Virus record (IMG/VR): IMGVR_UViG_3300027759_000073
Span: 14,559-78,558 of that record
Length of the DNA: 64,000 bases
Source of the DNA: a virus
Reading direction: 5' to 3' (one strand)
In this document: piece by piece, positions 1-64,000 of the stretch
How positions within the stretch are numbered: the first letter of the stretch is position 1
Layout: every line of letters starts with the position of its first letter
Position numbers and translations under genes: made by a program
The notes under the pieces: generated by a model
The model's input: the letters and a program-made list of their open reading frames with translations, nothing else
What the model was told of the DNA's origin: nothing
The model's database searches: none

Positions 1-3000
1 TGGCATTGCTTCTTGTGTTGGAAGACCGAGAGTTGCAAGTGGGTCAGTCTGGTTTCCAGTCCATGTTCTTGCAATGTCATTTGGCTTAAAACCAATGTCA
101 GCAAGTTGTTTCATTGCCTCTTCTTTTGTCACTTTTCCATTTTTGGTAAGTGCATCTATTGCTTGTGTGTACTGCTTAGTCATGTACTCCGCTGCTTTTT
201 GCGGAGCATTTTCATCACCACTCGCCATAATTATGTTGGCTACATTCATTGACTCTTCAGTAAACTTAATTAAGTCTTCGTATGCTTTGCCCTGCTTTCC
301 AGAAAAGCCAACCGTTCCTCCAGATTCTTTAAGGCTGTCGCGTAGGTCAACTGTTGCGTTGTTGGCATCAATTTGTGCTTCAACAAAATTCTTTGATAGA
401 CCAGCAACTGCCTCTTGTCCTTTTTCATAGTTTTTAATTGCTGCTGTTGCTGCATCAAATGCATCAACTTGGTCTTGGATTGCTGGGTTAAGACCGTTTT
501 CGAACTCGGTCATTACATCGTATCCAGCATTTTGAACTGCATAAAGAGCAGCCTCGTTGGCGCCAAGCGCGACTTCGTTCTCCAAAAGAACCTTTGAAAA
601 ACCCTGCATCTGTTCTGTTGGACTTGCATCTTTTAGTCGAAGCATTTCCTGCTGAACATCATGAACTAACTGTGCATTTTCTTGAGCGCCTAGATTAAGT
701 GGTCCAAACATTGCTGCAAGGGCATCAGTATTACTTGCTTGCGTAAGTATTTTTGCAAAACCACCTTCAACAATGTCAAACTTAACTCCAGTATCTCCTG
801 CAGCAGAGTTAAGTTGTTCAAATATTGCCTTTGTTGCTATGACGCCAAGTGTTGAGTTTTGTGCTGCTGCACCCAATTGCTTAAACGGTTCTGCAAGCAT
901 TCCTATAGATGAAGCAAATCCCATAACATCTGATGTTCTATTGAACTGAGCAGATATATTCTTTCCGATTTTTTGAGAGAAGTTTGCTACTTCTTTGTCT
1001 TTTCCTGCATCTGTTAATTGTTTTATATATTCGGTAGCAAATTCAAGACCAGAATCAGTACCAGCATCTTTTGCTGCTGTTCCTGCAGTGCCAAAATCTG
1101 GAAGTAAATCTTTTTGGAATTTCTTCTGCTGCCTTTGAGCGCCAGCAATTGCTAACCCAGCAGCAAATAGCCCAGTAGCATCTTTGCCATAATCCTCACC
1201 TTGCTTCTTAAGTATGTTTGCTGATTCACCTATACCAATGTTAAATACACCAGTTAATTTTTCAGCAAATTTAGCCTTTGCATCTTCATCTGCAAAGTCC
1301 ATAGTTCCAAGGATTGCGGCAGCAAGATTTACTTTTTGGTCAGTTGTTCCAGACTGTATATTTTTGATTGCGTCTTTTGCGCCATATAATGCCTTATCAA
1401 CAGCATCAATTGTTTCTTTGCTTAATTCTTCTGCTGTTTTACCAGCATCTTTTGAATCTAGGGTTACAGCAATATTGATTCCAGTTGCAGCATAGGTTGC
1501 AGTTGTCTCAAGAAGGCTATTAATATCCTCAAGAGATTGCCTTGGTGCTTCCATTCCACCACCAAAACCACTGCCAATAAGACCAAATGATGTTGCAAGA
1601 GTGTAAGCAAGCGCTGCAATTCCAACTATCATTGGCAGTGTAGCCATCAAAGACTTACCAAAACTTTCAACAGCGAACTGTTTTTCAATCCAACTTAATG
1701 CTTCTGCCTCGTTTGCAAATGTTTGACCAGTGGTTTTACCAATCATCATTTGTGTTATCGCAGCGCCTCTTGCTTTTGTAACATGGTTTCGTAAAATTGC
1801 CATTGTTTCTTCGTCGGTGATTAAGGTTCCACCAGCAGTAGCAACGGCAAGTTCTGTTTCTAGCGCGGTCTGTTGAGTTGTCGACATTCCTAAAATTTTG
1901 TAGGCGTTAGCATTCATTGTTGCAGCCATTCCAGCCTGCTGCATTGCCGCGTTATGACCTCGAACTCCCATTGTGAGGCCGCGGGTAACAATTTGTGCAT
2001 GTCCAAATAAACGAACAAGTGACGAAACTCTAGTAAATAAGAATAAACTTGCTCTTGTAAAAATAGTGAATGCCGCAATGGCCATCAATGCGCCTTTAGC
2101 AAGTTTATTAAAAAATCCACTTGCGGTGGCAAATCTTAATAGTGTTTCTGCAACACGGGCAATTGCTCCACCCATTGCCATTAGTCCAGTAACTGTTGGC
2201 ATAATTGCATCACCAAGACGAATCAATGCTGCTTGAGACTCTGCCGCTGCTTTCTTAAACTTATAATCAGCAGTCTTTGTATAAGCCTGGAATGCTAAGT
2301 CTGCATCTCCAGTTGCATTATTCAAGTTTTCAAAGATTTGCCTGTTGGATTCAAGGTTTGGTCCTAGCAACGAGAAGACTGCTGTAAGTGCGCGCACATT
2401 ACCGAATACCTTTGTTAAACCTTCGGAAGCAACTTGTGTATCTGTTCCTCCAAGTTTGGTATTCAAATAACTTAAAGCATTCAGCAAACCGTCTTTTTGA
2501 ATCTTGTCACGAAGTTCTTCTGCCGATGTTCCAGCAGCATGCATTGTTTCTGCTGCTGCTTTTGATGGCTTAAGTAGTTGTGAGAGAACCTGACGCAAGT
2601 AAATAGCAGATGTTCCAGCGCTCGCACCACCACGGGTCAAGGCAGCAACACCAGCGGAGACATCTTCAAACGAAGCACCGAATGCAGCAGCAATTGGGAG
2701 TACCTTGCCAAGTGCTGGAGCAAATTGGTCTGCTTCTGCTTTACCTTCTCGTACAGTTGCAACGAGAATGTCATTGGCTTTTGCAGCAGAGTATGTACCG
2801 TTACCATAGGCGTTAAGAATCGATGTAAGGGCGTCAGCAACTACTTTTGTTTCACCAAGTCCAGCAGCAGCAGATTCAGCAGACTCTCTCAAAACCTCAA
2901 GTGCTCTTTGACCTTTAATACCAGCAGATGTAATAAAGTATAATGCATCTGCAAGTTCAACTGGCCCTTTTGAACTTGCTGCACCAAGTGCAAGAATTTC

Positions 3001-3327
3001 ATCTTTATAAACTTTTACCTGCTGTGCGCTAATTCCTACCAGACCTCTAATTTGAGCCATAGAGACTTCAAATTGCCTTGACATTTGAATTGCCTGTTTT
3101 CCAGCATTAACAAGTTCGCCAATTACCGCGTACTTAACTAGTGATGCTGTTTGACGCATTGCGTCACCCATCATTCTGATTGGGACAGTGCTGGCTGCTA
3201 CCGACCTAGCCATTCCCGTTGCACCAGCACCAACTGATGAAACAGCACTTCTTGCCGCGGCAGCACCAGTGGTACTAATGGCAATGCGAACATTAATTGG
3301 GGGGAGGCCGCCACCAGCGTTAGACAT
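1..3327 (-). CDS. Tail tape measure protein (TP901-like core), 3' end beyond window
   Basis: Absent from the ORF track because there is no stop in the window. ATG at 3327 reads MSNAGGGLPPINVRIAISTTGAAAARSAVSSVG...FEVSMAQIRGLVG...PVELADALYFITSAG...AKANDILVATVREGKAEADQFAPALGKVLPIAAAFG. Ala/Gly-rich; follows major tail and chaperone genes. Confidence 0.93.
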   Translation of the reverse strand, partial: MSNAGGGLPPINVRIAISTTGAAAARSAVSSVGAGATGMARSVAASTVPIRMMGDAMRQTASLVKYAVIGELVNAGKQAIQMSRQFEVSMAQIRGLVGISAQQVKVYKDEILALGAASSKGPVELADALYFITSAGIKGQRALEVLRESAESAAAGLGETKVVADALTSILNAYGNGTYSAAKANDILVATVREGKAEADQFAPALGKVLPIAAAFGASFEDVSAGVAALTRGGASAGTSAIYLRQVLSQLLKPSKAAAETMHAAGTSAEELRDKIQKDGLLNALSYLNTKLGGTDTQVASEGLTKVFGNVRALTAVFSLLGPNLESNRQIFENLNNATGDADLAFQAYTKTADYKFKKAAAESQAALIRLGDAIMPTVTGLMAMGGAIARVAETLLRFATASGFFNKLAKGALMAIAAFTIFTRASLFLFTRVSSLVRLFGHAQIVTRGLTMGVRGHNAAMQQAGMAATMNANAYKILGMSTTQQTALETELAVATAGGTLITDEETMAILRNHVTKARGAAITQMMIGKTTGQTFANEAEALSWIEKQFAVESFGKSLMATLPMIVGIAALAYTLATSFGLIGSGFGGGMEAPRQSLEDINSLLETTATYAATGINIAVTLDSKDAGKTAEELSKETIDAVDKALYGAKDAIKNIQSGTTDQKVNLAAAILGTMDFADEDAKAKFAEKLTGVFNIGIGESANILKKQGEDYGKDATGLFAAGLAIAGAQRQQKKFQKDLLPDFGTAGTAAKDAGTDSGLEFATEYIKQLTDAGKDKEVANFSQKIGKNISAQFNRTSDVMGFASSIGMLAEPFKQLGAAAQNSTLGVIATKAIFEQLNSAAGDTGVKFDIVEGGFAKILTQASNTDALAAMFGPLNLGAQENAQLVHDVQQEMLRLKDASPTEQMQGFSKVLLENEVALGANEAALYAVQNAGYDVMTEFENGLNPAIQDQVDAFDAATAAIKNYEKGQEAVAGLSKNFVEAQIDANNATVDLRDSLKESGGTVGFSGKQGKAYEDLIKFTEESMNVANIIMASGDENAPQKAAEYMTKQYTQAIDALTKNGKVTKEEAMKQLADIGFKPNDIARTWTGNQTDPLATLGLPTQEAMP

Positions 3328-3394
3328 AAAACTATTTTTTCACACTATTTAACTCCGCGCAAACGAAATTAGTATAAATGCAAATTACAAACGA

Positions 3395-3685
3395 CTAACC
3401 TGTTGCTAGTCCCATAGATTTAGCAAAGTTCATAATGTCGCTAGTGCCAGCCTTTTGCTTCATGAATCCCATGCCCTCAAAGACTGCGCCTACTTGTGCT
3501 GGGCTTAGTTCCCAGAACTCTTCGTACGGGCGGCCCGTTTGGGACCAGGTGGTGTACCACTGTCTCCAGGGGAGTCGTTCTGGAATTCCACCACTGACAT
3601 TGCCTGCTCTAGCACTCTTTTGTTTTCTTCGGCGAGCAGGGCGCTTTGTCGGAGCATCTTGCCCGCCACGGTCGGGTCCACGCCA
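3395..3685 (-). CDS. Tail chaperone T-segment (-1 frame extension, no own start)
   Basis: 97-codon open frame overlapping the chaperone 3' end: ...GIPERLPWRQWYTTWSQTGRPYEEFWELSPAQVGAVFEGMG...LATG*. Resembles GT C-termini. Confidence 0.7.
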   Translation of the reverse strand, partial: WRGPDRGGQDAPTKRPARRRKQKSARAGNVSGGIPERLPWRQWYTTWSQTGRPYEEFWELSPAQVGAVFEGMGFMKQKAGTSDIMNFAKSMGLATG

Positions 3686-4032
3686 TTAGCAATTGCCCAT
3701 GCAACGCTCACCACATTTGAGTAGATTACCGTTTGTCCTTCAAGCATTGCTTCACCGACTTCGGTGTTATTGCGCTTGAGCGCATATGCAAGACTTTGTC
3801 GAAGTGTTGAAACTGGCATCTTTTCAAGATTCTGTTGCCATGCCTCAAGGCCGCCCCAATGCTCTTCAATATCTGCAATAACATTGTTCGTAAACCTAAC
3901 AAACACTGTTTCTTTTAGTACTTCCCCAACTTCATCGTATTCGCGCTCATATACATCAGAGCCAATGCTTTTGACTTTTGCAAGTTCTACTGGGATACCT
4001 TTATTTTTTAAAACAATTGGTGTGTAATCCAT
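3505..4032 (-). CDS. Tail assembly chaperone (G-like)
   Basis: Lies between major tail and tape measure genes. Likely start MDYTPIV at 4032, 7 nt after a TGTGTATAGT -10 element (leaderless). Confidence 0.8.
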   Translation of the reverse strand: MDYTPIVLKNKGIPVELAKVKSIGSDVYEREYDEVGEVLKETVFVRFTNNVIADIEEHWGGLEAWQQNLEKMPVSTLRQSLAYALKRNNTEVGEAMLEGQTVIYSNVVSVAWAIANGVDPTVAGKMLRQSALLAEENKRVLEQAMSVVEFQNDSPGDSGTPPGPKRAARTKSSGN

Positions 4033-4065
4033 GCGGGTAACTATACACACTATTCGGGTATAAAG

Positions 4066-4093
4066 CAAACGACGGCCCGAAGGCCGTCGTTTG
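4066..4093 (-). terminator. Hairpin terminator after major tail gene
   Basis: CAAACGACGGCC-TTCG-GGCCGTCGTTTG on the minus strand: 12-bp stem with cUUCGg tetraloop. Confidence 0.8.
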
Positions 4094-4120
4094 TCCCAAG
4101 GAGGAGTTAGATTAAATTAA

Positions 4121-4678
4121 TTAAGCGCTAAGGCCAGATGTGCCTTCGCGGAACTGTACGGTTCCGAAGCCAACGCCAGTTGCGATTGGGAGAATCGCTT
4201 CTGCGTCAAATGATGGGGTTCCGAAGTTGTCGGTCGAACCTGACATAATCGTTCCACCAGTTACTTGGCACTTAGCAAGTGCGAATACCAACTCTGAAAG
4301 TTCTGATTCAAGGTCATTGACCAAGAATTCAACCTTGAAGTAAGGAAGGCTTCCACCATCAAAGGTGTAAGTTGCGGTCTCGGTTGAACCCGAACCTGCA
4401 GCGGTAACCGAACCACCGAAGATGGTCTTGAGCACTTCAAGGCTCAACTCTGCATAAGTTGCAGAGAAGTTAAGACGGTCGATTTTGCCCTTCTTGGCAA
4501 GAACCTTTCCGTCACCCTTAAGTTCTACGGTAACAAAGTTTGGCTCAACAGATACTTCCTGAATACCAGGAACATCAATTGCTGCGCCGTATGTAATGCC
4601 ACCAGAGACATCGGTGCTAACTGGATACACCTTGCAATCTTGGACATCGAATGTAATTGTGGACTGACTTGCGGCCAT
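4121..4678 (-). CDS. Major tail protein
   Basis: 185 aa, beta-rich (IDVPGIQEVSVEP, ELKGDG, NFSATYAELSLE); GGAG RBS; followed by terminator and chaperone. Confidence 0.85.
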   Translation of the reverse strand: MAASQSTITFDVQDCKVYPVSTDVSGGITYGAAIDVPGIQEVSVEPNFVTVELKGDGKVLAKKGKIDRLNFSATYAELSLEVLKTIFGGSVTAAGSGSTETATYTFDGGSLPYFKVEFLVNDLESELSELVFALAKCQVTGGTIMSGSTDNFGTPSFDAEAILPIATGVGFGTVQFREGTSGLSA

Positions 4679-4787
4679 TTCTGGACTCCTTTTTCCTTGT
4701 TCTATGGATAATTGTACTGATTTGTCTGTTTAAGTGTGCGAGGGTATGGACGAAATAATACTATATTTTCAGCCCATACCCAGACAC

Positions 4788-5360
4788 TTACGCCTGTGGT
4801 GGATTAGCCGCTTCGTAGTCCAGAACAGCCTGTGGCATTGCCTTACCTTCGGTAAAGCGAATGTGCCAAGGTTCTGCGCCTGGGTTTTCAACTACCTCGT
4901 GGCTGAATCCAAACTTCTGCTCATTAGCAAGCAACCAAGCAAGGATTTTGCCGTTTGCGTTCGCAATATCAATAGCAATTCCAAGCATGTGGCGTGAGCA
5001 GGTTTTGGCATCATCGTTTGGTGCAGCAAGAGGAGCATTGCCCTTCTTCAGATACCACTTCTCACCGTTCCAGGTGCGTGTTGAGGCATCTGGAATTAAC
5101 TCCTTTTGGTATCTGGTGAGGAAGCCTTTTTTCTGGGTCTCGATACTGCGGAATGTGTCGCCGCTGCTAGTCGGAGCCAACTTGATTCCTTCTGCTGCTG
5201 CGGCTGCTTTCATTGCTTCAAAAGCGCGCGCTGCACAGTGGTGCATTTGACCACCAACAGACAACTTGCGAAGCATCGCAGGAGTAATCTGGCTTGGCTT
5301 CTTGCCTTCCAAATGTTCGCAGTATTTAACTGGTACTACTGGCCAACTTTCCTTTGCCAT
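4788..5360 (-). CDS. Endolysin, M15 (VanY-like) Zn peptidase
   Basis: Motifs FRSIETQ, SRHxxGxAID and EPWH of LAS/M15B peptidases. Confidence 0.88.
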   Translation of the reverse strand: MAKESWPVVPVKYCEHLEGKKPSQITPAMLRKLSVGGQMHHCAARAFEAMKAAAAAEGIKLAPTSSGDTFRSIETQKKGFLTRYQKELIPDASTRTWNGEKWYLKKGNAPLAAPNDDAKTCSRHMLGIAIDIANANGKILAWLLANEQKFGFSHEVVENPGAEPWHIRFTEGKAMPQAVLDYEAANPPQA

Positions 5361-5566
5361 TATTTCTTTGCCTCTTGCTTTGCTGCGAAGAATGATGCAA
5401 CGGTTGGGTCACCAATCTTTGTTGATGCCATTGCGAGAACTGCTGCTACTAGTGGCATTGCAAGTGCGGTGAGCATTGGGTCAATGCTGTACTTATCACA
5501 CAAGTAAACAACGACGCCCATTGCGCCACCCTTTGCGATTCCGTCTGCTGCTGTTGTTGCTTTCAT
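5360..5566 (-). CDS. Putative holin
   Basis: 68 aa, hydrophobic segments and basic C-terminus; overlaps the endolysin start. Confidence 0.6.
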   Translation of the reverse strand: MKATTAADGIAKGGAMGVVVYLCDKYSIDPMLTALAMPLVAAVLAMASTKIGDPTVASFFAAKQEAKK

Positions 5567-5624
5567 GATTGCTCCTTTTAACTCGGTTGCCCAAAGTCTT
5601 GTCGAAGCAAGGTGTATATATAGG

Positions 5625-7778
5625 CTATGGCTTTGTTTTAGCGTAAAGCCTTTTCATTAAGTCACCGACAACGCTTGCTTGTTGGACTTCATCACCTTCA
5701 GTAACTGCGTCAACAACTGCTCGTTTTGCATCAATCAAATCGTAGATATCTTCATCAATTGTATTTACTCCAATTAAGTACCATGCTTGGACACTGTTTT
5801 GCTGTCCGATTCGGTGACATCTATCTTCTGCTTGGTCATGCTCGCCAGGAGTCCATCCTTGTTGGACAAAACAAACATCGGAGCCAGCCGTAAGAGTAAG
5901 ACCAACTCCACCAGCCTGAAGGTTGAGAACAATAACTCTTGCTTTTGGGTCTTTCTGAAAAGAGTCAACGGCATGCTGCCTATCTTCCATTGAGTCCTGC
6001 CCGCTAACACGAAGGTTTCCGTACTTACAAGCGAGGTAATCAACGATGGCGACATTGTGTGCAAACACAACAAGTTTTCTATCGCATGATTCCAAGAATG
6101 AATCAATCCATTCAATTACTGATTCCATCTTTGCGTCAGCAGCAAGACGCTTTAAAACTGTAGTTCTGCGCAAGTGCTCTGCTGTATCTGAAGAGCGGTA
6201 TCCATTCTCTGCAAGGAATGCAAGAAGGTCGCCTTCTGCTTTTCTGTACTCCACATATCCTTTTCCAGATGGCTCAACATGGACAACATTTCGTGTCTTT
6301 GCTGGAAGTTCTTTTAGCACTTCGTCTTTTGTTCTGCGGATGTAGCAGTTCTGGCGAAGTTTCATATTCAGTTCGTTGAGGTTTGAAGCGCCTTTAGTAT
6401 CCCAGCCAAATCCATTGTGGTAGGCATTTGTATATCGCTTCAGGAATGCCCACTTGCCACCGAAGCGACTAAGCATTCCCAGGATTTCTAATTGACTTAC
6501 AAGTTCTTCTGGTCTATTCGTAACTGGTGTTCCAGAGAGAAGCAATACTGTTCCAGATTGCGGAACCTTCTTTGCAATGTCGCGAACTGCTTCTGTGCGT
6601 TTTGTCTTGCTCGTCTTCACATAGTGAGACTCGTCAAGGACAAGACCCATTGGTTTTAGATGCATGATTGGCTCAACAAACCTGCCGATGATGTCGTAGT
6701 TCACGATATTCACATCAACATTGGCGATGTTGCCTTTACCGCTCAGAATATTGACCGTGCGGTGAGGAAGCCATTTGTTTATTTCACGCTTCCAGTTTTC
6801 TTTGAGCGAGGCTGGGCAGACAATGATTGCTGGGAACGCATCTCTGTATTCAAGTGCGGCAATCGCTTCTACGGTCTTACCGAGACCCATTTGGTCAGCA
6901 ATCAAACAGCGCCCAACCGAACTAGCATAAGCAACTCCAGCCTTTTGGTACGGCATTAGCGTCCCATTGAGAGTTGGGATATTTATATCTGCATCGGTAG
7001 ATGTTGACTGAACCAGTAGTTCTGTTGACTTCTTTGTGAGTTCAATAATCTTTTCGCGAACCGAATCCTCAACATCAAATTTATACTTATCAGCAAATTC
7101 AAGAACACCGATAGTTATCGGGGCAGTCCAATGCTTTTTCTTCATATCCCAAGTTCGCTGTGGGAGTTTTTTGACTTCTGTAATAATCTCTGAATCAAAC
7201 GGAAATTTAATTACAGCCATGCCGCGCTTGCTGATAGTCAGAGACTTTTCTGTGTCTTGAATTACTTCTGGCAATTGAGTTTGTGCTTCCTGCGAGACAT
7301 TGAATTGGTACTTAGATGCAAATTCTGCTACTTCCAGTTTAGCCGATTCTGGAGCAATCCAAACCGATGCAGCAGAATTCCAAACCACTCCAGTAATTTG
7401 TTTTAATTCCGAGGTCACTTGCTCGTCGTATTGACAGTGAATTATAAAATTATTATTTACTTTTGTAATTCTTCTGTCTACTTTTGAGCCATAGACGGAA
7501 TCCAGGTCTTGATGAATATCTGTATATGCGCGCTTTGGTGGTTTTATTTCATCATAGACATAGCCAAGTTTTCTTAATTGCTTTGAATACTTGGCAAGCA
7601 TTATCCATGCCGAATAAGCCATTGTTGGCGTCCAGTAAGATTCTGGAATTAGTGCTAATTGGGTGCCAATGCGGGAATCTGATTTATTAAATCCGACGCT
7701 GTCTTCAGTTACTGCGCCATCACACGAAAGGGCAATTGACCTTAGTGCTTCCGCCAGTTGCGAATATTCGCTTTCCAC
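5625..7778 (-). CDS. SNF2-family helicase (SMARCAL1/HARP-like)
   Basis: LMPYQ, ADQMGLGKT, DESH, SGTP, GGVGLTL and QAEDRCHRIGQ motifs; two N-terminal HARP-like repeats (W...W). Confidence 0.93.
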   Translation of the reverse strand: MESEYSQLAEALRSIALSCDGAVTEDSVGFNKSDSRIGTQLALIPESYWTPTMAYSAWIMLAKYSKQLRKLGYVYDEIKPPKRAYTDIHQDLDSVYGSKVDRRITKVNNNFIIHCQYDEQVTSELKQITGVVWNSAASVWIAPESAKLEVAEFASKYQFNVSQEAQTQLPEVIQDTEKSLTISKRGMAVIKFPFDSEIITEVKKLPQRTWDMKKKHWTAPITIGVLEFADKYKFDVEDSVREKIIELTKKSTELLVQSTSTDADINIPTLNGTLMPYQKAGVAYASSVGRCLIADQMGLGKTVEAIAALEYRDAFPAIIVCPASLKENWKREINKWLPHRTVNILSGKGNIANVDVNIVNYDIIGRFVEPIMHLKPMGLVLDESHYVKTSKTKRTEAVRDIAKKVPQSGTVLLLSGTPVTNRPEELVSQLEILGMLSRFGGKWAFLKRYTNAYHNGFGWDTKGASNLNELNMKLRQNCYIRRTKDEVLKELPAKTRNVVHVEPSGKGYVEYRKAEGDLLAFLAENGYRSSDTAEHLRRTTVLKRLAADAKMESVIEWIDSFLESCDRKLVVFAHNVAIVDYLACKYGNLRVSGQDSMEDRQHAVDSFQKDPKARVIVLNLQAGGVGLTLTAGSDVCFVQQGWTPGEHDQAEDRCHRIGQQNSVQAWYLIGVNTIDEDIYDLIDAKRAVVDAVTEGDEVQQASVVGDLMKRLYAKTKP

Positions 7779-7780
7779 GC

Positions 7781-8248
7781 CTACTCAAGAACTGAAATAG
7801 ATGACCAAAGAATAAGGTCATAAACTTCTGGAATTGCTTCAGTCTCTTCAGATTCTTTTTTGTGCTGGATAATTGCGTATGTCAATCGCGCAATTTCATC
7901 AAGGTAAGAAATCGTTTTATCTTCAGCAAGAAGAGTTTTTACCTGAGAAAGGCGCTCGCTGATTCCGTTACGGTAGCGCTGGGACTTGCGATACCAAGTA
8001 TCAAACTTTTCTTTTTCATCAAGGTAATCCTTGTGAGAAACCACGCCAAGTTTTACATCTTGAGCCATCATGTTGACTCGCTCACGGTGATACATCGCGG
8101 ATGACTCGTAGTCAGACAATGCAGTTAGTAGTGACTGGCACCATGCCAAGCGATTTTCTGGCGCTTGCAACCACTCAATCTCTTCGGTTGAGGCATCGCC
8201 CTTGCATTCGCGCTTGGCAATGTCCATGATATTTTTTCTGTCGACCAT
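7781..8248 (-). CDS. Hypothetical protein
   Basis: 155 aa ORF with AGGAG RBS, coupled to the helicase. Confidence 0.7.
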   Translation of the reverse strand: MVDRKNIMDIAKRECKGDASTEEIEWLQAPENRLAWCQSLLTALSDYESSAMYHRERVNMMAQDVKLGVVSHKDYLDEKEKFDTWYRKSQRYRNGISERLSQVKTLLAEDKTISYLDEIARLTYAIIQHKKESEETEAIPEVYDLILWSSISVLE

Positions 8249-8293
8249 TATTTTTACTCCTATAGGTTTAAATCTTGACTTGCAGTATACCGC

Positions 8294-8307
8294 CGTGATA
8301 TATCACG
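8294..8307. promoter_or_regulatory. Palindrome CGTGATATATCACG just upstream of a minus-strand TATACT
   Basis: Perfect 14-bp palindrome. The core TGATATATCA recurs at 59367, 59394, 60551 and 63704. Confidence 0.5.
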
Positions 8308-8569
8308 CGGGGGCATTGGCTTTAAATTCTCCAACAGCGTGGTCGCGAATGTGCTCATCAATTTTTGCTTCTGTCCGCAGAGCGGTATTCTCAACTCTAT
8401 CAATTGAAATGCCAAGACTCTTGGCTACCGTTTCAATTTTGTCAACGACAAAGTTGTGGTCTGCTTTATTTTCTTCCCAGTTTTGTTTCGAAGCACGGCG
8501 ACCGTGTTCAAAATATGCAACAGTGACTAGACCGAATGTGCTAATCAGTGCTACATACACTTCGGTCAT
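8303..8569 (-). CDS. Small membrane protein (N-terminal TM plus coiled coil)
   Basis: MTEVYVALISTFGLVTVAYF followed by a helical charged region. Confidence 0.7.
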   Translation of the reverse strand: MTEVYVALISTFGLVTVAYFEHGRRASKQNWEENKADHNFVVDKIETVAKSLGISIDRVENTALRTEAKIDEHIRDHAVGEFKANAPA

Positions 8570-8742
8570 TACTCGTCATCTCCAGCACTAGTAGCAAATC
8601 CAATTACATGAACAACTAGGGCCGCGATTGACATATAGATTCCCCATTTTTGGGTATCTCCGCTGAGGGTAATCAAAACAAGACCAGTTCCAGCCAGGGT
8701 CCAGCCGAGTGACGATAGTTCTCCAATGATTTTTTTCAACAT
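8569..8742 (-). CDS. Small two-TM membrane protein (57 aa, not in ORF track)
   Basis: MLKKIIGELSSLGWTLAGTGLVLITLSGDTQKWGIYMSIAALVVHVIGFATSAGDDE*; AAGGA RBS; stop overlaps the next start. Confidence 0.7.
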   Translation of the reverse strand: MLKKIIGELSSLGWTLAGTGLVLITLSGDTQKWGIYMSIAALVVHVIGFATSAGDDE

Positions 8743-8809
8743 ATCTTGTCCTTGCCAACTAAGTACAGTTATTTTATTTAATCATTACTCGTGGTATAGG
8801 TAGAGTCGA

Positions 8810-10936
8810 CTACTTAACGCGCGCACGCGCACGCGCACGGCGTTGTCTTTTAGCAGCATTTTTTCTATCTGGGTCAGGTACATCACCGCCACCGCCAGAG
8901 TTGCCTCCAGAAGGGGCTCCAGAGCCTCCAGAAGGGCCCGTAGAGCCTCCAGAAGGCGCAGATGCACCAGCAGCCCCAACTGCTGCTACAGCGGCTCCTG
9001 CAGCAACAAGCGTCCTTCTATCCCCAACATTGATTGAGGAGCCCAGGGCAACATATGTGTCAAACACTCCATCAAAGACATTGATTTCCTCTTCAAACGA
9101 TTCCTTTACTTCCGCAGGGGCATCAACAAGAGCCTCCGCAATCGCTGCACCGTCTTCTGGTGAAACATTGTCAACAACAATTGCATCAAAAACTTCTGTC
9201 GCCTGTGACGCATCAATGCTTTCCAGGACCTTTGCGCTAGTTGCCAACTCGGTTGCTTGCTCGCCATCAATGCCGCCATCTTGTCCGATAATCAAATCAA
9301 CAACTGCTGAAACCTGGTCGTTGCTGATACTTGCGTTTTCGAGGACATTAACAACTTCCGCAAATTTTTCCTCGTCTAGTTCTGTGCTTAAAACAGCATC
9401 GAATGTTCCGAGCAAAACCTCATCTGAAACTTTTTCGTCAAAGATTGCATTGATAAGTGTGCTGAATTCTTCGGCGCTAAGAGGAGCCTCAAGGATTGAT
9501 TCTGCCAACGCGACAGTATCTTCAGCAGAAATGTCTCCGTCAAAGACGGCATCAAACACCGCAGCAAGTTCCTCGGTAGATAAATCAGCAGAAAGCAGGT
9601 TGTCAACAACGGCGACCATCTGCTCCTGTGATGCAGACTCGCTAAACACTGCATCCATAACTTCCTGAAGTTGCTCTAATGGAATATCCGCACCAACAAC
9701 ATCAAGAAGAATCGCGGATGCTTCTTCCGCAGATGTATTATTATCTAAAGTTACATTGTCAATAATTGCGTCAAGAACTTCTGTATCCAAAGGCTGAGAA
9801 TCATCCAACTGGTCAAAGTCGGGGATGGTCACGGTAGTCTCTTCTGATGGTTCAGTTACTGTTATTTCCGTTTCTGGCTCTGAAGGTAGTATTTCATTCA
9901 GCATCTCTGGCAATGTCTCTACTGTTGCTATTTCTTCAGGCAGCGTCTCCTCTGTGGCTGGCGTGGTGTCTTCTGGGATTATGGGCTCTGGCTCAGGCTC
10001 TACGGGGACGACTACAACCACTGGCTGTGTGGTCGTTGTCGGCAATTCCGTCGTTGATGTTGTTGAACTACTTGTAGTTGTAGTAGTCGATGTTGACTGT
10101 GGAACAGTCGTAGTAGTCGTAGTAGTCGTAGTTGTTGTGGATGTTGTTGAAGTTGTAGTTGTGACTGGGGTTGCAGAAGCAGTGTAAGTTTCAATCATTG
10201 ACGAATACACATGTAGAGAGTCATTGTCAGCGCGAACCCTAAACTGATAGGCAACACCATTGGTCAAGTTCCCTATAGTTGCGGATGTGTTATTGGATGC
10301 GATTGCAAAAGATGACTGCCAGTTGTTTGAACTGAAGAACACTGCGTAGCGTTCAACTTCGGCGTAACCAGAACCACCTTCTGGGGCATCCCAGGTAAGA
10401 AATACGCTCTCATTTCCTGCGACCGCCTGAAGGTTTGTTGGGGTTCGCATGCTCAACGGTGCAAGTGTCGTAGTTGTTGTTGACGCAATAGTCGTAGTTG
10501 TGCTTGTTGATGTAGTAGTACTTGAGGTCGTAGTAGTTGATGTCGTCGTAGTTGAAGGTGCATTTGATGGTGCAATATTTACATCCACTACATATGAAGT
10601 TCCGTACCAGCGATTTGGGTCTCCACAGCAAACGCCAGTGCGCAGGCGGTAAGTCCCAGCGCCTAGGTCTCTTGTAATGTATGAATCAAGACCATATTGG
10701 GAGTCATCATTTGCAGCAAGTAATTGATTATTTGAGTCATACAACCACAGCATTGAGTCAATTTGGTATTGCCAAGCGTATGTACGAACAGTAAACACTT
10801 GCGCTTCTTCCAGTGTAAAGTAATAATCGTTAGCGCCAGTCGTAGTAAAACTATCTGCTTTTGCTGATGAAATTGGGCCGAACAATGCCAAAAGAAGCGC
10901 AGGGATAACTATCCAGAAGCCTTTACGCAGTCTCAT
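8810..10936 (-). CDS. Exported surface protein: signal peptide, PPC-like domain, FN3, Thr-rich linkers, acidic repeats, hydrophobic segment and basic tail
   Basis: Signal ending AKA|D; DSMLWLYD...LAANDD...LDSYI...GTYRL (PPC-like); PTNL..V.LTW.AP...L.NG..YQFRVRA (FN3); poly-Thr; RQRRARARARVK tail. Confidence 0.8.
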   Translation of the reverse strand: MRLRKGFWIVIPALLLALFGPISSAKADSFTTTGANDYYFTLEEAQVFTVRTYAWQYQIDSMLWLYDSNNQLLAANDDSQYGLDSYITRDLGAGTYRLRTGVCCGDPNRWYGTSYVVDVNIAPSNAPSTTTTSTTTTSSTTTSTSTTTTIASTTTTTLAPLSMRTPTNLQAVAGNESVFLTWDAPEGGSGYAEVERYAVFFSSNNWQSSFAIASNNTSATIGNLTNGVAYQFRVRADNDSLHVYSSMIETYTASATPVTTTTSTTSTTTTTTTTTTTVPQSTSTTTTTSSSTTSTTELPTTTTQPVVVVVPVEPEPEPIIPEDTTPATEETLPEEIATVETLPEMLNEILPSEPETEITVTEPSEETTVTIPDFDQLDDSQPLDTEVLDAIIDNVTLDNNTSAEEASAILLDVVGADIPLEQLQEVMDAVFSESASQEQMVAVVDNLLSADLSTEELAAVFDAVFDGDISAEDTVALAESILEAPLSAEEFSTLINAIFDEKVSDEVLLGTFDAVLSTELDEEKFAEVVNVLENASISNDQVSAVVDLIIGQDGGIDGEQATELATSAKVLESIDASQATEVFDAIVVDNVSPEDGAAIAEALVDAPAEVKESFEEEINVFDGVFDTYVALGSSINVGDRRTLVAAGAAVAAVGAAGASAPSGGSTGPSGGSGAPSGGNSGGGGDVPDPDRKNAAKRQRRARARARVK

Positions 10937-10984
10937 ACCCGCTATACAATAAAACTATTTTATAAGATAGTTCTTATAGCCTGT

Positions 10985-12232
10985 CTAAATCTGCCTATCG
11001 GCGATGTTCCTGTTTTCTACTGGGACCAAAACCCCATGATGGCGTGCCTGGATATCCTTGCGTACCCATGTCATTCCGTATGTTGAATCTAGGTTTTGAG
11101 TACCTTCTCTGCGCTTTAGTCGTTCTGCCATTGACTGGAAGGTTGGGTCATCGCTTAGATTTAGGTATGAGTTATGCGACCACGGAAGGTCATAGAAGGC
11201 TGGTGCATTTACCAGAAGCGCTCCAGCAGTAGTCCAATGCTCTTCAATTCTTGGGTCTTCGCAGACAACTGGACCAGACAGGGCATACGATGGAACATCC
11301 GCCCCAACAAGTGGTCTATCGACTTCAAGCATCTTTTCAATAATATTTGCGTCCATTGATATGTCTGAATCGACATAGAGAATCGCTTGATAGTTAACAA
11401 CTCCGTGATTCAATTCCGTGCAGTCTTCGCCCCAATGATGCCCGCTCGTGACACGGACTCGTTGGGCAAATTCACGGATTAGGTTGCGCCCAGTTTCAAT
11501 GCGAATCCACCTGTTTCCAGAAGTAACTTGGGCGTGCATATCGTTAATTGAGTATGTCCAGTAATCTCCGTTGACTTCCTTGAGTGCATCAATCACTTCC
11601 TTGAATGGCTCAAGGCCACGGTTGTCAAGTTCAAATGCAGAGAACCATTTAACATTTGGAAACTTGCGCATGATTTCTGCTCTATCAGCCATCCAGTTCA
11701 GATGCTCTCTTGCATCGCATTTCCATCCGACAAGCGGAGTAGCGATAACAAAATGCATCTGGTAATCAACTTCTCTTAGAAATGGCATCTTTATCTTCTT
11801 TATGTAGTCGGAGCAAACACCTGCGTAGTGAGCGAGGTTAAGAGTTTTCACATCAGAATGAGACTCTGGCATAACCATGACACATTTATTTGATGCAAGT
11901 GGTTTCCCAGGAAAAGCCCAGACAAAACTGTTGCTAGTTATTGTGTAGTCGTCCGTATTGTGGAAGAAACAATGCAGTCCCGAGTCTTTGCAGATTCCAA
12001 GTGCCACATCGTTTTTGCAATGAATCCAGAGTTTCTGTGAGCGTTCTTGTAGCCAGCCAATCTCGATTTTGTGCTGTGGTCCATCATGCCCAAGAAATAG
12101 ACCGTCTTGGTTTGCCCAAACATCTACCTCAACATCAAATCCCTGACTTATTGCAGCATCAATGTATTCAGGTGTGTTTTCAAGTTCTGGTTTAGGACCT
12201 TGAAGGTTCCCACGGTGGGATATGTAAATCAT
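10985..12232 (-). CDS. Fusion: PLC/GDPD-like phosphodiesterase plus GT-A-like glycosyltransferase
   Basis: N-terminus ISHRGN...EN...GFDVEVDVW...GHD...IHCKN; C-terminus has YVDSD (DxD). Confidence 0.75.
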   Translation of the reverse strand: MIYISHRGNLQGPKPELENTPEYIDAAISQGFDVEVDVWANQDGLFLGHDGPQHKIEIGWLQERSQKLWIHCKNDVALGICKDSGLHCFFHNTDDYTITSNSFVWAFPGKPLASNKCVMVMPESHSDVKTLNLAHYAGVCSDYIKKIKMPFLREVDYQMHFVIATPLVGWKCDAREHLNWMADRAEIMRKFPNVKWFSAFELDNRGLEPFKEVIDALKEVNGDYWTYSINDMHAQVTSGNRWIRIETGRNLIREFAQRVRVTSGHHWGEDCTELNHGVVNYQAILYVDSDISMDANIIEKMLEVDRPLVGADVPSYALSGPVVCEDPRIEEHWTTAGALLVNAPAFYDLPWSHNSYLNLSDDPTFQSMAERLKRREGTQNLDSTYGMTWVRKDIQARHHGVLVPVENRNIADRQI

Positions 12233-12936
12233 TTTTCAACCTGAACCCAAATCCAGTTTTTGTGGTTATCGCCAGGACCAGTTTCCCTAATATCAAATTT
12301 AAAGTTTTTGAAACCTATTTTTCCAACTAGGTCGTCAAATACTGTTTGCTCATCTTGGATACTTACATCTGAGTGACCGTTCGTGCTGCCAGCATCATAA
12401 TTATTGTCGTAGTAGCCAGCAGTAGGTATCTCGCCCTTCCCGCCATAACCCATTTGGAAACATAACTTCCCGCCTGGCTTGAGAACCCTGTAGATATCCT
12501 TCAAGATATCAAACCTAATTTTATGCACGCAAATATGCTGGAAGCAGATTACGGCAAAAACCACATCGTAAACATCGTCGGCAATAGCAGAGAGATTGTC
12601 TCCGCTAGTTACATATAGGTTTGGCTCGGCAATGTTATTTGCCTTGACATTGAGACGCGCCCTTTCAATATTCACATGAGAAATATCTATCCCGTCAACC
12701 CGAGCAAAACGATTTGAGAACTTGACCAGGTTTCTTCCAGGTCCACATCCGTACTCAAGTGCTACAAGGCCATTTGTGTCAAAGTCCTTGAACAAGAAAT
12801 TGTCATAGTCTGACCAGTTGTTGTGAGCATCGTATGAGCCAACTACTGGGTCCCTGAAATCAAGTGACCACTTTGCTGCATATTCGTCGTAATACGAATT
12901 CTGCATTCCCAAGTAATCGTCTTTGTCCTTGCTCAT
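12229..12936 (-). CDS. Class I SAM-dependent methyltransferase
   Basis: LEYGCGPG, VDGIDIS, YDVVFAVICFQH and RVLKPGG motifs. Confidence 0.9.
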   Translation of the reverse strand: MSKDKDDYLGMQNSYYDEYAAKWSLDFRDPVVGSYDAHNNWSDYDNFLFKDFDTNGLVALEYGCGPGRNLVKFSNRFARVDGIDISHVNIERARLNVKANNIAEPNLYVTSGDNLSAIADDVYDVVFAVICFQHICVHKIRFDILKDIYRVLKPGGKLCFQMGYGGKGEIPTAGYYDNNYDAGSTNGHSDVSIQDEQTVFDDLVGKIGFKNFKFDIRETGPGDNHKNWIWVQVEK

Positions 12937-14306
12937 TTGTTGTTCTCCAAGTAGTAGTTCAGGTCTTCAGGTGTTCCGATTCCCCACATCTTGGGAACTT
13001 CCTTAATCCTAATCTTTTTATCATCCTGAATCGCTTCATTGAATACAGGGCAAACATAGAACTCATTATTTGTTCTAATGTCTTTTTCAATCATCTGGTT
13101 TGCATATTTGACATAGTCAGAACCGTGCTTCCAGTAATAGATTCCAACGGTGGCATTATCTGAGATTGGGTTCTTCTCTGCCACTTCTGACACGAAGCCA
13201 TCATCTCCAAGTTTTGCATAGGACCATTTTGGATGGGTTGCCTTGAATGTCAGGATTCCGCCGTCAATCTCGTCAGCACCAAACGCATAGAGGCATTCAT
13301 TGCTATCCCATTCAACGACTTGGTCGGAGTTTGCCATTAGCAATGGCGCGTCAGTATCGATGAGGTGCGAAGCCAGCAGGGTTGTGCAGGCGGCCCCTTC
13401 TGTCATTCCATCAACCAAGACAATGTCGCATCCTGGCTTTATGAGGTTGAGAACCTGCTTTAGGTTGTATTTCTCGTAGTGGTCTTTTTGAACCAAGAAA
13501 ATAAAGTGCGCGTCAACATTGAGGTTGTCAACAACTACCTGAATCATTGGCTTGCCATTTACCTCGATAAGCGGCTTTGGGAATGTGTAACCAGCCTGAG
13601 CAAAGCGTGAGCCAGCGCCTGCCATTGGTATCAAAACATTCATCTTTTCGTTCCTCCAAGCGACTGGCTTTTTGCCACGGGTTTCAATTTCATCAACGAA
13701 CTTCATCAAACTATTTTTATTAAGGTCGTCGGCATTCTTGATTGCAAAAAGATTGGCGCCAGAACTAAGTGCGCCTTCCCTTCCAATATGTGAATCCTCA
13801 ACAATAATGGTGTTTGCTGGACTTGAATCTAAAGAGACTATGCACTGCCAGTACATCTCTGGGTGCGGCTTGTGGTGCTTTACATCCTCGTTGCTCATGA
13901 TGTAACTGACATATTTGAGCACACCAATTGCATCAAGCGCCGTGATTACAGTATCCCTAATCGCGTTACTTGCCACAGCAATCTTCCATCCGCGCTCCTT
14001 AAGGGTCTGCATGATGTCAATAGCGACATAGTTCTTTGGAAACTCGGACAAGATTTTTAGCGTTGCTTCTTGCTTGTCTTCCCAAACTTGCTGGTGATTC
14101 GATTCTGGAAGTCCCTTGTTTTGACTCAACATCTTTAACTTTGTAGTTGTGCCAAGTCCGTCGTACATTGACAGATGCTCATCGCGGGAAATCACATACT
14201 TTGGGTCAATCCTGCTGAGGGCGATATTTAGGGAGTCATAATGCACATCCCTAGATTCAATTAGAACACCATCAAGGTCAAAGATTACAAGGAAGTTACT
14301 TTTCAT
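12933..14306 (-). CDS. Fusion: HAD phosphatase plus NTP transferase (nucleotidyltransferase)
   Basis: FDLDGVL, VASN, KPHPE and IVEDS (HAD); IPMAGAGSRF...PKPLI (NTP transferase). Likely start MKSNF. Confidence 0.88.
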   Translation of the reverse strand: MKSNFLVIFDLDGVLIESRDVHYDSLNIALSRIDPKYVISRDEHLSMYDGLGTTTKLKMLSQNKGLPESNHQQVWEDKQEATLKILSEFPKNYVAIDIMQTLKERGWKIAVASNAIRDTVITALDAIGVLKYVSYIMSNEDVKHHKPHPEMYWQCIVSLDSSPANTIIVEDSHIGREGALSSGANLFAIKNADDLNKNSLMKFVDEIETRGKKPVAWRNEKMNVLIPMAGAGSRFAQAGYTFPKPLIEVNGKPMIQVVVDNLNVDAHFIFLVQKDHYEKYNLKQVLNLIKPGCDIVLVDGMTEGAACTTLLASHLIDTDAPLLMANSDQVVEWDSNECLYAFGADEIDGGILTFKATHPKWSYAKLGDDGFVSEVAEKNPISDNATVGIYYWKHGSDYVKYANQMIEKDIRTNNEFYVCPVFNEAIQDDKKIRIKEVPKMWGIGTPEDLNYYLENNK

Positions 14307-14961
14307 GTGGGTTTGGTCCCGCATGTCTGTGCCACTTATTGTGACGAACAATACTCTTACCATTGCACTTCATCAGATATTTATCCCTCACGCGCATTGA
14401 CCACTCTACATCTTCTTCTTCGTTCCATCCGCGAGACTCGTCCAGCGGCTCTTCCAGCATCACATGCTTTTTTAGCATGAAGAACCCGCCAGAGATATAC
14501 ATATATTGCGTTTGAGTCCAGTCGTTATAGTCAAGCGACCAGGCCCTACCGTGTCCAGGCTTGTCCCATAATGACCAATCCATTGGATTGCGTGCTCCAT
14601 TGATTAGGTACTGGGGGCATGAGCAGATTTCCCAATCTGTCCCGAACTTCTTAAACTCTTCATACCAAGCACTATCAAAAATGTGGTAATCATGCATTAA
14701 CACAATGTTTTCGTACTTCGCGTTCTGAACAAGAATGTTCTTTTTGCGGGTAATCCATCGCGGCTTTATTGACTCGTCAAAGTCAATCTTTACGATGTCA
14801 TCGCCTTCAATCCCAGACGAATCTCCGCCGCCTACAAAAAGCATTTCGTACTCTGGCACTCCAAGACTTCGGATGTTTTCAACAATTTCAGAAAGTCTAT
14901 TTTTATCTTCGTAAACAGTGATTATCCCAAAGGTCCACGGAATGTCATGCATTCTCCGCAC
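14296..14961 (-). CDS. Glycosyltransferase (GT-A/GT2-like)
   Basis: TFGIIT, ITRKKN, VLMHDY, YISGGFF, LDE...EEDVEWS motifs. Confidence 0.75.
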   Translation of the reverse strand: MRRMHDIPWTFGIITVYEDKNRLSEIVENIRSLGVPEYEMLFVGGGDSSGIEGDDIVKIDFDESIKPRWITRKKNILVQNAKYENIVLMHDYHIFDSAWYEEFKKFGTDWEICSCPQYLINGARNPMDWSLWDKPGHGRAWSLDYNDWTQTQYMYISGGFFMLKKHVMLEEPLDESRGWNEEEDVEWSMRVRDKYLMKCNGKSIVRHNKWHRHAGPNPHEK

Positions 14962-16069
14962 CTTCTAGTATTGAGCGATAAACATGATTCCATTCAGGTC
15001 CACGCTTTTCCATAGTGAATAGGTTCTTTACATTTGCAAGATTCTCTTCAACTTCGTCTTTGCGCATTGATGGGTCCATAAGTTCGTTTAAGTGGTAATT
15101 CCACTCACTCTTGTTTCGCGCCACTCTTCCAACTCCATAACTTGCCATAAATTCATACTCGGGGGACCAGGATGAAATAAACGGAATGCCAGCGGCGACA
15201 TACTCAAGTCCCTTGATAAAAGACTTTGCATGATTGAATTGAACATCGTTCAATGGAACAATTCCAATATCAATTGGTGCAAAGAGTTTTGGGTAATCTA
15301 GAATTGGGACCAGTGGGAGCGTCGTAGTGGAATCCGCACTAATCCCAAGTTGGTCGGCGGCGTGTGCTGCATTTGTCTGCAAGTGCCCAGAATGATGAAA
15401 CTTTAGACCGTTGCTATTTATAAATGACCCCACAGAATCTGCCACCGATTCAAGGTCACTTGAGCGCCAAGGGGTAGCCCCAACCCAGCCAATTGTTGGC
15501 TTATCAACAAAGTTGACTTTGTTTCTCTTCCACCTATCAAGGTCAATGCCGTTTCGCACCATGAAGACATTGTCATTAAATTTTGAATAGTAATCGCCGA
15601 GGAATGGGGTTGACACCACAATGGCGTCGGCAAGAGCGATTATTTTGTTATAGATATCTCTGTTATTCTCTGGGCTTTTCTCTGGGTCTGTAACATCGTA
15701 AGCACGGTTTGTCTTTTCTAGACCGTCATGCCAGTCGTCAATATCCACGACAATAATCTGCCCCAGTGCCTTTGCTTTGTGCATCTCTTCCAGAACTCTC
15801 TGATGCATAATGAGTTTAAAAACAATTATATCCCAACCGTGGATTGCCTTTTCGTCCTCAACCATTAATCCGAATCCATGCGCTTCGTTAAATCCAGGGA
15901 AACCCATACCAGTACCCCACTGGTGCTTCTTTAGTTCCCTTGATGGAAGAAGGCAGCGATACCATCCGCAACCATTGGGTTGAAGCGGCTTTGTTCCCCA
16001 AGACCAGTCAAATGTCAAAAAAGAGATATTTGGGTTCTTTTCCATTTTTCTTCCTGTATTGTCTTCCAA
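14945..16069 (-). CDS. Glycosyltransferase (GT-B/GT4-like)
   Basis: YRCLLP, DIDD, VRNGID, IGWVG, DIGIVPL..FN.AKS.IK.LEY.AAGIP motifs. Confidence 0.85.
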   Translation of the reverse strand: MEDNTGRKMEKNPNISFLTFDWSWGTKPLQPNGCGWYRCLLPSRELKKHQWGTGMGFPGFNEAHGFGLMVEDEKAIHGWDIIVFKLIMHQRVLEEMHKAKALGQIIVVDIDDWHDGLEKTNRAYDVTDPEKSPENNRDIYNKIIALADAIVVSTPFLGDYYSKFNDNVFMVRNGIDLDRWKRNKVNFVDKPTIGWVGATPWRSSDLESVADSVGSFINSNGLKFHHSGHLQTNAAHAADQLGISADSTTTLPLVPILDYPKLFAPIDIGIVPLNDVQFNHAKSFIKGLEYVAAGIPFISSWSPEYEFMASYGVGRVARNKSEWNYHLNELMDPSMRKDEVEENLANVKNLFTMEKRGPEWNHVYRSILEGAENA

Positions 16070-16131
16070 GGTATGCGGCGCGATTCAACGCTACATGATA
16101 ATAACACACCCGATTGGTTAACGAAAAACCA

Positions 16132-16599
16132 CTAAGAGATATCAGTGTATTTTATAGAGTCTTTTTTTCTTTTGCTTTTATTGTAGGCAGAAATGAACTC
16201 TGGTGTACCTATTACATTTTGTCCGCCATCAACTTCATATAGCAGATTATATGAATTTTCTAGGGCAAAAAGTATAATCCAACTTAGTGTTGAAGCATTC
16301 ATTGGTTTGCCCGACTCAAGTACCGACATATACGAAATATCATCTAATCCTGGGTATGCAATTATCACATTAGATAATTCTGGTTTTAGCCACTCTGGAA
16401 TGCGTGGGTCTATTAGCCATCCACACTTAAATGCTCTGCACATCTCTGGTCTTTCTTCATGGATGGTGCAACCGACACCCTTGTCGACATAGTGGCAAGG
16501 TCTCCCATTATAGAAAACATGACCGTTTATCTCTCCAGAAAAGTACCCTTCACAGCACCTTGTGCATGTTCCGCATGACCTATTCAACTGGCTCTCCAA
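16132..16599 (-). CDS. YkgJ-like cysteine-cluster (Zn/Fe-S) protein
   Basis: CGTCTRCC...C......CTIHEERPEMCRAFKC motif. Confidence 0.75.
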   Translation of the reverse strand: MESQLNRSCGTCTRCCEGYFSGEINGHVFYNGRPCHYVDKGVGCTIHEERPEMCRAFKCGWLIDPRIPEWLKPELSNVIIAYPGLDDISYMSVLESGKPMNASTLSWIILFALENSYNLLYEVDGGQNVIGTPEFISAYNKSKRKKDSIKYTDIS

Positions 16600-16623
16600 T
16601 TTTAAATATTTTTGGGTTATGCA

Positions 16624-17385
16624 TTATTCGGATTGCGTCTCAACAATGTTATCTTTTATTTCGCGTAATATTTGATTCCGCAAACCCGAACGCCTAAATA
16701 TCTCATACTTTTCCGTCAATTTTGAAAATCTTGGCAGTGGGTTCAACTGAACCAAGGAAAGCGCTATCGTGCTGAGTCTTTTTGTTACCTGATAACGATG
16801 TAGTCTTATCCTTTTATCAGTATGAAACTCAATATACATAAGTGGCTCATCCTGGTTTATTTGCAACTCATTAATCCCATCCCAAAGATTGAACTCGGCA
16901 TTAAATGGTCTATACCATTTACCAATGTCAAAACGGCCAGGAACTAGCGAGCCATATTTGCTGCTTTCAACATTGTGAAAGTACGGAGATGTCATGGATG
17001 CCATGACACTTTCATCTGAAAAAAGTAATAGCGAATACTCAAAATTTACAAGCATATTATTCTTTAAAGTTGGCTGATGCAAGACTGAACTTGGTGTCTG
17101 CAGTATTTCTGGAATATCGTAAAAAACTTTGTTATCAACATATGTTGTATGATTTTTTACCATATTGTTAAAAACAAAAATATTCTTCATCTTGCTTGAC
17201 ACAGCAGGGCATTTAATGAATGTATCTCGCTGCTGATTACCAGCGTAGTTTTCCACACATTGGCTGTATAAAGAATTTGGTGATGGGTACAGGTGATTTA
17301 GGTCAAAGGCTAATGTTTGGTTCCAGTAAGGAGCCCAATATATGTCAATATATTTACTGTCATCGTTTGTTTTGTATTCATACAT
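16624..17385 (-). CDS. Hypothetical enzyme-like protein, distantly like 18532 and 24821
   Basis: KCPA motif early; PG.FD and EPLMYIEF late. Confidence 0.55.
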   Translation of the reverse strand: MYEYKTNDDSKYIDIYWAPYWNQTLAFDLNHLYPSPNSLYSQCVENYAGNQQRDTFIKCPAVSSKMKNIFVFNNMVKNHTTYVDNKVFYDIPEILQTPSSVLHQPTLKNNMLVNFEYSLLLFSDESVMASMTSPYFHNVESSKYGSLVPGRFDIGKWYRPFNAEFNLWDGINELQINQDEPLMYIEFHTDKRIRLHRYQVTKRLSTIALSLVQLNPLPRFSKLTEKYEIFRRSGLRNQILREIKDNIVETQSE

Positions 17386-18115
17386 TTAAAATGTTATCCA
17401 GTTCCTCATTTGATACTTCTCGTGGGATTATCTCTGTCTGCATTGTATTGGGTGATTCATGGTCTTGGGTGAATTCATCACAGTGAATAAATGAACTAAT
17501 TATCCATTTATCCCCAGAAATCGGAACAAGCCCAGCGTGCTGATGCGTCCACGATGCTGGGAATACCGCGATTCTTCCAGACACCGCATTTATTGATACA
17601 TCATGGTCGATAAACCCAGTTCCGCCACCCTTTTCTACTGTATTTAAATATATAATTACTCCAAGAACGCGCTTATTTACTGGGTGCTCCGTCCAAGGAG
17701 AGCCATCATGGTGGATTCTGTAAAACCCATTATTTTTCACATAATGCTGAAGTCTAAATCCAGTGTTATATAAAACAGGTGACTGTTGCAAGACTGGGAA
17801 TTCTTCAATATATAAAGCCATTGCTGATGACAATGCTTCTTGGATTTCAAAATAGTTTTTATTGAGCGACAAAGAATAAATGCCCATTGACTCATATGTT
17901 CCTGGATGAAAGTGGAAATCCATCGACGATTTTATATTTGGGTTATACCCACCAATTGTCGGCCCGTTAGAAAAAAACTGACCGTAATTTTTTATGCATT
18001 CTTGGATTATCTCATCACAGCATTGTTTTGTTATCAGGTCATCAATAAAGGCAATATGCCCAGATTTTTCTCCTGCGTATTTAAGCATATGAGCCAATCT
18101 CTGATTCTTCCCCAT
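17378..18115 (-). CDS. 2OG-Fe(II) oxygenase (prolyl-hydroxylase-like)
   Basis: HHD...RVL..IIYLN..GG.T.F...FP..W.H.H...KWI: HxD...H facial triad. Confidence 0.88.
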   Translation of the reverse strand: MGKNQRLAHMLKYAGEKSGHIAFIDDLITKQCCDEIIQECIKNYGQFFSNGPTIGGYNPNIKSSMDFHFHPGTYESMGIYSLSLNKNYFEIQEALSSAMALYIEEFPVLQQSPVLYNTGFRLQHYVKNNGFYRIHHDGSPWTEHPVNKRVLGVIIYLNTVEKGGGTGFIDHDVSINAVSGRIAVFPASWTHQHAGLVPISGDKWIISSFIHCDEFTQDHESPNTMQTEIIPREVSNEELDNILNV

Positions 18116-18539
18116 TTGAAACTGAAAAATTTACCTCTGTAATCTTTATGGACTCCAGAAATACAGAAATTGAATAGTATCCCTCTGACTCAAAAAATGC
18201 AGGTAGCGCGCAGTGATGCAGGTCGTGTTTAATTACATCCATCTTGAATGTTTTTCTAATAAGAGCATTATCCATAGAAAGAAAAAAATCAAGTTTTGAG
18301 CAGTCTACGAAATCGTCATAGTAATTGAATGACATCGACCTGTTTGGTTTTATAACTGGTGGGAATGGCAAAAATCCAGAGTATATGGGTATTAAAATAA
18401 CGCTAACTTTATCTCTATCAAATTCCATTCCAGTCGTTCGCTCGGAGTCGCCAATCTGAATTGGCAAAGACCACTCCTTTGCAATTAATTCAGCCTCTTC
18501 AATATTTTCAACTGACGGACAAAATACAACCCTATCCAT
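18081..18539 (-). CDS. Hypothetical protein
   Basis: 152 aa ORF overlapping both neighbours. Confidence 0.6.
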   Translation of the reverse strand: MDRVVFCPSVENIEEAELIAKEWSLPIQIGDSERTTGMEFDRDKVSVILIPIYSGFLPFPPVIKPNRSMSFNYYDDFVDCSKLDFFLSMDNALIRKTFKMDVIKHDLHHCALPAFFESEGYYSISVFLESIKITEVNFSVSNGEESEIGSYA

Positions 18540-19389
18540 TGTCGCCTCCTATTTTTTTATCTACCCTGTTTTGCTCATGCTTATATGCGCCTTCCCACGA
18601 GACTCGGCGATGAATATTGTCAAAACCAAGGTTATTCAGCAATTTGTAAATCCCAGAATCGCCTTTAATCAATTCAGAATTTTTTATTACATCTGCTCTC
18701 TTGAAGGGTATGGCGTGGAACATTGGTGTTCCTTCCGCGATTGAGAATTCAGAAGTGCTTGTAATATTTAGAACGATATTGCAGTGGTGGTAGTAATCAG
18801 TGTTTACAACACCAGCCATTACATGGTAGTTATCATTTGGCTCCCACTGTGGATGTATAAAAAGTGTGGAGTACCCAGGGGCAGTCTTAAAAAGCCACGG
18901 GTTAGTCAGTTTCAAGTATGATGACTCCTCGCGACCTTTAATCGAGGCTACTGGGCACTTTCCAGCCTGTTCCGCTGGAAATTGGTTTCCCATAAGTTCG
19001 TTATGAGACATTATTTGAGCAAACTCTTCATTGCTTAAGAATTCAGCACCGTATAAATCTGGGTCAAGAATGTCATACTTTGCGTCCCAGTTTTTATGAA
19101 GTTTATTTAGTGGTGTCCTTACATCCAACTTTGCCCACAGCGGAACAGTGTATCCGCCACGAATATAGTCGCTGAGTCCGAAGCACCTCTTTAGACCGCT
19201 AGTTCCGCCAGCGATTTCCTTATACCAATCTGGGGTTTTTTTCCTATTCTCAAATACCTCAACCTTTGGATGCCAAAGTGTATTTGATACAGGAACTGCT
19301 AGTAGTTCGTATGGTTTTGGTACTGGTATTTCTGAAAAAATATCAGCCTTTACTACACTACCTTTTTTTGAAAATAGACGCATGGTCAA
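18532..19389 (-). CDS. Conserved phage hypothetical (possibly DUF6065-like)
   Basis: PDWYK, KRC.G..D...GY..PLW, TAPGYS.LF..P, GVVNTD and GTP....IPFKR; paralog of 24821..25549. Confidence 0.65.
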   Translation of the reverse strand: MTMRLFSKKGSVVKADIFSEIPVPKPYELLAVPVSNTLWHPKVEVFENRKKTPDWYKEIAGGTSGLKRCFGLSDYIRGGYTVPLWAKLDVRTPLNKLHKNWDAKYDILDPDLYGAEFLSNEEFAQIMSHNELMGNQFPAEQAGKCPVASIKGREESSYLKLTNPWLFKTAPGYSTLFIHPQWEPNDNYHVMAGVVNTDYYHHCNIVLNITSTSEFSIAEGTPMFHAIPFKRADVIKNSELIKGDSGIYKLLNNLGFDNIHRRVSWEGAYKHEQNRVDKKIGGDNG

Positions 19390-20827
19390 CCAATGTTTCC
19401 TTTAGTGCATTTGTTTTTAATTCTGCAAATATACGGGCTGCCTTTTCTCTTGAGCCATAGGCATTTAATTCCCTTGTTGCTATCTCCCTAGATACTAGCC
19501 CTTGTCCTTGAGCAACATGCCAAAAATGAGCACTATGAAATACTTCATAGCCGAATATTGGTGTGTCATACGACTGTGGGCAGCGCTCTTTCCATAAATC
19601 TATCAATGTGCTTAATAATTCTGGCTTTTCTGCATTTTGTTGTTCCCTCCACATTTCTGTGTCAGACCTGTCAGAAATATAGTGCATTGCGACCATCGTT
19701 ACTAGGTTCTCCATAAGCAGCGCTGTTTGCTTATTGTGCTGTTCAATAACCGCCTTTGAACCAGGGACATATGCCCCTATAACCGATACCAGCATCCTGG
19801 CCTGCTGAATAGATGTGGCAATTGAGGTTGCTTCTAATGGCTCAAGGAATGATGAGGATAGACCAACGGCAGCACAATTGTATGCCATTGCTGTCTTGTA
19901 GTATCCAGATTTAAATTTAATTATTCTTGCTGGCTGAATATCCCTGCCATGTGCGTCAGATATTTCCTTTACGGCCTGCTCGTCCGAGCAGAAATCTGAA
20001 GCAAAAACATACCCATTTCCCCTTCGCTCTTGAGTTGGTATCTCCCACATCCAGCCATTTGGCATTGCCCTTGCCCTTGTGTATGGCCTGATTTGACCAG
20101 ACTCATCAGACTCTGTCTGAAATACTGCAGCAGAATCGCATGGCAAAAATTTTCTATATGAGTAAAAGTCGGAGTCGTTGTCAACAAGTTTGCCCATTAG
20201 GGCACGGTGAAATCCAGATGAGTCAATGAAGAAATCTGCTGCTACTTCAGTTTTATTCTGCAATATGACTGACTCGATATTCCCATTCTCTGAGTTGCGA
20301 GTTATATCCTCAACTTCTCCATCTATAAATTTGATTCCTCTTGATTGTGATACATCTTTCAAGTATGTATTGAGTTTAAAAGTATCAAAGTGGAACTGAT
20401 TCACAGCATTATGTGGACTTTGCTTATTCAACGGAATTTTATTATTGTACAAATGACTTATCATTGCATTTGTTAGCAACATATTGTTTTCTATAGCAAA
20501 TGCGTAGTTCCCAGCAAAGTAGTGCGGACCTACCTCTCCACCACTAACGCTGTGGAAATAATCTGGGGTATGTGTTGTCCATCCCTCAAACCTTATGCCG
20601 TATTTATGCGTTGCTGCACAACGGTCAACCATCTCATCAACTGATATTCCGTGTTTATCTTGGAAAAAAATACGCCAGTGCTCAGTTGAGCCTTCGCCAA
20701 CTCCGATAATCCCAATTTTCTCCGAGGACACAACAGTAATTTCGTGGTATGGAAGGTGCCCTTTTAAAATTATTGCAGAGACAAGTCCAGATGTTCCTGA
20801 ACCAACAATGCAAATGTGCTTTTTCAT
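19358..20827 (-). CDS. Flavin-dependent (tryptophan-type) halogenase
   Basis: GSGTSG FAD motif, IGVGEGS, catalytic-Lys region ATHKYGI, WMWEIP (WxWxIP), FLEPLEATSI. Likely start MKKHI. Confidence 0.9.
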   Translation of the reverse strand: MKKHICIVGSGTSGLVSAIILKGHLPYHEITVVSSEKIGIIGVGEGSTEHWRIFFQDKHGISVDEMVDRCAATHKYGIRFEGWTTHTPDYFHSVSGGEVGPHYFAGNYAFAIENNMLLTNAMISHLYNNKIPLNKQSPHNAVNQFHFDTFKLNTYLKDVSQSRGIKFIDGEVEDITRNSENGNIESVILQNKTEVAADFFIDSSGFHRALMGKLVDNDSDFYSYRKFLPCDSAAVFQTESDESGQIRPYTRARAMPNGWMWEIPTQERRGNGYVFASDFCSDEQAVKEISDAHGRDIQPARIIKFKSGYYKTAMAYNCAAVGLSSSFLEPLEATSIATSIQQARMLVSVIGAYVPGSKAVIEQHNKQTALLMENLVTMVAMHYISDRSDTEMWREQQNAEKPELLSTLIDLWKERCPQSYDTPIFGYEVFHSAHFWHVAQGQGLVSREIATRELNAYGSREKAARIFAELKTNALKETLVDHASIFKKR

Positions 20828-20828
20828 T

Positions 20829-21434
20829 TCATTCAAACCATGAAACAAATGAATAACGAACCGTATCATCGCTAATACCAGTTGGATTTACATGGTGATA
20901 ATAAGGAAAATTAGATGGGAATAGGATAATGCTTCCAGCCTTTGGCTTTACTGTAACCCCAATCAATGGAAAGACAATCTCCCCACCAGTAAAATCATCA
21001 TTTAAAAATCCAATAATACTCAACACCCTTTTGTTGTCTGGATGGTGGTCAATGTGGCCTTTATACTCCGCTCCGCGACCATACTTGAGAACCCTAAATC
21101 CCTCATCTTGCTGCAAATTTAACGAATACATTGTACGATAATGCCAAATTGCCTGTTCTAGATTCTCTCGTATGTTCAACCAGGAATCAGAAAGTGGTTT
21201 CATTCTTTCGACAGTCATGAGTTCTTTGTCGAGTTGGAGCGGGCTTAATTCGCAACCCAAAGAAGAGCGATAGTCAGTTACAAACTGGTTATTATTAGAA
21301 CCAGTTCTAGTTTGATACCAATTTAAATATCCCCAATCACGCTTGCATTCTTCTTCTAGTAAGTCAATAAAATTTTCTGTTTTGAAGACTCTGTCATACT
21401 GAACAATACATGTTCCAAGTTGCTCGTGTTTCAT
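20829..21434 (-). CDS. 2OG-Fe(II) oxygenase (prolyl 4-hydroxylase-like)
   Basis: HID...LNDDFTGGE..FP...FPSNFPYYHHV...RYS. Start is 6 nt after TACTAT (leaderless). Confidence 0.9.
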   Translation of the reverse strand: MKHEQLGTCIVQYDRVFKTENFIDLLEEECKRDWGYLNWYQTRTGSNNNQFVTDYRSSLGCELSPLQLDKELMTVERMKPLSDSWLNIRENLEQAIWHYRTMYSLNLQQDEGFRVLKYGRGAEYKGHIDHHPDNKRVLSIIGFLNDDFTGGEIVFPLIGVTVKPKAGSIILFPSNFPYYHHVNPTGISDDTVRYSFVSWFE

Positions 21435-21490
21435 AAGAATATAGTATCACTAATCTCTGCAATGTCAATGATTAAATTATTAGAAATTTA

Positions 21491-22723
21491 TCATCCATCA
21501 ATGTCTTGCACGAAAGTCGTATTTCCAGTTGCAATATGCGTGCTGATATTTCTGGTTAGGACTACAAGCCCACCCTGTTTTCCAGTCGCACCAGTTCCAC
21601 CCTGCGCACCAGCGTTTCCAGAAGTTCCTGGGTTTCCAGGGTTTGCCGTTCCAGCCGCGCCTCCAGGATATGTTGGGTTGTGATATTGCGTACCAGGATG
21701 TGAATAATGGAATGAACTTCCTGGGTGTGAGTGATAATAAACTGTTGCTGGGGTGTGGTGCGCGTACGCATTAACATGGTGCCAACCAGGGTTGTGCGCG
21801 CCGTATTTACCGTTATGGCTACTGCAGCAGTGGTATGAGGCTTCTGGGTTATGAGCGGCTGCGTTGTGAGCGCCTGCATGTCCAACTGGGTTGTGCCCAA
21901 CAGCGTGACCAGTTGGGTTATGTGCAGATGTTCCAGCAACAGTGGTTCCAGCATTTCCTGCGACACCAGCATTTCCAGGATTTCCCGCACCTCCTGGATT
22001 GCCTAATGAGCCAACATTTCCTGAAGTTGGTTCGCTAACAAATGTTCCCGTTCCAGTGATGGTTTTAGCAACTACTACAACGACTCCGCCACCTTGTCCA
22101 CCAGTTCCGCCAGCACCGCCAGTTCCTGCCGCACCAAACGAGCCTCTTGTCCCAGCCGTTCCTGGGTTTCCAGCGGTTGCTCCACCGCTAGGCGAAGGTG
22201 CTGCACCTCCAGGGTTTGCTGTTCCGTCTGTTCCAGTGGAACCCAAGTTTCCAGCGGCTCCAGTTGACCCATCAGCACCAACCGCCCCAACATACCACCG
22301 TGACAAACTTGCACCAGATTGGACTACTCCATTTAACAGTGAATCGTAGTCCTTGACATTTCCTACTGGGAGAGTTCCAGATGAGTTTGCTGAATCAATT
22401 GAACTGCCAGCAGAGAATCCGCCAGTTCCATCTATTCTTGTTAGTACTGTTCCAGCCAGCACTGCCGTAGTTTGGGCTACTCCAGCAGGCATTCCGACTG
22501 TGCCGTTGTTGGTCAGTGTATTCTTTACGAATAATCTAAATCCGTTAGTAAATAAAGTTACAGATGCACTTACGGTCAAAGTATCATAATACATGTCTCG
22601 CGACAAAAAAGTATTTGTTGAAATTACAACAGTTCCATCAACGCCATTTCCGAATAACTTATCTGAGCCAGTCTTTTGAACTGGAGTTGTCCGTGTTGAT
22701 GAAAATCTGTTGATTAAAGGCAT
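21491..22723 (-). CDS. Gly-X-Y-rich virion fibre protein with His-rich insert
   Basis: GXY runs flank an ~85-aa segment with 18 His. N-terminal domain is paralogous to 22723..23457. Likely start MPLINRF overlaps the upstream stop. Confidence 0.7.
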   Translation of the reverse strand: MPLINRFSSTRTTPVQKTGSDKLFGNGVDGTVVISTNTFLSRDMYYDTLTVSASVTLFTNGFRLFVKNTLTNNGTVGMPAGVAQTTAVLAGTVLTRIDGTGGFSAGSSIDSANSSGTLPVGNVKDYDSLLNGVVQSGASLSRWYVGAVGADGSTGAAGNLGSTGTDGTANPGGAAPSPSGGATAGNPGTAGTRGSFGAAGTGGAGGTGGQGGGVVVVVAKTITGTGTFVSEPTSGNVGSLGNPGGAGNPGNAGVAGNAGTTVAGTSAHNPTGHAVGHNPVGHAGAHNAAAHNPEASYHCCSSHNGKYGAHNPGWHHVNAYAHHTPATVYYHSHPGSSFHYSHPGTQYHNPTYPGGAAGTANPGNPGTSGNAGAQGGTGATGKQGGLVVLTRNISTHIATGNTTFVQDIDG

Positions 22724-23457
22724 TACGCCACCTGCATGTAATTCACTGTTCCAGCGGAACAACCAGTGCCGCCAGTAACATCTGTTGAAACGGAACTATT
22801 TAGCACCGTTGCAGAAGATACTACCAAAATAACACCGCCACCGCCACCACCAGCACCTGCGGTTCCTGGGGCTTTGAAATATGCGGTTCCAGATGAAACG
22901 GTTATATAACGAGCAGAAATAAGTACCACTCCACCGCCTGCTCCAGATGCTCCACCAGCACCACCGCGAAGGAATGTTGGAGTTGTGCTAGATGCAGTTA
23001 CTGCCCATCCACGAATAGCCTGCAGCGGTTGCTGGTAGTACTGTGAGCCGCCAAGAGCCGCCGTTGGTGCAGTTGCAGTCTGTGTCGCGCTCGCGCCACC
23101 AAGGCTATGTGTTACAGCAACTGTTGCTGCTCCACCCTGCGCTACTGTTCCAGCAGTTGAATATCCTGTTGAGTGACCAATTACTGAGTTTGGACCAAGA
23201 GTCAGCGTATTTCTAACAAATATACGGTATCCGTTAGGAGTTAATTGAATACCATCAGCAATCGTAAGATTGTTATAGAACTTGTCCGAAGTAAGGGATG
23301 TATTCGATGAGATTGTTGCGTCTCCATCACTTCCACTGCCATACACTGGGTCTGGCAAGTTTAGGTATGTGGCAGTAGCAACAAGTGCGCTGGAAATAGA
23401 CGAAGTTGCTTCAGCCGTTGATATTCCAGTTCCGTTCACGCGAACGAACGCAGCCAT
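22723..23457 (-). CDS. Glycine-rich virion structural protein
   Basis: YGSGSDG...YNNLTI...NGYRIFV.NTL; GGGGGGVILV. Confidence 0.65.
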   Translation of the reverse strand: MAAFVRVNGTGISTAEATSSISSALVATATYLNLPDPVYGSGSDGDATISSNTSLTSDKFYNNLTIADGIQLTPNGYRIFVRNTLTLGPNSVIGHSTGYSTAGTVAQGGAATVAVTHSLGGASATQTATAPTAALGGSQYYQQPLQAIRGWAVTASSTTPTFLRGGAGGASGAGGGVVLISARYITVSSGTAYFKAPGTAGAGGGGGGVILVVSSATVLNSSVSTDVTGGTGCSAGTVNYMQVA

Positions 23458-23819
23458 TACGACTCCTCAATACCAGTAACAATAATATTTACTGCGGTGT
23501 TTGCACTTGCATAACCAATAAGTTGGTCGCTGTTTGTTGCGTTTGCAGTACTTCCGTTATTTGTAAAAACAAGGTTTGTTGAAAGTAAAACTGTTTCGTT
23601 CGCAGCAAGCGAAAGTGCATTTGTGAAGTTCTGAGTTGAAGCCTGAGCCACATTTAATGGCTTTAGAACAAGCGTTACCGTTACCGCGCTGCCAGTCGTA
23701 TTGCACAGAATAATCTGCTTTGCAATAGCCGTGGTACTAATCGGTGTGGTATAAAGAACCGTTGATGTAGTTGTCGTTAGTTGGGAAGGCCCAACAAGAC
23801 GCTTCTGTGTTAATGCCAT
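23457..23819 (-). CDS. Small beta-rich fibre-associated protein
   Basis: LYTTP...KQIILCN...SLAANET...TGIE; coupled to fibre genes. Confidence 0.6.
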   Translation of the reverse strand: MALTQKRLVGPSQLTTTTSTVLYTTPISTTAIAKQIILCNTTGSAVTVTLVLKPLNVAQASTQNFTNALSLAANETVLLSTNLVFTNNGSTANATNSDQLIGYASANTAVNIIVTGIEES

Positions 23820-24595
23820 TACATAACCTCCATATAGAATCTTATCAGACTATCTCTTACTGCTGTTGTAGTAAATGCTGTTGTAGCAATCTGGGTAGTA
23901 TTTGTTCCAGCGGATGCCGTGGCAGCCGTTGGTGCGCCAGAGAGTGCAACACTTGACTTAATTGCCGTAACTCCAGTATCAGAAACTGAAATATCTCCAG
24001 TTTCCGCCACAGCGGTTGGTACTCCAGAAGCGTTATAAACAATGATGTTTCCAGCAGTGCTTGTTGCTAACTTGCTGAGTGCAATGCCCGCTGATGCACT
24101 AATGTCTCCGTTGACGATTGTCCCGTCAGAAATCATTGCGCTAGTAACTGTTCCAGTATCGCTAGTGGTTATAACACCACTCTGATTGACCCATGCACTC
24201 CCATTCCACTTCAGGAAATCTCCAGTTGAAGGAGATGGTGCGGTAACATTGCCGATATCGTCCAGGGTATTAATTGTTGGAACTGCGGCTGCGACCCATG
24301 CGGCAGACGCCGATACATACTTCAGGAATTGCCCATCTGTCGGGCTAGGAGCGTCAACATTGCCAATGTCATCAAGGGCATTGATGGTCGGCACTGATGC
24401 TGGAACCCATACGGATGACGCTGAGAGATACTTTAGAAAGTTTCCATCAGATGGTGACGGTGCCGTGACATCGGACAGGTTATCCAAAGCAATGGCACCT
24501 AAACTTATCCATTTTTCGCCATCGTATTGCCAAGTAGAAAAACCTACGGCATAAGTTTGACCGTTTGTTGGGGAATCTGGGAAGTTAATAGCCAT
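23819..24595 (-). CDS. Tail fibre protein
   Basis: MAINFPDSPTNGQ start, three LDDxxxVxAPSPxxGxFLK repeats, PTA.TA..GTNTTQIATTAF motif. Confidence 0.75.
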   Translation of the reverse strand: MAINFPDSPTNGQTYAVGFSTWQYDGEKWISLGAIALDNLSDVTAPSPSDGNFLKYLSASSVWVPASVPTINALDDIGNVDAPSPTDGQFLKYVSASAAWVAAAVPTINTLDDIGNVTAPSPSTGDFLKWNGSAWVNQSGVITTSDTGTVTSAMISDGTIVNGDISASAGIALSKLATSTAGNIIVYNASGVPTAVAETGDISVSDTGVTAIKSSVALSGAPTAATASAGTNTTQIATTAFTTTAVRDSLIRFYMEVM

Positions 24596-24618
24596 AAGTG
24601 CTTAGTCTCCTTGTTTCT

Positions 24619-24828
24619 TCATTGCTGGTCGGCAGATAGTCCACTTGTATTTCTTCCAACAAAAGTATCACCCGCAATATTATACCGTGACGAGGCAATT
24701 TGGTTAGAGCCTGATATTGGGCGGGATTGGCTGTATATCCATTCACCGAGCGTGTCGGCTCTAGCGACGGTAGACCATAATGCCAGTAAGGCTACTGGAA
24801 CAAAAATTAACCAACGACTTTTAATCAT
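24619..24828 (-). pseudogene. Probable truncated secreted-protein remnant
   Basis: Clear signal peptide MIKSRWLIFVPVALLALWSTVARA|D, but only 69 aa in total. Confidence 0.4.
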
Positions 24829-25549
24829 ACTTTTTTGGAACCCAATATTTTTGAGAATACCCACCAATTAACTTGCTAAAAATTTTGTGCATCCTAAACA
24901 GGTTAGTTTTTTCGTTTAATTTTATTCTTTCACTTTTCCAAATTTCTCTCTTAAAAGGAATTATTTGAAGTATTGGAGTTCCTGCTGGTATTAATCCAGT
25001 AAAACCTTTTTTAATAAAGAAAGGAATACTTCCAGTTCCAGCAAACAAACCAGTATCTGTATCAATCACTCCAGCAGTAGTAACAAAAGGAGATTCAGTA
25101 TCATTCAAAGGTTGCTGAATCAAACACGAATAACCCTTTGGGGTAATTGGGGCATAATACATTTGCCAAGCAAACTCGTTTTCATGGCAACCAATTGGGG
25201 TTGGAATACTTTTTCTGGTTGCAACTATAAACGGATTAGGTTGACAGGCATACACCCATTCAATTTCATCTCCAACTTCTGTAATATAAATATCAGTCCA
25301 AGTTTTATATATGTAACCAGCCGTCATTGCATCCCTAAAAGGAACACACGCTTTAACGGTTAAATCAAGTCTGCCATTAAACATTTTTCTAGGAAGGTTT
25401 ACGGCACGCAATCTTTTGTACCAAGATGGAATAGATTTTGTTGCTGATTTTGGTACTTCTACAACATCCCAAGCATCATTGTTTGTTGATTCAAATGTAA
25501 TTAATTTTTCTTTTAGAAAGAAATCCAAGAAATAGTTGCTTCGTCCCAT
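24821..25549 (-). CDS. Conserved phage hypothetical, paralog of 18532..19389
   Basis: IPSWYK, KACVPFRDAMTAGY, TPKGYSCL, GVIDTD, GTPILQIIPFKR. Confidence 0.7.
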   Translation of the reverse strand: MGRSNYFLDFFLKEKLITFESTNNDAWDVVEVPKSATKSIPSWYKRLRAVNLPRKMFNGRLDLTVKACVPFRDAMTAGYIYKTWTDIYITEVGDEIEWVYACQPNPFIVATRKSIPTPIGCHENEFAWQMYYAPITPKGYSCLIQQPLNDTESPFVTTAGVIDTDTGLFAGTGSIPFFIKKGFTGLIPAGTPILQIIPFKREIWKSERIKLNEKTNLFRMHKIFSKLIGGYSQKYWVPKKYD

Positions 25550-25866
25550 GCGTACAGTTTTCCTTCTTCAATAGTTGGATGTGGAACTGGAGGTTGCCAA
25601 TCAAAATTTTGGTCTAACGACCATGAAGCATACGGTTTTTCAAATATAAAAACATCATTTTCTCTAAGATATTGCAGCCCCACGGAACCATACTGTTTGC
25701 GTATTTCAGGTGAAGTTTGTAGCCATTCGCCATCAAGACCTAAAGATGCAATAAATGTTTGACCTGCTTGTTCCGACTCAGGGAACACGCCTCCAGCGCA
25801 ATCACTATCATCAATAACAATCACATTCGTAACAATGTTGTTTTCAATTTTTGCAAAGTTAGCCAT
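25513..25866 (-). CDS. Fibre-associated small protein
   Basis: MANFAKIENNIVTNVIV...WLQTS...PYASW.L....W.PP...Y.WDE....W; a type commonly found after Gly-rich fibres. Confidence 0.65.
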   Translation of the reverse strand: MANFAKIENNIVTNVIVIDDSDCAGGVFPESEQAGQTFIASLGLDGEWLQTSPEIRKQYGSVGLQYLRENDVFIFEKPYASWSLDQNFDWQPPVPHPTIEEGKLYAWDEATISWISF

Positions 25867-25868
25867 AG

Positions 25869-27146
25869 TTATACCAGTGTAATTACGAAGTTAGATGAGC
25901 CAGTAAAAGTGTGAATGGTATATCCACCACTGGTAGATGTTGAACCACCAGTAACAGACATACCAGCAGCAGCAGATGTCAAGTAGGAAACATAAACCAC
26001 ACCTTGAACTCCAGCACCTCCACTGCCAGAAGCGTATGCACCGCCACCTCCACCAGCACCATATTGTGACCCATTTGCGCCGTTGCCGTTCACTGCTGCG
26101 CCACCATTACCGCCACCGCCTGAACCACCTGCACCGCCAGTTCCAGAACCACCACCACCTGCACCACCAAATACGGTTGAACCTACGCCGTTAATAGAAC
26201 AGGCAGTTCCAGCACCACCTGCTGCACCTTGTGCGCCACCGTCACCAGATTTACCGCCAGTACCACCAGTATTTGTAGTACCAGAACCGCCAGCGCCACC
26301 GTTACCGCCGACATTTCCAAATGCGTTAGCACCAGTACCGCCACCATTCCCAACAACAGTTGAACCAGTAAAGTACGAAACAGATTGACCAGAAACGCCA
26401 CCAACAGTAATCGTGTACGAACCAGCAGCCTGAGCAGCAGGTTGAACTACACCACTTCCAGCACCACCACCGCCTCCACCGCCGCCGCCTGAACCAGTAC
26501 CACTACCGCCAGAACCACCACCGCCAACAACAAGTGTTTGAACGGTAAGAGTTGAAGCAAGTGTTGTGAAAGCAACACCAGCCGATTGTGAACCAACACC
26601 ATAAGCGTTCTTAGGTCGCATATAAACTGTATATCCAGTAGATGCCGTCAAACCAGTCAAGTTCTTAGGACTTGACGAAACACCAGCATCAACCCAACTA
26701 GACAAATAATAATCGTAACCAGTTATCGCACCACCACCAGCAGTAGTTGTAAAGTTCACTGTTGCTGTAGTTCTTGAAATACTGCTTACAGAAGTAATTG
26801 TTGTTGTGCCAGTCGGGATTCCATCGGTTGTAAACGAAACACCAGTTGAAGCAGGACCAGAACCAACAGCATTAACTGCACGCAAATAAACCGTGTATGC
26901 AGTGTTCTGTGTTAAACCACTTACTGTTACTGGACTGGTTGCATCAGCAGGGGATAGTGCTGTCCATGAAGAGTTGTTGAACGAGTATTCGTAGTTCGTA
27001 ATTTCCGAACCACCGTCGTCAGATGGAACAGTAAAAGAAATAGAAACACTTGTATTGATTGGAATAGCACTTAAAGAGGTTGGGGCTGTTTTGGGTGCGG
27101 TTGCACCCTTCATACTCCCAATCATTCCCGATATTGCACCAGTCAT
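25869..27146 (-). CDS. FN3-repeat plus glycine-rich tail fibre/receptor-binding protein
   Basis: Two FN3 domains (DGGSEITNYEYS, GL...T.YTVY.R..N..G); C-terminal Gly-rich domain ending GGYTIHTFT. Confidence 0.8.
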   Translation of the reverse strand: MTGAISGMIGSMKGATAPKTAPTSLSAIPINTSVSISFTVPSDDGGSEITNYEYSFNNSSWTALSPADATSPVTVSGLTQNTAYTVYLRAVNAVGSGPASTGVSFTTDGIPTGTTTITSVSSISRTTATVNFTTTAGGGAITGYDYYLSSWVDAGVSSSPKNLTGLTASTGYTVYMRPKNAYGVGSQSAGVAFTTLASTLTVQTLVVGGGGSGGSGTGSGGGGGGGGGAGSGVVQPAAQAAGSYTITVGGVSGQSVSYFTGSTVVGNGGGTGANAFGNVGGNGGAGGSGTTNTGGTGGKSGDGGAQGAAGGAGTACSINGVGSTVFGGAGGGGSGTGGAGGSGGGGNGGAAVNGNGANGSQYGAGGGGGAYASGSGGAGVQGVVYVSYLTSAAAGMSVTGGSTSTSGGYTIHTFTGSSNFVITLV

Positions 27147-30100
27147 CAGGTAAGTCCGTTACCGCTAATTATCCACGAAGTAGAAGTTATCTTTACAGCA
27201 GTTGCCATACCAAACGCTGCAAGAGTTCTGGAACCAGTTGTTCCAGCACCAGCAAGATACATTGTGTCTGATGTAATTGCTATTGTTACCGTCGCGCCAG
27301 AACCAGCAATAAACACAACAGTTGAACCAATAGGCATAGCAATTGTTGCATTAGCAGGGATGGTTACCGTGCGAGTTGCACTTGAATAAATGTGTTTTCC
27401 AGCATCTGCCGCAACAACCCCGTAAGCACCAGTAGTTGCAGAGTTCTGCGGCAAACCCATATAGCCAAAACCAGTAGTGCCAGTTGTTGTTGTCCCAGCA
27501 CTAGGGCTTCCAGTTACACTTCCAGTAAATGTTGGGCTGGCAAGGTTTGCCTTGAGAGCATCTGCTGTATCAACATAGGCTGTCGTAGCGAGAGCCGTAG
27601 AATTATTGTTTGCCGTTTGTGTTGTTGCAATAGTTCCTGTGGGGAGCGTAGGTGTTCCAGTAAATGTTGGACTAGCAAGGTCGGCTTTCGCAGCAAGAAG
27701 AGCGTTATCGTTTACCCAAGCAGTTCCACTCCATTTAAGAATGTCACCAGATGATGGTGTTGGCGCTGTAACATCAGTCAAGCCATCCAACCCAACAATG
27801 GGTCCTGCTGGACCTGTTGAACCAATTATTTCAACCCAAAATGAGTCGTAATAAACATAGGTTTTTCCAGTATCAGACTCATACCATATTTGACCAGCCA
27901 ACGGTGATACTGGTGGTGTGTCAGAGACAGTTGCGCCACCAATAATGGTTTCGGCAACCCATGCGGCAGACGCCGATACATACTTTAGGACCTGTCCATT
28001 AGATGGTGAAGGAGCAAAAACATTGCTCAAGTCGTCTAGTGTTGCGTTCAAAGAAACAGAAGCCGAAGAGCCTTCTCCTGGGGTATGTGAAACCGTGATT
28101 CCAGTACCAGCAGAGAGTCCAGACATATAGTTGCCCGTTGTATCCGTGCCGAGAGCGACGCTATTAGCAGCAATTGTCGCAACACCAGCGCCGTCAATTG
28201 TTATGTCTCCAGAAATTGTTGTCGCTGTTACTACACCAGTTGTAGTTGTTCCAAGGAGAATCTGACCAGCGGTTGCGTTAGCAAGTTTGCTATGAGCAAT
28301 TGCGGCAGATGAACTGATATCTGCGTTAACAATTGTTCCATCGGCAATCATCGTGCTGGTAATCGTTCCAGATGGTGCTGAGAATGTACCAGTAAACGAA
28401 GCGTTATTGATTGGTGCGGCATCTGTAATGCCATAACCAGAAAGTGTTGTTGGGTTAGTTCCTGCGGTCACACGCCCATAGGTGTCTACTGTTACCGATT
28501 TGTATGTCCCAGTTGCGGAGATTACCCCAGAAGCGAGGTCAATATTGTCAGCATTAACAACAATTCGTGAAGAACTAGCAGTTCCAATGTCTAGGGTGTT
28601 ACCCGTAATAGACATACCAGTTCCAGCAGTAAGTGCCGCTGTACCAGTAAATTGTGTAAACACAACATTGTCTGTGCCAAGGACTATTGCACCATTGGTG
28701 CCTGTTCCTGTAGTTGTTTGAATAAAACCTTGGTTTGCATTTGTAGTTCCGTAAAGAACAAAAATGGCATCTCCTGGCACAATAGTGCCTTCTGCTCCAG
28801 AGTTGTCCATATCTGTTGCTCTTGTGATAACCCAAGGAACAGACACTGAACCAACCGTGGTAAGAGTGTAAACACCATTCTGCTTTGCATCGGTTTGGTT
28901 CTTAATAAGAACTCTTTGACCAACAGTTACTGATTCTCCGTCAAGTACAGAAAAAGCACGGTTTGTATCAGCAGTAAGAGTTGCTCCTACTCCAGCAGTT
29001 CCGTTACTGTAAGTTGCTGATAAGTTTGAAACTGATGAAGCATGCACCGCCTGATGCCAGTTAATACCTGATACAAATGAATCAACATACTGTTTTGTTG
29101 CCGCTTGAAGGGCTGAAGATGGGTTTGCGGCGAGTGTCACGGTTCCCGTTGCAGTAATGTTTGCAAAAGTTACCGATGCACTTGTTCCAATTGCTTGCCC
29201 AATGGCTACAGTCGGAGTTGCTGTTTCCCCAGAGTTATTGGTAAGGGTTACACCCGTTCCAGCAACAAGAGATGCAACATAGTCACCAGTCGTGTCAGTA
29301 CCAAGAGCAACTGCGTTTGGCTGTACCGTGGCAGTAATGGTTACATCGGACGAGCCATTGAAAGAAGCAGAGCCGCTGACATCTCCACCCAAAGAGATTG
29401 TTCGTGCATTTTGCAGAGTCGTTGCTGTAGAGGCATTTCCAACCAATGACGCAGTAACAGCAGCAAATGTAACCGATGCGCTTGTTCCAACGGCTTGTCC
29501 AATGGCTACCGTTGGGGATGTACCTTCACCTGGTGTGTGCGTAATGGTCACACCAGTTCCAGCGGTCAAATCGTTTACATAGTTTCCAGTTGTATCGGTG
29601 CCGAGCGATACTGAGTTCGGCTGAATGGTTGCGGCTATTGATGCATTTGTAGAACCGTTAAAAGAAACCGAACCAGTTACATCACCAGTTAGTTCAATCG
29701 TTCGTGATGTTGCAAGCGAACTTGCCGTATCTGCGTTTCCAGTCACATTCCCGATGAGTGGTGCCGTGACAGCGGCAAACTGCACAGATGATGAAGTCCC
29801 TACTGCCTGACCGATTGCAATCGTTGGACTTGTTCCTTCGCCAGGAGTATGCGTTACGGTGACGCCCGTACCAGCGGTCAAATCATTAACATAGTTGCCA
29901 GTTGTATCTGTTCCAAGGGCAATACTGTTTGGTTGTACAGTTGCTGTAATGTCAACATTTGTTGAACCATCAAACGAAACAGAACCAGAAACATCGCCAG
30001 AAAGAGAGATAGTGCGTGCGTTCTGTAGGGTTGTGGCTGTAGCAGCATTTCCAGTTGTTGAGCCAGAACTTCCAGTGACATTTCCAGTGACATTTCCAGT

Positions 30101-32497
30101 TAGAGACGCCGAAACATGCGCAAATGTTACGGATGCAGATGTTCCGACAGCCTGACCAATTGCGATGGTTGCATTGGAGCCTTCACCAGGAGTATGGGTA
30201 ATGGTTACGCCAGTGCCCTGTGTCAGGTCTGACATGTAATTGCCCGTGGTGTCAGTTCCAAGAGCAACCGAGTTTGGCTGGATGTTTGCAGTGATTGAAA
30301 CATCGGACGCACCGTTGAACGATGCGGAACCGCTAATATCACCAGACAAAGAAATTGCGCGGGAAGTCTGGAGTGTGGTTGCAGTGGTTGCGTTTCCTTC
30401 AAGCGGAGCAGTTACTTTTGCAAACTGCACCGAAGCAGATGTAGCAACATCTTGTCCGATAGCGATTGCTGGAGTTGCACCTTCGCCAGAGTTGTTGTTA
30501 AGAGATACGCCAGTTCCTGCAACTAATGAAGATACATAGTCGCCGCTAGTGTCTGTTCCAAGTGAGACCGAGTTTGGTTGAATCGTTGCAGATATATCAA
30601 CATTGCTAGTTCCATTGAATGAAACAGAACCAGAAACATCACCACTAATCGAGATTGTCCTTGCATTTTGCAGTGCTGTTGCTGTGCCAGAATTTCCAGT
30701 CACATTTCCAGTCACATTTCCAGTCACTGGTGCTGTTACAGAAGCAAAAGTCACCGAAGAACTATTTGATACAGCCTGTCCAATTGAGATTGTTGGCGTT
30801 GCAGTTTCCCCGCTATTATCAACAACAGAAATACCAGTTCCAGCGATAAGAGATGCGACATAATTTCCTGTTGTATTCACACCAAGAGTTACTTGTGCAT
30901 CACCAGTTGTTACACCAAGAACTCTGCCGTATGCATCTCTTTGAATACCTGAAACAAAAGCCAAAGATGGTGAGCCAGAAACATCATTTTGTGTTATTCC
31001 TGAGAGTCCAATTGTATTATCTACTACAGAAAGACCACTGCCAGCGGTAAATGAATGAACTCCAGTAATTTGCAAAAACTGGATACTGTCAGTACCAATA
31101 ATGTGAGCGCCGTTTATACCACTTCCGTATGAAGAAGTTACAAATTGCTGGTTACTATTCTTGTCTCCGCTTTGTGTGTCAACATGTTCGCCATTGTGGA
31201 TTTGGTTTGGGTGTGAACCGTTAACATCATCTGCTCGTGTAAGAATCCAGTGTGAACCAGCACTACCCTGAGCGGTTACTTCGTAAATACCATTCTGTTT
31301 TGCATCAACCTGATTCTTTACAAGAATACGATTCGTGTTGCTTGCTTCTACTCCATCTACTACAAGTCTTGCATTTGCGGATGATTCAAGTTTTGCGCCA
31401 ATACCATATCCGCCGTCTTGGTCTAAAGTTCCAGCAGTATAGGTTGGAGAATTAGGAAGGACTGCGTATGTGGAAAGGCGAACCTGCTGAGCCCAAGTAA
31501 ATTCATTTAATCTTGTCTCTATCGAATAAGAGTCAATAATGTCGTTGTAGTCAGTTCCGTTTTCAGTTGTTTGCCACTTATCTGTTGTCTCATTCCAGCG
31601 AAGAGCAACATTGGCTGAAGAACCACGCTCAACTTCAATTCCAGCATTTAGGCTTGGTGAGCCAGTGGTGCCAGAGTTAAGAACAACAATGTTATCCTCA
31701 ACAGAAAGTGTTTCTGTATTAAGAGTAGTAGTGGTTCCATTAACCGTAAGGTTTCCACCTACTGTTACATCACCTGTAGTTTCAATTTTTGCAAAAGTAA
31801 CAGATGCGCTTGTTCCGACTGCTTGTCCAATGGCAACAGTTGGACTTGAGCCTTCTCCAGGTGTGTGTGTTACTGACACACCAGTTCCTGCGGTTAAATC
31901 GTTTACATAATTACCAGTCGTGTCTGTTCCGAGTGCAACACTATTTGGTTGGATTGTGGTAGTAATGTTTATACCTGTTGAGCCATCAAATGAAACGGAG
32001 CCAGAAACATCACCCGACAAAGAAATCGCGCGGGAAGTTTGAAGCGCAGAAGCGGTAGTCGCATTACCAGTAAGTGGTGCGGTCACACTTGCGAACTGGA
32101 CGGAAGAACTTGTGGCAACTGCTTGCCCAATCGCCACGGTAGGAGTGGCACCTTCTCCTGAGTTATTTGAGAGCGTGACGCCAGTACCAGCGGTTAGGCT
32201 CTGCACATAGTCACCAACAGTGTCTGTTGAAAGGTTTACTGGGTCATTAATCCAGGCTGAAGCAGAACTGCTATAACGGAGGAAGTCGCCATTTTGAAGG
32301 CTGCTGATAGTTACATCGCCGACTGAATTGAGTGTTAGGGTTTCAGAATAATAGTCAGTCGCGTTCCATAGCGCGCCAGTACCAAGTTTTAATTTTTTAG
32401 TATCTAGTTCCATTCCCCATTCGCCAGCGGCAAGGGTAGGGTTGGCAGCGGTCCACGCAGAGGCATTAGCCCTCTTAATTTGAATTTTAACGCTCAC
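27146..32497 (-). CDS. Long tail fibre (1783 aa) with Mtd_N-like N-terminus and internal repeats
   Basis: IQIKRA.A..WTAANPTLAAGEWG.ELDT.KLK.G N-terminus; nine LGTDTTGNYV-type repeats; two RILVKNQ..AKQNG.Y domains. Confidence 0.85.
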   Translation of the reverse strand: MSVKIQIKRANASAWTAANPTLAAGEWGMELDTKKLKLGTGALWNATDYYSETLTLNSVGDVTISSLQNGDFLRYSSSASAWINDPVNLSTDTVGDYVQSLTAGTGVTLSNNSGEGATPTVAIGQAVATSSSVQFASVTAPLTGNATTASALQTSRAISLSGDVSGSVSFDGSTGINITTTIQPNSVALGTDTTGNYVNDLTAGTGVSVTHTPGEGSSPTVAIGQAVGTSASVTFAKIETTGDVTVGGNLTVNGTTTTLNTETLSVEDNIVVLNSGTTGSPSLNAGIEVERGSSANVALRWNETTDKWQTTENGTDYNDIIDSYSIETRLNEFTWAQQVRLSTYAVLPNSPTYTAGTLDQDGGYGIGAKLESSANARLVVDGVEASNTNRILVKNQVDAKQNGIYEVTAQGSAGSHWILTRADDVNGSHPNQIHNGEHVDTQSGDKNSNQQFVTSSYGSGINGAHIIGTDSIQFLQITGVHSFTAGSGLSVVDNTIGLSGITQNDVSGSPSLAFVSGIQRDAYGRVLGVTTGDAQVTLGVNTTGNYVASLIAGTGISVVDNSGETATPTISIGQAVSNSSSVTFASVTAPVTGNVTGNVTGNSGTATALQNARTISISGDVSGSVSFNGTSNVDISATIQPNSVSLGTDTSGDYVSSLVAGTGVSLNNNSGEGATPAIAIGQDVATSASVQFAKVTAPLEGNATTATTLQTSRAISLSGDISGSASFNGASDVSITANIQPNSVALGTDTTGNYMSDLTQGTGVTITHTPGEGSNATIAIGQAVGTSASVTFAHVSASLTGNVTGNVTGSSGSTTGNAATATTLQNARTISLSGDVSGSVSFDGSTNVDITATVQPNSIALGTDTTGNYVNDLTAGTGVTVTHTPGEGTSPTIAIGQAVGTSSSVQFAAVTAPLIGNVTGNADTASSLATSRTIELTGDVTGSVSFNGSTNASIAATIQPNSVSLGTDTTGNYVNDLTAGTGVTITHTPGEGTSPTVAIGQAVGTSASVTFAAVTASLVGNASTATTLQNARTISLGGDVSGSASFNGSSDVTITATVQPNAVALGTDTTGDYVASLVAGTGVTLTNNSGETATPTVAIGQAIGTSASVTFANITATGTVTLAANPSSALQAATKQYVDSFVSGINWHQAVHASSVSNLSATYSNGTAGVGATLTADTNRAFSVLDGESVTVGQRVLIKNQTDAKQNGVYTLTTVGSVSVPWVITRATDMDNSGAEGTIVPGDAIFVLYGTTNANQGFIQTTTGTGTNGAIVLGTDNVVFTQFTGTAALTAGTGMSITGNTLDIGTASSSRIVVNADNIDLASGVISATGTYKSVTVDTYGRVTAGTNPTTLSGYGITDAAPINNASFTGTFSAPSGTITSTMIADGTIVNADISSSAAIAHSKLANATAGQILLGTTTTGVVTATTISGDITIDGAGVATIAANSVALGTDTTGNYMSGLSAGTGITVSHTPGEGSSASVSLNATLDDLSNVFAPSPSNGQVLKYVSASAAWVAETIIGGATVSDTPPVSPLAGQIWYESDTGKTYVYYDSFWVEIIGSTGPAGPIVGLDGLTDVTAPTPSSGDILKWSGTAWVNDNALLAAKADLASPTFTGTPTLPTGTIATTQTANNNSTALATTAYVDTADALKANLASPTFTGSVTGSPSAGTTTTGTTGFGYMGLPQNSATTGAYGVVAADAGKHIYSSATRTVTIPANATIAMPIGSTVVFIAGSGATVTIAITSDTMYLAGAGTTGSRTLAAFGMATAVKITSTSWIISGNGLT

Positions 32498-33168
32498 TAG
32501 AACACTCCTCCATCATAAATTGCTTCGACCATATTTGTAAGTTCTGCTTCAAAAATCTCTTCGAAATTTGTTCCGCCATCAATGTCTAATAAACTAGCAC
32601 TGTTGTCCTGATTGACCCATGCGGAGCCATTATAGACCAGTATCTGACCAACAGTTGGAGAAGGTACTGAGACATTCCCAATGTCATCAAGCAAGGCGAC
32701 ACTAGTGATACCTATTTGCACCCAGTCAGAGGCGTAGTAAACAAATGTCTTAAGGGTGTCAGACTCAAACCACAGGTCACCCTCTTCTGCTCCCGCTGGA
32801 GGTGTGGCTGATACGACAAGAGATGCATTACCAGTTCCGCTAGAAACGGAAGCCGAAACAAACTTTGTTCCGTTGAATACGAGTGCATCTCCAACAGTTG
32901 CGCCAGTTGGGTCAATCTGTGTTCCAGCAACGAACAGACCAGCAGACTTAAAAGTATCGTCAGTCTTGAGAACATTTGCGGTGTCGCGGTATAGGTTTGT
33001 GTCTCCAGCACCAGCACCAGCACCCCATGTAATGCGCCCGCCTGCTTCTACTTTGAGTCTTGCAAAAGATTCCTGGTCAAGAAATACAGTGATGCCGTCC
33101 GAGCCTGCCGATGACAGATTCTTAATCGTTACGGGTACTGTAAATTTTTGAGCCATGACCTCAGTCAA
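32497..33168 (-). CDS. Tail fibre-related structural protein
   Basis: DTNLYR, GDLWFESDT and LDDIGNV...GQILVYNGSAWVN motifs shared with neighbouring fibres. Confidence 0.7.
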   Translation of the reverse strand: MTEVMAQKFTVPVTIKNLSSAGSDGITVFLDQESFARLKVEAGGRITWGAGAGAGDTNLYRDTANVLKTDDTFKSAGLFVAGTQIDPTGATVGDALVFNGTKFVSASVSSGTGNASLVVSATPPAGAEEGDLWFESDTLKTFVYYASDWVQIGITSVALLDDIGNVSVPSPTVGQILVYNGSAWVNQDNSASLLDIDGGTNFEEIFEAELTNMVEAIYDGGVF

Positions 33169-33200
33169 TCTCTTGTATGAACCCCACGGGGTTATTTATA

Positions 33201-34901
33201 TTAGCCAGTTACAACAATAGTAAATTCGTTGGTATCAACAGAGCCGTTAATCACAACCGAGACCGTATTACCGTTAGTGCGAATCGTGTCAGCGATTACT
33301 GTTTCTCCAGTAGAAACTTGGTACACCTGCACCATTACATCGGTTGTCCCGAAGTTGTGAGTAACAGTTGTGGTTGAAACTCCACCAGAGTGTGCAGTGT
33401 TACCTTGCTTGGCAATACGAGCAAGAACTGGGGTGCTTGTGGTTCCAGAAGTAGTTGCAGCAAGGTTTGTTCGTGCACCTGCGGCTGATGTAGCAGCGGT
33501 ACCACCATTTGCAATGGCGATTGTCGTGCCGTTCCAAGTACCAGTGGTGATTGTTCCAAGAGTCGTGATGCTGTCATCACCAATATAGGTGCTTGCTGAA
33601 ACTGCTGCTAGTGCTGCGCTGTATGCCTGAACATTAGTTCCGATGGCCAAACCGAGGGTTGTGCGCATCGTTGCAGCATCGGCATCGTCGAGCAAGTCGC
33701 GGGCAGCAGATGTAAAGTCGGCAAGTGCTGCTGTTCCAGAGCCAGTGAAGTATGGAAGTTTATTAGCGGCAGAAGTAAGTCCAGCAAGTGCTGCAAGTTC
33801 TGCATCGTAGCCCTGGATATCGCTTCCAATTGCAAGACCAAGGTTGCTCCTTGCGGTCGATGCGTCTGAAGCATTTGTACCACCGTTTGCAATGGCGAGA
33901 GTACCAGTAACGGAGTTCGCGCTATCTAGGTCTAGAGCACCCCAAGCAGCGGTTCCTGAACCAACTGAGCGGAGAACTTGACCAGCAGTTGCTGACGACT
34001 TGACAGCAAGGTCGTCGTTTCCATCAACATAGATGGTTACATCGTCATCATTGACATTGAGGGTACTTCCGTCTTTTGAGAGACCATCGCCAGCAGTGAT
34101 TTGACCAGTACCAGAGAACTGTGTGAAGAGGATTGCGGTTGAACCAACAGTGATTGAACCATTGGTTGCAACTACATATCCAGAGTCACCATTTGCAGTA
34201 CCTTCTTCAACGAATGTAAATGCTCCAGGTGTTACCTCTGCGTCACTATCAAAGTCAGTTGCTCGTGTTGGCACTCCAGAAGCATTGACGGTATAAATAC
34301 CGTTGTCTGCATGAGCCACACCGCCAGCGCCTTGGTCCTTGATGAGGATTCGGTCGCCAGTAGCAAGAGTTACACCGTCAATAACGCTTGCGTTGTCAAC
34401 ATCTGTTGAAAGGTTTACTGTTGCAGTAGTGGCTACACGAACCGACTGCTTAACATCTAGTCCAGAGCGGGCCGAGTCAACATAGCCCTTGGTCGCAACA
34501 TGTGATGCGTCTGTAGGCGTTCCGAACTTTGCCTGGCTACTGGCATCTCGGATTACCAGTTTGCTCGCAGTTGCCTCTGAGGCTGCGTCTGCCAACTTGG
34601 AGAAGTCTGATGCAGACATCAAACCAGCACTTGCAGAACTTGCAAGGTTTGGAGTAATTGAAACTACACCATTTGCCTCATTGATTGTTAGTGCTGAGGA
34701 CTGGGAGCCAGCAGAAGTTACACCCGTAACCATCTTTCGCCATGCGGAGGCGGTAATGTCGTAAACCTTGATAACACCTTCGGTGCTATTGAAAATCATT
34801 CGACCGTCGAACAGGTTAGTGTTCGGGTCACTTGCAAGTACTTCAAAAGTACCCTTAATCAGTTGATTTTGATTAAGGTCTAAGTTTGTTACGAATTTCA
34901 T
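33201..34901 (-). CDS. Tail fibre/structural protein
   Basis: ATKGYVD...[13 protein letters not shown]...DRILIKDQ...NGIY...RATDFD; AIANGGT repeats; THNFGT.DV.VQ. Confidence 0.8.
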
Positions 34902-34973
34902 CTAAAAACCTCCATAGCGGGTGCGCGCACCCCTAAGAATAGGCTTTTTTATAACAAAAGTGTGCGAAGGTAT

Positions 34974-35642
34974 TTAAGAAAGAAAGGCTTTTCCAGAGAA
35001 AGCGCTTGTAAACGATACTGTCAGGCTGTTCTCGTTGATATAGGTGACTTCGCCTATCACATGGGAAAGGGCAGAGTCAACAATTGAAACATTTGGGTAA
35101 AATTTAAGATTGTGCGTAATTGACCAGGTCGTTGCAGAAGATGCCTGGGTATGGACATATTTGGATTTTGCCCGTACCTCTTCTATCGCGGCCTGAACTG
35201 TAGTCGATATTATTTCGCTAGTTGGCGTAAATGCAATACTTGTTGCCGTAACGCCAATATTGCTATCTACATACTCTTTAGTCGCGTAGTTATAAGTGAC
35301 TATCGGCTCTGTATTTGGAACAACATCAGCAAGGCTGAATCTGCGATTTGGAGAATTGCTATTTAGTGTAAAATAGTACTTATTGTATCCAGTTTCGTTT
35401 AGCCGTTCGTTTACTTCATATGTAACACCGTCTGGCTGTGTTGTAGCGTCATCGTTTGCATATAGATTAATCGAGATTGAGCCGCTGTTACTTAGGGCTA
35501 CAACTTGCTCTTGCGGCGTAATGGTTACATCTGTGCTGGCGTCCCGCATTGGTGCTGTAAGCGTGAACGACACGGAGCCACTCGCTGGGTGACCAGTCGG
35601 CAATAGATATGTGCCAGTAACTGTAATAAGTGTAAAAGCCAT
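34974..35642 (-). CDS. Virion structural protein
   Basis: YVHTQ....W.ITHNL..YP.VSIVDS C-terminal domain typical of fibre modules. Confidence 0.65.
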   Translation of the reverse strand: MAFTLITVTGTYLLPTGHPASGSVSFTLTAPMRDASTDVTITPQEQVVALSNSGSISINLYANDDATTQPDGVTYEVNERLNETGYNKYYFTLNSNSPNRRFSLADVVPNTEPIVTYNYATKEYVDSNIGVTATSIAFTPTSEIISTTVQAAIEEVRAKSKYVHTQASSATTWSITHNLKFYPNVSIVDSALSHVIGEVTYINENSLTVSFTSAFSGKAFLS

Positions 35643-35644
35643 GA

Positions 35645-36031
35645 TTACGCCTTCTGGAATACATCAAGCGTTAGTGCATGATGAACAACATTATCCTCTA
35701 ATGATACTATCCTTTGGATATCAGAAACTCTTAGCCTGTAGATGTACACATCTGAGTCAAACTGCCCAAGTCCATCAAGTGCTGAAACCATAGAGTCGAC
35801 CAGAGATGTATTCTCGGAAGCCCTATCTTGCCATAAATCAAACTGGACCATTCTTCGACGAGTTTTTACCAAACCATCACCGATTATCTCTGGCACATTT
35901 CTTAATTCATCGCTGTATGTGATATATGGTTTTGCTGTATTTGGTGGAGCAAAATCACGGAAGATACCAGTAATGCCAGCAAGGTTTGCTGCAAGCAAAC
36001 GGGTACGAATTGAACCTCCAACTGAAGCCAT
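35645..36031 (-). CDS. Tail terminator/completion protein (DUF3168-like)
   Basis: AP....PYIT, VQFDLW; position after the gp10-like gene. Confidence 0.7.
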   Translation of the reverse strand: MASVGGSIRTRLLAANLAGITGIFRDFAPPNTAKPYITYSDELRNVPEIIGDGLVKTRRRMVQFDLWQDRASENTSLVDSMVSALDGLGQFDSDVYIYRLRVSDIQRIVSLEDNVVHHALTLDVFQKA

Positions 36032-36033
36032 AA

Positions 36034-36537
36034 CTATTCACCGACCTTAATTGTTACATTCAATGGCTTCATGCCCTTAAACCTCTTGTACATATAGTAA
36101 GTAAAAGCATTAGCAACTGTTTTCCTGGCTCCTAAAGCAATATTTTCTCGTGCTGGTCTGGCAAATGGCCTTGGCGCCATGCGCTCAGTTCCATACTCAA
36201 GAAATCTTGCATACTTTAACTTTGAGCCGAAAACTGCTCGTGCTGGGTTATCTCCAACCTTGCTCAATGTTTGTGAATATATAGATTTGTACAATGGACC
36301 ACTTGGGTCAGCAGATGGAGGCTCCCCAGGACGGCTAGACATCCTCTGGCTCTTGCTGTTTCCGTATGTTTTATATGAGCCAGGATGGTCAATGATTTTT
36401 TTGATTTCCTGCTCGCCTTGGCGTGCGAGTTCTTGGGCAGTATAAAAGTTTCCAGCGATGCCAGCGTTTATTGCGCTTGCAATTCTTTTATCAACTTGAG
36501 ACATCAAGTTATCAATCGATTTCATTCTCTTACTCAT
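36034..36537 (-). CDS. HK97 gp10-like tail component
   Basis: S.PGEPP...G.L..SI, YARFLEYGT.RMAPRPF.RPA. Confidence 0.85.
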   Translation of the reverse strand: MSKRMKSIDNLMSQVDKRIASAINAGIAGNFYTAQELARQGEQEIKKIIDHPGSYKTYGNSKSQRMSSRPGEPPSADPSGPLYKSIYSQTLSKVGDNPARAVFGSKLKYARFLEYGTERMAPRPFARPARENIALGARKTVANAFTYYMYKRFKGMKPLNVTIKVGE

Positions 36538-36865
36538 TTAAAAGCGTCCTTCGTATTTCTAGTCTTAAATGAGTATGGGTATAGATTAAACCTTCAATTT
36601 CATAAACACCATCCATGCTGTCATGGTATCCAGTAATCACGATTTGGTCGTTACTGACTACGGATGTTTGCTTTGGGAGTCTCACCACTAGACTCCGTCT
36701 TTCACCATATTTACCTAAATCTGAAGGTTGACCTTCTTCTGTAAATTTTTGATGGATTGAACCCTTATAGGTTACATCACTTAATACTGGTGTCCAAACG
36801 CCCTCTGCATCTACAGTCACAGATGATTTGCGCCGAACAGTGATTTGTTCAAATGCGCCGCGCAT
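36530..36865 (-). CDS. Head closure/head-tail adaptor
   Basis: 111 aa, beta-rich; position in the neck module. Confidence 0.65.
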   Translation of the reverse strand: MRGAFEQITVRRKSSVTVDAEGVWTPVLSDVTYKGSIHQKFTEEGQPSDLGKYGERRSLVVRLPKQTSVVSNDQIVITGYHDSMDGVYEIEGLIYTHTHLRLEIRRTLLNE

Positions 36866-36868
36866 GGA

Positions 36869-37441
36869 CTACCTAATAACCCTGCGCTTGTAGCGAAGAA
36901 TATTTTTTACTTCTTGGTCGGTGAATCCACCGCCAGGAGTTGGCTCGAAGAAGTACTCAGTTCCTTCAACCTTTAGACGCTCCATACCTTGCGCATCAAT
37001 GAGTACCTTACTCATTTCTCGTGTTGCAGCGGAAAGAATTACGCGCTCTAGTGCTGATGCATCTGCGTCAAGCATGCCAGCGTTGTAGGTTACAAGCGCC
37101 TGATAACCAAGCCCAGCAATCAGAACATTGTCAATTCCCCAAGGGTAAACATCAAAGTCATAAATATTTTGCGTTGTGTATGTTGCCGATGCATTATCAA
37201 TCAACCCAATGCTGAATGAGATAACACTTCGCACTGGGGCTTTGCGTAAAAATAACTGGCGTTGTCCAGGTTCAAGCATGTGCTTCTCGTCAGTGATGCG
37301 AACTGGGTTTAAGGGGCGATTCAGCAAATATGAAATTTCTGATTCCAGACCAGAAAGAATAGTTGAAGCCGCAGCCTGCTCACCAGCACTGAAAGTCTTG
37401 TTCATTGCACGAGCAAGGTCAGCGTAATTCAAAATTGCCAT
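36869..37441 (-). CDS. Head-tail connector
   Basis: L...PVRSV, VTYNAG, L.RYKR. Start is 6 nt after TAATGT (leaderless). Confidence 0.75.
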   Translation of the reverse strand: MAILNYADLARAMNKTFSAGEQAAASTILSGLESEISYLLNRPLNPVRITDEKHMLEPGQRQLFLRKAPVRSVISFSIGLIDNASATYTTQNIYDFDVYPWGIDNVLIAGLGYQALVTYNAGMLDADASALERVILSAATREMSKVLIDAQGMERLKVEGTEYFFEPTPGGGFTDQEVKNILRYKRRVIR

Positions 37442-37473
37442 AAAAACACATTACACCATTGTTTTTAGAGGGT

Positions 37474-37890
37474 CTATCGGATTGGGGCAACCCAGAAAAT
37501 CTTGCGGTATTCAAAAAAGCAAATTATTGGCTCCGCATCATCCTCTTCCATCTCAAGCAAAAAGCCAGCATTGTTGCCTTCAAAATAAATCCTTGGGTGA
37601 ACCACATAGCCCCTACAGGAGTGCATGATTACGCTACTTGAATCCAGCGGCTCCCATCCATACCTGACCTCGATTAGGGAATCACTTGTATGGGCTTGTT
37701 TTATCAAACCACTTGCACATACCTGATTGAAAATTGCATCGTACGGATAGTCGTATTGAAAATCTTTATCATCTTGGATTAGTTCATACATTGCGTTTTT
37801 TAAACTTAGGAAAGGCTCATCCTTCACCCAGTACGCGGCAAAATCTATATCGTCGTTCAACCCAAATTTCTTTGGGTCCAGGCTGTCCAC
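37474..37890 (-). CDS. Hypothetical protein
   Basis: 138 aa acidic ORF. Confidence 0.55.
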   Translation of the reverse strand: MDSLDPKKFGLNDDIDFAAYWVKDEPFLSLKNAMYELIQDDKDFQYDYPYDAIFNQVCASGLIKQAHTSDSLIEVRYGWEPLDSSSVIMHSCRGYVVHPRIYFEGNNAGFLLEMEEDDAEPIICFFEYRKIFWVAPIR

Positions 37891-37893
37891 GGA

Positions 37894-38058
37894 TTACTTT
37901 GTTTCTGTAGCGAATGGGTCATTTACCGAGATAGGCATGACCTTATATCGCATTGCATCTTCGACACTAATGCGCTCGCCCTTACGGACAACCCTCACAC
38001 TCTTGCCTTCGATGTTCTCGTAAATATCGCGTGGAGCGATTACTACAATTTGTGACAT
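37894..38058 (-). CDS. Small hypothetical protein (54 aa, not in ORF track)
   Basis: MSQIVVIAPRDIYENIEGKSVRVVRKGERISVEDAMRYKVMPISVNDPFATETK*; TGTGCTAATAT 6 nt upstream. Confidence 0.65.
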   Translation of the reverse strand: MSQIVVIAPRDIYENIEGKSVRVVRKGERISVEDAMRYKVMPISVNDPFATETK

Positions 38059-38080
38059 GTAAAGATATTAGCACAAAGCA

Positions 38081-38108
38081 AAAAGCCTGGGCCGAAGCCC
38101 AGGCTTTT
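38081..38108 (-). terminator. Terminator after major capsid gene
   Basis: AAAAGCCTGGGC-TTCG-GCCCAGGCTTTT with cUUCGg loop and U-tract. Confidence 0.88.
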
Positions 38109-38128
38109 CACTTTTCTGACTGTGATTA

Positions 38129-39427
38129 TCAGGCAGGTGCGCTGTTGAGTGAAACTTCAACGAACGACTCTGGACGCTTAACAGCAAGTGCAATACGCTC
38201 TTCAGCAAGTACTGCAACTGCATTGCGAACAAAGAAGTCGCTGTGTTGCTCGGAAACGCGGATGTTGCCCTCCATGCGGTCGTACAGCGTTGCGCCAACA
38301 CCGAATGAACCAAGGAGAACCTTGCCTTCGGTAATTGCTGGCGTGCTGACGATTGGCAAACGCCACAAGCGAGCATCTGCACCCATCGATACGGACATAA
38401 GCATCAAATACTGTGCTTGTGAGTCCTTCGTGAGTTCGATGTCTTCGAGGTCGTTCGGGTGAACAATCATACCTGTTGGCTCGTAGTAAGCAAGCAACGA
38501 CTTGGTGATACCACGACGAATTGCATCGAGGCGGGTATCTCCAGCGGCACCACTTGACCAAGTTGAGGTCTGAATTCCAGAGGTCGAACGGATACCAGTG
38601 AGGTTTTGTCCAACACCGTTTCCGTTAAGAATCTGGTCATCTTCTACCAAGCGGAGTCCGTACAACAGTTCGTTGTCGATAATTCCACGAAGGGTTGGCT
38701 CATCGTCCAACACATTGCGGTGAGCAACTTCGTAGTGAGCAATCGTGCGAACTGGAGCCTGAACACCAACGACGGTCATTGACGACTGTGGCTTTACACC
38801 AAAGGCGTTGTTTGCGTCGTTGCGCTCTGCAACAGTTGATGCGTTGTTGGTGAAACCAGAAACACGGAAGTATTCAACCATGTTGCTGCTCGTCTGCTGT
38901 ACATCGAAGAGTTCGCGTACGCGCATGGTGCGCTTCTGACGCTCTACGATACCCTCACGCTGTGGCGTACCGAAGTCTGTAGGAGTGCCTGATGGCAATC
39001 CTGTGTAGACATCTTTGCGACCCCAGTGTGACGAGAATGCACCATTCACTTGGAACGGAGCATGCATCGTGTAACCAGACTTACCACCAGCAATTGCCTT
39101 GAACTCGTCTGATTCAATGAACTGCTCGCCAAGCGATTTTGCGCTTTGTGGAACAATCAAACCAGACTTGGTCTGTGCTACTGGTGCGGTCATGCCTTCA
39201 GCCCATGAGCGAATTTCGCCCATGCCTTCCAAGGCCTCAATTTCAGCACGGATTTCGCGTGCCTTTGCGAGGTTGCCTCGGAATGCTTCAACATGCTTTG
39301 CTTGTACTTGAATCTCAGGTCCGCCTTCTTCGCGGGTAGCACCTGCATGATTAACGATGTCATCGTTATCTGCAAGAACTGCACGGAGGGCTGACTTGAG
39401 TTCCTTTAAACGGCTATCTGTAGCCAT
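38129..39427 (-). CDS. Major capsid protein, HK97 fold
   Basis: KSLGEQFIESDEFK, EDDQILNGNG....LTGI, HPND...I...KD, RLWRLPIV, F.RN....LAEER.ALAV.RP.SFV; strong AAGGAG RBS. Confidence 0.95.
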   Translation of the reverse strand: MATDSRLKELKSALRAVLADNDDIVNHAGATREEGGPEIQVQAKHVEAFRGNLAKAREIRAEIEALEGMGEIRSWAEGMTAPVAQTKSGLIVPQSAKSLGEQFIESDEFKAIAGGKSGYTMHAPFQVNGAFSSHWGRKDVYTGLPSGTPTDFGTPQREGIVERQKRTMRVRELFDVQQTSSNMVEYFRVSGFTNNASTVAERNDANNAFGVKPQSSMTVVGVQAPVRTIAHYEVAHRNVLDDEPTLRGIIDNELLYGLRLVEDDQILNGNGVGQNLTGIRSTSGIQTSTWSSGAAGDTRLDAIRRGITKSLLAYYEPTGMIVHPNDLEDIELTKDSQAQYLMLMSVSMGADARLWRLPIVSTPAITEGKVLLGSFGVGATLYDRMEGNIRVSEQHSDFFVRNAVAVLAEERIALAVKRPESFVEVSLNSAPA

Positions 39428-39538
39428 AGTGATATACTCCTTTTGAGTAATAGTGGAACTTCGGACACAAGGTAAGCACCTCGTATTAAATATTATGCTT
39501 GCTCTTTGCTAGTTTGTCAAGCAGGGGTTAGATTATTT

Positions 39539-39841
39539 TTAATTGTCTTCGTCTTCTTCGTCTTCGTTTTGACCAAACATGTCCAATAGGTCTTGGAATG
39601 TAACATCAGAAGCCATAAAGGGCTTGGCTATTACATCACCCTTAAATGTAATTTTGGGGCCCACTGCAATATTACTCATTGCATCTAGTATGCGTTCGAA
39701 TACAGAAACAGCAACAAATGGCGGTATTGAGCCCAAATCAACATGGATTGGCTCATCTCGGTCTTCGTAGGAAACAGAAATAGTAATCATCGGAAAGCGC
39801 AGGTTCATCTGGCTTTCAAGAGGGTCTCGACCCTCTGTCAT
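39539..39841 (-). CDS. Hypothetical protein
   Basis: 100 aa with acidic tail; overlaps the upstream stop. Confidence 0.6.
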   Translation of the reverse strand: MTEGRDPLESQMNLRFPMITISVSYEDRDEPIHVDLGSIPPFVAVSVFERILDAMSNIAVGPKITFKGDVIAKPFMASDVTFQDLLDMFGQNEDEEDEDN

Positions 39842-40824
39842 TTTTTCTTGTCTGCCTTATAAATCTTTCCGCGATAGAACATAGAACCATTGTGAATTGG
39901 AACGAGTTCTAGATGGAATGGACCATCTCCAGCGACATAGTGGACAACAGCAATTCCCTGCTGCCAGTCTTCCGTGCATGGGATTGGGCGTCCGTCGAGG
40001 TCGGTCCCGCCTTTTGTGCTTGGCACGACACCGTCTACGCGAGCAAGGCATCCTGCTGATGCGGCGAGAATAGTTTTATCCTCATCCCAATCTTGGCGGG
40101 TTCGCTCTGCCCATTCGCGGCGATGGATATGTCCATAAAGAACTGAAGTCTTTTCTGTTGCGAGGTACTTATGAGCAGTGCTTCCTCCAGATGCGACTTT
40201 GTGTCCGTGAATAATTCTCAACTTACGATTAACCCAATATGTTGACGCTGGGTATCCTGGTAAATACTTAACACCAAATTCTTCAAATCTGCAAAGATAA
40301 GGAAGCGACATGACTGGCCATGAGTCTGGGATATTCCCACGCTTCAAACCAAAAGCAGCATTTGCATTATCAAGAATATAATTTCCTAATCTTGCTTCAT
40401 GATTTCCCTCAAGCCAAACAATTTCAGCGAGTGGAGATGCTGCACGAAGGCGCGCCATAAGCGTTGTTAAATAATCAATTGTTTTTTGTGTTGTCAATTG
40501 ATAAGCAGGAGTTAGTCTGTACTTTCCAAATTCTGCAAAGTCAGCATTGTCTCCATTCATCGCAATTACATCTGGCTTTGATTCTTTAATAAATTCAACA
40601 GCCAGATTGATTGCAATTTCATCATGGATAGCAACAAAATTGCCATTTACATCCCTGAAATAACCACATTGCATATCTGGTAAAACTACGCATGTTTTAA
40701 ACTGCGACTTTTCTTTTTTAACAGTTGGAACAGTTGGGAGTTTTATTGACGGGCCTCTTTTTACTACTGGCCATTCTGGGGAGTTACGATTCATTGCTGA
40801 TTTTAAATCTTTTGACAATGACAT
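39838..40824 (-). CDS. Calcineurin-like metallophosphoesterase
   Basis: PDMQ, NGD..D, EGNHE, IHG and GHIH motifs. Confidence 0.88.
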   Translation of the reverse strand: MSLSKDLKSAMNRNSPEWPVVKRGPSIKLPTVPTVKKEKSQFKTCVVLPDMQCGYFRDVNGNFVAIHDEIAINLAVEFIKESKPDVIAMNGDNADFAEFGKYRLTPAYQLTTQKTIDYLTTLMARLRAASPLAEIVWLEGNHEARLGNYILDNANAAFGLKRGNIPDSWPVMSLPYLCRFEEFGVKYLPGYPASTYWVNRKLRIIHGHKVASGGSTAHKYLATEKTSVLYGHIHRREWAERTRQDWDEDKTILAASAGCLARVDGVVPSTKGGTDLDGRPIPCTEDWQQGIAVVHYVAGDGPFHLELVPIHNGSMFYRGKIYKADKKK

Positions 40825-41084
40825 TATTTGCCCCCAATATAATTGTTGCTTCTGGTTTCAAAATTTTCAACATTAGCATGTCGCCAATTGTCTACAGCAC
40901 TCCTACCAATTACATAGCCGCGACCTTTTAGAACTTTTGAAATTGTGCGACTTGAAACTGACAAGTTCTTCATTGCATCAACGAGCGAAGCAGAATCTTT
41001 TGCACTCAAAGATGCCAAAAGTTTATCTACCTTGCCGATTGTCGTGCTCTTTTGAACTCTGGCTATTTCCTTGCCAATATCCAC
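40824..41084 (-). CDS. Small HTH-like protein
   Basis: SSRTISKVLKGRGYVIGRSAVDNWR. Confidence 0.55.
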   Translation of the reverse strand: MDIGKEIARVQKSTTIGKVDKLLASLSAKDSASLVDAMKNLSVSSRTISKVLKGRGYVIGRSAVDNWRHANVENFETRSNNYIGGK

Positions 41085-41092
41085 AACCCCTC

Positions 41093-41115
41093 CACGGGCG
41101 CTACTAACGCCCGTG
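41093..41115 (-). terminator. Hairpin after scaffold-like gene
   Basis: CACGGGCG-N7-CGCCCGTG; no U-tract. Confidence 0.45.
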
Positions 41116-41119
41116 AATA

Positions 41120-42010
41120 CTATAGCACTTTGATGAGGTCGTGGAACTCTTTAAGGTCATCGAACGAAAGTTCTGCTGTTTCCATCTGAACCAATTCAGA
41201 CTTTTCTTCAGCAACAACTTCTTCAGCGGCGACTTCTTCTACTGCTGCTTCAACTGCTACTTCTTCTGCTGGTGCATCTGCAGCAACTTCTTCGACAGCA
41301 ACTTCAGCAACTACTTCTTCAGCAACTGCTTCGGCGGCTTCATCCGACTTAGTCTCAACAGCAATTTCTTCTGCCTTAACTTCTGCGGTGTTCATTGCAG
41401 CAAGAGCCTTAGCAACTTCGCGTGCAACAATCTCGGCAATCTGTGCTTCAATGTTCATGTCTATGCTCTTTTCTCCATCTTCGGCCATTGGCATTGTATC
41501 CGCTGGCATATTTTCATCTACTGGGTCTTCGTCATCCATTGGCTCTGGAAGTTCTTCAACCATAGTCAATGCATCACCGTATGCTACTACAGTAACATTA
41601 GTAGGCATCCATTCGTCTTCATCCCACATCATAACGCGCACAACATAGGCTGGGCGCTCTGCGGAGCCTTCAATTTCAAGGCCTTGAGGCTCACCGCGAA
41701 CAGTTCCTTCTGCTGAGGAAGACAAAATATCGCCGTAATATGTGCCGTTTGAGGTCTCCCATGAAACAAGAGCGCCTTCAGTCATTCCTTCATCGACTTT
41801 TTCCATGACCACAAAAGTACGAAGTTTTACATCTTCAACTGCAATTAAAACAGTTTCATCTGTCTCTTCAAGTCCTTCCATGTCAAGACATTTCTGCACA
41901 AGCGCCTGGCCATCTTCGGAGATTCCAACGATGATGCCAATACTGTCATCGCTCAATAGAGCCTGCTGCCCAACAAAGGACTTATACGACTCAATATCAA
42001 TCTTGCTCAT
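41120..42010 (-). CDS. Acidic scaffold-like/internal head protein
   Basis: Very Glu/Ala/Val-rich C-terminal half; shares a V.W..S.G..YG.I domain with the protease. Confidence 0.6.
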   Translation of the reverse strand: MSKIDIESYKSFVGQQALLSDDSIGIIVGISEDGQALVQKCLDMEGLEETDETVLIAVEDVKLRTFVVMEKVDEGMTEGALVSWETSNGTYYGDILSSSAEGTVRGEPQGLEIEGSAERPAYVVRVMMWDEDEWMPTNVTVVAYGDALTMVEELPEPMDDEDPVDENMPADTMPMAEDGEKSIDMNIEAQIAEIVAREVAKALAAMNTAEVKAEEIAVETKSDEAAEAVAEEVVAEVAVEEVAADAPAEEVAVEAAVEEVAAEEVVAEEKSELVQMETAELSFDDLKEFHDLIKVL

Positions 42011-44744
42011 CTGTTTTCTCCGTGATAGATAGTGGCTCACTAATGAGGCCTTTTTGCATCATAACATTATCAATGTACCCATCTGACTTTAGTTCAGGTG
42101 GTTTCTTGCCGAAGTCACGGTAGTGACGAGCGAGATGATTATACACAGCCTTGCGGTCTTCTCCGCGAAGTATCGTTCCGCCGCGTCCACCGTTGAGGAT
42201 TGCCATTTCGGATTTCAACTCTGAGTATGCAGCAGCACCTGGCTGTCCGTCTTCTGAAACATGGTGATGGATAAATGTGTAGTGCGTTTTACGAGTTCCG
42301 TCGGTACCAGGAATATGATAAGCAAAAATCTTGCTGTAATAGTCCTTCCCTTCTGGTGAACGAGTATTAAGAATTGCCGAGCGGTCGAGTCTTTCATCGT
42401 CGCGAACTGCAGTCTTATGCGATGGGATTGGTCCTCCAGCAGCCTTCACTTCGATTCCAGAATCTGGGCTAAGCGGCTTTGAGATGATTCCTTTTTGAAT
42501 CATGATGTAGTCAACAAATTCATCTGACTTCAGTTCTGGAGGTTCTTTTCCAGCATCGCGATAATGTGAAGCGATATGGTTGTAAACGCCACGGCGTGCC
42601 TCACCACGAAGAACTGTTCCAGAGCGACCACCGTTCAAAACAGCCATTGAATTAATCAGCGCCGAGTACGAAGCCTCTCCTGGGGTTCCATCATTTCCGA
42701 CATAGTGGTGGATGAAATTGTAGTGAGTTTTACGGGTTCCATCGGTATTTGGATTTTGGAATGCAAACAGTCTGTTGTAATAAGATGGAGTTGCTGGTGA
42801 TTTCATATTGCGAAAAGGAACTGTCTTATCCCAAGCCCGTGAAGTATTTACATCAGTTTTATGGGTTGCAATAACACGACCATTTGGGCCTGCATCTTTA
42901 ACTTCTTCATCAATAGAAATCATCGACTTTGGATATTCAACTTGCTGGCTTCCCATATCCGCATCTGTTACTGGTCCACCAGTTACCCAAGCATCACAGG
43001 TTCGTTGTCCAGCACACTTAAAATCAAAAATTTCGCAGTAACCAAGGTTCGCTTTTTCAACAATTGCAACTGCCTCTGGGCCTGAATCAAGACCTTTTTC
43101 TATGCATGAAATCATTTTTTCAGTCTGAATAAATGCAGCACAATTTGAGCACAAAGATTGCTTTGCAATTTCTGGAGTTGTATTAAATAAATCTCCCTTT
43201 GCAACCCAAAACTCTTCGTTCGGTAATTCTGGATTCATTGGTCCATAATTTGCAACTTTGACTGCATTTAGTCTGTTTGCAAGATTGATGGAAACATCTT
43301 GAGTTGCTGCTGGGCACCCATCAATTGTTTCCTCTTCCATGTCAATGGCTTTTTCACCTTCCATCTCTGAATTTAGTTCTTCAAGATGTGCCTGTGCTTC
43401 GGCAAGATTGAGATGGCATCCATCGGTGACAATTCCCTCTCCAACTTTTACGACTGCATAACCGCTACAACCCTGAACATCTTGCTCAATGCTGTATGGC
43501 TTTTCTTCTGGAGCATTTGGCGTGGTACCAATTCGCTGCGGTGTACCGAAAGAGCCTGGTGTTCCTGATGGCATATCAGTGAAGGCATCCTTCTTCGAAA
43601 TATCCATCTTTGTAAGGGTTGAGAACTTATGCCCAACTCGCACTTCTGTAGGAGAATAATCAAGCCCCTCTTTGCGGTAAACACGAATTAATGCTGCTGG
43701 GTCTTCTGGTGTACCAGTAATAGCGAAACTGCTATTCGGGACATCTATTTCACCGTCGCGCTCAATACGCTCAATTCGTCCGTATGCTCTACCACCAGAT
43801 GCGCGCCAAGTAACAAAGTCGCTAGTCTTCAGCCCGTTTGGTTCTGCTTTCATTTCATCGCGTGAGTTCATTGCGTCAACAAGTTTTTGAGCCCAGCGCC
43901 ATCCAGCATTTCCACCCCAGAGTTTCCATGCAATCAGTCCTGCACCTGGATAACCATCTGCGCCTGGCTTGCTATTGGCTGGAGTCTTGAGGTCTACTGC
44001 GTGGCGAGGGAAGTAGCGCGCGATGTGACGAGCCTTTTCAGGGCTAACAGCAGAATTGTTGAGTAGGTAATTAGCCGTAGCCTTACCGACCTCAGTTCCG
44101 CCTCGGTTAAATTCTTTCGACCACCCGAGACCAGTCTCTGCTTGACTTTTAACACCAGAAGGAATGCCGAAATCAATATCGTCGTACTTTCCAGGAGCCT
44201 TTGCTTCAATTTCGACTCCGTCCTCTTTTAGGCTTAATGTACGGGTGCTTGGGGCAGCACCAAAAATTACTGGTGAGTACTCAAACAGTTCCAATTGCTT
44301 GATATAGCGAATTCCAGTTTTTGAATCAACTGTGTATTTTCCTTCTGGAACCGCGTAGCCAATTGACCATTCTTGCTCTGGGCCGAAGAACTGGACATCA
44401 AAAAAGGCATCGCGCCCACGGCTTGTATTTAGATTGAACTGCATTTTTACAAGCAGAGCACCAGCATTTTGCTGAATAAGGTCATTTGGAAGGCGTGGGT
44501 CATTTGGAAGAAGTTCCTCAACACGGAGAGTCTTACCAACTGGGATATTCGTATCGTGAGACCATACGACTTTAGGGTTACGCTTCTTTAGAGTTAATTT
44601 ATAAGCGCCTGGCTCAATTACATCGTTTACGGAGTCGACGATATTGGTAACGGAGACAATTGCCTCAACGATTCCATCCACATCATCAATGCCACGAACT
44701 GATGAAACTGATACTTGTTTGTGTTCCAAAACGGCCTCCTGCAA
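41997..44744 (-). CDS. HK97-family prohead protease with multiple appended domains
   Basis: DSVNDVIEPGA, WSHD...PVG, EWSIGY, LFEYSPV..GA in the first ~170 aa; ~740 aa of extra domains. Confidence 0.88.
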   Translation of the reverse strand: MQEAVLEHKQVSVSSVRGIDDVDGIVEAIVSVTNIVDSVNDVIEPGAYKLTLKKRNPKVVWSHDTNIPVGKTLRVEELLPNDPRLPNDLIQQNAGALLVKMQFNLNTSRGRDAFFDVQFFGPEQEWSIGYAVPEGKYTVDSKTGIRYIKQLELFEYSPVIFGAAPSTRTLSLKEDGVEIEAKAPGKYDDIDFGIPSGVKSQAETGLGWSKEFNRGGTEVGKATANYLLNNSAVSPEKARHIARYFPRHAVDLKTPANSKPGADGYPGAGLIAWKLWGGNAGWRWAQKLVDAMNSRDEMKAEPNGLKTSDFVTWRASGGRAYGRIERIERDGEIDVPNSSFAITGTPEDPAALIRVYRKEGLDYSPTEVRVGHKFSTLTKMDISKKDAFTDMPSGTPGSFGTPQRIGTTPNAPEEKPYSIEQDVQGCSGYAVVKVGEGIVTDGCHLNLAEAQAHLEELNSEMEGEKAIDMEEETIDGCPAATQDVSINLANRLNAVKVANYGPMNPELPNEEFWVAKGDLFNTTPEIAKQSLCSNCAAFIQTEKMISCIEKGLDSGPEAVAIVEKANLGYCEIFDFKCAGQRTCDAWVTGGPVTDADMGSQQVEYPKSMISIDEEVKDAGPNGRVIATHKTDVNTSRAWDKTVPFRNMKSPATPSYYNRLFAFQNPNTDGTRKTHYNFIHHYVGNDGTPGEASYSALINSMAVLNGGRSGTVLRGEARRGVYNHIASHYRDAGKEPPELKSDEFVDYIMIQKGIISKPLSPDSGIEVKAAGGPIPSHKTAVRDDERLDRSAILNTRSPEGKDYYSKIFAYHIPGTDGTRKTHYTFIHHHVSEDGQPGAAAYSELKSEMAILNGGRGGTILRGEDRKAVYNHLARHYRDFGKKPPELKSDGYIDNVMMQKGLISEPLSITEKTDEQD

Positions 44745-44809
44745 GAAGAGTAGCAGAAAATTGCAGTAAATGTTGTAATGTAGAGACTAACTATTTAATT
44801 TCGTATAGT

Positions 44810-46981
44810 CTATGAAAACAAAAGTGTGCAACTGCAGTTCATCACAAACTCAGTTGGTGCTTCTGGGTCTCCAGGGTACATTGCAGACTTGCCATTAATC
44901 TCAAACTTCTCGTCGATGCCGACTGTCTGACTGGCAAGTTCAGCGTGCTCATTGCGTGCTGAGTCTTGACTTGGGCGGTGAACCCATGTCTTTTTTGTAT
45001 ATCCAAGTTCTTTTGCTGCCCATAGAAGACCAGCATTGAACGCCCCGCCAACTTCTGTTTTGGAGATTGTTTTAACTCGCGAACTAAATGCCGAAGCGAA
45101 CCATGCTTTTAGAGCAGTGATGAACTCTTGGTGCGACTTTGAGCGATGCTCGCTAATAATTTTTTCAATATTGCGCTTGCTCGTCTCGTTAATAGATGAA
45201 ATAGCCTTAATTCGTGGGCTAACGATTTCGTCCATCGTTACATTTCCTGGGTTTAAAGAATCAACTTTTGTTGAGGCTACTTCGATTGCCCCATCAAGGA
45301 ACACTGATGCAACCCATGTTTTTGCATCGGAGATGAGTTGGTCATTCCACACGGCAACATCAAAAATGTCTTCTGCTTTGATTCCTTCTCCAGAATCCCA
45401 TTTTTCCTTAACCTTTTTAGAGGCTGCTTTTTCAATTGTTACTCGCTCTTGGCGCTTCAACATTGAACCAATCTGAAGCGCGACACTTTGCTCAAGACGG
45501 GTAATCTGGCGCGTGCGGCGAACCCCAATGTCTTCGGAAGACTTTGATTCCTCAATGTCATGGGCTAAAGGGGTTAGTGGTGGTGTAAAAATTGACCTTG
45601 GTGTTGGAGGGTTGGTCGGCTCTATCGAATCGTTTGGTCGCGAGTTCGGACTTGAGTTTGGCAACGCTGGGTCTGGTGCATCCGCAGGACGGCGACCTGG
45701 CCTTTGGTTCGGGTTCAACGGAGCGCCATCTTCTGGTTGTTGCTGACCGCCATTGTTTGTCTGCATGACAACTGGTGAAAGGTTTGTTGGGATTAGCAAC
45801 TCATCAATTCCAACACCTTCGCGCCCAGTGAGTTCGCGGTATTCATCAATTGAAATTGCACCCTGCTTCAATTCTTCAAGATGGAATCGAGCACGCTCTC
45901 TATCGTCACGGCTCAAAATTGCAACCGAAGAAAGGTCATAAGCAAAGTATGTAGTTGGGTCTTCGTCTAATTTGTCAAAAGACCGCTCAAGAAGCGTCAG
46001 GTGAGGAACCATTGTCTCTCGCCAGAATACTTCTAGTTCAACATCAGCATTAGCAAATGTCCTATTTGATGCATTTCCAATTACTGATTCGGGTACACCA
46101 AAGGCGAGAAGAATCTCTTCCTTGTTCATTTGACGAGCCTCGATATATTGAGCATCTCGCTGATTGGTTGATGTATCAATAAACTTTGCATCTTCAGCAG
46201 ACATTACGGTTAGGCGACCTGCGCCACCGATATTTGAGCCAGTACTTCCCTTGAAGCGGCGTTGAATTTCTTCTGCCTGTTCTTCTTCCATGTCTCCGTT
46301 AATTACAAGAATTCCGCCTGGTCGACCATCATTAACCATAAAGTTACGGTTGAAAACTTTTGCGTAATAGTCGTACTCAATTGCTAGTCCAGCAGACTCA
46401 AGTGGAGTCTGTCCTTTGAATGGGTCAATTGGGTGTGGAACTCTTGTCCAAATTACATCTTTGGCATCAATGATTCTTTTTGGGGTATTTGGATACTCAA
46501 CAGAGAATCCAGATACGAATCTGTCTGGGTCTGGAATTGGGAAGGTGTATTGCGGAGGAAGCAAAACTAGTGCGGCAACTTCTCCCATGCGATTACGAAT
46601 GATTTCCACAAACGCACCACGCTGAGAAAGCAACAACTGCGATGACAGCATAAAGCGGAATGAAAAAGCATCTTGACCAGGGTTTGCATTGCGATTCATA
46701 ATCTGCAAAATTGGGTCGTCGTATGTTAGTTCGCCGATTCTCCAGTCGCCCTTTCTCATGGCAATCGGGAGAGATGCAGCGTTTGCTGAAATTGCGTAAA
46801 CTGCTTTGTAAACCCAAGTAACTCTGTCAAGTGCTTGTGTTACTGAGCGCTCCAAGTCCCAGCCATCTTTGTATGGCTTTAGGGGGCGGCCAGGACCGCT
46901 TGATGGTGCGTAAAACTGTTTCTTATCTGGGGCTACAAAACCTTGTTGGTCGTGTGTGTTAAATGAGCGAAGGAATGCCAT
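44810..46981 (-). CDS. Portal protein fused to MuF-like head morphogenesis domain
   Basis: HK97-type portal (GQTPL, F.N.G.PGGIL, I..AFGVP...IG...TFAN); C-terminus TE....N...K.W......R..H......V...F......YPGDP......NC.C. Confidence 0.9.
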   Translation of the reverse strand: MAFLRSFNTHDQQGFVAPDKKQFYAPSSGPGRPLKPYKDGWDLERSVTQALDRVTWVYKAVYAISANAASLPIAMRKGDWRIGELTYDDPILQIMNRNANPGQDAFSFRFMLSSQLLLSQRGAFVEIIRNRMGEVAALVLLPPQYTFPIPDPDRFVSGFSVEYPNTPKRIIDAKDVIWTRVPHPIDPFKGQTPLESAGLAIEYDYYAKVFNRNFMVNDGRPGGILVINGDMEEEQAEEIQRRFKGSTGSNIGGAGRLTVMSAEDAKFIDTSTNQRDAQYIEARQMNKEEILLAFGVPESVIGNASNRTFANADVELEVFWRETMVPHLTLLERSFDKLDEDPTTYFAYDLSSVAILSRDDRERARFHLEELKQGAISIDEYRELTGREGVGIDELLIPTNLSPVVMQTNNGGQQQPEDGAPLNPNQRPGRRPADAPDPALPNSSPNSRPNDSIEPTNPPTPRSIFTPPLTPLAHDIEESKSSEDIGVRRTRQITRLEQSVALQIGSMLKRQERVTIEKAASKKVKEKWDSGEGIKAEDIFDVAVWNDQLISDAKTWVASVFLDGAIEVASTKVDSLNPGNVTMDEIVSPRIKAISSINETSKRNIEKIISEHRSKSHQEFITALKAWFASAFSSRVKTISKTEVGGAFNAGLLWAAKELGYTKKTWVHRPSQDSARNEHAELASQTVGIDEKFEINGKSAMYPGDPEAPTEFVMNCSCTLLFS

Positions 46982-46984
46982 TTA

Positions 46985-47209
46985 CTACCCTCTCTCGTAT
47001 CCAAATAAAATACCAATACCAATTAGACATGCCGCGATAACACATACGCCAGCAATGTCGCTGTACATAAAACCAGCAGTAGAAGCAGAAGACACACCGC
47101 CAGCAATCGCTGTAGTGGAGATTCTTCCTCTTAAATCAATGTTCAACTTTGGCGATATAAACCAAACTAGGCCAGCCATAAATACTGCTACTGCTAGACC
47201 TATATACAT
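46985..47209 (-). CDS. Small membrane protein
   Basis: Hydrophobic 74 aa starting MYIGLAV with GAGG RBS; just upstream of the portal. Confidence 0.65.
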   Translation of the reverse strand: MYIGLAVAVFMAGLVWFISPKLNIDLRGRISTTAIAGGVSSASTAGFMYSDIAGVCVIAACLIGIGILFGYERG

Positions 47210-47290
47210 ACCGAAATCCTCTTTTGAATTAGCCGTGCCAATTTCATATACCAACACTAAGTTACACTAAATTTTCATAGAATTGTTTGC

Positions 47291-47332
47291 GTGTCACGGG
47301 ATAAGTCGTTCCCACTAACCCTCCCGTGACAC
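47291..47332 (-). terminator. Hairpin after ssb
   Basis: GTGTCACGGGA...TCCCGTGACAC 11-bp stem. Confidence 0.55.
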
Positions 47333-47342
47333 ACAAATTCAA

Positions 47343-47789
47343 TCAGAATGGCGGTTCGTCATCAAGGAATGATGCCGCTGCTGGCTTCTTGCCAGTATTC
47401 TGGTACTGCTGACCACTTTGCGCGGCAGGGTTTCCAGACTTTGCAACGCCTTCTACTGTTGCTTTTCGCAGTGAAACTGCAATGTCATCAGCAATAACTA
47501 CAACCTTTTTCTTGGTTGAGCCGTCGTTTTTGTCTGTCCATTCCTGCTGTTCTAGCCGTCCAACCACAACAACCTTATTGCCCTTGCTCAGGCTGGCTGC
47601 TGCGTTATCTGCTAGTTCTCCCCACGCTGTGAGGTCAAAGAATGATGTTTGCTCTTCCCAGTTATCTTGCTTGTCCCGCCAACGGCGAGTGACAGCAATA
47701 CCTACTGTTAATAGCGAAGAACCAGTCTTCGTTGCTTTAAGAACTGGGTCTGCTGTGAGATTGCCAGTCATTGTTACCTGTGTGCTCAT
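47343..47789 (-). CDS. ssb: Single-stranded DNA-binding protein
   Basis: GNLTADP, W.ELADN...SLSKG..V.V.GRL.Q; C-terminal DDEPPF (actinobacterial type). Confidence 0.95.
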   Translation of the reverse strand: MSTQVTMTGNLTADPVLKATKTGSSLLTVGIAVTRRWRDKQDNWEEQTSFFDLTAWGELADNAAASLSKGNKVVVVGRLEQQEWTDKNDGSTKKKVVVIADDIAVSLRKATVEGVAKSGNPAAQSGQQYQNTGKKPAAASFLDDEPPF

Positions 47790-48334
47790 TTTTCTCCTGA
47801 TTTTTCTTTATCCTGATTTTTCATGTCTAACAAGAACCAGCCTCTAATCCACATGATTGCAATTATGGAATAACCACAAATGTCAAGCCATGTGTCTTTT
47901 ACAGGCTCAAAAAGTACGGGGCCGTCAAAGCCACGCAGGTTCTTGAGTCTTTCCAACTTATCATTCATACGAATGACAATGCCTGGAACCTCGAAACGGG
48001 CGATGTTTCCATGCCCGTACATCTTTTGTTTTCCCACAACAGTTGTATACACAAATGCTGCTGAAGCCTTATGGTCTTCTTTCCCGACCAAAGAATATCC
48101 ATGCAGACCAGCAACCGCAAGATTAAAAAACATTTCCTCAAGGAAGTCTGGGTCTACATCTTTAGTGTGAAATGCCAAGTCAACAATTTCGTCAAAGTTC
48201 TTCTGAACAAAATCATTGACTTTAGATTCGCTCTTGCTTTTTGCAATCTCGTATTGTTTGCACTTATCAGCAATTTCATTTACTACTAGAGCAGCGGCGC
48301 TTTCCCAATTTCCTGGTTTAATATCTTTTCTCAC
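47786..48334 (-). CDS. DUF1599-like (nucleotide-modification-associated) protein
   Basis: K...YG..NI, IRMNDKLERLKNL, E...DTWLDICGYSII. Confidence 0.7.
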   Translation of the reverse strand: MRKDIKPGNWESAAALVVNEIADKCKQYEIAKSKSESKVNDFVQKNFDEIVDLAFHTKDVDPDFLEEMFFNLAVAGLHGYSLVGKEDHKASAAFVYTTVVGKQKMYGHGNIARFEVPGIVIRMNDKLERLKNLRGFDGPVLFEPVKDTWLDICGYSIIAIMWIRGWFLLDMKNQDKEKSGEK

Positions 48335-49107
48335 ATAAGCCCCTTGTGCTGTATTGGTGCAAGCATAGCAGTTTTAGACTGCCGTGATTCCCATTCGAAT
48401 GTTCTGCGTAGGGCTAAGAATGTAGCAAAGATATCGTCGTCGATGCGCAATGGTTGATACGACCACTTATCTGGGCGTAGCAGAAGTGCGGCACCGCCGT
48501 CAACCTTCGGCATCGGTATCTCGTTGTCTCCATCAAAAATAACATCAGCATTTGCGTATGCGGCTAATTGAAGAGCAACCTTTGCAGAAATTCCAGACCT
48601 TGTTGTTTTGAAGTCAAGAAGAATCTTTTTATCGTTAATCTTGCAGATTGCATCAAATGAACCTGCGTAATTGTGCGTAATGGAAAAGATTGATTTTTCT
48701 ACATGAATCCATTCTGGTTCAAACCGCTTCTCAAATTCCCAAAAACCATGCAGAAACGGAAGCAGGTCATCATCGTACTTATAGTTTGGGTCAAGAATCA
48801 ACTGCTCAATAGCCTCGTGGACTCGCGTACCAGTGTCTGCGGCTTTGTTCAACTCGCGCTCCGCAGCAGCCTTCAGCCAATCAATTGCCTTTACTTTTCC
48901 ACCAGCGCTACCCAGTAGGGAGTCAATATGCTCACGCTCATTAATTGCCGCTTCTGCCGTCACCTTGCTATTCCACTTCGGCAGGTACGGCATTGGGAGC
49001 ATTCCAACAATTGATGTGACACTGGGGGCAACCATATTTTTAATATTTGGGTGCTTGTAGTGGCGATTGCCATTAATTGAAACTGTCTGAACTTTTGGAT
49101 TTGTCAT
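48331..49107 (-). CDS. PD-(D/E)XK exonuclease (Cas4/RecB-like)
   Basis: PSVTSI, GT.VH, YAGSFD, LDFKT and QLAAY motifs. Confidence 0.85.
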   Translation of the reverse strand: MTNPKVQTVSINGNRHYKHPNIKNMVAPSVTSIVGMLPMPYLPKWNSKVTAEAAINEREHIDSLLGSAGGKVKAIDWLKAAAERELNKAADTGTRVHEAIEQLILDPNYKYDDDLLPFLHGFWEFEKRFEPEWIHVEKSIFSITHNYAGSFDAICKINDKKILLDFKTTRSGISAKVALQLAAYANADVIFDGDNEIPMPKVDGGAALLLRPDKWSYQPLRIDDDIFATFLALRRTFEWESRQSKTAMLAPIQHKGLM

Positions 49108-49331
49108 TGAATAATTCTGTCCTTATCAATTGTTTTTTGATACTCAGACCAATCAGCCTGGTACTTGTATTGTGTTGAACTTACACGCTTGTATAAATCC
49201 TGACCGCGATTCATAACAAGATACTCTGGGGTTGGATAAATGAACTCCAACTCCCTACCGTCAAACGAACCACCGATAAAGGTTATGTCAATTCTGTTTG
49301 GCGTTTTAGATGATGATTTTTTAGTTGCCAC
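49104..49331 (-). CDS. Hypothetical protein
   Basis: GGSFDG motif; coupled to neighbours. Confidence 0.55.
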   Translation of the reverse strand: MATKKSSSKTPNRIDITFIGGSFDGRELEFIYPTPEYLVMNRGQDLYKRVSSTQYKYQADWSEYQKTIDKDRIIQ

Positions 49332-49663
49332 TACTTAAGTTGCTGTGCAATCTGAACAATTTTGACAAAATCTGACTGCATCTGGTCAACTAGTTTCACC
49401 AACTTAGTAACAAACGATTTGTCCATTACGACCGTATCTGTTGTCTTGTCTACTTCAAGTGCAGCGAGATGGTCGTTAATCTTTTTAATCTTGTTGTTGA
49501 ATGAGTCCGAATTAGCACTAATCTCGCGGGACAGAACTACAAGATTTACATCGTTAAGATTAAAATTTGCTGGGATTTGGACTGCTCCGTCCTGCCCACT
49601 CATTCTGCTTGACGGGATAGAGAACTCATCTCTGCCCATATCGAATCCTGAAACTTTTGACAT
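49331..49663 (-). CDS. Hypothetical protein
   Basis: 110 aa with AGGAG RBS. Confidence 0.6.
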   Translation of the reverse strand: MSKVSGFDMGRDEFSIPSSRMSGQDGAVQIPANFNLNDVNLVVLSREISANSDSFNNKIKKINDHLAALEVDKTTDTVVMDKSFVTKLVKLVDQMQSDFVKIVQIAQQLK

Positions 49664-49690
49664 ATATTCTCCTGTTGTTCTAAGTGTATA

Positions 49691-50002
49691 TTAATTTTGC
49701 GGTTTAAACAAGTCGGTCCATTGTGCGTTCTTGAGTTGCTCTTCTTCAAGCATATCCTGCAATTTATCAAATGCTTCAGAATACTCAAAAACCATAGTTT
49801 TCATGTCTATTAGCAAGTCCATCATTACCTCAATTTGGGATGGGTAGAAATGGACAGCGGCAGAATTCTTGAATGCTAAATATGTATTGAGGTCCTCAAT
49901 CACATCCTCACATTTTACAATGCTGGCTAGGTACTTATTTGAGTCTTTCATTTGGCCTACTAAATCATTATTACTATTCACTGCTTCCTCCAATTGCGTC
50001 AT
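49691..50002 (-). CDS. Hypothetical protein
   Basis: 103 aa helical ORF overlapping the upstream gene. Confidence 0.55.
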   Translation of the reverse strand: MTQLEEAVNSNNDLVGQMKDSNKYLASIVKCEDVIEDLNTYLAFKNSAAVHFYPSQIEVMMDLLIDMKTMVFEYSEAFDKLQDMLEEEQLKNAQWTDLFKPQN

Positions 50003-50468
50003 ATTTTTTATTGATTAACATATCCATAACATGCCTAGGCTTTAAAATAAATCCTCTTGCTGGGTTGTCACTGCCCTCGGCAAAATTGCGCTTCGTTTCT
50101 TCGTTGAATAAATGCTTATTGAGTCTCAGATACCTTTTGAGTCTTTCAACATGGACGATTGTCATTCCGCCATCGAGAGCATAAACATACACCCACCACT
50201 CTGCCTTGGTTACATTGATTCCGCTTTTCTTCCATCCCTTCAGACCTGGATTCTGGTCTGTTTCAATGACCATATTTCCATTCCTATATCTGTCGGTCTT
50301 TATTTCAAATGAGCCATTAACGAGTGCATCCAACATTGTGGCAACAAGTGTTTCTCCAACCTGTCCGTACTGAAGGTCATCTTTGAAATTAAACTGTTTT
50401 ACTTCAGAAGATGGCTCTAGGTCGAAGTCTTGGTTGTAGCCAGATGTTTTTTTAAAACTGCTCACCAC
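49974..50468 (-). CDS. PD-(D/E)XK nuclease-like protein
   Basis: F..DL..G..GE, EIKTD, GN..IE, SGI..TKAEWW. Confidence 0.65.
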   Translation of the reverse strand: MVSSFKKTSGYNQDFDLEPSSEVKQFNFKDDLQYGQVGETLVATMLDALVNGSFEIKTDRYRNGNMVIETDQNPGLKGWKKSGINVTKAEWWVYVYALDGGMTIVHVERLKRYLRLNKHLFNEETKRNFAEGSDNPARGFILKPRHVMDMLINKKYDAIGGSSE

Positions 50469-50872
50469 TGCCCAGTTTTTTCAAGATAAGTTTTTCGTCC
50501 CTTGTAAGAAGATTTGCTTGCAAGTTTTGCCCTTCGCTTCTGTTCGCTCTCGGACAAGGTGATTAATTTTAACTCTCCATCTGGGGTTATCTGAAAGTAG
50601 TCAATTCCTTTTATTACACGATGATAGAGATAGCCGCAGATTAATAAAAATTCAAAACACTCCCCAGATGACCGACGCATGTCGTAATTATCTGCGTGGA
50701 AGTTAACCCAGTCGTCCCACCTAAATGCCTTTTTCTTAAATTTCGCGTATAACAGCACCCTATGCGTACCGCTGTGGTACTTGATACTTCCAGCGCCTAC
50801 TTTGCCAAGTGCTGCTTTGCGTAATTTTTCCAACTTTTTACCAGTTGGCATTGTTGTTCTTGCGCTTCCCAT
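50462..50872 (-). CDS. Hypothetical basic protein (possible winged helix)
   Basis: L...GYL.......YFQIT..G pattern. Confidence 0.5.
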   Translation of the reverse strand: MGSARTTMPTGKKLEKLRKAALGKVGAGSIKYHSGTHRVLLYAKFKKKAFRWDDWVNFHADNYDMRRSSGECFEFLLICGYLYHRVIKGIDYFQITPDGELKLITLSESEQKRRAKLASKSSYKGRKTYLEKTGQW

Positions 50873-50935
50873 TATTTTCCTGACTGTTTGTTTGGTTGAG
50901 TATAGGTGGTGTCAGAAAAATGACAACCTAGTTTT

Positions 50936-51103
50936 CTATTTTTGGTGCGTTAGGCAGGAGAGGCATGTCACATGCCTTTGATGCACAGAAACAGATATGT
51001 CTTTCCCAACATACATACCGCATGCTGTTGTTGCTATGACTTCTTTGCTTGCTTCGGTACGCTCGACAACTTCATATTTTGCCATGTGTATTAGAAGAGC
51101 CAT
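50936..51103 (-). CDS. Small Cys-containing protein (55 aa, not in ORF track)
   Basis: MALLIHMAKYEVVERTEASKEVIATTACGMYVGKDISVSVHQRHVTCLSCLTHQK*; H..TACG..VTCxxC pattern. Confidence 0.5.
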   Translation of the reverse strand: MALLIHMAKYEVVERTEASKEVIATTACGMYVGKDISVSVHQRHVTCLSCLTHQK

Positions 51104-51115
51104 GTGAAAAAAGTA

Positions 51116-51829
51116 TCACACTTTATAGACGCGCCAGTTACCTAATTGACTCTTGCTATTGTCCATAAGCCACTTTGCAAACTTCACATTGCACACTGGG
51201 TCTTTTAGGCCCTGCATGTGATTGTCCACTGCGTCTTCACCGCACACGCCTTTGACTGCTGTGTACCAAGTGGAATTGACCTGCAAAAGACCAGTGTCAT
51301 AACTTCCGTCTTTATTCAGAGCGTAGGTCATTTTTCCGTTCTTCCAAGTTGCGTTCTGTGCTTTTGGATTGCATCCGCTCTCGCGCCACGCAATATACGA
51401 GAACACATCTACTGGAAGACCGTACTCAGCAAACAGTGGCTCCCACATCGGGCAACGCTCTGCTGGGTCATATGAGATGTTGTAGCGAGGTGTGTTCTGC
51501 TTAGGGACATTTGCAGTTGGAAGGCCGCGTGCCTCAAGTGCCTCAATATGTTCCCTGCGGGTAATCATTCCGTAGTGACCGTCTACAGCGACAGTTCCTA
51601 TGACCTTTTGCAGGTCTGCTACTCGCTTGGATACTTCATTCAACTTAAACTTCTGCCTGAGAATTGCTTCTGCCGCTACTTGGTCCAGGACTTGGGGTTG
51701 AGTTACTTCCGCGACCACTGCCACGGGTGCGCCTTGTGCGCTCACTGAGTTGTTTACTTGATTCCCAACCCACCCAAATGTTGCGGTAAGCCAGATTGCT
51801 AATGTGGTAATTAAAGGTTTCGATATCAA
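51116..51829 (-). CDS. Secreted lysozyme-like transglycosylase (SLT) with peptidoglycan-binding segment
   Basis: Signal peptide; LQ..IG...VDG.YG..T; IAWRESGCNP; DTGLLQVNS; DP.CN...A. Confidence 0.82.
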   Translation of the reverse strand: MISKPLITTLAIWLTATFGWVGNQVNNSVSAQGAPVAVVAEVTQPQVLDQVAAEAILRQKFKLNEVSKRVADLQKVIGTVAVDGHYGMITRREHIEALEARGLPTANVPKQNTPRYNISYDPAERCPMWEPLFAEYGLPVDVFSYIAWRESGCNPKAQNATWKNGKMTYALNKDGSYDTGLLQVNSTWYTAVKGVCGEDAVDNHMQGLKDPVCNVKFAKWLMDNSKSQLGNWRVYKV

Positions 51830-51838
51830 TAGTCTCTC

Positions 51839-52303
51839 CTACTGTCGGCCCTCCTTCGGTGGTAAAGACTTAGTAAGACCAAGTCTCTCCGCTTCGGCGG
51901 GGTTGTCATGTTTCCAGCGGTGGTGCATACGGCACAACACTTGGCAGTTACTCGGGTCTAAATGGTCGCCTCCGCGACCTCTCGGGATAACTTCGTCCAC
52001 ATCTAGCGGACCTGAACATGACAGATATGTTACCAAAAATTTACCTTGACACAACCCCATATCGCGTTCAAGGACTATACGACGGACTTCTGCGCGTTGT
52101 GGGGCTTGGCTTTTAGTCTTTTCAGAAATTTGAGAAATCTTTTTTTTATTTTGTTTTACTGGTGTTCTGCGCAATAATGGTGCGGAATTGTCTCCGCATC
52201 CTTTGATTCTATTCAAACCATCAGTCGATTCTTTTAATGTTCCAAACTTTGGACAATCACTAAGGGAGCATTTATCTTTTCTTCCTTCGCAATCGCCCTT
52301 CAT
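51839..52303 (-). CDS. HNH endonuclease
   Basis: VLERD...CQ...C...LDVDE..PR.RGG.....N...LCR.HH. Confidence 0.8.
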   Translation of the reverse strand: MKGDCEGRKDKCSLSDCPKFGTLKESTDGLNRIKGCGDNSAPLLRRTPVKQNKKKISQISEKTKSQAPQRAEVRRIVLERDMGLCQGKFLVTYLSCSGPLDVDEVIPRGRGGDHLDPSNCQVLCRMHHRWKHDNPAEAERLGLTKSLPPKEGRQ

Positions 52304-53628
52304 TAAAGGATAATCCTCACAGATGTTTTCTTCTTTCCAACTAGTGATTGCATTGCACCAGCAACAGCGTCCACTTGGTCATCGTGTGCACCGTATGGAA
52401 AAACTTCGCATTCGTCAATGAATGGTGAGTTCCAGGATGCTCTTGCAAGCATGACATTTCCTGCTTCTGCCGCTGAGGAAAAAACAAGTGCGCGGTCTTT
52501 CTTGGAGACATTTGACTTCTCTCCGCGGAATATAAATCCTTGGAGAACAGTGCGCGCGTAGTGGTCAATGACATTCACACCAGAAGAACCTGGTTCTTGT
52601 TCAATAATGATTGGAGTAGACACGCCGTCAATCTGTGCTGTTTGCGCAATCATCTTTTCAACTTCATAAGGACTTCCGCGCATTCGACGAATATCCATCA
52701 CAAAGTAACGACCATCTTTCATTCCGACTAATGCACCGACCGTGTAGTCGGGGTCGTTTGAGCGACTCTTTGGTGTTGCAGCCAAGTCCCAGTAGCGAAC
52801 CGTTTTCATTCCTTCAGGGAAGTTTCCAGTAACCGAGAATGACTCACGCTTGAACATTCCACCCTCTTCGCGGATTTCCCAGTTTCCATCGAGAAGTCGC
52901 GCGCGCTCAATTGCATCAAGTTCATTAAGACCTTTGATGTATGCCTCGGAGTCAAGAGAAGGGTTATCCAAAATCTTTGCAGGCATAAACTTTCGCTCTG
53001 GCTTTTTATCCAGAATGAATCTCTCGTACACCCAGTTGTTTCCTGGACCTCCAGGGTTAGTTGCGGCGCGGGTTCTTAGAGGAATGTCTGCAGATGTCAA
53101 ACCACAGTGAGGGCAAGCAGGTAGAGATTCGTCCTGCATTGGTTTACGAACACGAGAGAAGCCCACATAGCGATAAACACGGTCGGTCTTCCACTGCGTT
53201 AACTCGTCTACACCAACGAAGTGGTAAGCAAACGACTGGAACTTGTAGCGGTCTTCATCGCGTTCGCAATGGTCGAACGAAAGAGTTGCACCAGAGGGGA
53301 AAGTCCATCGCTTATTTGTGGAAACATAATTAGCACCAGTACCCGCAAGCCACGCATTGCAACGGTCAATAAAGCCGTCAGGACCAGACAATTGCGGGTA
53401 TGTCTGACGCAAAAGTAGCGCGGAGTAACCAGGAACACAGATGTACTGGAGTGCAGACATGAGAAGCGTGTCGGACTTTCCTCCGCCAGCAGCACCGCCA
53501 TAAAGGGCTTCGCGTGTTGTTGTCCAAGTCAAATAAGCCTGTTGCTTTGGGTGCATTGTGTGGGGAAACTTAAACCCGCACGGTTGTTTCCAGTCAGTCA
53601 GCGATGCAAGTTGCTCGCGAGTTGTCAT
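52303..53628 (-). CDS. terL: Terminase large subunit
   Basis: GGAAGGGKS Walker A, VGVDE Walker B, ATNPGG, YWDLA and HDDQVDA nuclease motifs. Confidence 0.95.
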   Translation of the reverse strand: MTTREQLASLTDWKQPCGFKFPHTMHPKQQAYLTWTTTREALYGGAAGGGKSDTLLMSALQYICVPGYSALLLRQTYPQLSGPDGFIDRCNAWLAGTGANYVSTNKRWTFPSGATLSFDHCERDEDRYKFQSFAYHFVGVDELTQWKTDRVYRYVGFSRVRKPMQDESLPACPHCGLTSADIPLRTRAATNPGGPGNNWVYERFILDKKPERKFMPAKILDNPSLDSEAYIKGLNELDAIERARLLDGNWEIREEGGMFKRESFSVTGNFPEGMKTVRYWDLAATPKSRSNDPDYTVGALVGMKDGRYFVMDIRRMRGSPYEVEKMIAQTAQIDGVSTPIIIEQEPGSSGVNVIDHYARTVLQGFIFRGEKSNVSKKDRALVFSSAAEAGNVMLARASWNSPFIDECEVFPYGAHDDQVDAVAGAMQSLVGKKKTSVRIIL

Positions 53629-54239
53629 TCTTTAGACTCCACAATCTCTGCCTCAATGATGTCATCTTCATCATCCCATGCATTAAGAACATTCGACGGA
53701 AGGTCTCCAGACTCAACAAGTGCAGAAAGAATTGCTCTCTTTCTCTCTTCATCTTCTGTCTCGGTGAGTTCTTTATCACGACCGTTGTTGTTGCCAAATC
53801 CAGCACCAGCAGAAACTTCAAGTTTGACGGTGTTGTTATCGCCCCACTCTTGTGGGAATCGGCGAGCAAGAAATCTTTCTGCTGCTTTCCAGTCTCCACC
53901 TCTTGCTTCTTTGAACCATGAAAGAACAAGAGCGCCCATAGATTCAGACTCTGCTTTAGCAAGTCCTTCAGAGAAGTTCATGTACACCTCTTCTGACTTG
54001 TTGGGAACTCCGCCTTTTTCACGGTGAACCGTTTCGGCAATACCGCGAGAAATCCAAACAGACACTGTTGATTTAGAAATCCTGTTTGCCTCTGCTGCAC
54101 GAGATGGCGTCATGCCAGCACGAACCAAATCAATAATGACTGGTCCCATAATTTCACAGGTGGTAACAATCTCGCCGTTTACTTTGCGCGCAGCGTTATT
54201 TGCTGCTGGTATTTTTCTAGTTGCCATCTTTTTTACCAA
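53625..54239 (-). CDS. terS: Terminase small subunit
   Basis: HTH-like N-terminus, DWKAA.RFL.RRFP.EWG; overlaps terL. Confidence 0.75.
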   Translation of the reverse strand: MVKKMATRKIPAANNAARKVNGEIVTTCEIMGPVIIDLVRAGMTPSRAAEANRISKSTVSVWISRGIAETVHREKGGVPNKSEEVYMNFSEGLAKAESESMGALVLSWFKEARGGDWKAAERFLARRFPQEWGDNNTVKLEVSAGAGFGNNNGRDKELTETEDEERKRAILSALVESGDLPSNVLNAWDDEDDIIEAEIVESKE

Positions 54240-54495
54240 TCTTCTGAATAAAAATACAGTCCTTCTTGCGAGGGATATGAGTCTTTACTTTGTAACCGTA
54301 CCTATCGGCAGCCATATAAATAGCAGCACGAAATGACCTCATATCAACATCAAAGTCTTCGCCTTGCTTAAGTCGCCATACATGACCATCAAACCATTCT
54401 TTCCACGGATACTTTTCCTCTGTCACCTTTTTTGGCCAGGTCAAAGACTCGCGGATAATGCTTCGGTGTTTCACTTCTTTTTTCTCGTCACTCAT
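54217..54495 (-). CDS. Hypothetical protein
   Basis: KYPW.EWFDG..W.L..GEDF. Confidence 0.65.
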   Translation of the reverse strand: MSDEKKEVKHRSIIRESLTWPKKVTEEKYPWKEWFDGHVWRLKQGEDFDVDMRSFRAAIYMAADRYGYKVKTHIPRKKDCIFIQKIGKKDGN

Positions 54496-54815
54496 TTGAG
54501 TTCCTCACCAGGATTTTCCTTCATCCAATCTTCAATTGCTTGTTCAAGCAAAGTGTCATCGTTCTTAATTCGTTGAATCAAGAGAGAAATCCAGTTAGTT
54601 GTGTAACCGCATGCTTCGCCAATAGCGCGCATTGTTCCTTCACCAGTTCTCCATGTATTGAAAATGTCATTGCGCAATCTCTGCTCTGCAATAGAAGTTT
54701 GTTTGCGTAGAGTTTCAAGAACTAGTTTGCGTCGCTGAAGACGATTTAGGGCATCGTCTGAAAGTTGTCGCTTCCAATCCGACTTGGGCATGCCGCCTCT
54801 TACTTTTTCAGCCAT
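54492..54815 (-). CDS. HTH DNA-binding protein
   Basis: TMRAIGEACGYTTNWISLLI helix-turn-helix. Confidence 0.65.
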   Translation of the reverse strand: MAEKVRGGMPKSDWKRQLSDDALNRLQRRKLVLETLRKQTSIAEQRLRNDIFNTWRTGEGTMRAIGEACGYTTNWISLLIQRIKNDDTLLEQAIEDWMKENPGEELK

Positions 54816-54964
54816 GATTAAGAGACCCGTAAAAGTTTTTTTGTAATTTTTCCATCTTGTATAATTCCCCTATTCGTTGCCATTTACTTTTCCCTCCCGC
54901 TACCAAACCCTTACTTAGGGACGAAAGTATCCACAACTTGCCGCATACTAATTTTATTTTAAAA

Positions 54965-55171
54965 TCAGTTAGTTGCTGATTTGCAAGTATCACACTGGCA
55001 ATGAGCCCAACGGCCACCAGATGCAATGCTTTGCTCTTCACAGAACGGAGAGCCTACATGACTTCTCGCGTCTGCGATTCCTGTGAAGCACAGTGCACAA
55101 CCGACATTAACTTTCTGTCGCACATTCTTATGCTCTACAAATATTCCTTTTTCGAATATCATCACATTCAC
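54965..55171 (-). CDS. Small Cys-rich protein
   Basis: CxxC...H....C...SGG..AHC.CD.C; GGAGG RBS before GTG. Confidence 0.55.
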   Translation of the reverse strand: MNVMIFEKGIFVEHKNVRQKVNVGCALCFTGIADARSHVGSPFCEEQSIASGGRWAHCQCDTCKSATN

Positions 55172-55256
55172 CTCCTAACAAGGTTGATAAAAGAGTATCA
55201 CAACGAAAGTATAAATGTGGTGCTATACTGATGTCAACCTAATAAAGGAGAAAATA

Positions 55257-55736
55257 ATGGCTAAGAAAAAGAAGTCAGGACGGACTCAACCACGGACATG
55301 GGGCGAGTGGCATATCGGCAATTACCCAGCAATAGCAAAACCAGACCACATCTCTCAAGACCAATGGGAAGAGATGATGAGGTGGCGCCAAGAAACCGAA
55401 TGCTTTGTCAACGATGTTTATCAAGTCAATATGAAAGACATTAAAGACGAAGACGGGCATGCCTGGAAGTACCTATCTATTAAGCGTAGGGACAAAAAAC
55501 CAATCCATGACTGGCGTGCCCTACAGAGAATCAAGAATGAATTAGTAGGGGAAGAATACGAAGCAATCGAGATTTATCCTCGTGAATCAGAACTCATTGA
55601 TGAAGCAAATCAATATCACCTTTGGGTAATGGAAAAAGGAAGAATCTGCCCTGTAGGATTTCGCGGTACAAGAATGACTTGTACTCCAGAAGAAGCAGCA
55701 ATTGTTGGTGCTAAACAAAGACCCTTTACAGACTAA
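55257..55736 (+). CDS. Conserved phage hypothetical protein
   Basis: LSIKRRD..PIHDWR.LQ.IKNE..G...EA.E.YP....L.D.ANQYHLW; TGCTATACT -10 and AAGGAG RBS support a start at 55257. Confidence 0.8.
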   Translation: MAKKKKSGRTQPRTWGEWHIGNYPAIAKPDHISQDQWEEMMRWRQETECFVNDVYQVNMKDIKDEDGHAWKYLSIKRRDKKPIHDWRALQRIKNELVGEEYEAIEIYPRESELIDEANQYHLWVMEKGRICPVGFRGTRMTCTPEEAAIVGAKQRPFTD

Positions 55737-55744
55737 GGAAATCA

Positions 55745-55927
55745 ATGCCATTAAAAGACCCTGAAGCACGCAAAGCATATGAACGAGAACGCAAGAATAA
55801 AAAGCGCGTAGAAAAGATTATGCAACTTCCTGAACCCGAACGCACCCGACGCCTTGAGTCCAACGCCGCACGCCGCGCCTATCAGATGCGCTGGACATCG
55901 GACAAAGTTCGGATGCGCGACCTGTGA
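55745..55927 (+). CDS. Small basic protein
   Basis: MPLKDPEARKAY; AAGGA RBS. Confidence 0.6.
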   Translation: MPLKDPEARKAYERERKNKKRVEKIMQLPEPERTRRLESNAARRAYQMRWTSDKVRMRDL

Positions 55928-56679
55928 GGAAAGCAAAAAAGATTTTTGGAATTTTACTCTCTCTTATAATCGTCCTATACGGTCCCATTCCTGTTCGTTC
56001 ACAAAATTTGTCTTGGGATGAGAACGGCTTTTGTTGGGAAAATTGCCCCACTTTAGATGGTTCTGCATACATCCATTCATTCACTCAAATCAGAGGTCTT
56101 ACTGGTTATCTACGACTACCTGAAGTAGTTACTGCTCCAGTTCAAATCAGAGGACTTCGTATTGGAGTCAATAATCCAATGGGTAACTTCTGGACTGCTA
56201 ATGGAACCCTTGTCCACACTCTTACTGGTCAGAGGTATCCGATTGGATACGCAGAATCATCTGATGGTAATCCGATGGGCTGGTATAACTTGAAGTGTTC
56301 TTACGATAACCCTTGTAGCCCATACTTTGCATTCGGGCCTGTGCAGATTCCGTCTTATATGTACGCTGGTTCATACCATCTCGAAATTGTGGTGAGATAC
56401 GACTATGGCTTGAATCCTTCTTGGGGTAAGACGATAGTCCTACCTGGGGCGTTAGTGATTGCTTCATCGCCTGCTGGGCTCGGCGTGCTTCCCACTCCCA
56501 CATCTTCCACAACTGCCTCATCAACTACCACAGTAGCACCCATTGTAACTATTACTGTGCTCCCCGCTAGACCTGCCTTTGGCAGGGCTTGTCCTTATCG
56601 CTATGGACAGACTCGGATTAACGGTAAGAGAGCAGTCTGTTCCCTAGTCAACGGAAACTTGATATGGAGAAGGAAGTGA
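55924..56679 (+). CDS. Exported protein with Thr/Ser linker and Cys-containing C-terminal module
   Basis: N-terminal hydrophobic signal; TPTSSTTASSTTT; G.AC...G.......C......W. Confidence 0.65.
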   Translation: MRKAKKIFGILLSLIIVLYGPIPVRSQNLSWDENGFCWENCPTLDGSAYIHSFTQIRGLTGYLRLPEVVTAPVQIRGLRIGVNNPMGNFWTANGTLVHTLTGQRYPIGYAESSDGNPMGWYNLKCSYDNPCSPYFAFGPVQIPSYMYAGSYHLEIVVRYDYGLNPSWGKTIVLPGALVIASSPAGLGVLPTPTSSTTASSTTTVAPIVTITVLPARPAFGRACPYRYGQTRINGKRAVCSLVNGNLIWRRK

Positions 56680-57362
56680 ACTGGAACGAACTCCTCATCC
56701 ATAAAAAGAACGGTATAAAGAACCTTTGTGTTCAAGCACAAGTAACACCTAGCCAACTTGTTGATGCATATAAGGGGAGACTCATTGCTCAAACCTCTAT
56801 TGACAAGAGGGACTTGTTTGTTCATCTCCTGAATCAGACTCTTACTGAAAGAGAGCAGGAGTACATTGACAAAGTGTGTGTGCTTCCACACCGAGACAAC
56901 CGTACCGCTACGCAGTACGCAACTGACTTGACTGTCAATTGGTTGCTAGAGGACTTGACTACCGAGTTGTTCAACAAGGCGGAGATTCCTAATAAGAAGA
57001 GCGGGGCAGACTCTAATAGGGACTATCTAGAGGAAGGACAGATTACCTCTGCATGTGACTTTAAGGTCAAACTTGGAACCACTGTACGGAATCTAGAAGT
57101 CATCTATGACCACACGAACTACTGGTATCGACAAGACAAGTTAGACCTACGACTGAACAAACATAACAACCTGGCTAACGATAAGGCTTTGCTACTTGGT
57201 ATTGATACGCAACGGGGCAGTGCTTTTGTGATTGATTACCGTGTGGTGCCTGAAACTGTTCAGTCATATCACGAGGCGTACGGCAAAACAGTACATTCTC
57301 TTGTCGGGATTAAGCAGATGCTTCAACCCATTACCGTGGTGATGGATAGGATAAAGGAGTAG
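56664..57362 (+). CDS. Hypothetical protein, possible restriction-endonuclease-like fold
   Basis: E....L...G.D..R...CDF.......LEV pattern. Confidence 0.5.
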   Translation: MEKEVNWNELLIHKKNGIKNLCVQAQVTPSQLVDAYKGRLIAQTSIDKRDLFVHLLNQTLTEREQEYIDKVCVLPHRDNRTATQYATDLTVNWLLEDLTTELFNKAEIPNKKSGADSNRDYLEEGQITSACDFKVKLGTTVRNLEVIYDHTNYWYRQDKLDLRLNKHNNLANDKALLLGIDTQRGSAFVIDYRVVPETVQSYHEAYGKTVHSLVGIKQMLQPITVVMDRIKE

Positions 57363-57364
57363 TC

Positions 57365-57433
57365 ATGGACCTACTAGTTCTACTATCAGCGCTGACTTTG
57401 ATGGCAGCAGTGTGGTATCGGGACCATACATAG
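57365..57433 (+). CDS. 22-aa hydrophobic peptide
   Basis: MDLLVLLSALTLMAAVWYRDHT* with AAGGAG RBS. Confidence 0.45.
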   Translation: MDLLVLLSALTLMAAVWYRDHT

Positions 57434-57558
57434 GACAGGTCACCTATACAGGTGATTACAGGTGCAAAATGTGGGGCGGGCTCCCCGCGAGGCAACCCTA
57501 AACCTTTAGTTGAGGGTTAGGGGGTGGGGGGTATCCCGTCACTGTGAGTGGTCGAGGC

Positions 57559-57578
57559 TGTGGATAACCTGTGGATAA
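57559..57578. promoter_or_regulatory. Tandem DnaA boxes
   Basis: TGTGGATAA (reverse complement TTATCCACA) at 57559 and 57570. Confidence 0.7.
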
Positions 57579-57589
57579 CAGCCCCAGAC

Positions 57590-57603
57590 CGAACACTTGT
57601 TCG
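57590..57603. promoter_or_regulatory. LexA/SOS box (Gram-positive type)
   Basis: CGAAC-ACTT-GTTCG is a perfect CGAAC-N4-GTTCG. Confidence 0.65.
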
Positions 57604-57746
57604 CATTGGCACTAGGCGTGCTGTAATGCGTTCTAGCGCGCGTGGCGCGGTGTTGTGTGTGTCTAAGCCTTATCGAGACTAGCGCGCGTCTAGGCGCGTT
57701 GTGGCGCGTCTCACGGCTTGCGGGCTATGGCGCGCAATAACGGCGG

Positions 57747-57840
57747 GCAAGGGTTCGCAAGGGTTCGCAAGGGTTCGCGGTGCTGGCGCGTCTCACGGGC
57801 AACGGGCAACGGCGCGAGACTGGCAACGGGCAACGGCGCG
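57747..57840 (+). repeat. Short direct repeats
   Basis: (GCAAGGGTTC)x3 followed by two copies of GGCAACGGGCAACGGCGCG. Confidence 0.8.
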
Positions 57841-57863
57841 CAAGTGTTATCCCATAAACGCGA

Positions 57864-57902
57864 ACGGCGCGCCAGTCTCATCTTGCGAGACTGGCGCGCC
57901 GT
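57864..57902 (-). terminator. Hairpin after 57924..58664
   Basis: ACGGCGCGCCAGTCTC-N7-GAGACTGGCGCGCCGT, 16-bp stem. Confidence 0.65.
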
Positions 57903-57923
57903 GTTGCGCGTGACGATTACCGA

Positions 57924-58664
57924 TTAGGCGAGATATCCGCCGTATGTCTCGCGATAGCGCGCGAGGTGGTTCATATCGTCATCAGAATAGCCTTCACCGT
58001 TCCAACGGGCTACGGCGTAGCGCGTAATCTCGTCACTATCCATTACTGGAATGAACGCGCGTAAGTCGGCTATTGCCTCAAAGTAGTCGGCGTGCATTGG
58101 GTCTAGCGCGATAGTGAGAAGGTTCACTAGTGAATAAGTCTCTAGCGCGTGTTCATCACCTAAGTCGCGTACTTTGCGGGCGTGTGTCTCGCGTAGCGCC
58201 GATACAAGTAGTTCGTTCGTGTTGCATATCGCTAGGTAGCCATCACGCTGTGCCGTCAATTCCGTAACTCTGTCCTGTTCCATTTTTAGCGCGTGTGCCA
58301 ATGCGGAATAGTCGGCTTGACTGTCAAGCGTGTCGGCGTGTGCCGTGTATGCGCTTGCCAATTCGGCTTGCACTTTGCCTAGTTCGTTCTTGTAGTACTT
58401 GTGCAAGTGTTTCGCCGTGTTCGCTGTGTTCTGTTCGCCTTGCTTCTCAACGAATACCCAAGCGCCCATAGCACCTAGACACACGCCGAAAAACACTAGA
58501 AAAATTACTACGCCGAACGCATTACCCGTTCCTAAATTGTAATCGTGTGCCAGTGACAAGGCGAACAAGCCACCAACGAAAACGCCAATAAGGCTAAGAA
58601 TTGTAATCATACCGCTAGTTTTTTCTAGCCAGTTGTCTAGTTTGTGTGTGAGTGTAGTTTTCAT
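57924..58664 (-). CDS. Two-TM membrane protein with coiled-coil C-terminus
   Basis: Two hydrophobic helices then a heptad-rich region; AAAGGA RBS. Confidence 0.7.
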   Translation of the reverse strand: MKTTLTHKLDNWLEKTSGMITILSLIGVFVGGLFALSLAHDYNLGTGNAFGVVIFLVFFGVCLGAMGAWVFVEKQGEQNTANTAKHLHKYYKNELGKVQAELASAYTAHADTLDSQADYSALAHALKMEQDRVTELTAQRDGYLAICNTNELLVSALRETHARKVRDLGDEHALETYSLVNLLTIALDPMHADYFEAIADLRAFIPVMDSDEITRYAVARWNGEGYSDDDMNHLARYRETYGGYLA

Positions 58665-58789
58665 TTTTTTTCCTTTTCAGTTTGGTTTGGTTTGGTTTGG
58701 TGAGTGTTGCCACTCTTACAATGCCCGCACTAGTCGGGCACTCTAAGAGTGTCACGGCGCAAGGGGTACGCCGTGACACACTCACTAGA

Positions 58790-59047
58790 TTAGTTCCAGT
58801 AGTTAGCACTCTCTAGTGAACGCTCTACTTGTGTAGCGCGTGCCTCACGGCTTGCGATAACGACACTGTCCACTGGTGCTAGGTAGTAATCACTTGGGCG
58901 TAGCGGTTGGTTGTTGTCTTGGTAAACGACACTCTCAACGCTTACGGCGTCCTCACGGATACCCCACACGCCGTGACGGTTGCGGTATGCGTAAGCGTTG
59001 CGAGGTAGCAACGCTAACTCTTTGGTACTGAATGGGCTTCTGTTCAT
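58790..59047 (-). CDS. Hypothetical early protein
   Basis: 85 aa with AAAGGA RBS and an upstream TATGAT. Confidence 0.6.
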   Translation of the reverse strand: MNRSPFSTKELALLPRNAYAYRNRHGVWGIREDAVSVESVVYQDNNQPLRPSDYYLAPVDSVVIASREARATQVERSLESANYWN

Positions 59048-59321
59048 TGGGTTTTTTCCTTTGCTATGTTCGGCGGTTTTGCCGATACCCCATCATAGGC
59101 ACAATGTTGGGGAATGTGTCAAGTCAATGCGCATATTTTCTAATTTTTTTCTATATTTTCCCGATATCCCGTCTAAGCCTTACGCCGTAAGGGTTTGCGC
59201 CATATCTGCCCTAATTGACGGCGGGCTATATATAGACACGCCAACACGGCGGGCGACACGGGCAGACACGACACGGGCACACGGCAGACACGGCAACGCC
59301 GACACGGTCACGCCGTAGCCT

Positions 59322-59349
59322 TGTGGATAACTCTAAGCCTTGTGGATAA
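59322..59349. promoter_or_regulatory. Second pair of DnaA boxes
   Basis: TGTGGATAA at 59322 and 59341, within duplicated AGCCTTGTGGATAACTC. Confidence 0.7.
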
Positions 59350-59749
59350 CTCAACCACTCTGAGTGTGATATATCAGCGGGGTAATATATCGGTGATATA
59401 TCAGCGGGGTTTGGGGGGTCGGGCGACCCGCACCCGAAGGGTGCCCCCGCCGCGAGAAAATGGTGTTCCAGACTGAATGATTTTATTTTGTTACGCTCCG
59501 TTTCCTCGGGCTGGGTCGTCCCTGCCCGCGACCCTTGAGCGTCCTCGCTCCCCTTGCGCCCTTGTCTCGACCCTCTGCGCCCTCGTCCCAACGCCAATAC
59601 CCCGCGCCGCTTTTTTAGCGGAGCCTCTGCCCGCCGCCCCTACCCTCCCCCTTCGGGAGTGTGGCTCGACCCTGGTGCCCGTGTTCGCCCTGGCGCGCGC
59701 CCTGAGCCTCTCTACGAAGCCCTAGGCGCGCCCTGGTGCGTCCTCGCGC

Positions 59750-59854
59750 CTACTTGCGCCCGCGAGCCCACAACACAAGCGCCACGATTAGGACGCTTGC
59801 TGTAGACACTGCAACGGCGGTACTTGCATTGTAGATGTCAAGTGTTACCTGCAT
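59750..59854 (-). CDS. Cassette A: 34-aa single-TM microprotein
   Basis: MQVTLDIYNASTAVAVSTASVLIVALVLWARGRK*; GAAGGGAG RBS; promoter TTGCAA-N17-TATAAT (59909..59881). Confidence 0.65.
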   Translation of the reverse strand: MQVTLDIYNASTAVAVSTASVLIVALVLWARGRK

Positions 59855-59928
59855 TGTGCTCCCTTCATTGGTATAAGTATATTATAGCACGGGTTGGCGG
59901 TAATTGCAACCACCAACCCGAACTATTT

Positions 59929-60222
59929 TCAGACGGTTACTAACTTCCGTAGTCCGACTGGGTAGCGCGCTACCGTGCCGTCTGCGTCAATGCGCCACGA
60001 GCCCGCCTTCTGGCAAGTGCTCACGCCAGTCTCGGCGTTGGTGGTTAGCAAGCGCCAGACTGAGCCCGTCATTGCGCCGTCATTGTGTTGCTTGCGCGAC
60101 AAGTCAAGCGTGTATCGGTTGCCGTCTACCTCATAGACATTGCCAATGCCCGTTGAGGCTATGCAGATATCCTTCCACGCGCTGAATATGTCGTGTGCCT
60201 CGCCTGCGTACACTTTGCCCAT
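59929..60222 (-). CDS. Cassette B: 97-aa hypothetical protein
   Basis: GAAGGGA RBS; promoter TTGTCG-N17-TATAAT (60289..60261). Confidence 0.75.
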   Translation of the reverse strand: MGKVYAGEAHDIFSAWKDICIASTGIGNVYEVDGNRYTLDLSRKQHNDGAMTGSVWRLLTTNAETGVSTCQKAGSWRIDADGTVARYPVGLRKLVTV

Positions 60223-60347
60223 TATGCGTTCCCTTCATTAGGTTGGTTGTTACTAATACTATTATATCACAATATCGCGAGCACGACAACCCCAAATAAT
60301 TATATCTTTGGGTTGCTAAGTATGCGAGAGTGTGCTATACTGTATAT

Positions 60348-60497
60348 ATGAACAACACACACAACTCACTCGCCAAGTGCGAAGGTGCGGACTGCACCAA
60401 CCTAACCGACATCGTCCTTTGCGATGACTGCACTGAGGAATACCTGTACGACTACGAACTCGCGCGGGACGACAGGGCTGAGGCGCGGTTGCGCTGA
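60348..60497 (+). CDS. Cassette C: leaderless 49-aa Cys4 microprotein
   Basis: MNNTHNSLAKCEGADCTNLTDIVLCDDCTEEYLYDYELARDDRAEARLR*; TTGCTA-N17-TATACT (60313..60341), 6 nt before ATG. Confidence 0.7.
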   Translation: MNNTHNSLAKCEGADCTNLTDIVLCDDCTEEYLYDYELARDDRAEARLR

Positions 60498-60992
60498 CGC
60501 CAACGGCGGGCGGGGCGTGAGCCTCGCCAACCCTCGCGACCCTCCTCCCGTGATATATCAACGGCATATCACCCTCGCGCCACCCTCGCGACCCTTCCCC
60601 CTCGGATAAGCCCTCAGTTAGACAATTATTTGCGCGCACAACCTGAAGCCCTGGGAGCGCCCTGGTGCCAACCCTTGGCGTGGTTCCAGTTCCCGCCGCC
60701 CGCCTCCCTCGCTCCCCTCGCGATGGCAAGCCCTGGGATAAGCCCTCAGTCTCGCAAACCCGCGCGCACGCGCCCTGGAGCCCTGGGTGAGCCCTTGCGC
60801 CAACCCTCGATATGAACGCCCGCGACCCTCTGTTTTTTTCTGAACGCCAACCCCGCGCGCCCTCCTGCGGATACGCCAACGCCACGCCCTGGCCCTCCTC
60901 TTTGCGGAGCCCTGGCGTGCCCTTGCGCCACCCTCGGGTGAGCCCTGGAGTGCGAAGCCCGCGCGCCTCTCCTCGGCTCTCTCCCTTGGTTG

Positions 60993-61052
60993 CTAGAACC
61001 TGCCTGCCCGTATTCCCGCGAGCAAGTGTGCGATGGTCATCATCAGTCTCAT
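60993..61052 (-). CDS. Cassette D: 19-aa peptide
   Basis: MRLMMTIAHLLAGIRAGRF*; GGAAGGA RBS; TTGCAT-N17-TATAAT (61110..61082). Confidence 0.5.
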   Translation of the reverse strand: MRLMMTIAHLLAGIRAGRF

Positions 61053-61134
61053 TTGGTTTCCTTCCATTAGGTTATGTATCTATTATAGCACGCCCCGCGA
61101 ACCAATGCAACCCGCGGGGCGACTATTTTCTAAA

Positions 61135-61377
61135 TTATTTTGCGAGCGACGCCCTCAACAATGCGTTGCGGAGTTTGCCCATTCCAACCTTGTCGGAGTG
61201 TGAGCCCCAACCTTCGGAGACTTGGGTCAGTTCGCCCTTGGTTAGTTCCGCCATCAAGGTGGAGTAGTGATAGATATGACGGGTGTCGCCGTCAATGTCT
61301 ACGGCTCGCCACGATGAAGCCTTGAATGAGCGCCCCGCCTTCACGGGCTTGGTTGCTAGGTCTGCTAATTTTGCCAT
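61135..61377 (-). CDS. Cassette E: 80-aa hypothetical protein
   Basis: MAKLADLATKPVKAGRSF...; GGAAGG RBS; TTGCAG-N17-TATACT (61456..61428). Confidence 0.72.
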   Translation of the reverse strand: MAKLADLATKPVKAGRSFKASSWRAVDIDGDTRHIYHYSTLMAELTKGELTQVSEGWGSHSDKVGMGKLRNALLRASLAK

Positions 61378-61729
61378 TGAGTTGCCTTCCGTTCGGGGCT
61401 TGCTGGTTGCTTGCCCTTGTATATACAAGTATAGCATTTTATAGCATACTCTGCAAGTCAAACGGGCAGATTTTTCTAAATTGTTTTGCCCTCAACGAGA
61501 CGCGCCCTGGCGCCCCTCCTGCGGCGCAAGCCCTCGAACAAGCCCTCAGTTGGACAATCCCTCGCGCTCACGCCCTGGAGCCCGTGGTGAGCCCTGGGTA
61601 TCCCGCGGGGGTTGGTCGCAAAACTGCAGGGCAAGCCCTCCCCCTATATTGTCCCCTGTGCGACCCTCCTGTGGGTATGCAGAAGCCCGCCCCGCGGGGG
61701 GTGCGGGTCGGGCTCTGCCTGTGGTCTTG

Positions 61730-61948
61730 CTACGCTTCCAGCGAGCGTGCAACCGTTCCTGTGAAGGTTGGGCTAACCCAGCGCAACACAATCGCCATTT
61801 CGGCACTGCGGTCACGAACAACCGCAACCTTTGCGCACTTCTCTACCCAAGCAACCGCTTCGGTGAGTGTGTCGCACGACATTACTTTGACGAGACCGCC
61901 ATCGCCCTCGTTGTCGTACTGCCAGTGAACTAGATACTGATTTTCCAT
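61730..61948 (-). CDS. Cassette F: 72-aa hypothetical protein
   Basis: AAGGGAG RBS; TTGCAT-N17-TATACT (62007..61979); GC hairpin downstream at about 61679-61718. Confidence 0.72.
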   Translation of the reverse strand: MENQYLVHWQYDNEGDGGLVKVMSCDTLTEAVAWVEKCAKVAVVRDRSAEMAIVLRWVSPTFTGTVARSLEA

Positions 61949-62036
61949 TTTGTTCTCCCTTGTTTCGTTGGTAATACAAGTATACCAATTCGTGCGACAA
62001 TATGCAAGTCAAACGGGTATATTTTCTAAATTATTT

Positions 62037-62240
62037 TTAGGACATAAAGTCCAGCGCCCTCTGCGCCCTCTGCTTCGCCCAAACCGTGCTGGCTTCCAGC
62101 GAGCCCGCGGCGTATGCGTGCCCGTAGTCCGCCACAAGTCCCTCGGGGTTCAGCCCGTCTAGGTACTCCACGATTTCCGTGAGTGCGTGTTCTAGGTCGG
62201 TGACCCTCGCCCTCAGTTGGTGTTCGGTGTATGTCTGCAT
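62037..62240 (-). CDS. Cassette G: 67-aa hypothetical protein
   Basis: GGAGGG RBS; TATAAT at 62275..62270 with no clear -35. Confidence 0.68.
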   Translation of the reverse strand: MQTYTEHQLRARVTDLEHALTEIVEYLDGLNPEGLVADYGHAYAAGSLEASTVWAKQRAQRALDFMS

Positions 62241-62320
62241 TTTATTTCCCTCCGTTGTGTTGTGAATAAATTATACCCAATGGGTGTCACACGGTTTCCC
62301 GCGCGCCCTCCCCCTTCGGG

Positions 62321-62452
62321 CTAGTAAAGTCCTCGGGCGATTTCTCGCTGTTGGTCTGCGATTTCGTCACAGAAACAATCGCAAGACCAAACCCCGCAGT
62401 CCTCGCAGGTTTGGATATCGTCCTCGGTGGTTGTGTTCGTTGTGTTTGTCAT
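62321..62452 (-). CDS. Cassette H: leaderless 43-aa Cys-rich microprotein
   Basis: MTNTTNTTTEDDIQTCEDCGVWSCDCFCDEIADQQREIARGLY*; TTGCAT-N17-TATACT (62487..62459), 6 nt before ATG. Confidence 0.7.
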   Translation of the reverse strand: MTNTTNTTTEDDIQTCEDCGVWSCDCFCDEIADQQREIARGLY

Positions 62453-62552
62453 AATAATAGTATAGCACACTATGCTACACAATGCAACCCCATTTCCAAA
62501 ATAAATAAAACTTTTTCCGACCCGTCGCCCTTGCGCCCTCACGCCCGCGGGG

Positions 62553-62711
62553 CTAGTTCAGCCACTCTCCGCAGTGTGCGCAGATTTTCACGCTACCGCC
62601 GAAGGGCAGTTTTTCGTAGTCGGTGGTTGAGCCACAAACAACGAGTGCGCCCTCGTCACTCACACAATAGGCTGGCAGGTGGATTTCGTGGTTGTTCAGT
62701 GTAATCGTCAT
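62553..62711 (-). CDS. Cassette I: leaderless 52-aa Cys4 microprotein
   Basis: MTITLNNHEIHLPAYCVSDEGALVVCGSTTDYEKLPFGGSVKICAHCGEWLN*; TTGTCA-N17-TATACT (62746..62718), 6 nt before ATG. Confidence 0.7.
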   Translation of the reverse strand: MTITLNNHEIHLPAYCVSDEGALVVCGSTTDYEKLPFGGSVKICAHCGEWLN

Positions 62712-62925
62712 ATATACAGTATAGCACACTCTGCCACGCTTGACAACTTATTTCCAAATATTTTTGCTGTCTGCCAGTCGCGCCCTCAGCGTCCCGCGTG
62801 CCCTCGCACCCTCGGATAAACCCTCAGTCTCGCTTTTTTTCCCACTCACGCCCTGGAGCCTTGGGGCACGGCTAATAGCCCGCGGGGTCGCCACTCCCGC
62901 GGGCTTGCGCCTTGCTTACTACCAC

Positions 62926-63057
62926 TTAGTGAGGCACGCCGTTCCAGTATGGGCGTGGCTCTGAAGGCTCGTCATACTCGTCATAACCCTCTGCTTCCAA
63001 CAATTCGTCTTCCCACCCTGGCTTCCACCCGTGGTCCAAGTCACCGTAGTTTGACAT
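62926..63057 (-). CDS. Cassette J: 43-aa acidic/aromatic microprotein
   Basis: MSNYGDLDHGWKPGWEDELLEAEGYDEYDEPSEPRPYWNGVPH*; GAAAGGA RBS; TTGCAT-N17-TATACT (63116..63088); hairpin at 62877-62905. Confidence 0.7.
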   Translation of the reverse strand: MSNYGDLDHGWKPGWEDELLEAEGYDEYDEPSEPRPYWNGVPH

Positions 63058-63345
63058 TTTGTTTCCTTTCGTTTGGCTGATATATACAGTATAGCACAAT
63101 ATCGCACGATATGCAAATTATTTCCAGATATTTTTCTAAGCGCCCTGGGCGTAGCCCAAGCCCTCGGACAAGCCCTCAGTCTCGCAAACTTTCCCTCGTT
63201 CACCCTGGAGCCCTGGAGCGTGCCCTGGGGCAATTCTTGGCTTGGTCGCCCGCGTGCCCAAACCCACCAGCCTCCGCCCGTGGGCAGATACGCCAATGCC
63301 CGCCCAGCGGGGGGGCTGGGCGGGCTGGCTCTGACTGACTGCCGT

Positions 63346-63603
63346 CTAGCGGTAGTACAGCCAGTTCTTGCGGAACGAGACTGCCGTTCCTTCGTAGTCG
63401 GCGTTAGCGTCACGGCTAATGGCATCAACCATTACTGGGGCGATAACAAGCGTGTCGGGCGTTGCCTTCGCCGTGCGTAGCGCACGGTTGCTGGCGAGGG
63501 CATAGGTCAAGCCGTTGTCTTGGCTGACCGCCATCGTGGTTTTGGCTTGGCTTGAGTTTGTCAAGCCTGACCACTGAATATTGCTATTGCGTGCTGGTCG
63601 CAT
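63346..63603 (-). CDS. Cassette K: 85-aa hypothetical protein
   Basis: GAAAGGGA RBS; TTGCGA-N17-TATAGT (63673..63645); hairpin GCCCGCCCAGC...GCTGGGCGGGC from 63298. Confidence 0.7.
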   Translation of the reverse strand: MRPARNSNIQWSGLTNSSQAKTTMAVSQDNGLTYALASNRALRTAKATPDTLVIAPVMVDAISRDANADYEGTAVSFRKNWLYYR

Positions 63604-64000
63604 ATTTCCCTTTCGCATAGGTACTTCGTTTTCCCTATGAATATACTATAGCACACTCTGTCACGGTTCGCAACCTAAAATAGAATTATTTTGGATATTC
63701 TTTTGATATATCACCGCCCGCACCCTCCTCCCTCCCTCGGCAGACCCACTAGCCTCCGCCCTGGCGCGCCTCTTGTAATGCGTCCTGGGGCGAGTTACGG
63801 GCTTGGGTGGGTGCTTGCCCCATATCGCCCTCGCGGAGCCCTGGGAGCCCTTGGGTGCGTCTGACGGGGCGAACAAGTGTTTGGGGGTCGTTTGCCACGA
63901 TATGCGCCCTCGTGCGATATTGTGCGAGTAAAAGTAAAATAAGCCCTCAGTCACGCAAAGTCCCGCGCGCCTCCCTCGGCACGCCCTGGAGCGTCTAGTG

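Follow-up and report, generated by a model that had tools for sequence, protein, structure and literature searches.

A viral gene cassette encoding P4H-like 2-oxoglutarate (2OG) oxygenases and a flavin-dependent halogenase is linked tightly, specifically and in both directions to a Gly-rich adhesin with a His-rich, hypervariable insert. Because this pairing recurs in about 100 related viral contigs, the His-rich adhesin is a concrete, though unproven, candidate target of viral halogenases. We know of no natural substrate found for viral halogenases, or for many 2OG oxygenases of aquatic phages, in about twenty years, and published guesses include antibiotics, organohalogen metabolites and 2-oxoglutarate control. 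A co-inherited, His-packed receptor-binding-type protein offers a specific substrate hypothesis that is open to testing by mass spectrometry. We found no link between the halogenase/oxygenase trio and a gp38-like adhesin in the literature searched.

The cassette lies in a window of 64,000 nucleotides (the whole stretch of DNA analysed) from an uncultured siphovirus, probably of fresh water. An earlier note on this DNA had described a single 10-kb tailoring block acting on an adjacent fibre. The genes of that note are real and mostly as listed, but the block splits into two independent modules: the glycosylation genes form a separately exchanged cassette, and the oxygenases and halogenase belong to the other module. 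The features are as follows.

23819-17378, minus strand: module 1, adhesin and enzyme cassette
23457..23819, minus strand: p120, small conserved protein of 120 aa, first gene of the cassette
22723..23457, minus strand: FIB244, Gly-rich adhesin paralogue of 244 aa without the His insert
21491..22723, minus strand: Gly-rich adhesin paralogue of 410 aa with a His-rich hypervariable insert (the 'fibre')
21674..21931, minus strand: His-rich insert within the 410-aa adhesin
20829..21434, minus strand: OG201, P4H-like 2OG-Fe(II) oxygenase (PF13640)
19358..20869, minus strand: flavin-dependent halogenase of BrvH/VirX1 type (PF04820)
18532..19389, minus strand: DUF6065-like protein of 285 aa, predicted dUTPase-like fold (AF2 model and fold comparison)
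18081..18539, minus strand: p152, accessory protein of 152 aa (weak Atlas leads)
17378..18115, minus strand: OG245, second P4H/lysyl-hydroxylase-like 2OG oxygenase, accessory part (PF13640)
16624-17385, minus strand: phrog_17480 protein of 253 aa, variable accessory gene
16132-16599, minus strand: Cys-cluster protein of 155 aa (CxxCxxCC, phrog_9155), variable accessory gene
24821..25549, minus strand: DUF6065-like paralogue of 242 aa, the second such gene, encoded behind the FN3/Gly-rich protein that lies upstream
10985..16069, minus strand: module 2, glycosyltransferase, HAD-nucleotidyltransferase, methyltransferase and GDPD-like protein
8810..10936, minus strand: Thr-rich secreted FN3 protein of 708 aa (signal peptide, Thr tracts, FN3 region)

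Module 1 therefore reads, in order, small protein, Gly-rich adhesin, His-insert adhesin paralogue, P4H-like oxygenase, flavin halogenase, DUF6065-like protein, small protein and second P4H-like oxygenase.

The adhesin pair and its neighbouring enzymes

The fibre-type gene is present, and the start of its homologues places its true start at the ATG at 22723. The 410-aa protein contains four Gly-X-Y runs of 8–10 triplets, which were reached by 0 of 2,000 shuffles. The Pfam Collagen profile (PF01391) scored 10.9 bits against this protein, below the cut-off of 27.2; the protein belongs with the Gly-rich gp38-like adhesins, a host-range determinant of hafunaviruses (Liu et al. 2021, PMC8651126). 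As in the gp38 proteins of T-even phages and S16 and those of hafunaviruses (PMC8651126), Gly-rich motifs flank hypervariable segments, whereas no described member has a His-rich segment or dedicated oxygenase or halogenase genes. The 410-aa adhesin and FIB244, which was found in 67 loci, have an N-terminal domain and two conserved β-strand segments in common, and the insert sits between these two strands. The N-terminal domain of FIB244 matched gp33, a 'putative adhesin' of the Halorubrum virus HRTV-15, with 56% identity over 50 residues (2.9e-10) and the same Gly-rich layout. On homology to a described adhesin, we assign both paralogues to the gp38-like receptor-binding-type proteins, and homology together with gene position suggests that the adhesin is a virion protein. 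The AF2 model of the 410-aa adhesin had an overall pLDDT of 57, with a confident N-terminal domain and an insert at about 35 that was modelled as disordered. VIA comparison of this low-confidence model (pLDDT 57) with the polyglycine sandwich 6f45_D gave a Z score of 5.5, among generic β-solenoids reaching Z 8.

Both oxygenases described earlier were recovered. OG201 matched PF13640 at 8e-14 (52.8 bits, cut-off 27); its nearest solved structures were the P4H of Bacillus anthracis (1.7e-6) and then human C-P4H alpha-2, and its iron triad (H127, D129 and H180) is invariant in 66 homologues. OG245, found in 36 loci, matched the same profile at 2.5e-9 (38.4 bits, cut-off 27), with B. anthracis P4H (9e-5) and the lysyl hydroxylase LH3 (1e-3) as nearest structures and with H135, D137, H193 and K203 invariant in 29 homologues. 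Judged by these matches, both enzymes are nearest to peptidyl prolyl or lysyl hydroxylases. Candidate hydroxylation motifs (HNP, HPG and NPG) recur in the inserts, and hydroxylation of peptidyl proline is predicted.

The halogenase matched PF04820 at 8e-98 (328.6 bits, cut-off 21) over profile positions 2–449 of 458, and it has all of the hallmark motifs (GxGxxG, Lys89, WxWxIP and Glu346). Residues G23, G25, G28, K89, W273, P278, E343 and E346 are invariant in 79 homologues, and the motif, here GWxWEIP (W273 to P278), was located by alignment to BrvH. The nearest structures were BrvH (6frl, 2e-57) and VirX1 (6qgm, 8e-40), members of the same family with all catalytic motifs, of which VirX1 is likewise phage-encoded; identity to the window halogenase is only about 30–35%, and neither is tied to a protein substrate or an adhesin gene. 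Both have open active sites, and their natural substrates are not known. A search for a Flavin_Reduct gene in the 78.5-kb contig (59% complete) found none, and the predicted halogenase would therefore need a host reductase.

The most constant immediate neighbour of the halogenase gene, adjoining it in 76 of 86 loci, encodes the 285-aa DUF6065-like protein. Its AF2 model (pLDDT 88) was compared by VIA and also by Foldseek; with VIA Z scores of 9.2 to dUTPases versus less than 4.3 to cupins, the model argues for a dUTPase-like fold and rules out a cupin/2OG fold. This fold match is at 8–14% identity, and a motif-3-like stretch was picked out by eye (GVVNTD here, GVIDTD in the 242-aa paralogue). 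C69 is invariant, as are a Trp and a Tyr. The 242-aa protein is 24% identical to the 285-aa copy and matched phrog_7084 at 1.7e-31 and HRTV-15 gp36, to which the 285-aa protein is also homologous, at 1.9e-21. HRTV-15 resembles the window in having a small gene and a DUF6065-like gene near its adhesin, and the dUTPase-fold protein is a companion of the adhesin family as well as of the halogenase. Kinship between the 285-aa protein and the 253-aa protein, proposed earlier, was not borne out (hhalign probability 0.8%).

The remaining genes are small or variable. p120 lies upstream of the adhesin pair in 52 halogenase-selected loci (31–91% identity) and had no match in a family search. p152 was found in 43 loci, either at its position in the window or between the adhesin and OG201, and weak Atlas leads suggest that it is possibly Ig-like. 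The Cys-cluster protein is present as described (a weak CxxCxxCC, E = 0.013); it occurs in 6 loci, sometimes on the opposite strand, and the 253-aa protein in just 10.

The insert itself, 86 residues long, contains 18 His, five HNP motifs, seven Tyr, one Trp and one CC pair. Such a segment might be a metal-binding element of the fibre tip that bears no covalent modification, with the enzymes acting on another virion protein, the dUTPase-fold partner or the host envelope. His-coordinated metals are established in phage fibres and spikes, as in the iron sites of the T4 gp37 needle, and the insert is placed in a Gly-rich adhesin scaffold. HxH-type motifs (HAH, HSH, HGH, HYH and HTH) are among the commonest tripeptides of the family's inserts, and the invariant Trp, Tyr and Cys of the DUF6065-like protein, encoded next to the halogenase, could point to a different substrate. 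However, in contrast to the regularly spaced HxH motifs of the trimeric gp37-type needle, the window's insert has only one HxH, even though other family members have many. Across the family the inserts are hypervariable, low-complexity sequences that form no regular repeat. Metal binding alone would also leave unexplained why the enzymes follow the His-rich variant specifically, and metal binding and modification can coexist. We consider this explanation quite unlikely.

Linkage of the enzymes to the His-rich adhesin

Linkage was examined from both ends. In the forward direction, 80 IMG/VR loci were picked by halogenase similarity alone (37–90% identity), and the order p120, adhesin, His-adhesin, (p152), oxygenase, halogenase, DUF6065-like gene, (second oxygenase) recurred in them. 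Within 6.5 kb, 50 of the 58 distinct loci in full view had an adhesin that reached 14 or more His per 90 residues, and four more had 8–12 His; in those 50, the segment equivalent to the insert had 14–38 His per 90 residues and was hypervariable in sequence. In the reverse direction, the sole criterion for selecting loci was a DNA pattern matching the His motif PH[HN]DGPHG. The halogenase was present in 23/23 of these loci with at least 3 kb of downstream DNA, an oxygenase in 29/30 with at least 1.3 kb and the DUF6065-like gene in 18/18 with at least 4.2 kb. In His-free paralogues the position of the insert is occupied by poly-Gly, and beside adhesin relatives without the insert (0–2 His per 90 residues; L088, L089 and L090) no such enzymes were found within 7–9 kb. 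Neither oxygenase nor halogenase was found in HRTV-15. The pairing also survives rearrangement, with the enzymes placed first in four loci (L051, L058, L070 and L075) and the adhesins on the other strand in L053–L056. It persists down to 44% identity between halogenases and with inserts too divergent to align. The co-occurrence of enzymes and fibre, which the earlier note had suggested examining across phages, holds for module 1: it is seen in about 100 IMG/VR contigs, whichever of the two sides the loci are ascertained from, and it persists where the genes are rearranged.

The linkage has exceptions. Halogenase homologues without a His-rich adhesin were found in L027, L079, L081 and L083, and in S-H38 and HTVC008M the Gly-rich proteins near the halogenase homologue are His-poor. 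Haloarchaeal viruses have DUF6065-like genes but not the enzymes.

As the loci come from related phages, part of the linkage is shared descent. It is conceivable that the linkage is purely historical, with an ancestral lineage having taken up the genes in their present order and the block never having been broken, with no functional coupling. All loci do come from one broad phage group that also has the adjoining structural genes p566, p223 and the long fibre in common, and structural modules generally keep their gene order. Yet the pairing outlasts the divergence of its members and the rearrangement of its loci in a region of high mosaicism, and the catalytic residues are strictly conserved. 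A similar order is moreover found in an unrelated myovirus, the cyanophage Syn9. We regard a purely historical linkage as very unlikely.

Syn9 offers the closest cultured comparison. Its tandem 2OG dioxygenases, tryptophan halogenases and dUTPase-fold Cys protein have been read as secondary metabolism (Iyer, Abhiman, de Souza and Aravind 2010, PMC2938197), and the window likewise encodes 2OG dioxygenases, a Trp halogenase and a predicted dUTPase-fold protein with a conserved Cys. The gene order in Syn9 is fibres, Gly-rich gp38/gp39, halogenases gp41/42, dUTPase-fold gp43 and then oxygenases. The window halogenase is homologous to gp41/gp42 (about 1e-41) and the 285-aa DUF6065-like protein to gp43 (6.7e-9), and both sets of genes occupy the same place, with the fibre genes and Gly-rich gp38/gp39 ahead of them and a helicase after them. 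Differences are that Syn9 is a T4-like myovirus and the window phage a siphovirus, that Syn9 has ten oxygenases whereas the window has two, with one halogenase, and that the window's partner adhesin is far richer in His than Syn9 gp38 (10 His per 90).

The enzymes might instead be products of auxiliary metabolic or secondary-metabolite genes that hydroxylate and halogenate a small molecule or short peptide inside infected cells, or consume 2-oxoglutarate; their place beside the adhesin would then reflect no more than frequent insertion of genes at the end of the fibre module. In vitro, small arenes such as free indoles serve BrvH and VirX1 as substrates for halogenation, and L081 and L083 carry halogenase and oxygenase arrays without a His-rich adhesin. 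The trio in Syn9 was taken as organohalogen biosynthesis in the 2010 study (PMC2938197), and phage oxygenases have been proposed to modulate 2OG levels (Sullivan et al. 2010, PMC3037559). However, a near-complete, two-way co-occurrence with the His-rich adhesin, and absence beside its His-free relatives, would be unexpected for a hitch-hiking moron. The cassette contains no genes of small-molecule pathways, whether for a peptide synthetase, a precursor peptide, a transporter or anything else, and the nearest solved relatives of both oxygenases work on protein residues. The exchange of the glycosylation genes shows that modules shuffle here, yet the pairing of enzymes and adhesin holds. A metabolic role is, in our view, unlikely.

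A possible route to a modified host-contact surface

From the genomic linkage we infer that the oxygenase or oxygenases and the halogenase modify the His-rich adhesin encoded beside them, a plausible reading that we hold at just short of evenly balanced. The oxygenase(s) would act in the host cytoplasm during late expression and hydroxylate residues of the His/Asn/Pro-rich segment, with HNP, HPG and NPG as obvious candidates. The halogenase, supplied with reduced flavin by a host reductase, would halogenate the adhesin too, on an aromatic or imidazole side chain, and the receptor-binding tip would come to bear chemistry beyond the reach of the genetic code.

The usual targets of such halogenases are Trp and Tyr, and no flavin halogenase with activity on histidine is known to us. 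In L008 the insert has neither Trp nor Tyr, and the target there would have to be His or a residue elsewhere. The identity of the substrate and of its modified residues is accordingly put forward as a prediction. More tentatively, and with some doubt, we propose that phage halogenases and P4H-like oxygenases may be virion-maturation enzymes that act on gp38-like adhesins, adding hydroxyl groups and halogens to their hypervariable His-rich receptor-binding loops, possibly on histidine itself, and placing non-canonical residues at the host-contact surface.

Parts of this proposal have precedents. Collagen-type hydroxylation is known from PBCV-1 and B. anthracis P4H and from the mimivirus collagen hydroxylase-glycosyltransferase. 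The window resembles these systems in having a viral P4H-type oxygenase beside a Gly-rich repetitive structural protein with X-Pro-Gly-like motifs, but its fibre is no bona fide collagen, a halogenase is added and the glycosyltransferase lies in the other cassette. Flavin halogenases that act on ribosomal peptides also exist, among them SrpI (PMC10858898) and ChlH (10.1101/2025.01.12.632611). As with the RiPP halogenases SrpI, MibH and ChlH (PMC10858898, PMC12615548), the halogenase gene lies beside a ribosomally made presumed substrate and other tailoring enzymes, and the substrate region is intrinsically disordered, here according to the model; this adjacency of a precursor-type gene to tailoring enzymes is kept in about 100 contigs. 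The presumed substrate here, however, is an intact structural-type protein of 410 residues, and the cassette genes gave no match to a RiPP-type leader peptide, an RRE-type domain or a protease, although a novel recognition part could still be present. The RiPP-like system of the earlier note thus keeps its link between oxygenases, halogenase and His-rich adhesin and loses its glycosylation genes, and 'RiPP-like' stands as an analogy.

If the proposal is correct, phages would use enzymes to remodel the surface with which they recognise hosts, and host range would have a new layer of determination. It would provide a natural substrate for VirX1-type viral halogenases and many cyanophage 2OG oxygenases, and protein-directed halogenases for biocatalysis. 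To our knowledge, the adhesin would be the first halogenated virion protein.

The glyco cassette and the Thr-rich secreted protein

The second module comprises a GT-B glycosyltransferase, a 221-aa protein without a family, a β-phosphoglucomutase-like HAD domain fused to a sugar-1-phosphate nucleotidyltransferase, a SAM methyltransferase and a 415-aa protein with a GDPD-like N terminus. The HAD-nucleotidyltransferase (12933-14363) and the methyltransferase (12229-12936) are present as noted earlier. Only one of three reported glycosyltransferase domains was confirmed, at 14945-16069 (PHROG glycosyltransferase, 3.8e-33, with weak GT4/GT1 matches); no matches were found for the open reading frame at 14296-14961 or for the C-terminal portion of 10985-12232.

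These genes had been assigned to the fibre-modifying system, from which they now separate. The cassette moves as one unit; at least 12 related loci carry it upstream of the p222/p566 genes and on the opposite strand. Its DNA is about 95% identical to that of L013, where the core cassette is only 41–60% identical at the protein level. Its constant partner is the Thr-rich secreted protein and not the fibre, including in the many relatives that carry it elsewhere on the opposite strand, and it probably serves this protein. Splitting off the glyco cassette matters because experiments can then be aimed at the right substrate, the Thr-rich secreted protein, a homologue of which adjoins the cassette in L014, L016, L159, L161, L166, L170, L187 and L188.

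The phage and the genes behind its fibre

The window comes from a 78.5-kb IMG/VR viral contig with a CheckV completeness of 59%, and nearly all of its genes lie on the minus strand. Read in order, these encode a large terminase, a portal, a protease-scaffold, the major capsid protein and small connectors, followed by several fibre-like proteins (a 1783-aa one among them); after the region of interest come an SNF2 helicase, the major tail protein and the tape measure. This series of head, connector, fibre, major tail protein and tape measure genes indicates a siphovirus, and the oxygenase and halogenase genes are located within its structural region. It has no close cultured relative: a near-identical DNA search with the block and a tblastn search with the fibre (low-complexity filter on) found no match among cultured phages. 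Sequencing runs containing the stretch include a freshwater metagenome (share 0.27 in a DNA run search), runs with small shares being left out of account, and the sequencing-run search listed no RNA runs. Because the only halogenase match in genome contigs was a distant one, in a Lake Lanier MAG, we assign no host. The large terminase (52303-53628) has an odd pairing of nearest cultured relatives, the Methanothermobacter phages psiM2 and psiM100 (46%) and Gordonia phages (44%). A metallophosphoesterase gene (39838-40824) is placed between the scaffold and capsid genes, and the head protease (41997-44744; 915 aa in total) carries a long fused C-terminal extension. Between 56000 and 64000, where several genes are on the plus strand and G+C rises from about 0.45 to 0.50-0.575, the window looks like a module of different composition at the contig end.

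The fibre gene and the genes behind it, in order on the minus strand
21491-22723, fibre (His-rich adhesin), 410 aa, insert at 21674-21931
directly behind, P4H-like 2OG oxygenase
behind, flavin halogenase with every hallmark motif
18532-19389, 285-aa protein (DUF6065-like)
behind, 152-aa protein
behind, second P4H-like oxygenase
16624-17385, 253-aa protein
behind, CxxCxxCC protein
behind, one supported glycosyltransferase
behind, 221-aa protein of no family
behind, beta-phosphoglucomutase-like HAD fused to a sugar-1-phosphate nucleotidyltransferase
behind, methyltransferase
behind, 415-aa protein, N-terminus weakly GDPD-like

Family matches bore out the presence of the genes that an earlier note had listed behind the fibre, except that of its three glycosyltransferase domains one was supported and two found no verification. 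The note had also described two related unknown proteins; this relationship found no support, as alignment of the 253-aa protein with the DUF6065-like protein gave an hhalign probability of 0.8%. Throughout the region, genes overlap or are separated by less than 65 nt, and promoter and terminator scans did not rise above shuffle expectation. The strongest sigma-70-like candidate here (21441-21468, minus; TTGACA, 16 nt, TACTAT with TG), in a scan that as a whole was not above chance, falls in the 56-nt gap from the adhesin to the first oxygenase. The 244-aa paralogue of the fibre and the 221- and 415-aa proteins matched nothing significant among PDB sequences; Atlas look-ups returned, as leads only, an Ig-like assignment for the 152-aa protein and Mtd_N (0.87) for the 244-aa protein. 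An AlphaFold model of the 285-aa protein built from 38 homologues (pLDDT 88) matched dUTPases over almost the full dUTPase length (VIA Z 9.2, Foldseek E 3e-4), while cupins scored below 4.3 (VIA Z), which ruled this protein out as an oxygenase. One Cys is invariant in its family, and a second DUF6065-like copy lies at 24821-25549. DNA hypermodification by the oxygenases and glycosyltransferases was rejected, as the oxygenases are of the P4H type and not the TET/JBP type.

The fibre-type gene starts, as in its homologues, with the ATG at 22723. Its four Gly-X-Y runs of 8-10 triplets each were reached by none of 2000 shuffles; in a profile search the protein fell below the Pfam Collagen cut-off, and the only tandem repeats that a scan picked up in the fibre genes were weak ones of 9 to 18 nt. 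The insert comprises 86 residues, with 18 His, five HNP, seven Tyr, one Trp and a CC pair, and is flanked by two conserved strand segments; His-free paralogues have poly-Gly at the same place. The AF2 model was poor (pLDDT 57) and a fold search returned generic beta-solenoids only, so we claim no fold for the His-rich adhesin. Through its N-terminal domain, the His-free paralogue matches gp33 of Halorubrum virus HRTV-15, a "putative adhesin" whose Gly-rich layout is the same. As in the window, HRTV-15 has a DUF6065-like gene (gp36), three genes from gp33; unlike the window, it has neither halogenase nor oxygenase. From the adhesin-family description of Liu et al. and the position of the insert, the His-rich insert stands at the place of a receptor-contacting hypervariable segment.

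Coupling of the enzymes to a His-rich adhesin

We mapped the window proteins onto 80 IMG/VR loci chosen by halogenase similarity alone (37-90% identity), and gene counts cover 86 halogenase-bearing loci. The recurrent order was the 120-aa protein gene p120, adhesin, His-rich adhesin, (p152, for the 152-aa protein), oxygenase, halogenase, DUF6065-like gene and (second oxygenase), and these core genes stay together in rearranged loci. The catalytic residues of both oxygenases and the halogenase are invariant (29-79 homologues).

Occurrence of window genes among 86 halogenase-bearing loci
DUF6065-like, 76/86
His-rich adhesin, 70/86
first oxygenase, 70/86
His-free adhesin, 67/86
p120, 52/86
p152, 43/86
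second oxygenase, 36/86
Cys-cluster protein, 6/86
glycosyltransferase, 5/86
HAD-nucleotidyltransferase, 1/86
methyltransferase, 1/86

The His-rich segment is a hallmark of this core cassette. Among 58 distinct halogenase loci in full view, 50 had an adhesin with 14-38 His per 90 residues at this position and four more had one with 8-12; the remaining four, without such an adhesin, carry the most divergent halogenases. These hypervariable, low-complexity segments abound in HNP, HPG and HxH, and one subfamily has the motif PH[HN]DGPHG in common. A reverse sample of 46 loci was found by a DNA pattern for this motif alone. The halogenase was present in all 23 loci with at least 3 kb downstream, the DUF6065-like gene in all 18 with at least 4.2 kb, and the first oxygenase in 29 of 30 with at least 1.3 kb, the exception being a chance match. 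The co-occurrence of insert and enzymes across phages, a check that the note had proposed, thus appeared as linkage in both directions. Insert-free adhesin relatives (0-2 His per 90) had none of the enzymes within 7-9 kb at three informative loci. A profile locus search for His-free relatives yielded only three loci, the poly-Gly pattern swamping the search, and a DNA pattern for the motif DMYYDTLT yielded eight; the negative-control set is therefore small, at three informative loci plus HRTV-15. Any relation between insert Pro content and oxygenase presence is anecdotal, with too few oxygenase-free loci (1 Pro in L064, 12 in L080).

Some contigs show other arrangements. Two from a related phage (L188:17876-20445 and L189:11820-13581) carry three tandem genes of 268-296 aa with 15-17 His per 90, which follow a 2102-aa fibre-like protein, with no halogenase within the available stretch. 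Another (L093:3247-12867) combines two P4H-like oxygenases and three DUF6065-like genes with a pair of adhesin-type genes, one of which has 9 His per 90; it has no halogenase.

Candidate substrate of the oxygenases and halogenase

The enzymes form a neighbourhood already described in cyanophage Syn9 (Iyer et al. 2010); the new element is its strict coupling to a His-rich gp38-like adhesin, and this coupling is testable. In the cultured Syn9, gp43 is homologous to the DUF6065-like protein (6.7e-9), and the Syn9 cluster, like that of the window, lies behind fibre genes and two Gly-rich proteins, gp38 and gp39, with a helicase further along; gp38 has 10 His within its last 90 residues. Syn9-like arrays of at least 10 tandem genes of 190-230 aa plus DUF6065-like genes occur in two comparison contigs (L083:3500-18100, with three halogenases, and L081:6600-16000, with one), the former ending in Gly-rich genes (23-28% Gly) on the opposite strand. 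The T4-like phages S-H38 (L002:3542-4429) and HTVC008M (L003:156-1046) encode a protein of about 296 aa, 33-36% Gly and not His-rich, a few kb from halogenase and oxygenase genes.

The best-supported reading, to which we give a little less than an even chance, is that the oxygenase(s) and halogenase would have the adhesin's His-rich segment as their substrate. It is suggested by the specific two-way linkage within an otherwise freely recombining region, by the kinship of both oxygenases to protein hydroxylases and by the existence of peptide-directed flavin halogenases. Besides the secondary-metabolism reading of Iyer et al., published readings are 2OG modulation (PMC3037559) and antibiotic protection (PMC2984593), and in the literature searched no paper tied these enzymes to an adhesin. 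Halogenase arrays without such an adhesin count against adhesin modification, as does the failure to find a flavin reductase gene in the 78.5-kb contig (59% complete). At least one insert with neither Trp nor Tyr also counts against modification of the adhesin, and the shared ancestry of the loci is a further point against. Of the other readings, a small-molecule (AMG) role for the enzymes seems to us unlikely, a metal-binding tip with the enzymes acting on another target slightly more so, and mere historical linkage of the genes decidedly improbable.

An exchangeable sugar cassette and its Thr-rich neighbour

The earlier note had treated all of these genes as a single tailoring block. Its observation was partly confirmed and its interpretation partly supported: the oxygenases and halogenase are linked to the His-rich adhesin, but the sugar genes belong to a separately exchanged cassette. 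This follows from two findings. In a sample of related phages fetched via an upstream structural protein, the glycosyltransferase, 221-aa, HAD-nucleotidyltransferase, methyltransferase and GDPD-like genes lie together upstream of the fibre genes as a single unit, which is on the opposite strand and often followed by the Thr-rich secreted protein. Moreover, the cassette (10985-16069) shares about 95% DNA identity with a comparison contig (L013:8000-14656), whose adhesin and halogenase genes share only 41-60% protein identity with those of the window. This difference suggests that lake phages recently exchanged the sugar module laterally.

The constant neighbour of the sugar cassette is a mucin-like protein (8810-10936), not the fibre, and this 708-aa protein is a likely O-glycosylation target. 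Besides a signal peptide and a PPC-like region, it contains an FN3 domain set among long Thr tracts, as well as acidic helical repeats and an Arg-rich tail. In many relatives, its homologues adjoin the sugar cassette or directly precede the tail module.

What the first reader, a model, noticed from the sequence alone, without database searches (positions are those of the whole stretch)
21674..21922. 18-histidine insert with HNP repeats and a central HCCSSH between two GXY arms
Seen: HNPTGHAVGHNPVGHAGAHNAAAHNPEASYHCCSSHNGKYGAHNPGWHHVNAYAHHTPATVYYHSHPGSSFHYSHPGTQYHNP has five HNP motifs, seven Tyr and one Trp, flanked by GNPG-type repeats. The upstream paralog 22723..23457 shares the N-terminal domain but lacks this insert. 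Established: His-coordinated iron occurs in the T4 gp37 fibre tip. Inference: an out-and-back needle that binds metals and may mimic a siderophore for receptor binding; it is the likely substrate of the downstream enzymes.
Basis: partly seen in the sequence, partly recalled or inferred. Interest (0 to 1): 0.7.

Follow-up and report, generated by a model that had tools for sequence, protein, structure and literature searches.

The report
Histidine-rich loop of phage fibre protein
An uncultured freshwater phage carries a surface-fibre-type protein with a loop that is one-fifth histidine, and this protein type always travels with a halogenase and collagen-type hydroxylases, so the loop is a concrete but unproven candidate for what viral halogenases modify.

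Summary
Window 21674..21922 (-) encodes the quoted 83 residues: 18 His, five HNP, seven Tyr, one Trp, one CC pair (binomial P about 1e-14). It lies in a 410-aa protein between two Gly-X-Y arms, and the upstream paralog lacks it.

It is not a private insert. About 158 of 179 distinct relatives carry a His cluster at this position, with 10 to 66 His. The loop is conserved among close relatives (dN/dS about 0.03) and is remodelled by length changes at long range.

The AlphaFold model gives a beta-helix core with confident Gly arms. The loop itself is unmodelled (pLDDT below 50).

In every His-rich relative with 6 kb or more of downstream sequence (55 of 55; about 39 non-redundant), a flavin halogenase, a prolyl-4-hydroxylase-like oxygenase and a dUTPase-fold protein lie nearby. 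Eight relatives without His-rich loops lack the halogenase.

So the "substrate of the downstream enzymes" reading is well supported by comparative genomics, but no chemistry was measured. Metal binding is plausible and untested. A T4 gp37-type iron needle is not supported for this member (one HxH), and siderophore mimicry has no support.

This scan had already noted the same cassette in at least 22 other genomes. The enzyme trio was described in cyanophage Syn9 (Iyer et al. 2010).

The parts
21491..22723 (-). Gene for the 410-aa His-rich fibre/adhesin-type protein (P0002). The ATG at 22723 overlaps the paralog's stop (TAATG).
   Evidence: 203 relatives; 273 related loci in IMG/VR
22289..22723 (-). 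N-terminal conserved domain (residues 1-145), shared with the paralog and with 1365 representative clusters.
   Evidence: pLDDT 60-89
22088..22288 (-). Gly-rich arm 1 (residues 146-212), Gly-X-Y-like.
   Evidence: pLDDT 59-92
22031..22087 (-). Beta-strand block 1 (GGGVVVVVAKTITGTGTFVSE, residues 213-231).
   Evidence: strands 214-223 and 227-230 in the model; 84-95% identical among near relatives
21923..22030 (-). Gly-X-Y arm 2 (residues 232-267) leading into the insert; contains two GNPG sites.
   Evidence: weak Pfam Collagen match at 235-259, E 0.4
21674..21922 (-). His-rich loop (residues 268-350): 18 His, 5 HNP, HCCSSH, two SHPG, 7 Tyr, 1 Trp.
   Evidence: pLDDT below 50; dN/dS about 0.03 against L004; 18 of 18 listed strain differences at third codon positions
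21575..21673 (-). Gly-X-Y arm 3 (residues 351-383) leading back from the insert; starts at the near-invariant TYPGG junction.
21494..21574 (-). Beta-strand block 2 (GGLVVLTRNISTHIATGNTTFVQDIDG, residues 384-410).
   Evidence: strands 385-393 and 402-407
22723..23457 (-). Paralog (244 aa): same N-terminal domain and Gly/beta core, no His loop; always immediately upstream.
23457..23819 (-). 120-aa protein (phrog_20100), a constant upstream member of the module.
21441..21468 (-). Promoter-like site TTGACA-16-TACTAT in the 56-bp gap. Its -10 box ends 6 nt before the ATG of the oxygenase gene.
   Evidence: consensus match only
20829..21434 (-). 2OG-Fe(II) oxygenase, prolyl-4-hydroxylase-like (P4H_a).
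   Evidence: PF13640 E 8e-14; best solved relative is B. anthracis P4H 5hv0, E 1.7e-6; HxD...H kept in 60 of 61 relatives
19358..20869 (-). Flavin-dependent halogenase.
   Evidence: PF04820 E 8e-98; BrvH 6frl 2e-57 and VirX1 6qgm 8e-40; GSGTSG, Lys in KYGIRFEGW, WMWEIP
18532..19389 (-). dUTPase-fold protein with an invariant Cys (phrog_7084; Syn9 gp43 family).
18081..18539 (-). 152-aa protein of unknown function, present in about half of the related cassettes.
17378..18115 (-). Second 2OG-Fe(II) oxygenase (P4H_b).
   Evidence: PF13640 E 2.5e-9

Best explanation
The 83-residue stretch is the distal variable loop of a virion-surface protein of fibre/adhesin type. The protein has an N-terminal domain and a beta-helix core closed by strands from both ends of the chain. 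Gly-rich arms carry the loop out and back, much as the glycine-rich motifs of T2/S16 gp38 adhesins carry their variable segments. The exact loop sequence is kept by selection.

The loop is most likely the substrate of the enzymes encoded directly downstream. The P4H-like oxygenase(s) would hydroxylate prolines in the many Asn-Pro(-Gly) and His-Pro-Gly sites of the loop and arms. The flavin halogenase would halogenate an electron-rich ring; Tyr or Trp is possible, but His is the only such residue common to all loops. The dUTPase-fold protein has an unknown accessory role. The finished loop, probably also able to hold metal ions, would be the part that contacts the host.

Shown here: the sequence, the family-wide module, purifying selection, the fold of the core, the enzyme families and the conserved linkage. 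Inferred: virion location, any modification, any metal and receptor binding.
For: 1. Family-wide module: 158 of 179 distinct relatives have 10-66 clustered His at this position, and 30 of 94 further representatives do too.
2. Selection: the loop is 83-100% identical in the six closest relatives, against 55-81% for the Gly arms. Against L004 there are 40 synonymous and 16 non-synonymous differences, dN/dS about 0.03. A strain contig shows no indel in the loop, and 18 of 18 listed differences lie at third codon positions.
3. Architecture: the AlphaFold core and Gly arms reach pLDDT 70-92. Fold matches are beta-helix proteins (Z 6-8), including S16 gp38 6f45_D (Z 6.3, 119 aligned) and PP01 gp38 9v85 (Z 5.7). 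The gp38 domain plan is described in PMC12032242.
4. Position: the gene is the last of a run of fibre-like genes that follows head, adaptor and tail-terminator genes.
5. Linkage: halogenase, P4H-like oxygenase and dUTPase-fold gene lie within 8 kb of every His-rich relative with 6 kb or more downstream (55 of 55; about 39 non-redundant). The set is kept when the order is rearranged (L035, L036, L069).
6. Duplication: one contig has two complete sets, with halogenases 47% and fibres 36% identical.
7. Natural controls: L065 and seven N-domain relatives without His loops have none of the enzymes. L089 is a close relative of L091 with a Cys-rich loop instead of a His-rich one; it keeps only a P4H-like gene and lacks the halogenase and dUTPase-fold genes.
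8. Enzymes look active: the catalytic Lys and GxGxxG are kept in 49 of 49 halogenases, and HxD...H in 60 of 61 oxygenases.
9. Sites: 13 of 22 Pro follow Asn (1.7 expected from composition), and there are 10 X-Pro-Gly sites, the collagen P4H motif.
10. Literature: the viral halogenase VirX1 has a large open active site and no known natural product (PMC8407142). 5-bromohistidine exists in nature (PMC8659048).
Against: No modification, metal or virion presence has been measured. No RNA run holding the stretch was listed. The loop is unmodelled (pLDDT below 50), and the fold matches to gp38 are within the noise range of the method (Z below 8). There is no sequence match to the GP38, Mtd_N or Collagen families above threshold.

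The same enzyme trio in cyanophage Syn9 was read by its discoverers as a small-molecule pathway (PMC2938197, PMC7824862). Cyanomyovirus and pelagiphage halogenases are not next to a protein of this family. Histidine halogenation by a flavin-dependent halogenase has no precedent known to me. Nine of 158 loops have neither Trp nor Tyr, so the usual targets are not universal. Homologs of the dUTPase-fold protein sit beside thymidylate synthase in haloarchaeal viruses, which points to a nucleotide role there. The correlation between Asn-Pro count and number of oxygenase genes (rho 0.84) rests on only two changes on the tree. Synteny shows a functional link, not an enzyme-substrate relation.
Confidence: 0.5

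Rival explanations
1. The loop is an unmodified metal-binding element, comparable to the His boxes of T-even fibres, that stabilises or hardens the tip. The neighbouring enzymes make or modify something else, such as a small molecule or a host surface polymer, and are linked only by regulation or timing.
For: 22% His with almost no charged residues will bind Zn, Ni, Cu or Fe in vitro. HxH and HH are abundant in distant relatives, up to 25 HxH. His-metal sites are established in T4 gp37 (Bartual 2010, as cited in PMC11705849). The Syn9-type enzyme array was interpreted as secondary-metabolite synthesis (PMC2938197; PMC7824862). Glycosyltransferases follow the cassette in the window.
Against: This does not explain why the halogenase is absent exactly where the loop lacks His. 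It also does not explain why a second fibre copy brings its own diverged enzyme set. The cassette contains no peptide synthetase, carrier protein or other scaffold-building gene. This member has one HxH only.
Confidence: 0.22
2. The protein is a multi-core precursor. The repeats in the loop are tailored by the enzymes and then cut out as small modified peptides, in a RiPP-like manner.
For: Distant relatives carry tandem peptide units in the loop, for example GNPHPAGHNPHVA, TPHHHG and HFSHPGNPF in several copies. The tailoring enzymes are adjacent. Peptide-acting flavin halogenases exist (own knowledge: MibH, SrpI).
Against: No protease, leader-binding domain or exporter was found in the conserved set. 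The loop is embedded between conserved folded segments that are needed to close the beta-helix. The gene sits at the end of a fibre gene run with start-stop overlap to its paralog. This member's loop is not repetitive.
Confidence: 0.07
3. The loop holds iron and mimics a ferric siderophore so that the phage docks on a siderophore receptor (Ferrojan horse idea, the first reader's reading).
For: Only the general hypothesis and the His content. HxH-iron sites in fibres are cited as its basis (PMC11705849).
Against: There is no gp37-type HxH ladder in this protein. The nearest cultured capsid relatives are phages of Actinobacteria, which have no outer-membrane TonB receptors (own knowledge); the host itself is unknown. 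No structural or sequence resemblance to any siderophore-binding or mimicking system was found.
Confidence: 0.03
4. The stretch is an unconstrained low-complexity spacer with no specific role.
For: Low complexity, an unmodelled structure and large length variation at long range.
Against: Strong purifying selection on the exact sequence. Conserved entry and exit motifs (HNP..., PG..HNP-TYPGG). Strict co-inheritance with enzymes.
Confidence: 0.03

Closest known systems
gp38 adhesins of T2/S16/PP01-type phages (PDB 6f45, 9v85; Dunne et al. 2018; PMC12032242)
   Same: Same domain plan: an N-terminal domain, a beta-helix closed by N- and C-terminal strands, and conserved Gly-rich motifs that carry variable segments at the distal end. 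These segments are replaced in a modular way between relatives. Weak fold matches: Z 6.3 and 5.7. A GP38-bearing cluster is among the nearest named ESM Atlas clusters (score 0.77).
   Different: No sequence membership (no PF05268 hit). gp38 variable loops are a few residues long, whereas here there is one loop of 50-270 residues that is 20-39% His. The Gly arms are Gly-X-Y with Asn-Pro. Dedicated enzymes are encoded alongside.
His boxes / HxH iron sites of the T4 gp37 long-tail-fibre needle (Bartual et al. 2010; PMC6957217; PMC11705849)
   Same: Histidines concentrated at the distal part of a phage fibre-type protein. Distant family members are rich in HxH.
   Different: gp37 has seven spaced HxH pairs in a trimeric interdigitated needle with modest His content. 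This loop has one HxH, 22% His and HNP spacing of 4-5 residues. It sits in a protein whose single-chain AlphaFold model has a confident core (pLDDT 70-92), though its oligomeric state was not tested, and no metal site could be modelled.
Syn9-type cyanophage dioxygenase / tryptophan-halogenase / dUTPase-fold gene neighbourhood (Iyer, Abhiman, de Souza, Aravind 2010, PMC2938197)
   Same: The same three protein families side by side. Syn9 gp43 matches the window's dUTPase-fold protein (E 7e-9). In Syn9 the array also follows fibre and Gly-rich genes, and gp38 there ends in a small His/Gly segment.
   Different: In Syn9 there are ten dioxygenases, two halogenases and no protein of this family. The published reading is secondary-metabolite synthesis. 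Here the array is minimal (1-2 oxygenases, 1 halogenase) and tied one-to-one to a His-rich fibre-type gene.
Flavin-dependent halogenases BrvH (6frl) and VirX1 (6qgm)
   Same: The neighbouring enzyme is a full-length member with all motifs. Both references have no known natural substrate, and VirX1 has an open active site (PMC8407142).
   Different: 28-37% identity to cyanophage enzymes. A protein substrate has not been shown for any of them.
Collagen prolyl 4-hydroxylases, e.g. Bacillus anthracis P4H (5hv0), acting on X-Pro-Gly
   Same: The neighbouring oxygenase is closest to these. The fibre protein offers 10 X-Pro-Gly sites with Pro in the Y position of Gly-X-Y.
   Different: Similarity is weak (E 1.7e-6). 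The arms are short (8-9 triplets) and score below the Pfam Collagen threshold. The hydroxylated residue, if any, is unknown and could be Pro, Asn or His.
Nvjp-1, the Gly/His-rich jaw protein of Nereis (PMC9465683, PMC10230509): a functional analogy only
   Same: A Gly- and His-rich protein hardened by metal (Zn) coordination (abstracts only).
   Different: An animal structural material with no homology. The analogy was not tested.

Membership tests
gp38-type phage adhesin (Pfam GP38, PF05268) | Sequence match to the family profile | tested here: not met
   No Pfam hit for the protein. None of the 26 aligned relatives hit it at E up to 1. No PDB sequence match with the family profile.
gp38-type phage adhesin | Fold: beta-helix formed by N- and C-terminal strands plus a polyglycine-II sandwich | tested here: inconclusive
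   VIA-align: 6f45_D Z 6.3, rmsd 4.1, 119 aligned; 9v85_C Z 5.7. These rank among many beta-helix matches of Z 6-8, within the method's noise. Foldseek found nothing.
gp38-type phage adhesin | Conserved Gly-rich motifs alternating with variable segments | tested here: met
   Alignment A1: Gly arms and beta blocks are conserved, and the loop between arms 2 and 3 is variable in length and sequence.
T4 gp37-type His-box iron needle | Series of spaced HxH pairs | tested here: not met
   One HxH (HSH) and two HH in this loop. Distant relatives have up to 25 HxH.
T4 gp37-type His-box iron needle | Trimeric interdigitated needle with octahedral Fe2+ | not testable with these tools
   Only single-chain prediction is available. 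The loop has pLDDT below 50. There is no metal assay.
Collagen triple helix (PF01391) | Uninterrupted Gly-X-Y repeats that reach the family threshold | tested here: not met
   E 0.4, 10.9 bits against a cut-off of 27.2 for this protein. 15 of 26 relatives give weak hits, best E 6.6e-4. The arms are 8-9 triplets long.
Syn9-type dioxygenase/halogenase/dUTPase-fold neighbourhood | Co-located 2OGFeDO, Trp-halogenase-type enzyme and dUTPase-fold protein with a conserved Cys | tested here: met
   PF13640 and PF04820. dUTPase fold: the top 22 VIA matches, Z 9.2-5.4. Invariant Cys69. Syn9 gp43 E 7e-9. Description in PMC2938197.
Flavin-dependent halogenase (neighbour gene) | GxGxxG, catalytic Lys and WxWxIP | tested here: met
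   GSGTSG, KYGIRFEGW (Lys89) and WMWEIP. 49 of 49 cassette homologs keep the Lys and GxGxxG; 41 of 49 keep strict WxWxIP.
RiPP precursor | Leader/core organisation with a dedicated protease or recognition element | tested here: inconclusive
   No protease or recognition domain was found among the conserved neighbours by Pfam or PHROGs. The loop is flanked by folded conserved segments. Two neighbours remain of unknown function.

The most novel reading that the evidence does not exclude
The loop of this virion protein is enzymatically halogenated, possibly on histidine (the only electron-rich ring common to all loops), and hydroxylated by phage-encoded enzymes before assembly. This would be the first halogenated viral structural protein. 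It would give a natural protein substrate for the viral flavin-dependent halogenases (the VirX1/Syn9 type) and a new way for phages to tune or harden a receptor-binding tip.
Probability: 0.4. Interest if true: 0.85.

Novelty: new variant of a known kind. Interest (0 to 1): 0.62.

Why it matters
Viral flavin-dependent halogenases and the long arrays of 2OG oxygenases in aquatic phages have had no known natural substrate since they were noticed in 2005-2010. The only published guess is small-molecule synthesis. Here, and in dozens of relatives, the minimal enzyme set is tied one-to-one to a single protein type with an unusual, strongly selected His/Asn/Pro loop.

That turns an open question into a simple experiment: co-express a handful of genes (the fibre protein, the oxygenases, the halogenase and the dUTPase-fold protein) and weigh the product. 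If modification is found, it would add enzymatic halogenation and hydroxylation to the chemistry of virus particles. It would also give protein-acting halogenases and hydroxylases with defined recognition motifs. If it is not found, the His loop still stands as an extreme natural metal-binding module on a phage surface protein.

Tried and rejected
IMG/VR and GTDB loci were used instead.
- No DNA match to cultured phages and no tblastn match of the His-rich protein in 50,697 phage records.
- Halogenase homologs in P-SSM2, HTVC008M, S-H38 and S-PM2 are not beside a protein of this family.
- Pfam and PHROGs give nothing for the protein. A PDB profile search gives nothing, and Foldseek gives nothing.
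- The ESM Atlas gives only viral hypotheticals; Mtd_N, Collagen and GP38 clusters appear as weak leads.
- The 152-aa neighbour has only weak Ig-like/YtkA-like structural leads.
- No RNA holder was listed among public runs.
- The promoter scan found fewer sites than the shuffles (15 against 25.7), so the site before the oxygenase gene is a consensus match only.
- The correlation of Asn-Pro count with the number of oxygenase genes (rho 0.84) was rejected as evidence. The tree shows two changes of each trait and one or two independent pairs.
- DNA-level tandem repeats in the loop are weak, so recent slippage is not the source of this member's loop.
Model coordinates are not exposed, so the polyglycine-II geometry could not be checked.
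Full report
**What is there**

It holds 18 His, five HNP, seven Tyr, one Trp and a vicinal Cys pair inside HCCSSH. Only one Glu and one Lys are charged. The background His frequency is 1.8% in 14,787 residues of the window's other long ORFs. That gives a chance probability of about 1e-14, and HNP does not occur once elsewhere.

The stretch lies in ORF 21491..22762. The likely start is the ATG at 22723. It overlaps the stop of the upstream gene as TAATG and gives the 410-aa product that gene callers reported (P0002). Of its 22 prolines, 13 follow Asn (1.7 expected from composition) and 10 are X-Pro-Gly.

**Genome setting**

The window is part of a 78.5-kb IMG/VR virus record, estimated 59% complete. 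Related DNA occurs in freshwater metagenomes. The nearest cultured capsid proteins, at about 50% identity, are from phages of Actinobacteria. The genes run in this order on the minus strand:

- terminase, portal, protease, major head protein;
- head-tail adaptor, Neck1, tail terminator;
- a run of fibre-like genes, including a 1783-aa protein with Ig/FN3 repeats;
- a 120-aa gene, a 244-aa paralog, and the His-rich gene.

Virion location is therefore inferred from position only. Tube, sheath and tape-measure genes are not in the window.

**The protein family**

A search gave 203 relatives, all metagenomic and unnamed. IMG/VR holds 273 related loci. The N-terminal domain alone has 1365 representative clusters. 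Alignment of 26 relatives shows a fixed plan:

- N-terminal domain;
- Gly-rich arm;
- beta block (GGGVVVVVAKTITGTGTF);
- Gly-X-Y arm;
- His-rich loop;
- Gly-X-Y arm that starts at a near-invariant (H/N)NP-x-Y-x-GG junction;
- closing beta block.

The loop is therefore a family module, not a private insert. About 158 of 179 distinct relatives carry 10 to 66 clustered His there, at 15-39% His with very few charged residues. Of 94 further representatives, 30 do too. HNP is a trait of the nearer relatives. Distant ones use HxH and HH and often tandem peptide units. A CC dipeptide recurs in 25 loops. The upstream paralog shares the N-terminal domain and the Gly/beta core but has no loop.

**Is the loop hypervariable?**

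Not at short range. Against the six closest relatives the loop is 83-100% identical. The N-terminal domain is 83-91% identical and the Gly arms 55-81%. Against L004 the loop shows 40 synonymous and 16 non-synonymous differences. That gives dN/dS of about 0.03 with synonymous sites near saturation, compared with 0.08 for the N-terminal domain and 0.18-0.20 for the arms.

A related strain contig from a public run covers the loop without any indel. All 18 listed differences inside it fall on third codon positions (the table is truncated, so this is a sample). At long range the loop is the most divergent part (13-47% identity), mainly through length change. So it is a selected, specific sequence that is exchanged or rebuilt between lineages.

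**Structure**

AlphaFold2 with the 26-sequence alignment gave mean pLDDT 65.5. The N-terminal domain, the beta blocks and, notably, the Gly arms reach 70-92, while residues 265-349 stay below 50. Foldseek found nothing. The exhaustive aligner found beta-helix proteins at Z 6-8 (bactofilin, two-partner-secretion and autotransporter passengers). Among them are the gp38 adhesins of S16 (Z 6.3, 119 aligned) and PP01 (Z 5.7). These values are within the method's noise, so the gp38 likeness is a resemblance of plan, not a demonstrated relationship.

The published gp38 plan is an attachment domain, a beta-helix formed by both termini, and a polyglycine-II sandwich of Gly-rich motifs carrying variable loops (PMC12032242). 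It matches the order of elements here. Two alternatives remain open. No multimer prediction was available.

**The neighbours**

Directly downstream lie the following genes:

- a 2OG-Fe(II) oxygenase closest to collagen prolyl 4-hydroxylases (PF13640; B. anthracis P4H);
- a full-length flavin-dependent halogenase with GxGxxG, the catalytic Lys and WxWxIP;
- a 285-aa protein whose model (pLDDT 79.9) has a dUTPase-like fold, with the top 22 matches at Z 9.2-5.4 and then a drop to 3.8, plus an invariant Cys;
- a 152-aa unknown protein;
- a second 2OG oxygenase.

A promoter-like site sits in the 56-bp gap.

**Linkage test**

In 80 IMG/VR loci the order [120-aa gene][paralog][His-rich gene][oxygenase][halogenase][dUTPase-fold gene] recurs.

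- Every His-rich relative with at least 6 kb of downstream sequence has all three enzyme families within 8 kb (55 of 55; about 39 non-redundant). All apparent exceptions are truncated contigs.
- The set is kept when it lies upstream instead (L035, L036, L069).
- One contig has two complete sets, whose halogenases are 47% identical and whose fibre N-terminal domains are 36% identical. This argues for dedicated pairs.

Relatives without a His-rich loop behave differently:

- L065 has a globular-looking loop with 3 His in the whole protein and no enzymes in 9 kb.
- Seven more distant N-domain proteins have 3 or fewer clustered His and no enzymes within 7-8 kb.
- L089 is a close relative of L091 with the same N- and C-terminal sequences. 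Its loop is Cys-rich, and it keeps only a P4H-like gene. L091 has a His/Asn/Pro loop and carries two oxygenases, the halogenase and the dUTPase-fold gene.

These comparisons tie the halogenase to the His-rich loop type. They are few in number and are not a formal phylogenetic test. A tempting correlation between Asn-Pro count and number of oxygenase genes (rho 0.84) collapses to two changes on the tree and is not used.

**Relation to what is known**

The enzyme trio is not new. Iyer et al. 2010 described ten dioxygenases, two tryptophan halogenases and a dUTPase-fold protein with a conserved Cys in cyanophage Syn9. They read the array as secondary-metabolite synthesis. In the same paper they proposed collagen-like proteins as substrates of co-encoded dioxygenases in other bacterial operons (PMC2938197; see also PMC7824862).

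I confirmed that Syn9 gp43 is a homolog of the window's dUTPase-fold protein (E 7e-9). I also confirmed that the Syn9 array follows fibre and Gly-rich genes, one of which (gp38) ends in a small His/Gly segment. VirX1, the characterised cyanophage halogenase, has an open active site and no known natural product (PMC8407142). His-metal sites in fibres (T4 gp37) and the Ferrojan horse idea are established as structure and hypothesis respectively (PMC11705849). 5-bromohistidine occurs naturally (PMC8659048). No paper in the held library links a phage halogenase or P4H to a fibre protein.

This scan itself has noted the same cassette in at least 22 other genomes, with the same cautious reading.

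**Verdict**

The loop is the selected, lineage-specific tip of a fibre/adhesin-type protein, and it is genetically bound to a halogenase/hydroxylase set. The most likely mechanism is post-translational tailoring of the loop and arms before assembly (confidence about 0.5). Metal binding is a likely additional property. A gp37-type iron needle and siderophore mimicry are not supported. Nothing chemical has been measured, and the decisive experiment is a multi-gene co-expression followed by mass spectrometry.

Noticed in passing
window 21441-21468 (-) and 21434: The promoter-like TTGACA-16-TACTAT ends 6 nt before the ATG of the oxygenase gene, so a transcript from it would be nearly leaderless. 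That would fit an actinobacterial host, where leaderless mRNAs are common (own knowledge).
   Followed up: no
L055 and L071 (IMG/VR contigs), 191-6419 and 9980-17166: Two complete fibre-plus-enzyme cassettes lie in one phage contig. One fibre has 55 His and the other 31. Each has its own halogenase (47% identical to each other).
   Followed up: partly
L089:870-2630 against L091:8591-10054: Two closely related fibre proteins differ only in loop type. One loop is Cys-rich (4 His) and is followed by a P4H-like gene alone. The other is a His/Asn/Pro loop followed by two oxygenases, a halogenase and a dUTPase-fold gene.
   Followed up: partly
L101 (Halorubrum tailed phage 7) 5833-6723; 52 phage records: Homologs (23-28% identity) of the dUTPase-fold cassette protein occur in haloarchaeal tailed viruses beside thymidylate synthase and DNA polymerase. 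The family may have a nucleotide-related role there.
   Followed up: no
L085 (Synechococcus phage S-H38) 15781-16104 (+): An unannotated 108-codon open frame with 25 His in 60 residues lies 4.4 kb downstream of the halogenase. It may be a small His-rich gene or an off-frame artefact.
   Followed up: no
L102 (Synechococcus phage Syn9) 10344-11144 (gp38): The Gly-rich protein annotated 'tail fiber assembly' ends in a His/Gly segment (7 His in 43 residues, two HNH). It lies just upstream of the two halogenases.
   Followed up: partly
window 24821-25549 (-): A second copy of the dUTPase-fold family (24% identical to 18532-19389) follows the FN3/Gly-rich fibre gene 25869-27146, which has no His loop and no halogenase. 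The family is therefore not strictly tied to the halogenase.
   Followed up: partly
window 58000-64000: G+C rises from about 0.44 to 0.54-0.58 at the right end of the window.
   Followed up: no
His loops of the family: A vicinal Cys-Cys dipeptide recurs in 25 of 158 His-rich loops, and Cys counts are even in 52 of the 68 loops that have Cys. This suggests disulfides or a metal site.
   Followed up: no

Follow-up and report, generated by a model that had tools for sequence, protein, structure and literature searches.

Organization of the microgene array

Eleven small ORFs (c1 to c11) occupy the end of the window, the whole 64-kb stretch of DNA analyzed, which stops at a contig end inside a promoter-microgene array and includes the last 4.5 kb of it. 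On the minus strand, c1 (63346..63603; 85 aa, or 90 aa if the upstream ATG at 63618 is used) has the Shine-Dalgarno sequence AAGGGA, a promoter at 63645..63673 (TTGCGA-17-TATAGT, with a TG extension and an A/T-rich upstream tract) and a downstream GC hairpin (63292-63329); its orthologues in G001, G002 and G003 (86-89%) show a third-position excess. The same strand carries the acidic c2 (promoter 63088..63116, TTGCAT-17-TATACT; ORF 62926..63057, 43 aa), the Cys-rich c3 (promoter 62718..62746, TTGTCA-17-TATACT; ORF 62553..62711, 52 aa) and c4, with six Cys (promoter 62459..62487, TTGCAT-17-TATACT; ORF 62321..62452, 43 aa). A TATAAT box at about 62270-62275, without a -35 box, precedes c5 (minus strand, 62037..62240, 67 aa), and the c4-c5 gap in the relative G002 is ~20 nt, so that c5 is probably co-transcribed with c4. 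Further along the minus strand are c6 (promoter 61979..62007, TTGCAT-17-TATACT; ORF 61730..61948, 72 aa, with a -28 kcal/mol GC hairpin after it), c7 (promoter 61428..61456, TTGCAG-17-TATACT; ORF 61135..61377, 80 aa) and c8 (promoter 61082..61110, TTGCAT-17-TATAAT, the -35 box lying within the loop of a 9-bp GC stem; ORF 60993..61052). The 19-aa product of c8, MRLMMTIAHLLAGIRAGRF, is kept in G001, G002, G003 and G004, and the changes are synonymous. On the plus strand, the Cys-rich c9 (promoter 60313..60341, TTGCTA-17-TATACT; ORF 60348..60497, 49 aa) stands back to back with the promoter of the minus-strand c10 (60261..60289, TTGTCG-17-TATAAT; ORF 59929..60222, 97 aa). The last minus-strand unit, c11 (59750..59854, 34 aa, C-terminal half hydrophobic), has a promoter at 59881..59909 (TTGCAA-17-TATAAT) whose -35 box lies within the loop of a 12-bp stem; of the 8 sites at which the ORF differs from G002, 7 are third codon positions. 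GC hairpins of -18.6 to -31 kcal/mol lie no more than 16 nt after 8 of the 10 minus-strand ORFs; they are assumed here to act as terminators, and none of them carries a U-tract.

The promoter motif TTGY-N16-TGN-TATAVT, TG-extended and with its boxes 17 nt apart, occurs 10 times in the window (9 minus, 1 plus), always within 59881-63673 and never in the other 59 kb. Only 0.05 matches were expected from 100 dinucleotide-preserving shuffles, no shuffle giving more than 1, and a generic promoter scan found 13 promoter-like sites in 8 kb versus 5.1 +/- 2.8. An A-rich tract lies upstream of the -35 boxes. Across four genomes, 139 promoters converge on a single consensus, gG-TTGCaA-N14-TGc-TATAaT, with T at -15 in 116 and G at -14 in 110 (~80%); 25 of the 139 (~18%) belong to leaderless units, and in 28, a fifth of units, a stem surrounds the -35 box. 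Within the window, 7 of the 10 promoter-bearing ORFs have a Shine-Dalgarno sequence, and c3, c4 and c9 are leaderless because the ATG is only 6 nt past the -10 box. A sequence-only reading had described promoter-microgene cassettes at the window end: at least 11 genes of 19-97 aa, ten with near-consensus sigma70 promoters of this spacing, usually with the extension and an AT-rich tract upstream, several ending in GC hairpins, separated by GC-rich non-coding spacers, and five absent from the ORF track. This description is confirmed, with ten promoters each serving an ORF and c5 as the exception without a -35 box; an ORF threshold of 60 aa would miss exactly five ORFs (c2, c3, c8, c9 and c11), in keeping with the five absent genes.

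The array of relatives extends over ~24 kb, as measured in G002, with ~45 promoters of the same kind that are oriented the same way as the remaining genome. It is internal to their contigs, not terminal, and in G002 its upstream border is formed by larger genes without such promoters. All genomes compared are incomplete metagenome contigs (31-59% by CheckV), and the runs holding array sequence are lake metagenomes.

Comparison of orthologues points to translation of most ORFs, the 19-aa one included. A third-codon-position excess supports coding for c1, c3, c6, c7, c8, c9, c10 and c11; the signal is mixed for c4 and c5, and data for c2 are too few. The c10 protein has nine database homologues (ENA, JGI, NCBI and Logan data) with 36 invariant columns and a predicted structure of pLDDT 90 with a confident alpha+beta fold, for which no match to known structures was found. 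Pfam and PHROG returned no hits for the ten ORFs scanned (c8 left out), and language-model look-alikes of c7, a lead only, are the small phage families DUF8033 and Kyano_Gp96.

GC-rich spacers

The long intergenic spacers have 56-68% GC, versus ~44% for the window, and are given here on the minus strand. The largest (60498..60992, 495 nt, 68% GC; 209 G and 126 C on the sense strand) holds 14 AGGGC words and two tandem copies of a bipartite element, whose geometry is fixed: CTCCAGGGY, 25 nt, then AGGGCTT. Between c6 and c7, the spacer at 61481..61729 contains a hairpin, a word array and one bipartite element (61531-61589). The c2-c3 spacer (62761..62925; element 62809-62867) is where joints of lake contigs fall, and the c1-c2 spacer (63141..63345) carries the element at 63161-63219 that pairs with the copy at 62809 in the deletion of c2. 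Upstream of c1, a GC-rich spacer (63701..64000) is cut by the contig end and retains a partial element (63939-63968); after c11, the last word spacer (59441..59749) leads into a non-coding DnaA-box zone. These strand-asymmetric spacers appear to be part of the conserved backbone and would serve at least as recombination homology.

Cassette turnover among relatives and lake populations

Relatives and lake populations differ by loss, replacement, relocation and inversion of units. Cassette order in G002 is that of the window. G003 is without c2 and c6, with an unrelated gene in that place; in G001, c10 has moved ~6 kb upstream, c6 and c4 are swapped and c3 is inverted, and the c9 position of both G003 and G001 is taken by another Cys-rich gene, of 37 aa. 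Crossovers fall in repeated junction sequences, either a promoter plus UP tract or a bipartite element of the spacers. The c2 cassette is missing from G003 as a whole, leaving a clean chimera in which the pre-c2 bipartite element is fused to the pre-c3 UP tract and promoter. One lake contig has 598 other letters in place of c2, from one bipartite element to another (62838>63160), one lake variant lacks c10 precisely from stop codon to -35 box (59928>60281), and opposite-strand joints occur at promoters in lake metagenome contigs; short-read assembly can produce chimeric joints at repeats, and several of these joints have short sides (20-41 nt). The homologous c10 segment common with G001 spans promoter to next promoter.

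The same cassette can be closer between distant phages than between close ones. Terminase is 98-99% identical across G000, G002, G003 and G004, and the core DNA of G001 is only ~70-72% identical, yet its c1, c6 and c10 reach 82-83%. The c10 of the window is 89% identical to that of the distant G001 and 68% to that of the otherwise near-identical G002, the reverse of c4 (58% to G001 versus 98% to G002). Since most of the array is collinear among relatives, with few true reorderings, this shuffling is mainly gain, loss and replacement.

Host, timing and proposed mechanism

WhiB genes inside the arrays of three relatives, a capsid protein sharing ~50% identity with its counterparts in Brevibacterium and Gordonia phages, and the leaderless starts together support an actinobacterial host. 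Immediate-early timing would follow from the sigma-70/sigmaA-type consensus; in the one RNA library with array sequence, the spacers are covered too, and DNA may be present. Each unit would be a self-sufficient transcription unit, composed of an A-rich UP-like tract, an extended -10 sigma-70/sigmaA promoter, a Shine-Dalgarno sequence or leaderless ATG, a microprotein ORF and a GC hairpin. Host RNA polymerase holoenzyme may read these promoters without phage factors, in which case units would be expressed early and independently, and a cassette would consequently be functional wherever recombination places it. As has been suggested for the PeSLs of T4-type phages, dispersed junction modules may recombine with one another, by homologous or short-homology recombination, and so shuffle the units. 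The microproteins would act on the host, with host takeover or anti-defense as the putative function.

Alternative explanations

The GC-rich spacers might themselves be the functional core, presenting head-to-tail SSAGGGY sites, with a preferred spacing of 12 nt, to a one-directional host or phage protein; we regard this as possible but rather doubtful. Such sites could act as a stoperator-type roadblock or insulator for transcription, as a polar track onto which a DNA translocase or nuclease regulator loads (compare KOPS, Chi or clt), or as G-rich non-template DNA forming G-quadruplexes or R-loops. The array would then gate read-through, genome entry or the early-to-late switch, and such a role can be compatible with the cassette model. 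Strand bias in 1790 nt of spacer favors it, the sense strand exceeding the other by 45 to 1 for AGGGC, 20 to 0 for CCAGGGC and 40 to 0 for GAGGG. The spaced pair AGGGY-N7-AGGGY is counted 10 times against 0, and of the window's 58 sense SSAGGGY copies 46 are concentrated in its last 5 kb, with the 20 antisense copies evenly spread. The fixed element geometry and the 60-68% GC of the spacers, against 44% for the genome, also favor it, as does another sense-biased word, GGCGCGGCGG, at the same place in the more distant G001; G001 nevertheless works without the words seen here. Spacer divergence is no faster than ORF divergence and word positions are slightly more conserved than the rest (0.866 vs 0.844, 0.881 vs 0.846, 0.994 vs 0.919), but the excess is small, and concerted evolution via the observed recombination could keep repeats alike without further function. 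The 78.5-kb contig has 16 long-loop G4-type motifs on its sense strand, every one of them in the array, but they require loops up to 12 nt; the distance from element to next promoter varies (55, 73 and 85 nt), and the families found only in word-bearing lineages include none that is DNA-binding by eye. Integron-like site-specific exchange, with the bipartite element as the site of a dedicated recombinase, is very improbable. Two copies do bracket the c2 unit, the G003 junction lies at the element's 3' edge, several lake joints fall within copies, and among IMG/VR the element is restricted to this phage clade. However, no tyrosine or serine recombinase was found in the four contigs (fragments, so that absence is weak evidence), crossovers do not share one position (they occur at the element edge, in the linker, at the promoter -35 and in the UP tract), the element is a direct bipartite repeat and lacks the inverted repeats of attC sites, and G001 rearranges without it.

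The units may otherwise be moron-type accessory genes that are constitutive or expressed other than right after infection, which we consider unlikely. Each has the anatomy of a moron (promoter, gene and hairpin), SOS-box-like palindromes are enriched in arrays, and some promoters in relatives combine a weaker -35 box with a GTGATATATCAC palindrome at a fixed distance of 28-31 nt upstream, suggestive of a regulator of their own. Consensus promoters would then be silent on an immediate-early arsenal, and some cassettes could be delayed or regulated. Against this, no integrase or other sign of lysogeny was found in the four contigs, the ~45 promoters are co-oriented with the rest of the genome, and the confinement of the strict motif to the array is expected of one temporal class read by unmodified host polymerase. 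Almost no credence is left for an artifact, whether spurious small ORFs or metagenome assembly errors that mimic differences between relatives. The ORFs are indeed very short and the contigs are short-read assemblies of repeat-rich DNA, with the window ending inside the array; eight ORFs with third-position excess, the c10 homologues in four data sources and its confident model stand against it, as do independently assembled IMG/VR contigs that agree where they overlap (G000 with G002, G003 with G004) and a clean G003 junction mirrored by contigs from other studies.

The cassette explanation, taken as a whole, is probable, with the array as the hyperplastic accessory region of a freshwater actinophage known from uncultured material. 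The interpretation first offered from the sequence is borne out in part. Its modular, shuffleable array agrees with the comparison proposed beforehand, in which relatives retain promoters and spacers but differ in ORF content and order, and its actinobacterial phage is backed by array WhiB genes, capsid likeness to actinophages and ~18% leaderless cassettes. The positional analogies with SPO1 and T5 fail as stated, the array not being terminal in relatives' contigs.

Comparison with known systems

Morons of lambdoid and other temperate phages, described by Hendrix and colleagues, are autonomous promoter-gene-terminator units between phage genes, scattered singly and expressed from prophages; here, ~45 units form one co-oriented array, and an integrase was not found in four contigs. 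Integrons likewise have co-oriented arrays of small ORFan cassettes with repeated junction elements between them, but their cassettes are promoterless and depend on attC inverted-repeat sites and an integrase, none of which is found here. Stoperators of Cluster A mycobacteriophages are, like the spacer words, many short asymmetric intergenic sites in an actinophage, oriented with transcription (PMC9283540). They are 13-14 bp long, bound by the immunity repressor and spread genome-wide, one per intergenic gap (PMC9283540), whereas the words here are 5-7 nt, with ~65 copies in 1.8 kb, confined to ~5 kb. Halovirus HF2 also has classes of repeated intergenic sequence that carry promoters; it is an archaeal virus with archaeal promoters, and its abstract claims no cassette shuffling (PMC8707807).

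As summarized in PMC6873191, the SPO1 host-takeover module holds 26 small early genes (Stewart et al. 1998), mostly small and clustered, with promoters and ribosome-binding sites typical of high expression, and is read early by host sigmaA polymerase. That module lies in the 12.4-kb terminal region and is organized partly in operons, whereas nearly every gene here has its own promoter and the array is about twice as long and internal to relatives' contigs.

By analogy, the array is best viewed as a functional analogue of the PeSL cassettes, the "mobile regulatory cassettes" of T4-type phages (Arbiol et al. 2010, PMC2839356; Comeau et al. 2014, PMC4122927). Both have composite junction motifs with a sigma-70 promoter, AT-rich upstream tract, GC stem-loop and Shine-Dalgarno sequence; in both, the motifs flank small ORFans in a hyperplastic region, and insertions, deletions and replacements between close relatives cross over in the motifs (PMC2839356, PMC4122927). 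The PeSL stem precedes the AT tract, while in a fifth of units here it encloses the -35 box, and ~18% of units here are leaderless. The array is further set apart from the T4-type case by its unrelated lineage and host, an Actinobacteria phage with an actinophage-like siphovirus-type capsid and WhiB, and by the odd conserved spacers, 100-500 nt of GC-rich, strand-asymmetric DNA that separate hairpin from promoter and include a bipartite element at which crossovers themselves occur.

Genomic setting of the array and its host

The window corresponds to bases 14559-78558 of a linear record of 78.5 kb in IMG/VR with an estimated completeness of 59%, and since it reaches the end of that record, the array lies at the right end of the contig. 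Gene orientation is almost uniform, with nearly every gene of the window on the minus strand, and the GC content, ~44% overall, climbs to 53-57% in the last 6 kb. To place the array in context we used a protein-anchored search that identified four related IMG/VR contigs, G001 (36 kb), G002 (66 kb), G003 (68 kb) and G004 (16 kb); all sequences compared here are incomplete metagenome contigs. Terminases are 98-99% identical among the window's own contig (G000), G002, G003 and G004, and G001 is more distant, with structural genes ~70-72% identical in DNA. The promoter array of G002 extends for ~24 kb with ~45 promoters and then ends, bounded by a subtilase (S8) gene within ~6 kb of larger upstream genes that lack such promoters. 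Because other genes flank it upstream, the array is internal to the G002 contig rather than terminal. It also encodes proteins of the DUF932 (346 aa) and DUF1281_C/Api92-like (207 aa) types (L174:4067-5107 and 2620-3243), which belong to the upstream part of the relatives' array. End repeats were recorded for none of the contigs, all of which are fragments, and the genome could not be closed, there being no overlap between the far end of the window's contig and the upstream end of G002. A nucleotide search of the 4.5-kb array against 50,697 phage records returned no match.

Genes for WhiB (PF02467; 73.6-78.9 bits) are found inside the arrays of three relatives, in the upstream part (G001:C1:29833-30024, G002:C1:53698-53889 and G003:C1:6022-6213); the window's own contig stops short of this part. 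Among 14 control genomes only Corynebacterium was positive, and the family is not known outside Actinobacteria and their phages. Across 75-78% of its length, the major capsid protein shares 49-51% identity with those of Brevibacterium phage Cantare and Gordonia phages. Together with the leaderless gene starts described below, these features point to an actinobacterial host, supporting the assignment made in the sequence-only reading. DNA of the array is present in lake-water metagenomes of many studies.

Promoters and microgenes

A strict promoter pattern (TTGY, 16 free bases, TGN, TATAVT) has ten matches in the 64 kb (nine minus-strand, one plus-strand), all of them within 59881-63673, where 0.05 would be expected by chance. 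A generic consensus scan agrees, with 13 sites versus 5.1 +/- 2.8 in 8 kb. Downstream of every strict promoter lies an ORF of 19-97 aa, and the earlier count of ten near-consensus promoters for at least 11 microgenes is borne out: among the ORFs c1 to c11, numbered inward from the window end, c5 has a -10 box only. In the closest relative c5 follows c4 by ~20 nt, and the two are therefore probably co-transcribed. Across four genomes, 139 promoters share one consensus, consisting of an A-rich tract (positions -19 to -15, counted from the -35 box), gG-TTGCaA, 14 bases, TGc and TATAaT. Of the 139, 116 have the T of the TG extension at -15 and 110 have its G at -14; leaderless promoters number 25, and a stem of at least 7 bp encloses the -35 box in 28.

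About one fifth of promoters carry a GC stem of 9-12 bp around the -35 hexamer, preceded by an A-run, as at 59881-59935 and 61082-61130 of the window, at sense positions 15100-16150 and 23590 of G001, and at 1683-3250 of L123. Read on the opposite strand, stem and A-run form a canonical intrinsic terminator (a stem, then T6), so antisense transcription would stop there; such junctions would thus halt antisense transcription while initiating transcription in the sense direction. The promoters, leaderless ones included, could become expression parts for low-GC Actinobacteria.

Seven of the microgenes have a Shine-Dalgarno sequence of AAGGGA/GGAGG type. In c3, c4 and c9, all three Cys-rich, the ATG lies six bases past the -10 box, and their mRNAs would consequently be leaderless. 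A GC hairpin (-18.6 to -31 kcal/mol) begins no more than 16 nt after the stop codon in eight of the ten minus-strand ORFs; none has a U-tract, and the hairpins are often far from the next promoter. The earlier remark that five genes are missing from the ORF track fits a 60-aa cut-off, which would drop exactly five ORFs.

The microgenes have orthologues in the four related contigs, and differences between them concentrate at the third codon position. Counts at positions 1/2/3 are 19/24/64 for c1, 30/18/62 for c3, 10/12/47 for c6, 4/4/18 for c9, 84/62/153 for c10 and 1/0/7 for c11. Even the 19-aa c8 has counts of 12/2/16, with seven synonymous codon changes in its peptide relative to one contig; the changes in c2 are too sparse for a verdict, and the signal in c4 and c5 is mixed. 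Searches of Pfam and PHROGs gave no significant match for the ten ORFs scanned and no homology of array ORFs to SPO1 gp37-60 or any known family; c7 resembles the small phage families DUF8033 and Kyano_Gp96 by language-model features only. The product of c10 has nine database homologues (58-99% identity, 36 invariant columns); the c10 homologues P0005 and P0004 lie on contigs of 104.7 kb and 31 kb. Its AlphaFold model is a confident alpha+beta domain (pLDDT 90) with no Foldseek match in PDB or BFVD at E <= 0.001. More divergent members of the c10 family (29-50% identity) occur on three metagenome contigs of 62-76% GC (L133, L136 and L139) and on marine TARA contigs, the large high-GC phage-like carriers being 131 and 139 kb long. 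This small gene thus travels far outside the phage clade studied here.

With ~45 microproteins per genome, many shorter than 60 aa and hence invisible to standard gene calling, these arrays constitute a compact catalogue, and the portable strong promoter on each unit makes for easy cloning and screening for toxicity, host takeover and anti-defence activity. Immediate-early expression is plausible, and anti-defence or host takeover would be a candidate role. In X19, a metatranscriptome library labelled marine, contigs of ~1 kb (85-95% identity, depth 34-84) cover most of 58855-63998, spacers included, and lake DNA runs reach depths of 13-15. The X19 cover may reflect read-through transcription or DNA carry-over, and neither this cover nor parts without cover in any run were counted for transcription or its absence.

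Cassette exchange among related phages

To follow the cassettes across relatives, we mapped the order of promoter-associated protein families. This map revealed ORF loss, replacement, translocation and inversion in G001 and G003 on a background of shared promoters and spacers, which is what the sequence-only reading had anticipated in calling the array modular and shuffleable and in proposing that relatives be searched for swapped or reordered ORFs. The close relative G002 retains the cassette order of the window from c1 to c11. G003 is without c2 and c6, has an unrelated 45-aa CxxC gene at the place of c6 and a different Cys-rich gene at that of c9, and its c5 is just 52% identical to that of the window. 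In G001, c10 lies ~6 kb further upstream among other cassettes, c6 precedes c4, and c3 is inverted to the opposite strand. Terminases 98-99% identical are accompanied by array proteins that range from 51 to 100% identity and differ in presence.

The boundaries of these changes fall at the cassette junctions. The c2-deletion junction of G003 is a clean chimera, following the pre-c2 spacer of the window near base-for-base through the end of the bipartite element, a motif repeated within the GC-rich spacers, and continuing beyond it as the pre-c3 UP tract and promoter. The c10 stretch common to the window and G001 begins at the c10 promoter and ends at the promoter that follows. Identities of individual cassettes are discordant with the relatedness of the contigs: c10 is 89% identical to that of the distant G001 versus 68% for the close G002, and c3 is 81% versus 64%, whereas c4 (58% versus 98%) and c7 (78% versus 94%) show the reverse. 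In DNA, c1, c6 and c10 of G001 are 82-83% identical to the window, versus ~70-72% for core genes. Such a pattern requires that single cassettes were exchanged between lineages.

Further variants were recovered by aligning contigs of four public runs to the window. In these lake contigs c10 is deleted from its stop codon to the -35 box (59928>60281), 598 letters of different sequence take the place of c2 between two copies of the bipartite element (62838>63160), and two tandem elements are collapsed (60624>60778). Other joints connect distant copies of the element (62838>60772 and 61659>63285) or, on opposite strands, promoters (61433/63108 and 61972/62551). Two joints that go back along the window (61456>60307 and 62838>60772) could represent circles, tandem duplications or a relative's order, which look alike in contigs. 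Each lake joint alone is weak, since these are short-read contigs and several joints have short sides; seen alongside the independent IMG/VR contigs, the joints form a consistent picture. Neither tyrosine nor serine recombinases were found in the four fragments, and PF00589 had no match in G000-G003 with positive controls. As crossover positions also vary from case to case, general or short-homology recombination, the process proposed for the PeSL junction cassettes of T4-type phages, is the likelier route by which cassettes would be exchanged.

GC-rich spacers and the bipartite element

Between hairpin and next promoter lie six gaps of 100-500 nt with 56-68% GC. Within 1790 nt of spacer, counted on the sense strand (the minus strand of the window) versus the other strand, AGGGC occurs 45 times versus once, GAGGG 40 versus 0 and CCAGGGC 20 versus 0; 46 of the 58 sense-strand copies of SSAGGGY in the window fall in its last 5 kb. 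The words have a preferred spacing of 12 nt from start to start (AGGGY-N7-AGGGY, 10 versus 0). The bipartite element is present in six copies of fixed geometry (CTCCAGGGY, 25 nt, AGGGCTT), and its right half is conserved as TTGYSWRACTGAGGGCTTRTYCGAGGGCTTG. A first, looser DNA pattern gave mostly chance single matches in IMG/VR; the stricter, informative pattern found the right half only in G002, G003 and G004. In prokaryote genomes the right-half pattern gave 68 single matches and no family, and one of the contigs matched, L236 from an Actinomycetota MAG, was shown by BLAST to be unrelated. Sixteen G4-type motifs with long loops (at most 12 nt) occur on the contig's sense strand, every one of them inside the array; canonical motifs (loops of at most 7 nt) number only 5 versus 2. 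The distant G001 has shorter GC islands at the same place, the stretch from hairpin to UP tract, where another word, GGCGCGGCGG(T)TGCTGG, is biased to the sense strand; its sense positions 20540-25920 show no AGGGC bias (25 versus 32), and GCGGCGG occurs 12 times versus once.

Several other explanations of the spacers were considered and rejected. Antisense ORFs across the spacers repeat a 'SPQSRK..RPGALGEP' peptide in three copies; another copy is frame-shifted by indels, and these ORFs are accordingly treated as non-coding. A sponge for the anti-Shine-Dalgarno sequence is disfavored because AGGGC pairs with the CCUCC core no further than GAGG, and a classical activator site because the distance from element to -35 box varies (55, 73 and 85 nt). 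The spacers are not a known RNA, as no Rfam family came close to threshold across 58000-64000.

What the spacers certainly do is supply homology for cassette exchange. They diverge no faster than the ORFs: spacer versus ORF identity is 84-87% versus 89% in G002, 85-88% versus 76.5% in G003, and 92-99% versus 84% in G004. The spacers might in addition, or instead, act as insulators between units or as a polar binding array for a protein. This we hold to be unlikely, though worth keeping in view: the strand bias and fixed geometry speak for it, and word positions are slightly better conserved than the rest of the spacer, but a search for a lineage-specific DNA-binding gene able to read the words gave no candidate. 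More doubtful still is the specific proposal that word arrays and element form a dedicated cis-acting polar platform for a DNA-binding or translocating protein, which would both insulate early units and mark exchange points; if true, it would represent an integrase-free counterpart of the integron in lytic actinophages. As GC islands in which one pentamer is biased 45:1 to one strand, the spacers stand out as an anomaly beyond their provision of homology.

DnaA boxes and palindromes beside the array

Four perfect DnaA boxes (TTATCCACA, minus strand; 0.42 expected) are arranged as two tandem pairs at 59322-59349 and 57559-57578, in a non-coding zone of ~900 nt that adjoins the array on its downstream side. 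G002, G003 and G004 retain both pairs, and this zone is a possible replication origin or host-factor recruitment site. About seven short repeats of GACACGG/GTGTC type (59226-59300) adjoin the boxes, and downstream of them on the minus strand, at lower coordinates, an AT-rich tract and a TTGACA-17-TATGAT promoter serve an 85-aa minus-strand gene at 58790-59047.

Two palindromes also occur in this region. The first, GTGATATATCAC, has 8-12 copies in each of the relative genomes G001-G003 and is found in the window at 59366-59383, 59393-59410 and 60550-60567, and also near 63705 and 8304. In each genome about five promoters with a weaker -35 box have this palindrome starting 28-31 nt before that box, often with a half-site after it, and other copies flank the DnaA boxes; the palindrome looks like an operator or activator site through which a separate regulator would control a subset of cassettes. 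The second, CGAACAAGTGTTCG, is SOS-box-like (CGAAC-N4-GTTCG form), with 5, 3 and 5 copies in G001, G002 and G003 versus ~0.4-0.5 expected, and is found in the window at 57590-57603 (perfect) and 63870-63883 (one mismatch). Most of these SOS-box-like copies fall in intergenic, GC-rich stretches of the array or of the DnaA-box zone, and they may be LexA sites or simply hairpins.

Comparison with known systems

Integron arrays share the cassette principle, and the array fails all three of their defining features. An IntI-type tyrosine recombinase lies beside an integron array, whereas PF00589 has no match in G000-G003; attC sites are imperfect inverted repeats, whereas the junction element here is a direct bipartite repeat; and integron cassettes are promoterless, whereas 10 of 11 cassettes here have their own promoter. 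The anatomy of each unit resembles that of a moron, although the array phage contigs show no sign of lysogeny. The 45:1 orientation bias of the words recalls the stoperators of Cluster A mycobacteriophages, but those are repressor-bound and spread over the genome, and the words here are confined to ~5 kb. The SPO1 host-takeover module is similar in gene size and promoter quality; it lies in the terminal redundancy and is organized partly in operons, unlike the present array, which is internal in G002, though all contigs are fragments. Products of the SPO1 module shut off macromolecular synthesis or cell division of the host.

The closest match that we know, in anatomy and evolutionary behavior, is provided by the PeSL 'mobile regulatory cassettes' of T4-type phages. 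In T4-type coliphages, accessory genes are shuffled by recombination at repeated promoter-terminator junctions (PMC2839356, PMC4122927). As with PeSLs, a repeated intergenic motif here includes a sigma-70 consensus promoter with an AT-rich upstream tract; here too the motif is associated preferentially with ORFans, in a hyperplastic stretch bounded by conserved core; and breakpoints of indels and replacements fall inside the motifs, as in the G003 chimera, the c10 segment and the lake joints. The stem-loop of a PeSL is a terminator or attenuator; the GC hairpins here, which lack U-tracts and are often far from the promoter, may act likewise. Cassette mini-circles arise by recombination between flanking PeSLs, and the two joints that go back along the window could be such circles, among other readings. 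The two systems also differ. The present array is set apart by leaderless units, by stems enclosing the -35 box, by long asymmetric spacers that are conserved, and by crossovers at a spacer element. PeSLs are a motif of T4-like myoviruses, while the capsid here is nearest to those of Brevibacterium and Gordonia phages and the relatives carry WhiB; because the phage lineage differs, the array is an analogue of PeSLs and not a member by descent. The finding of PeSL logic in abundant uncultured lake actinophages suggests a general, independently reached way to try small host-directed genes.
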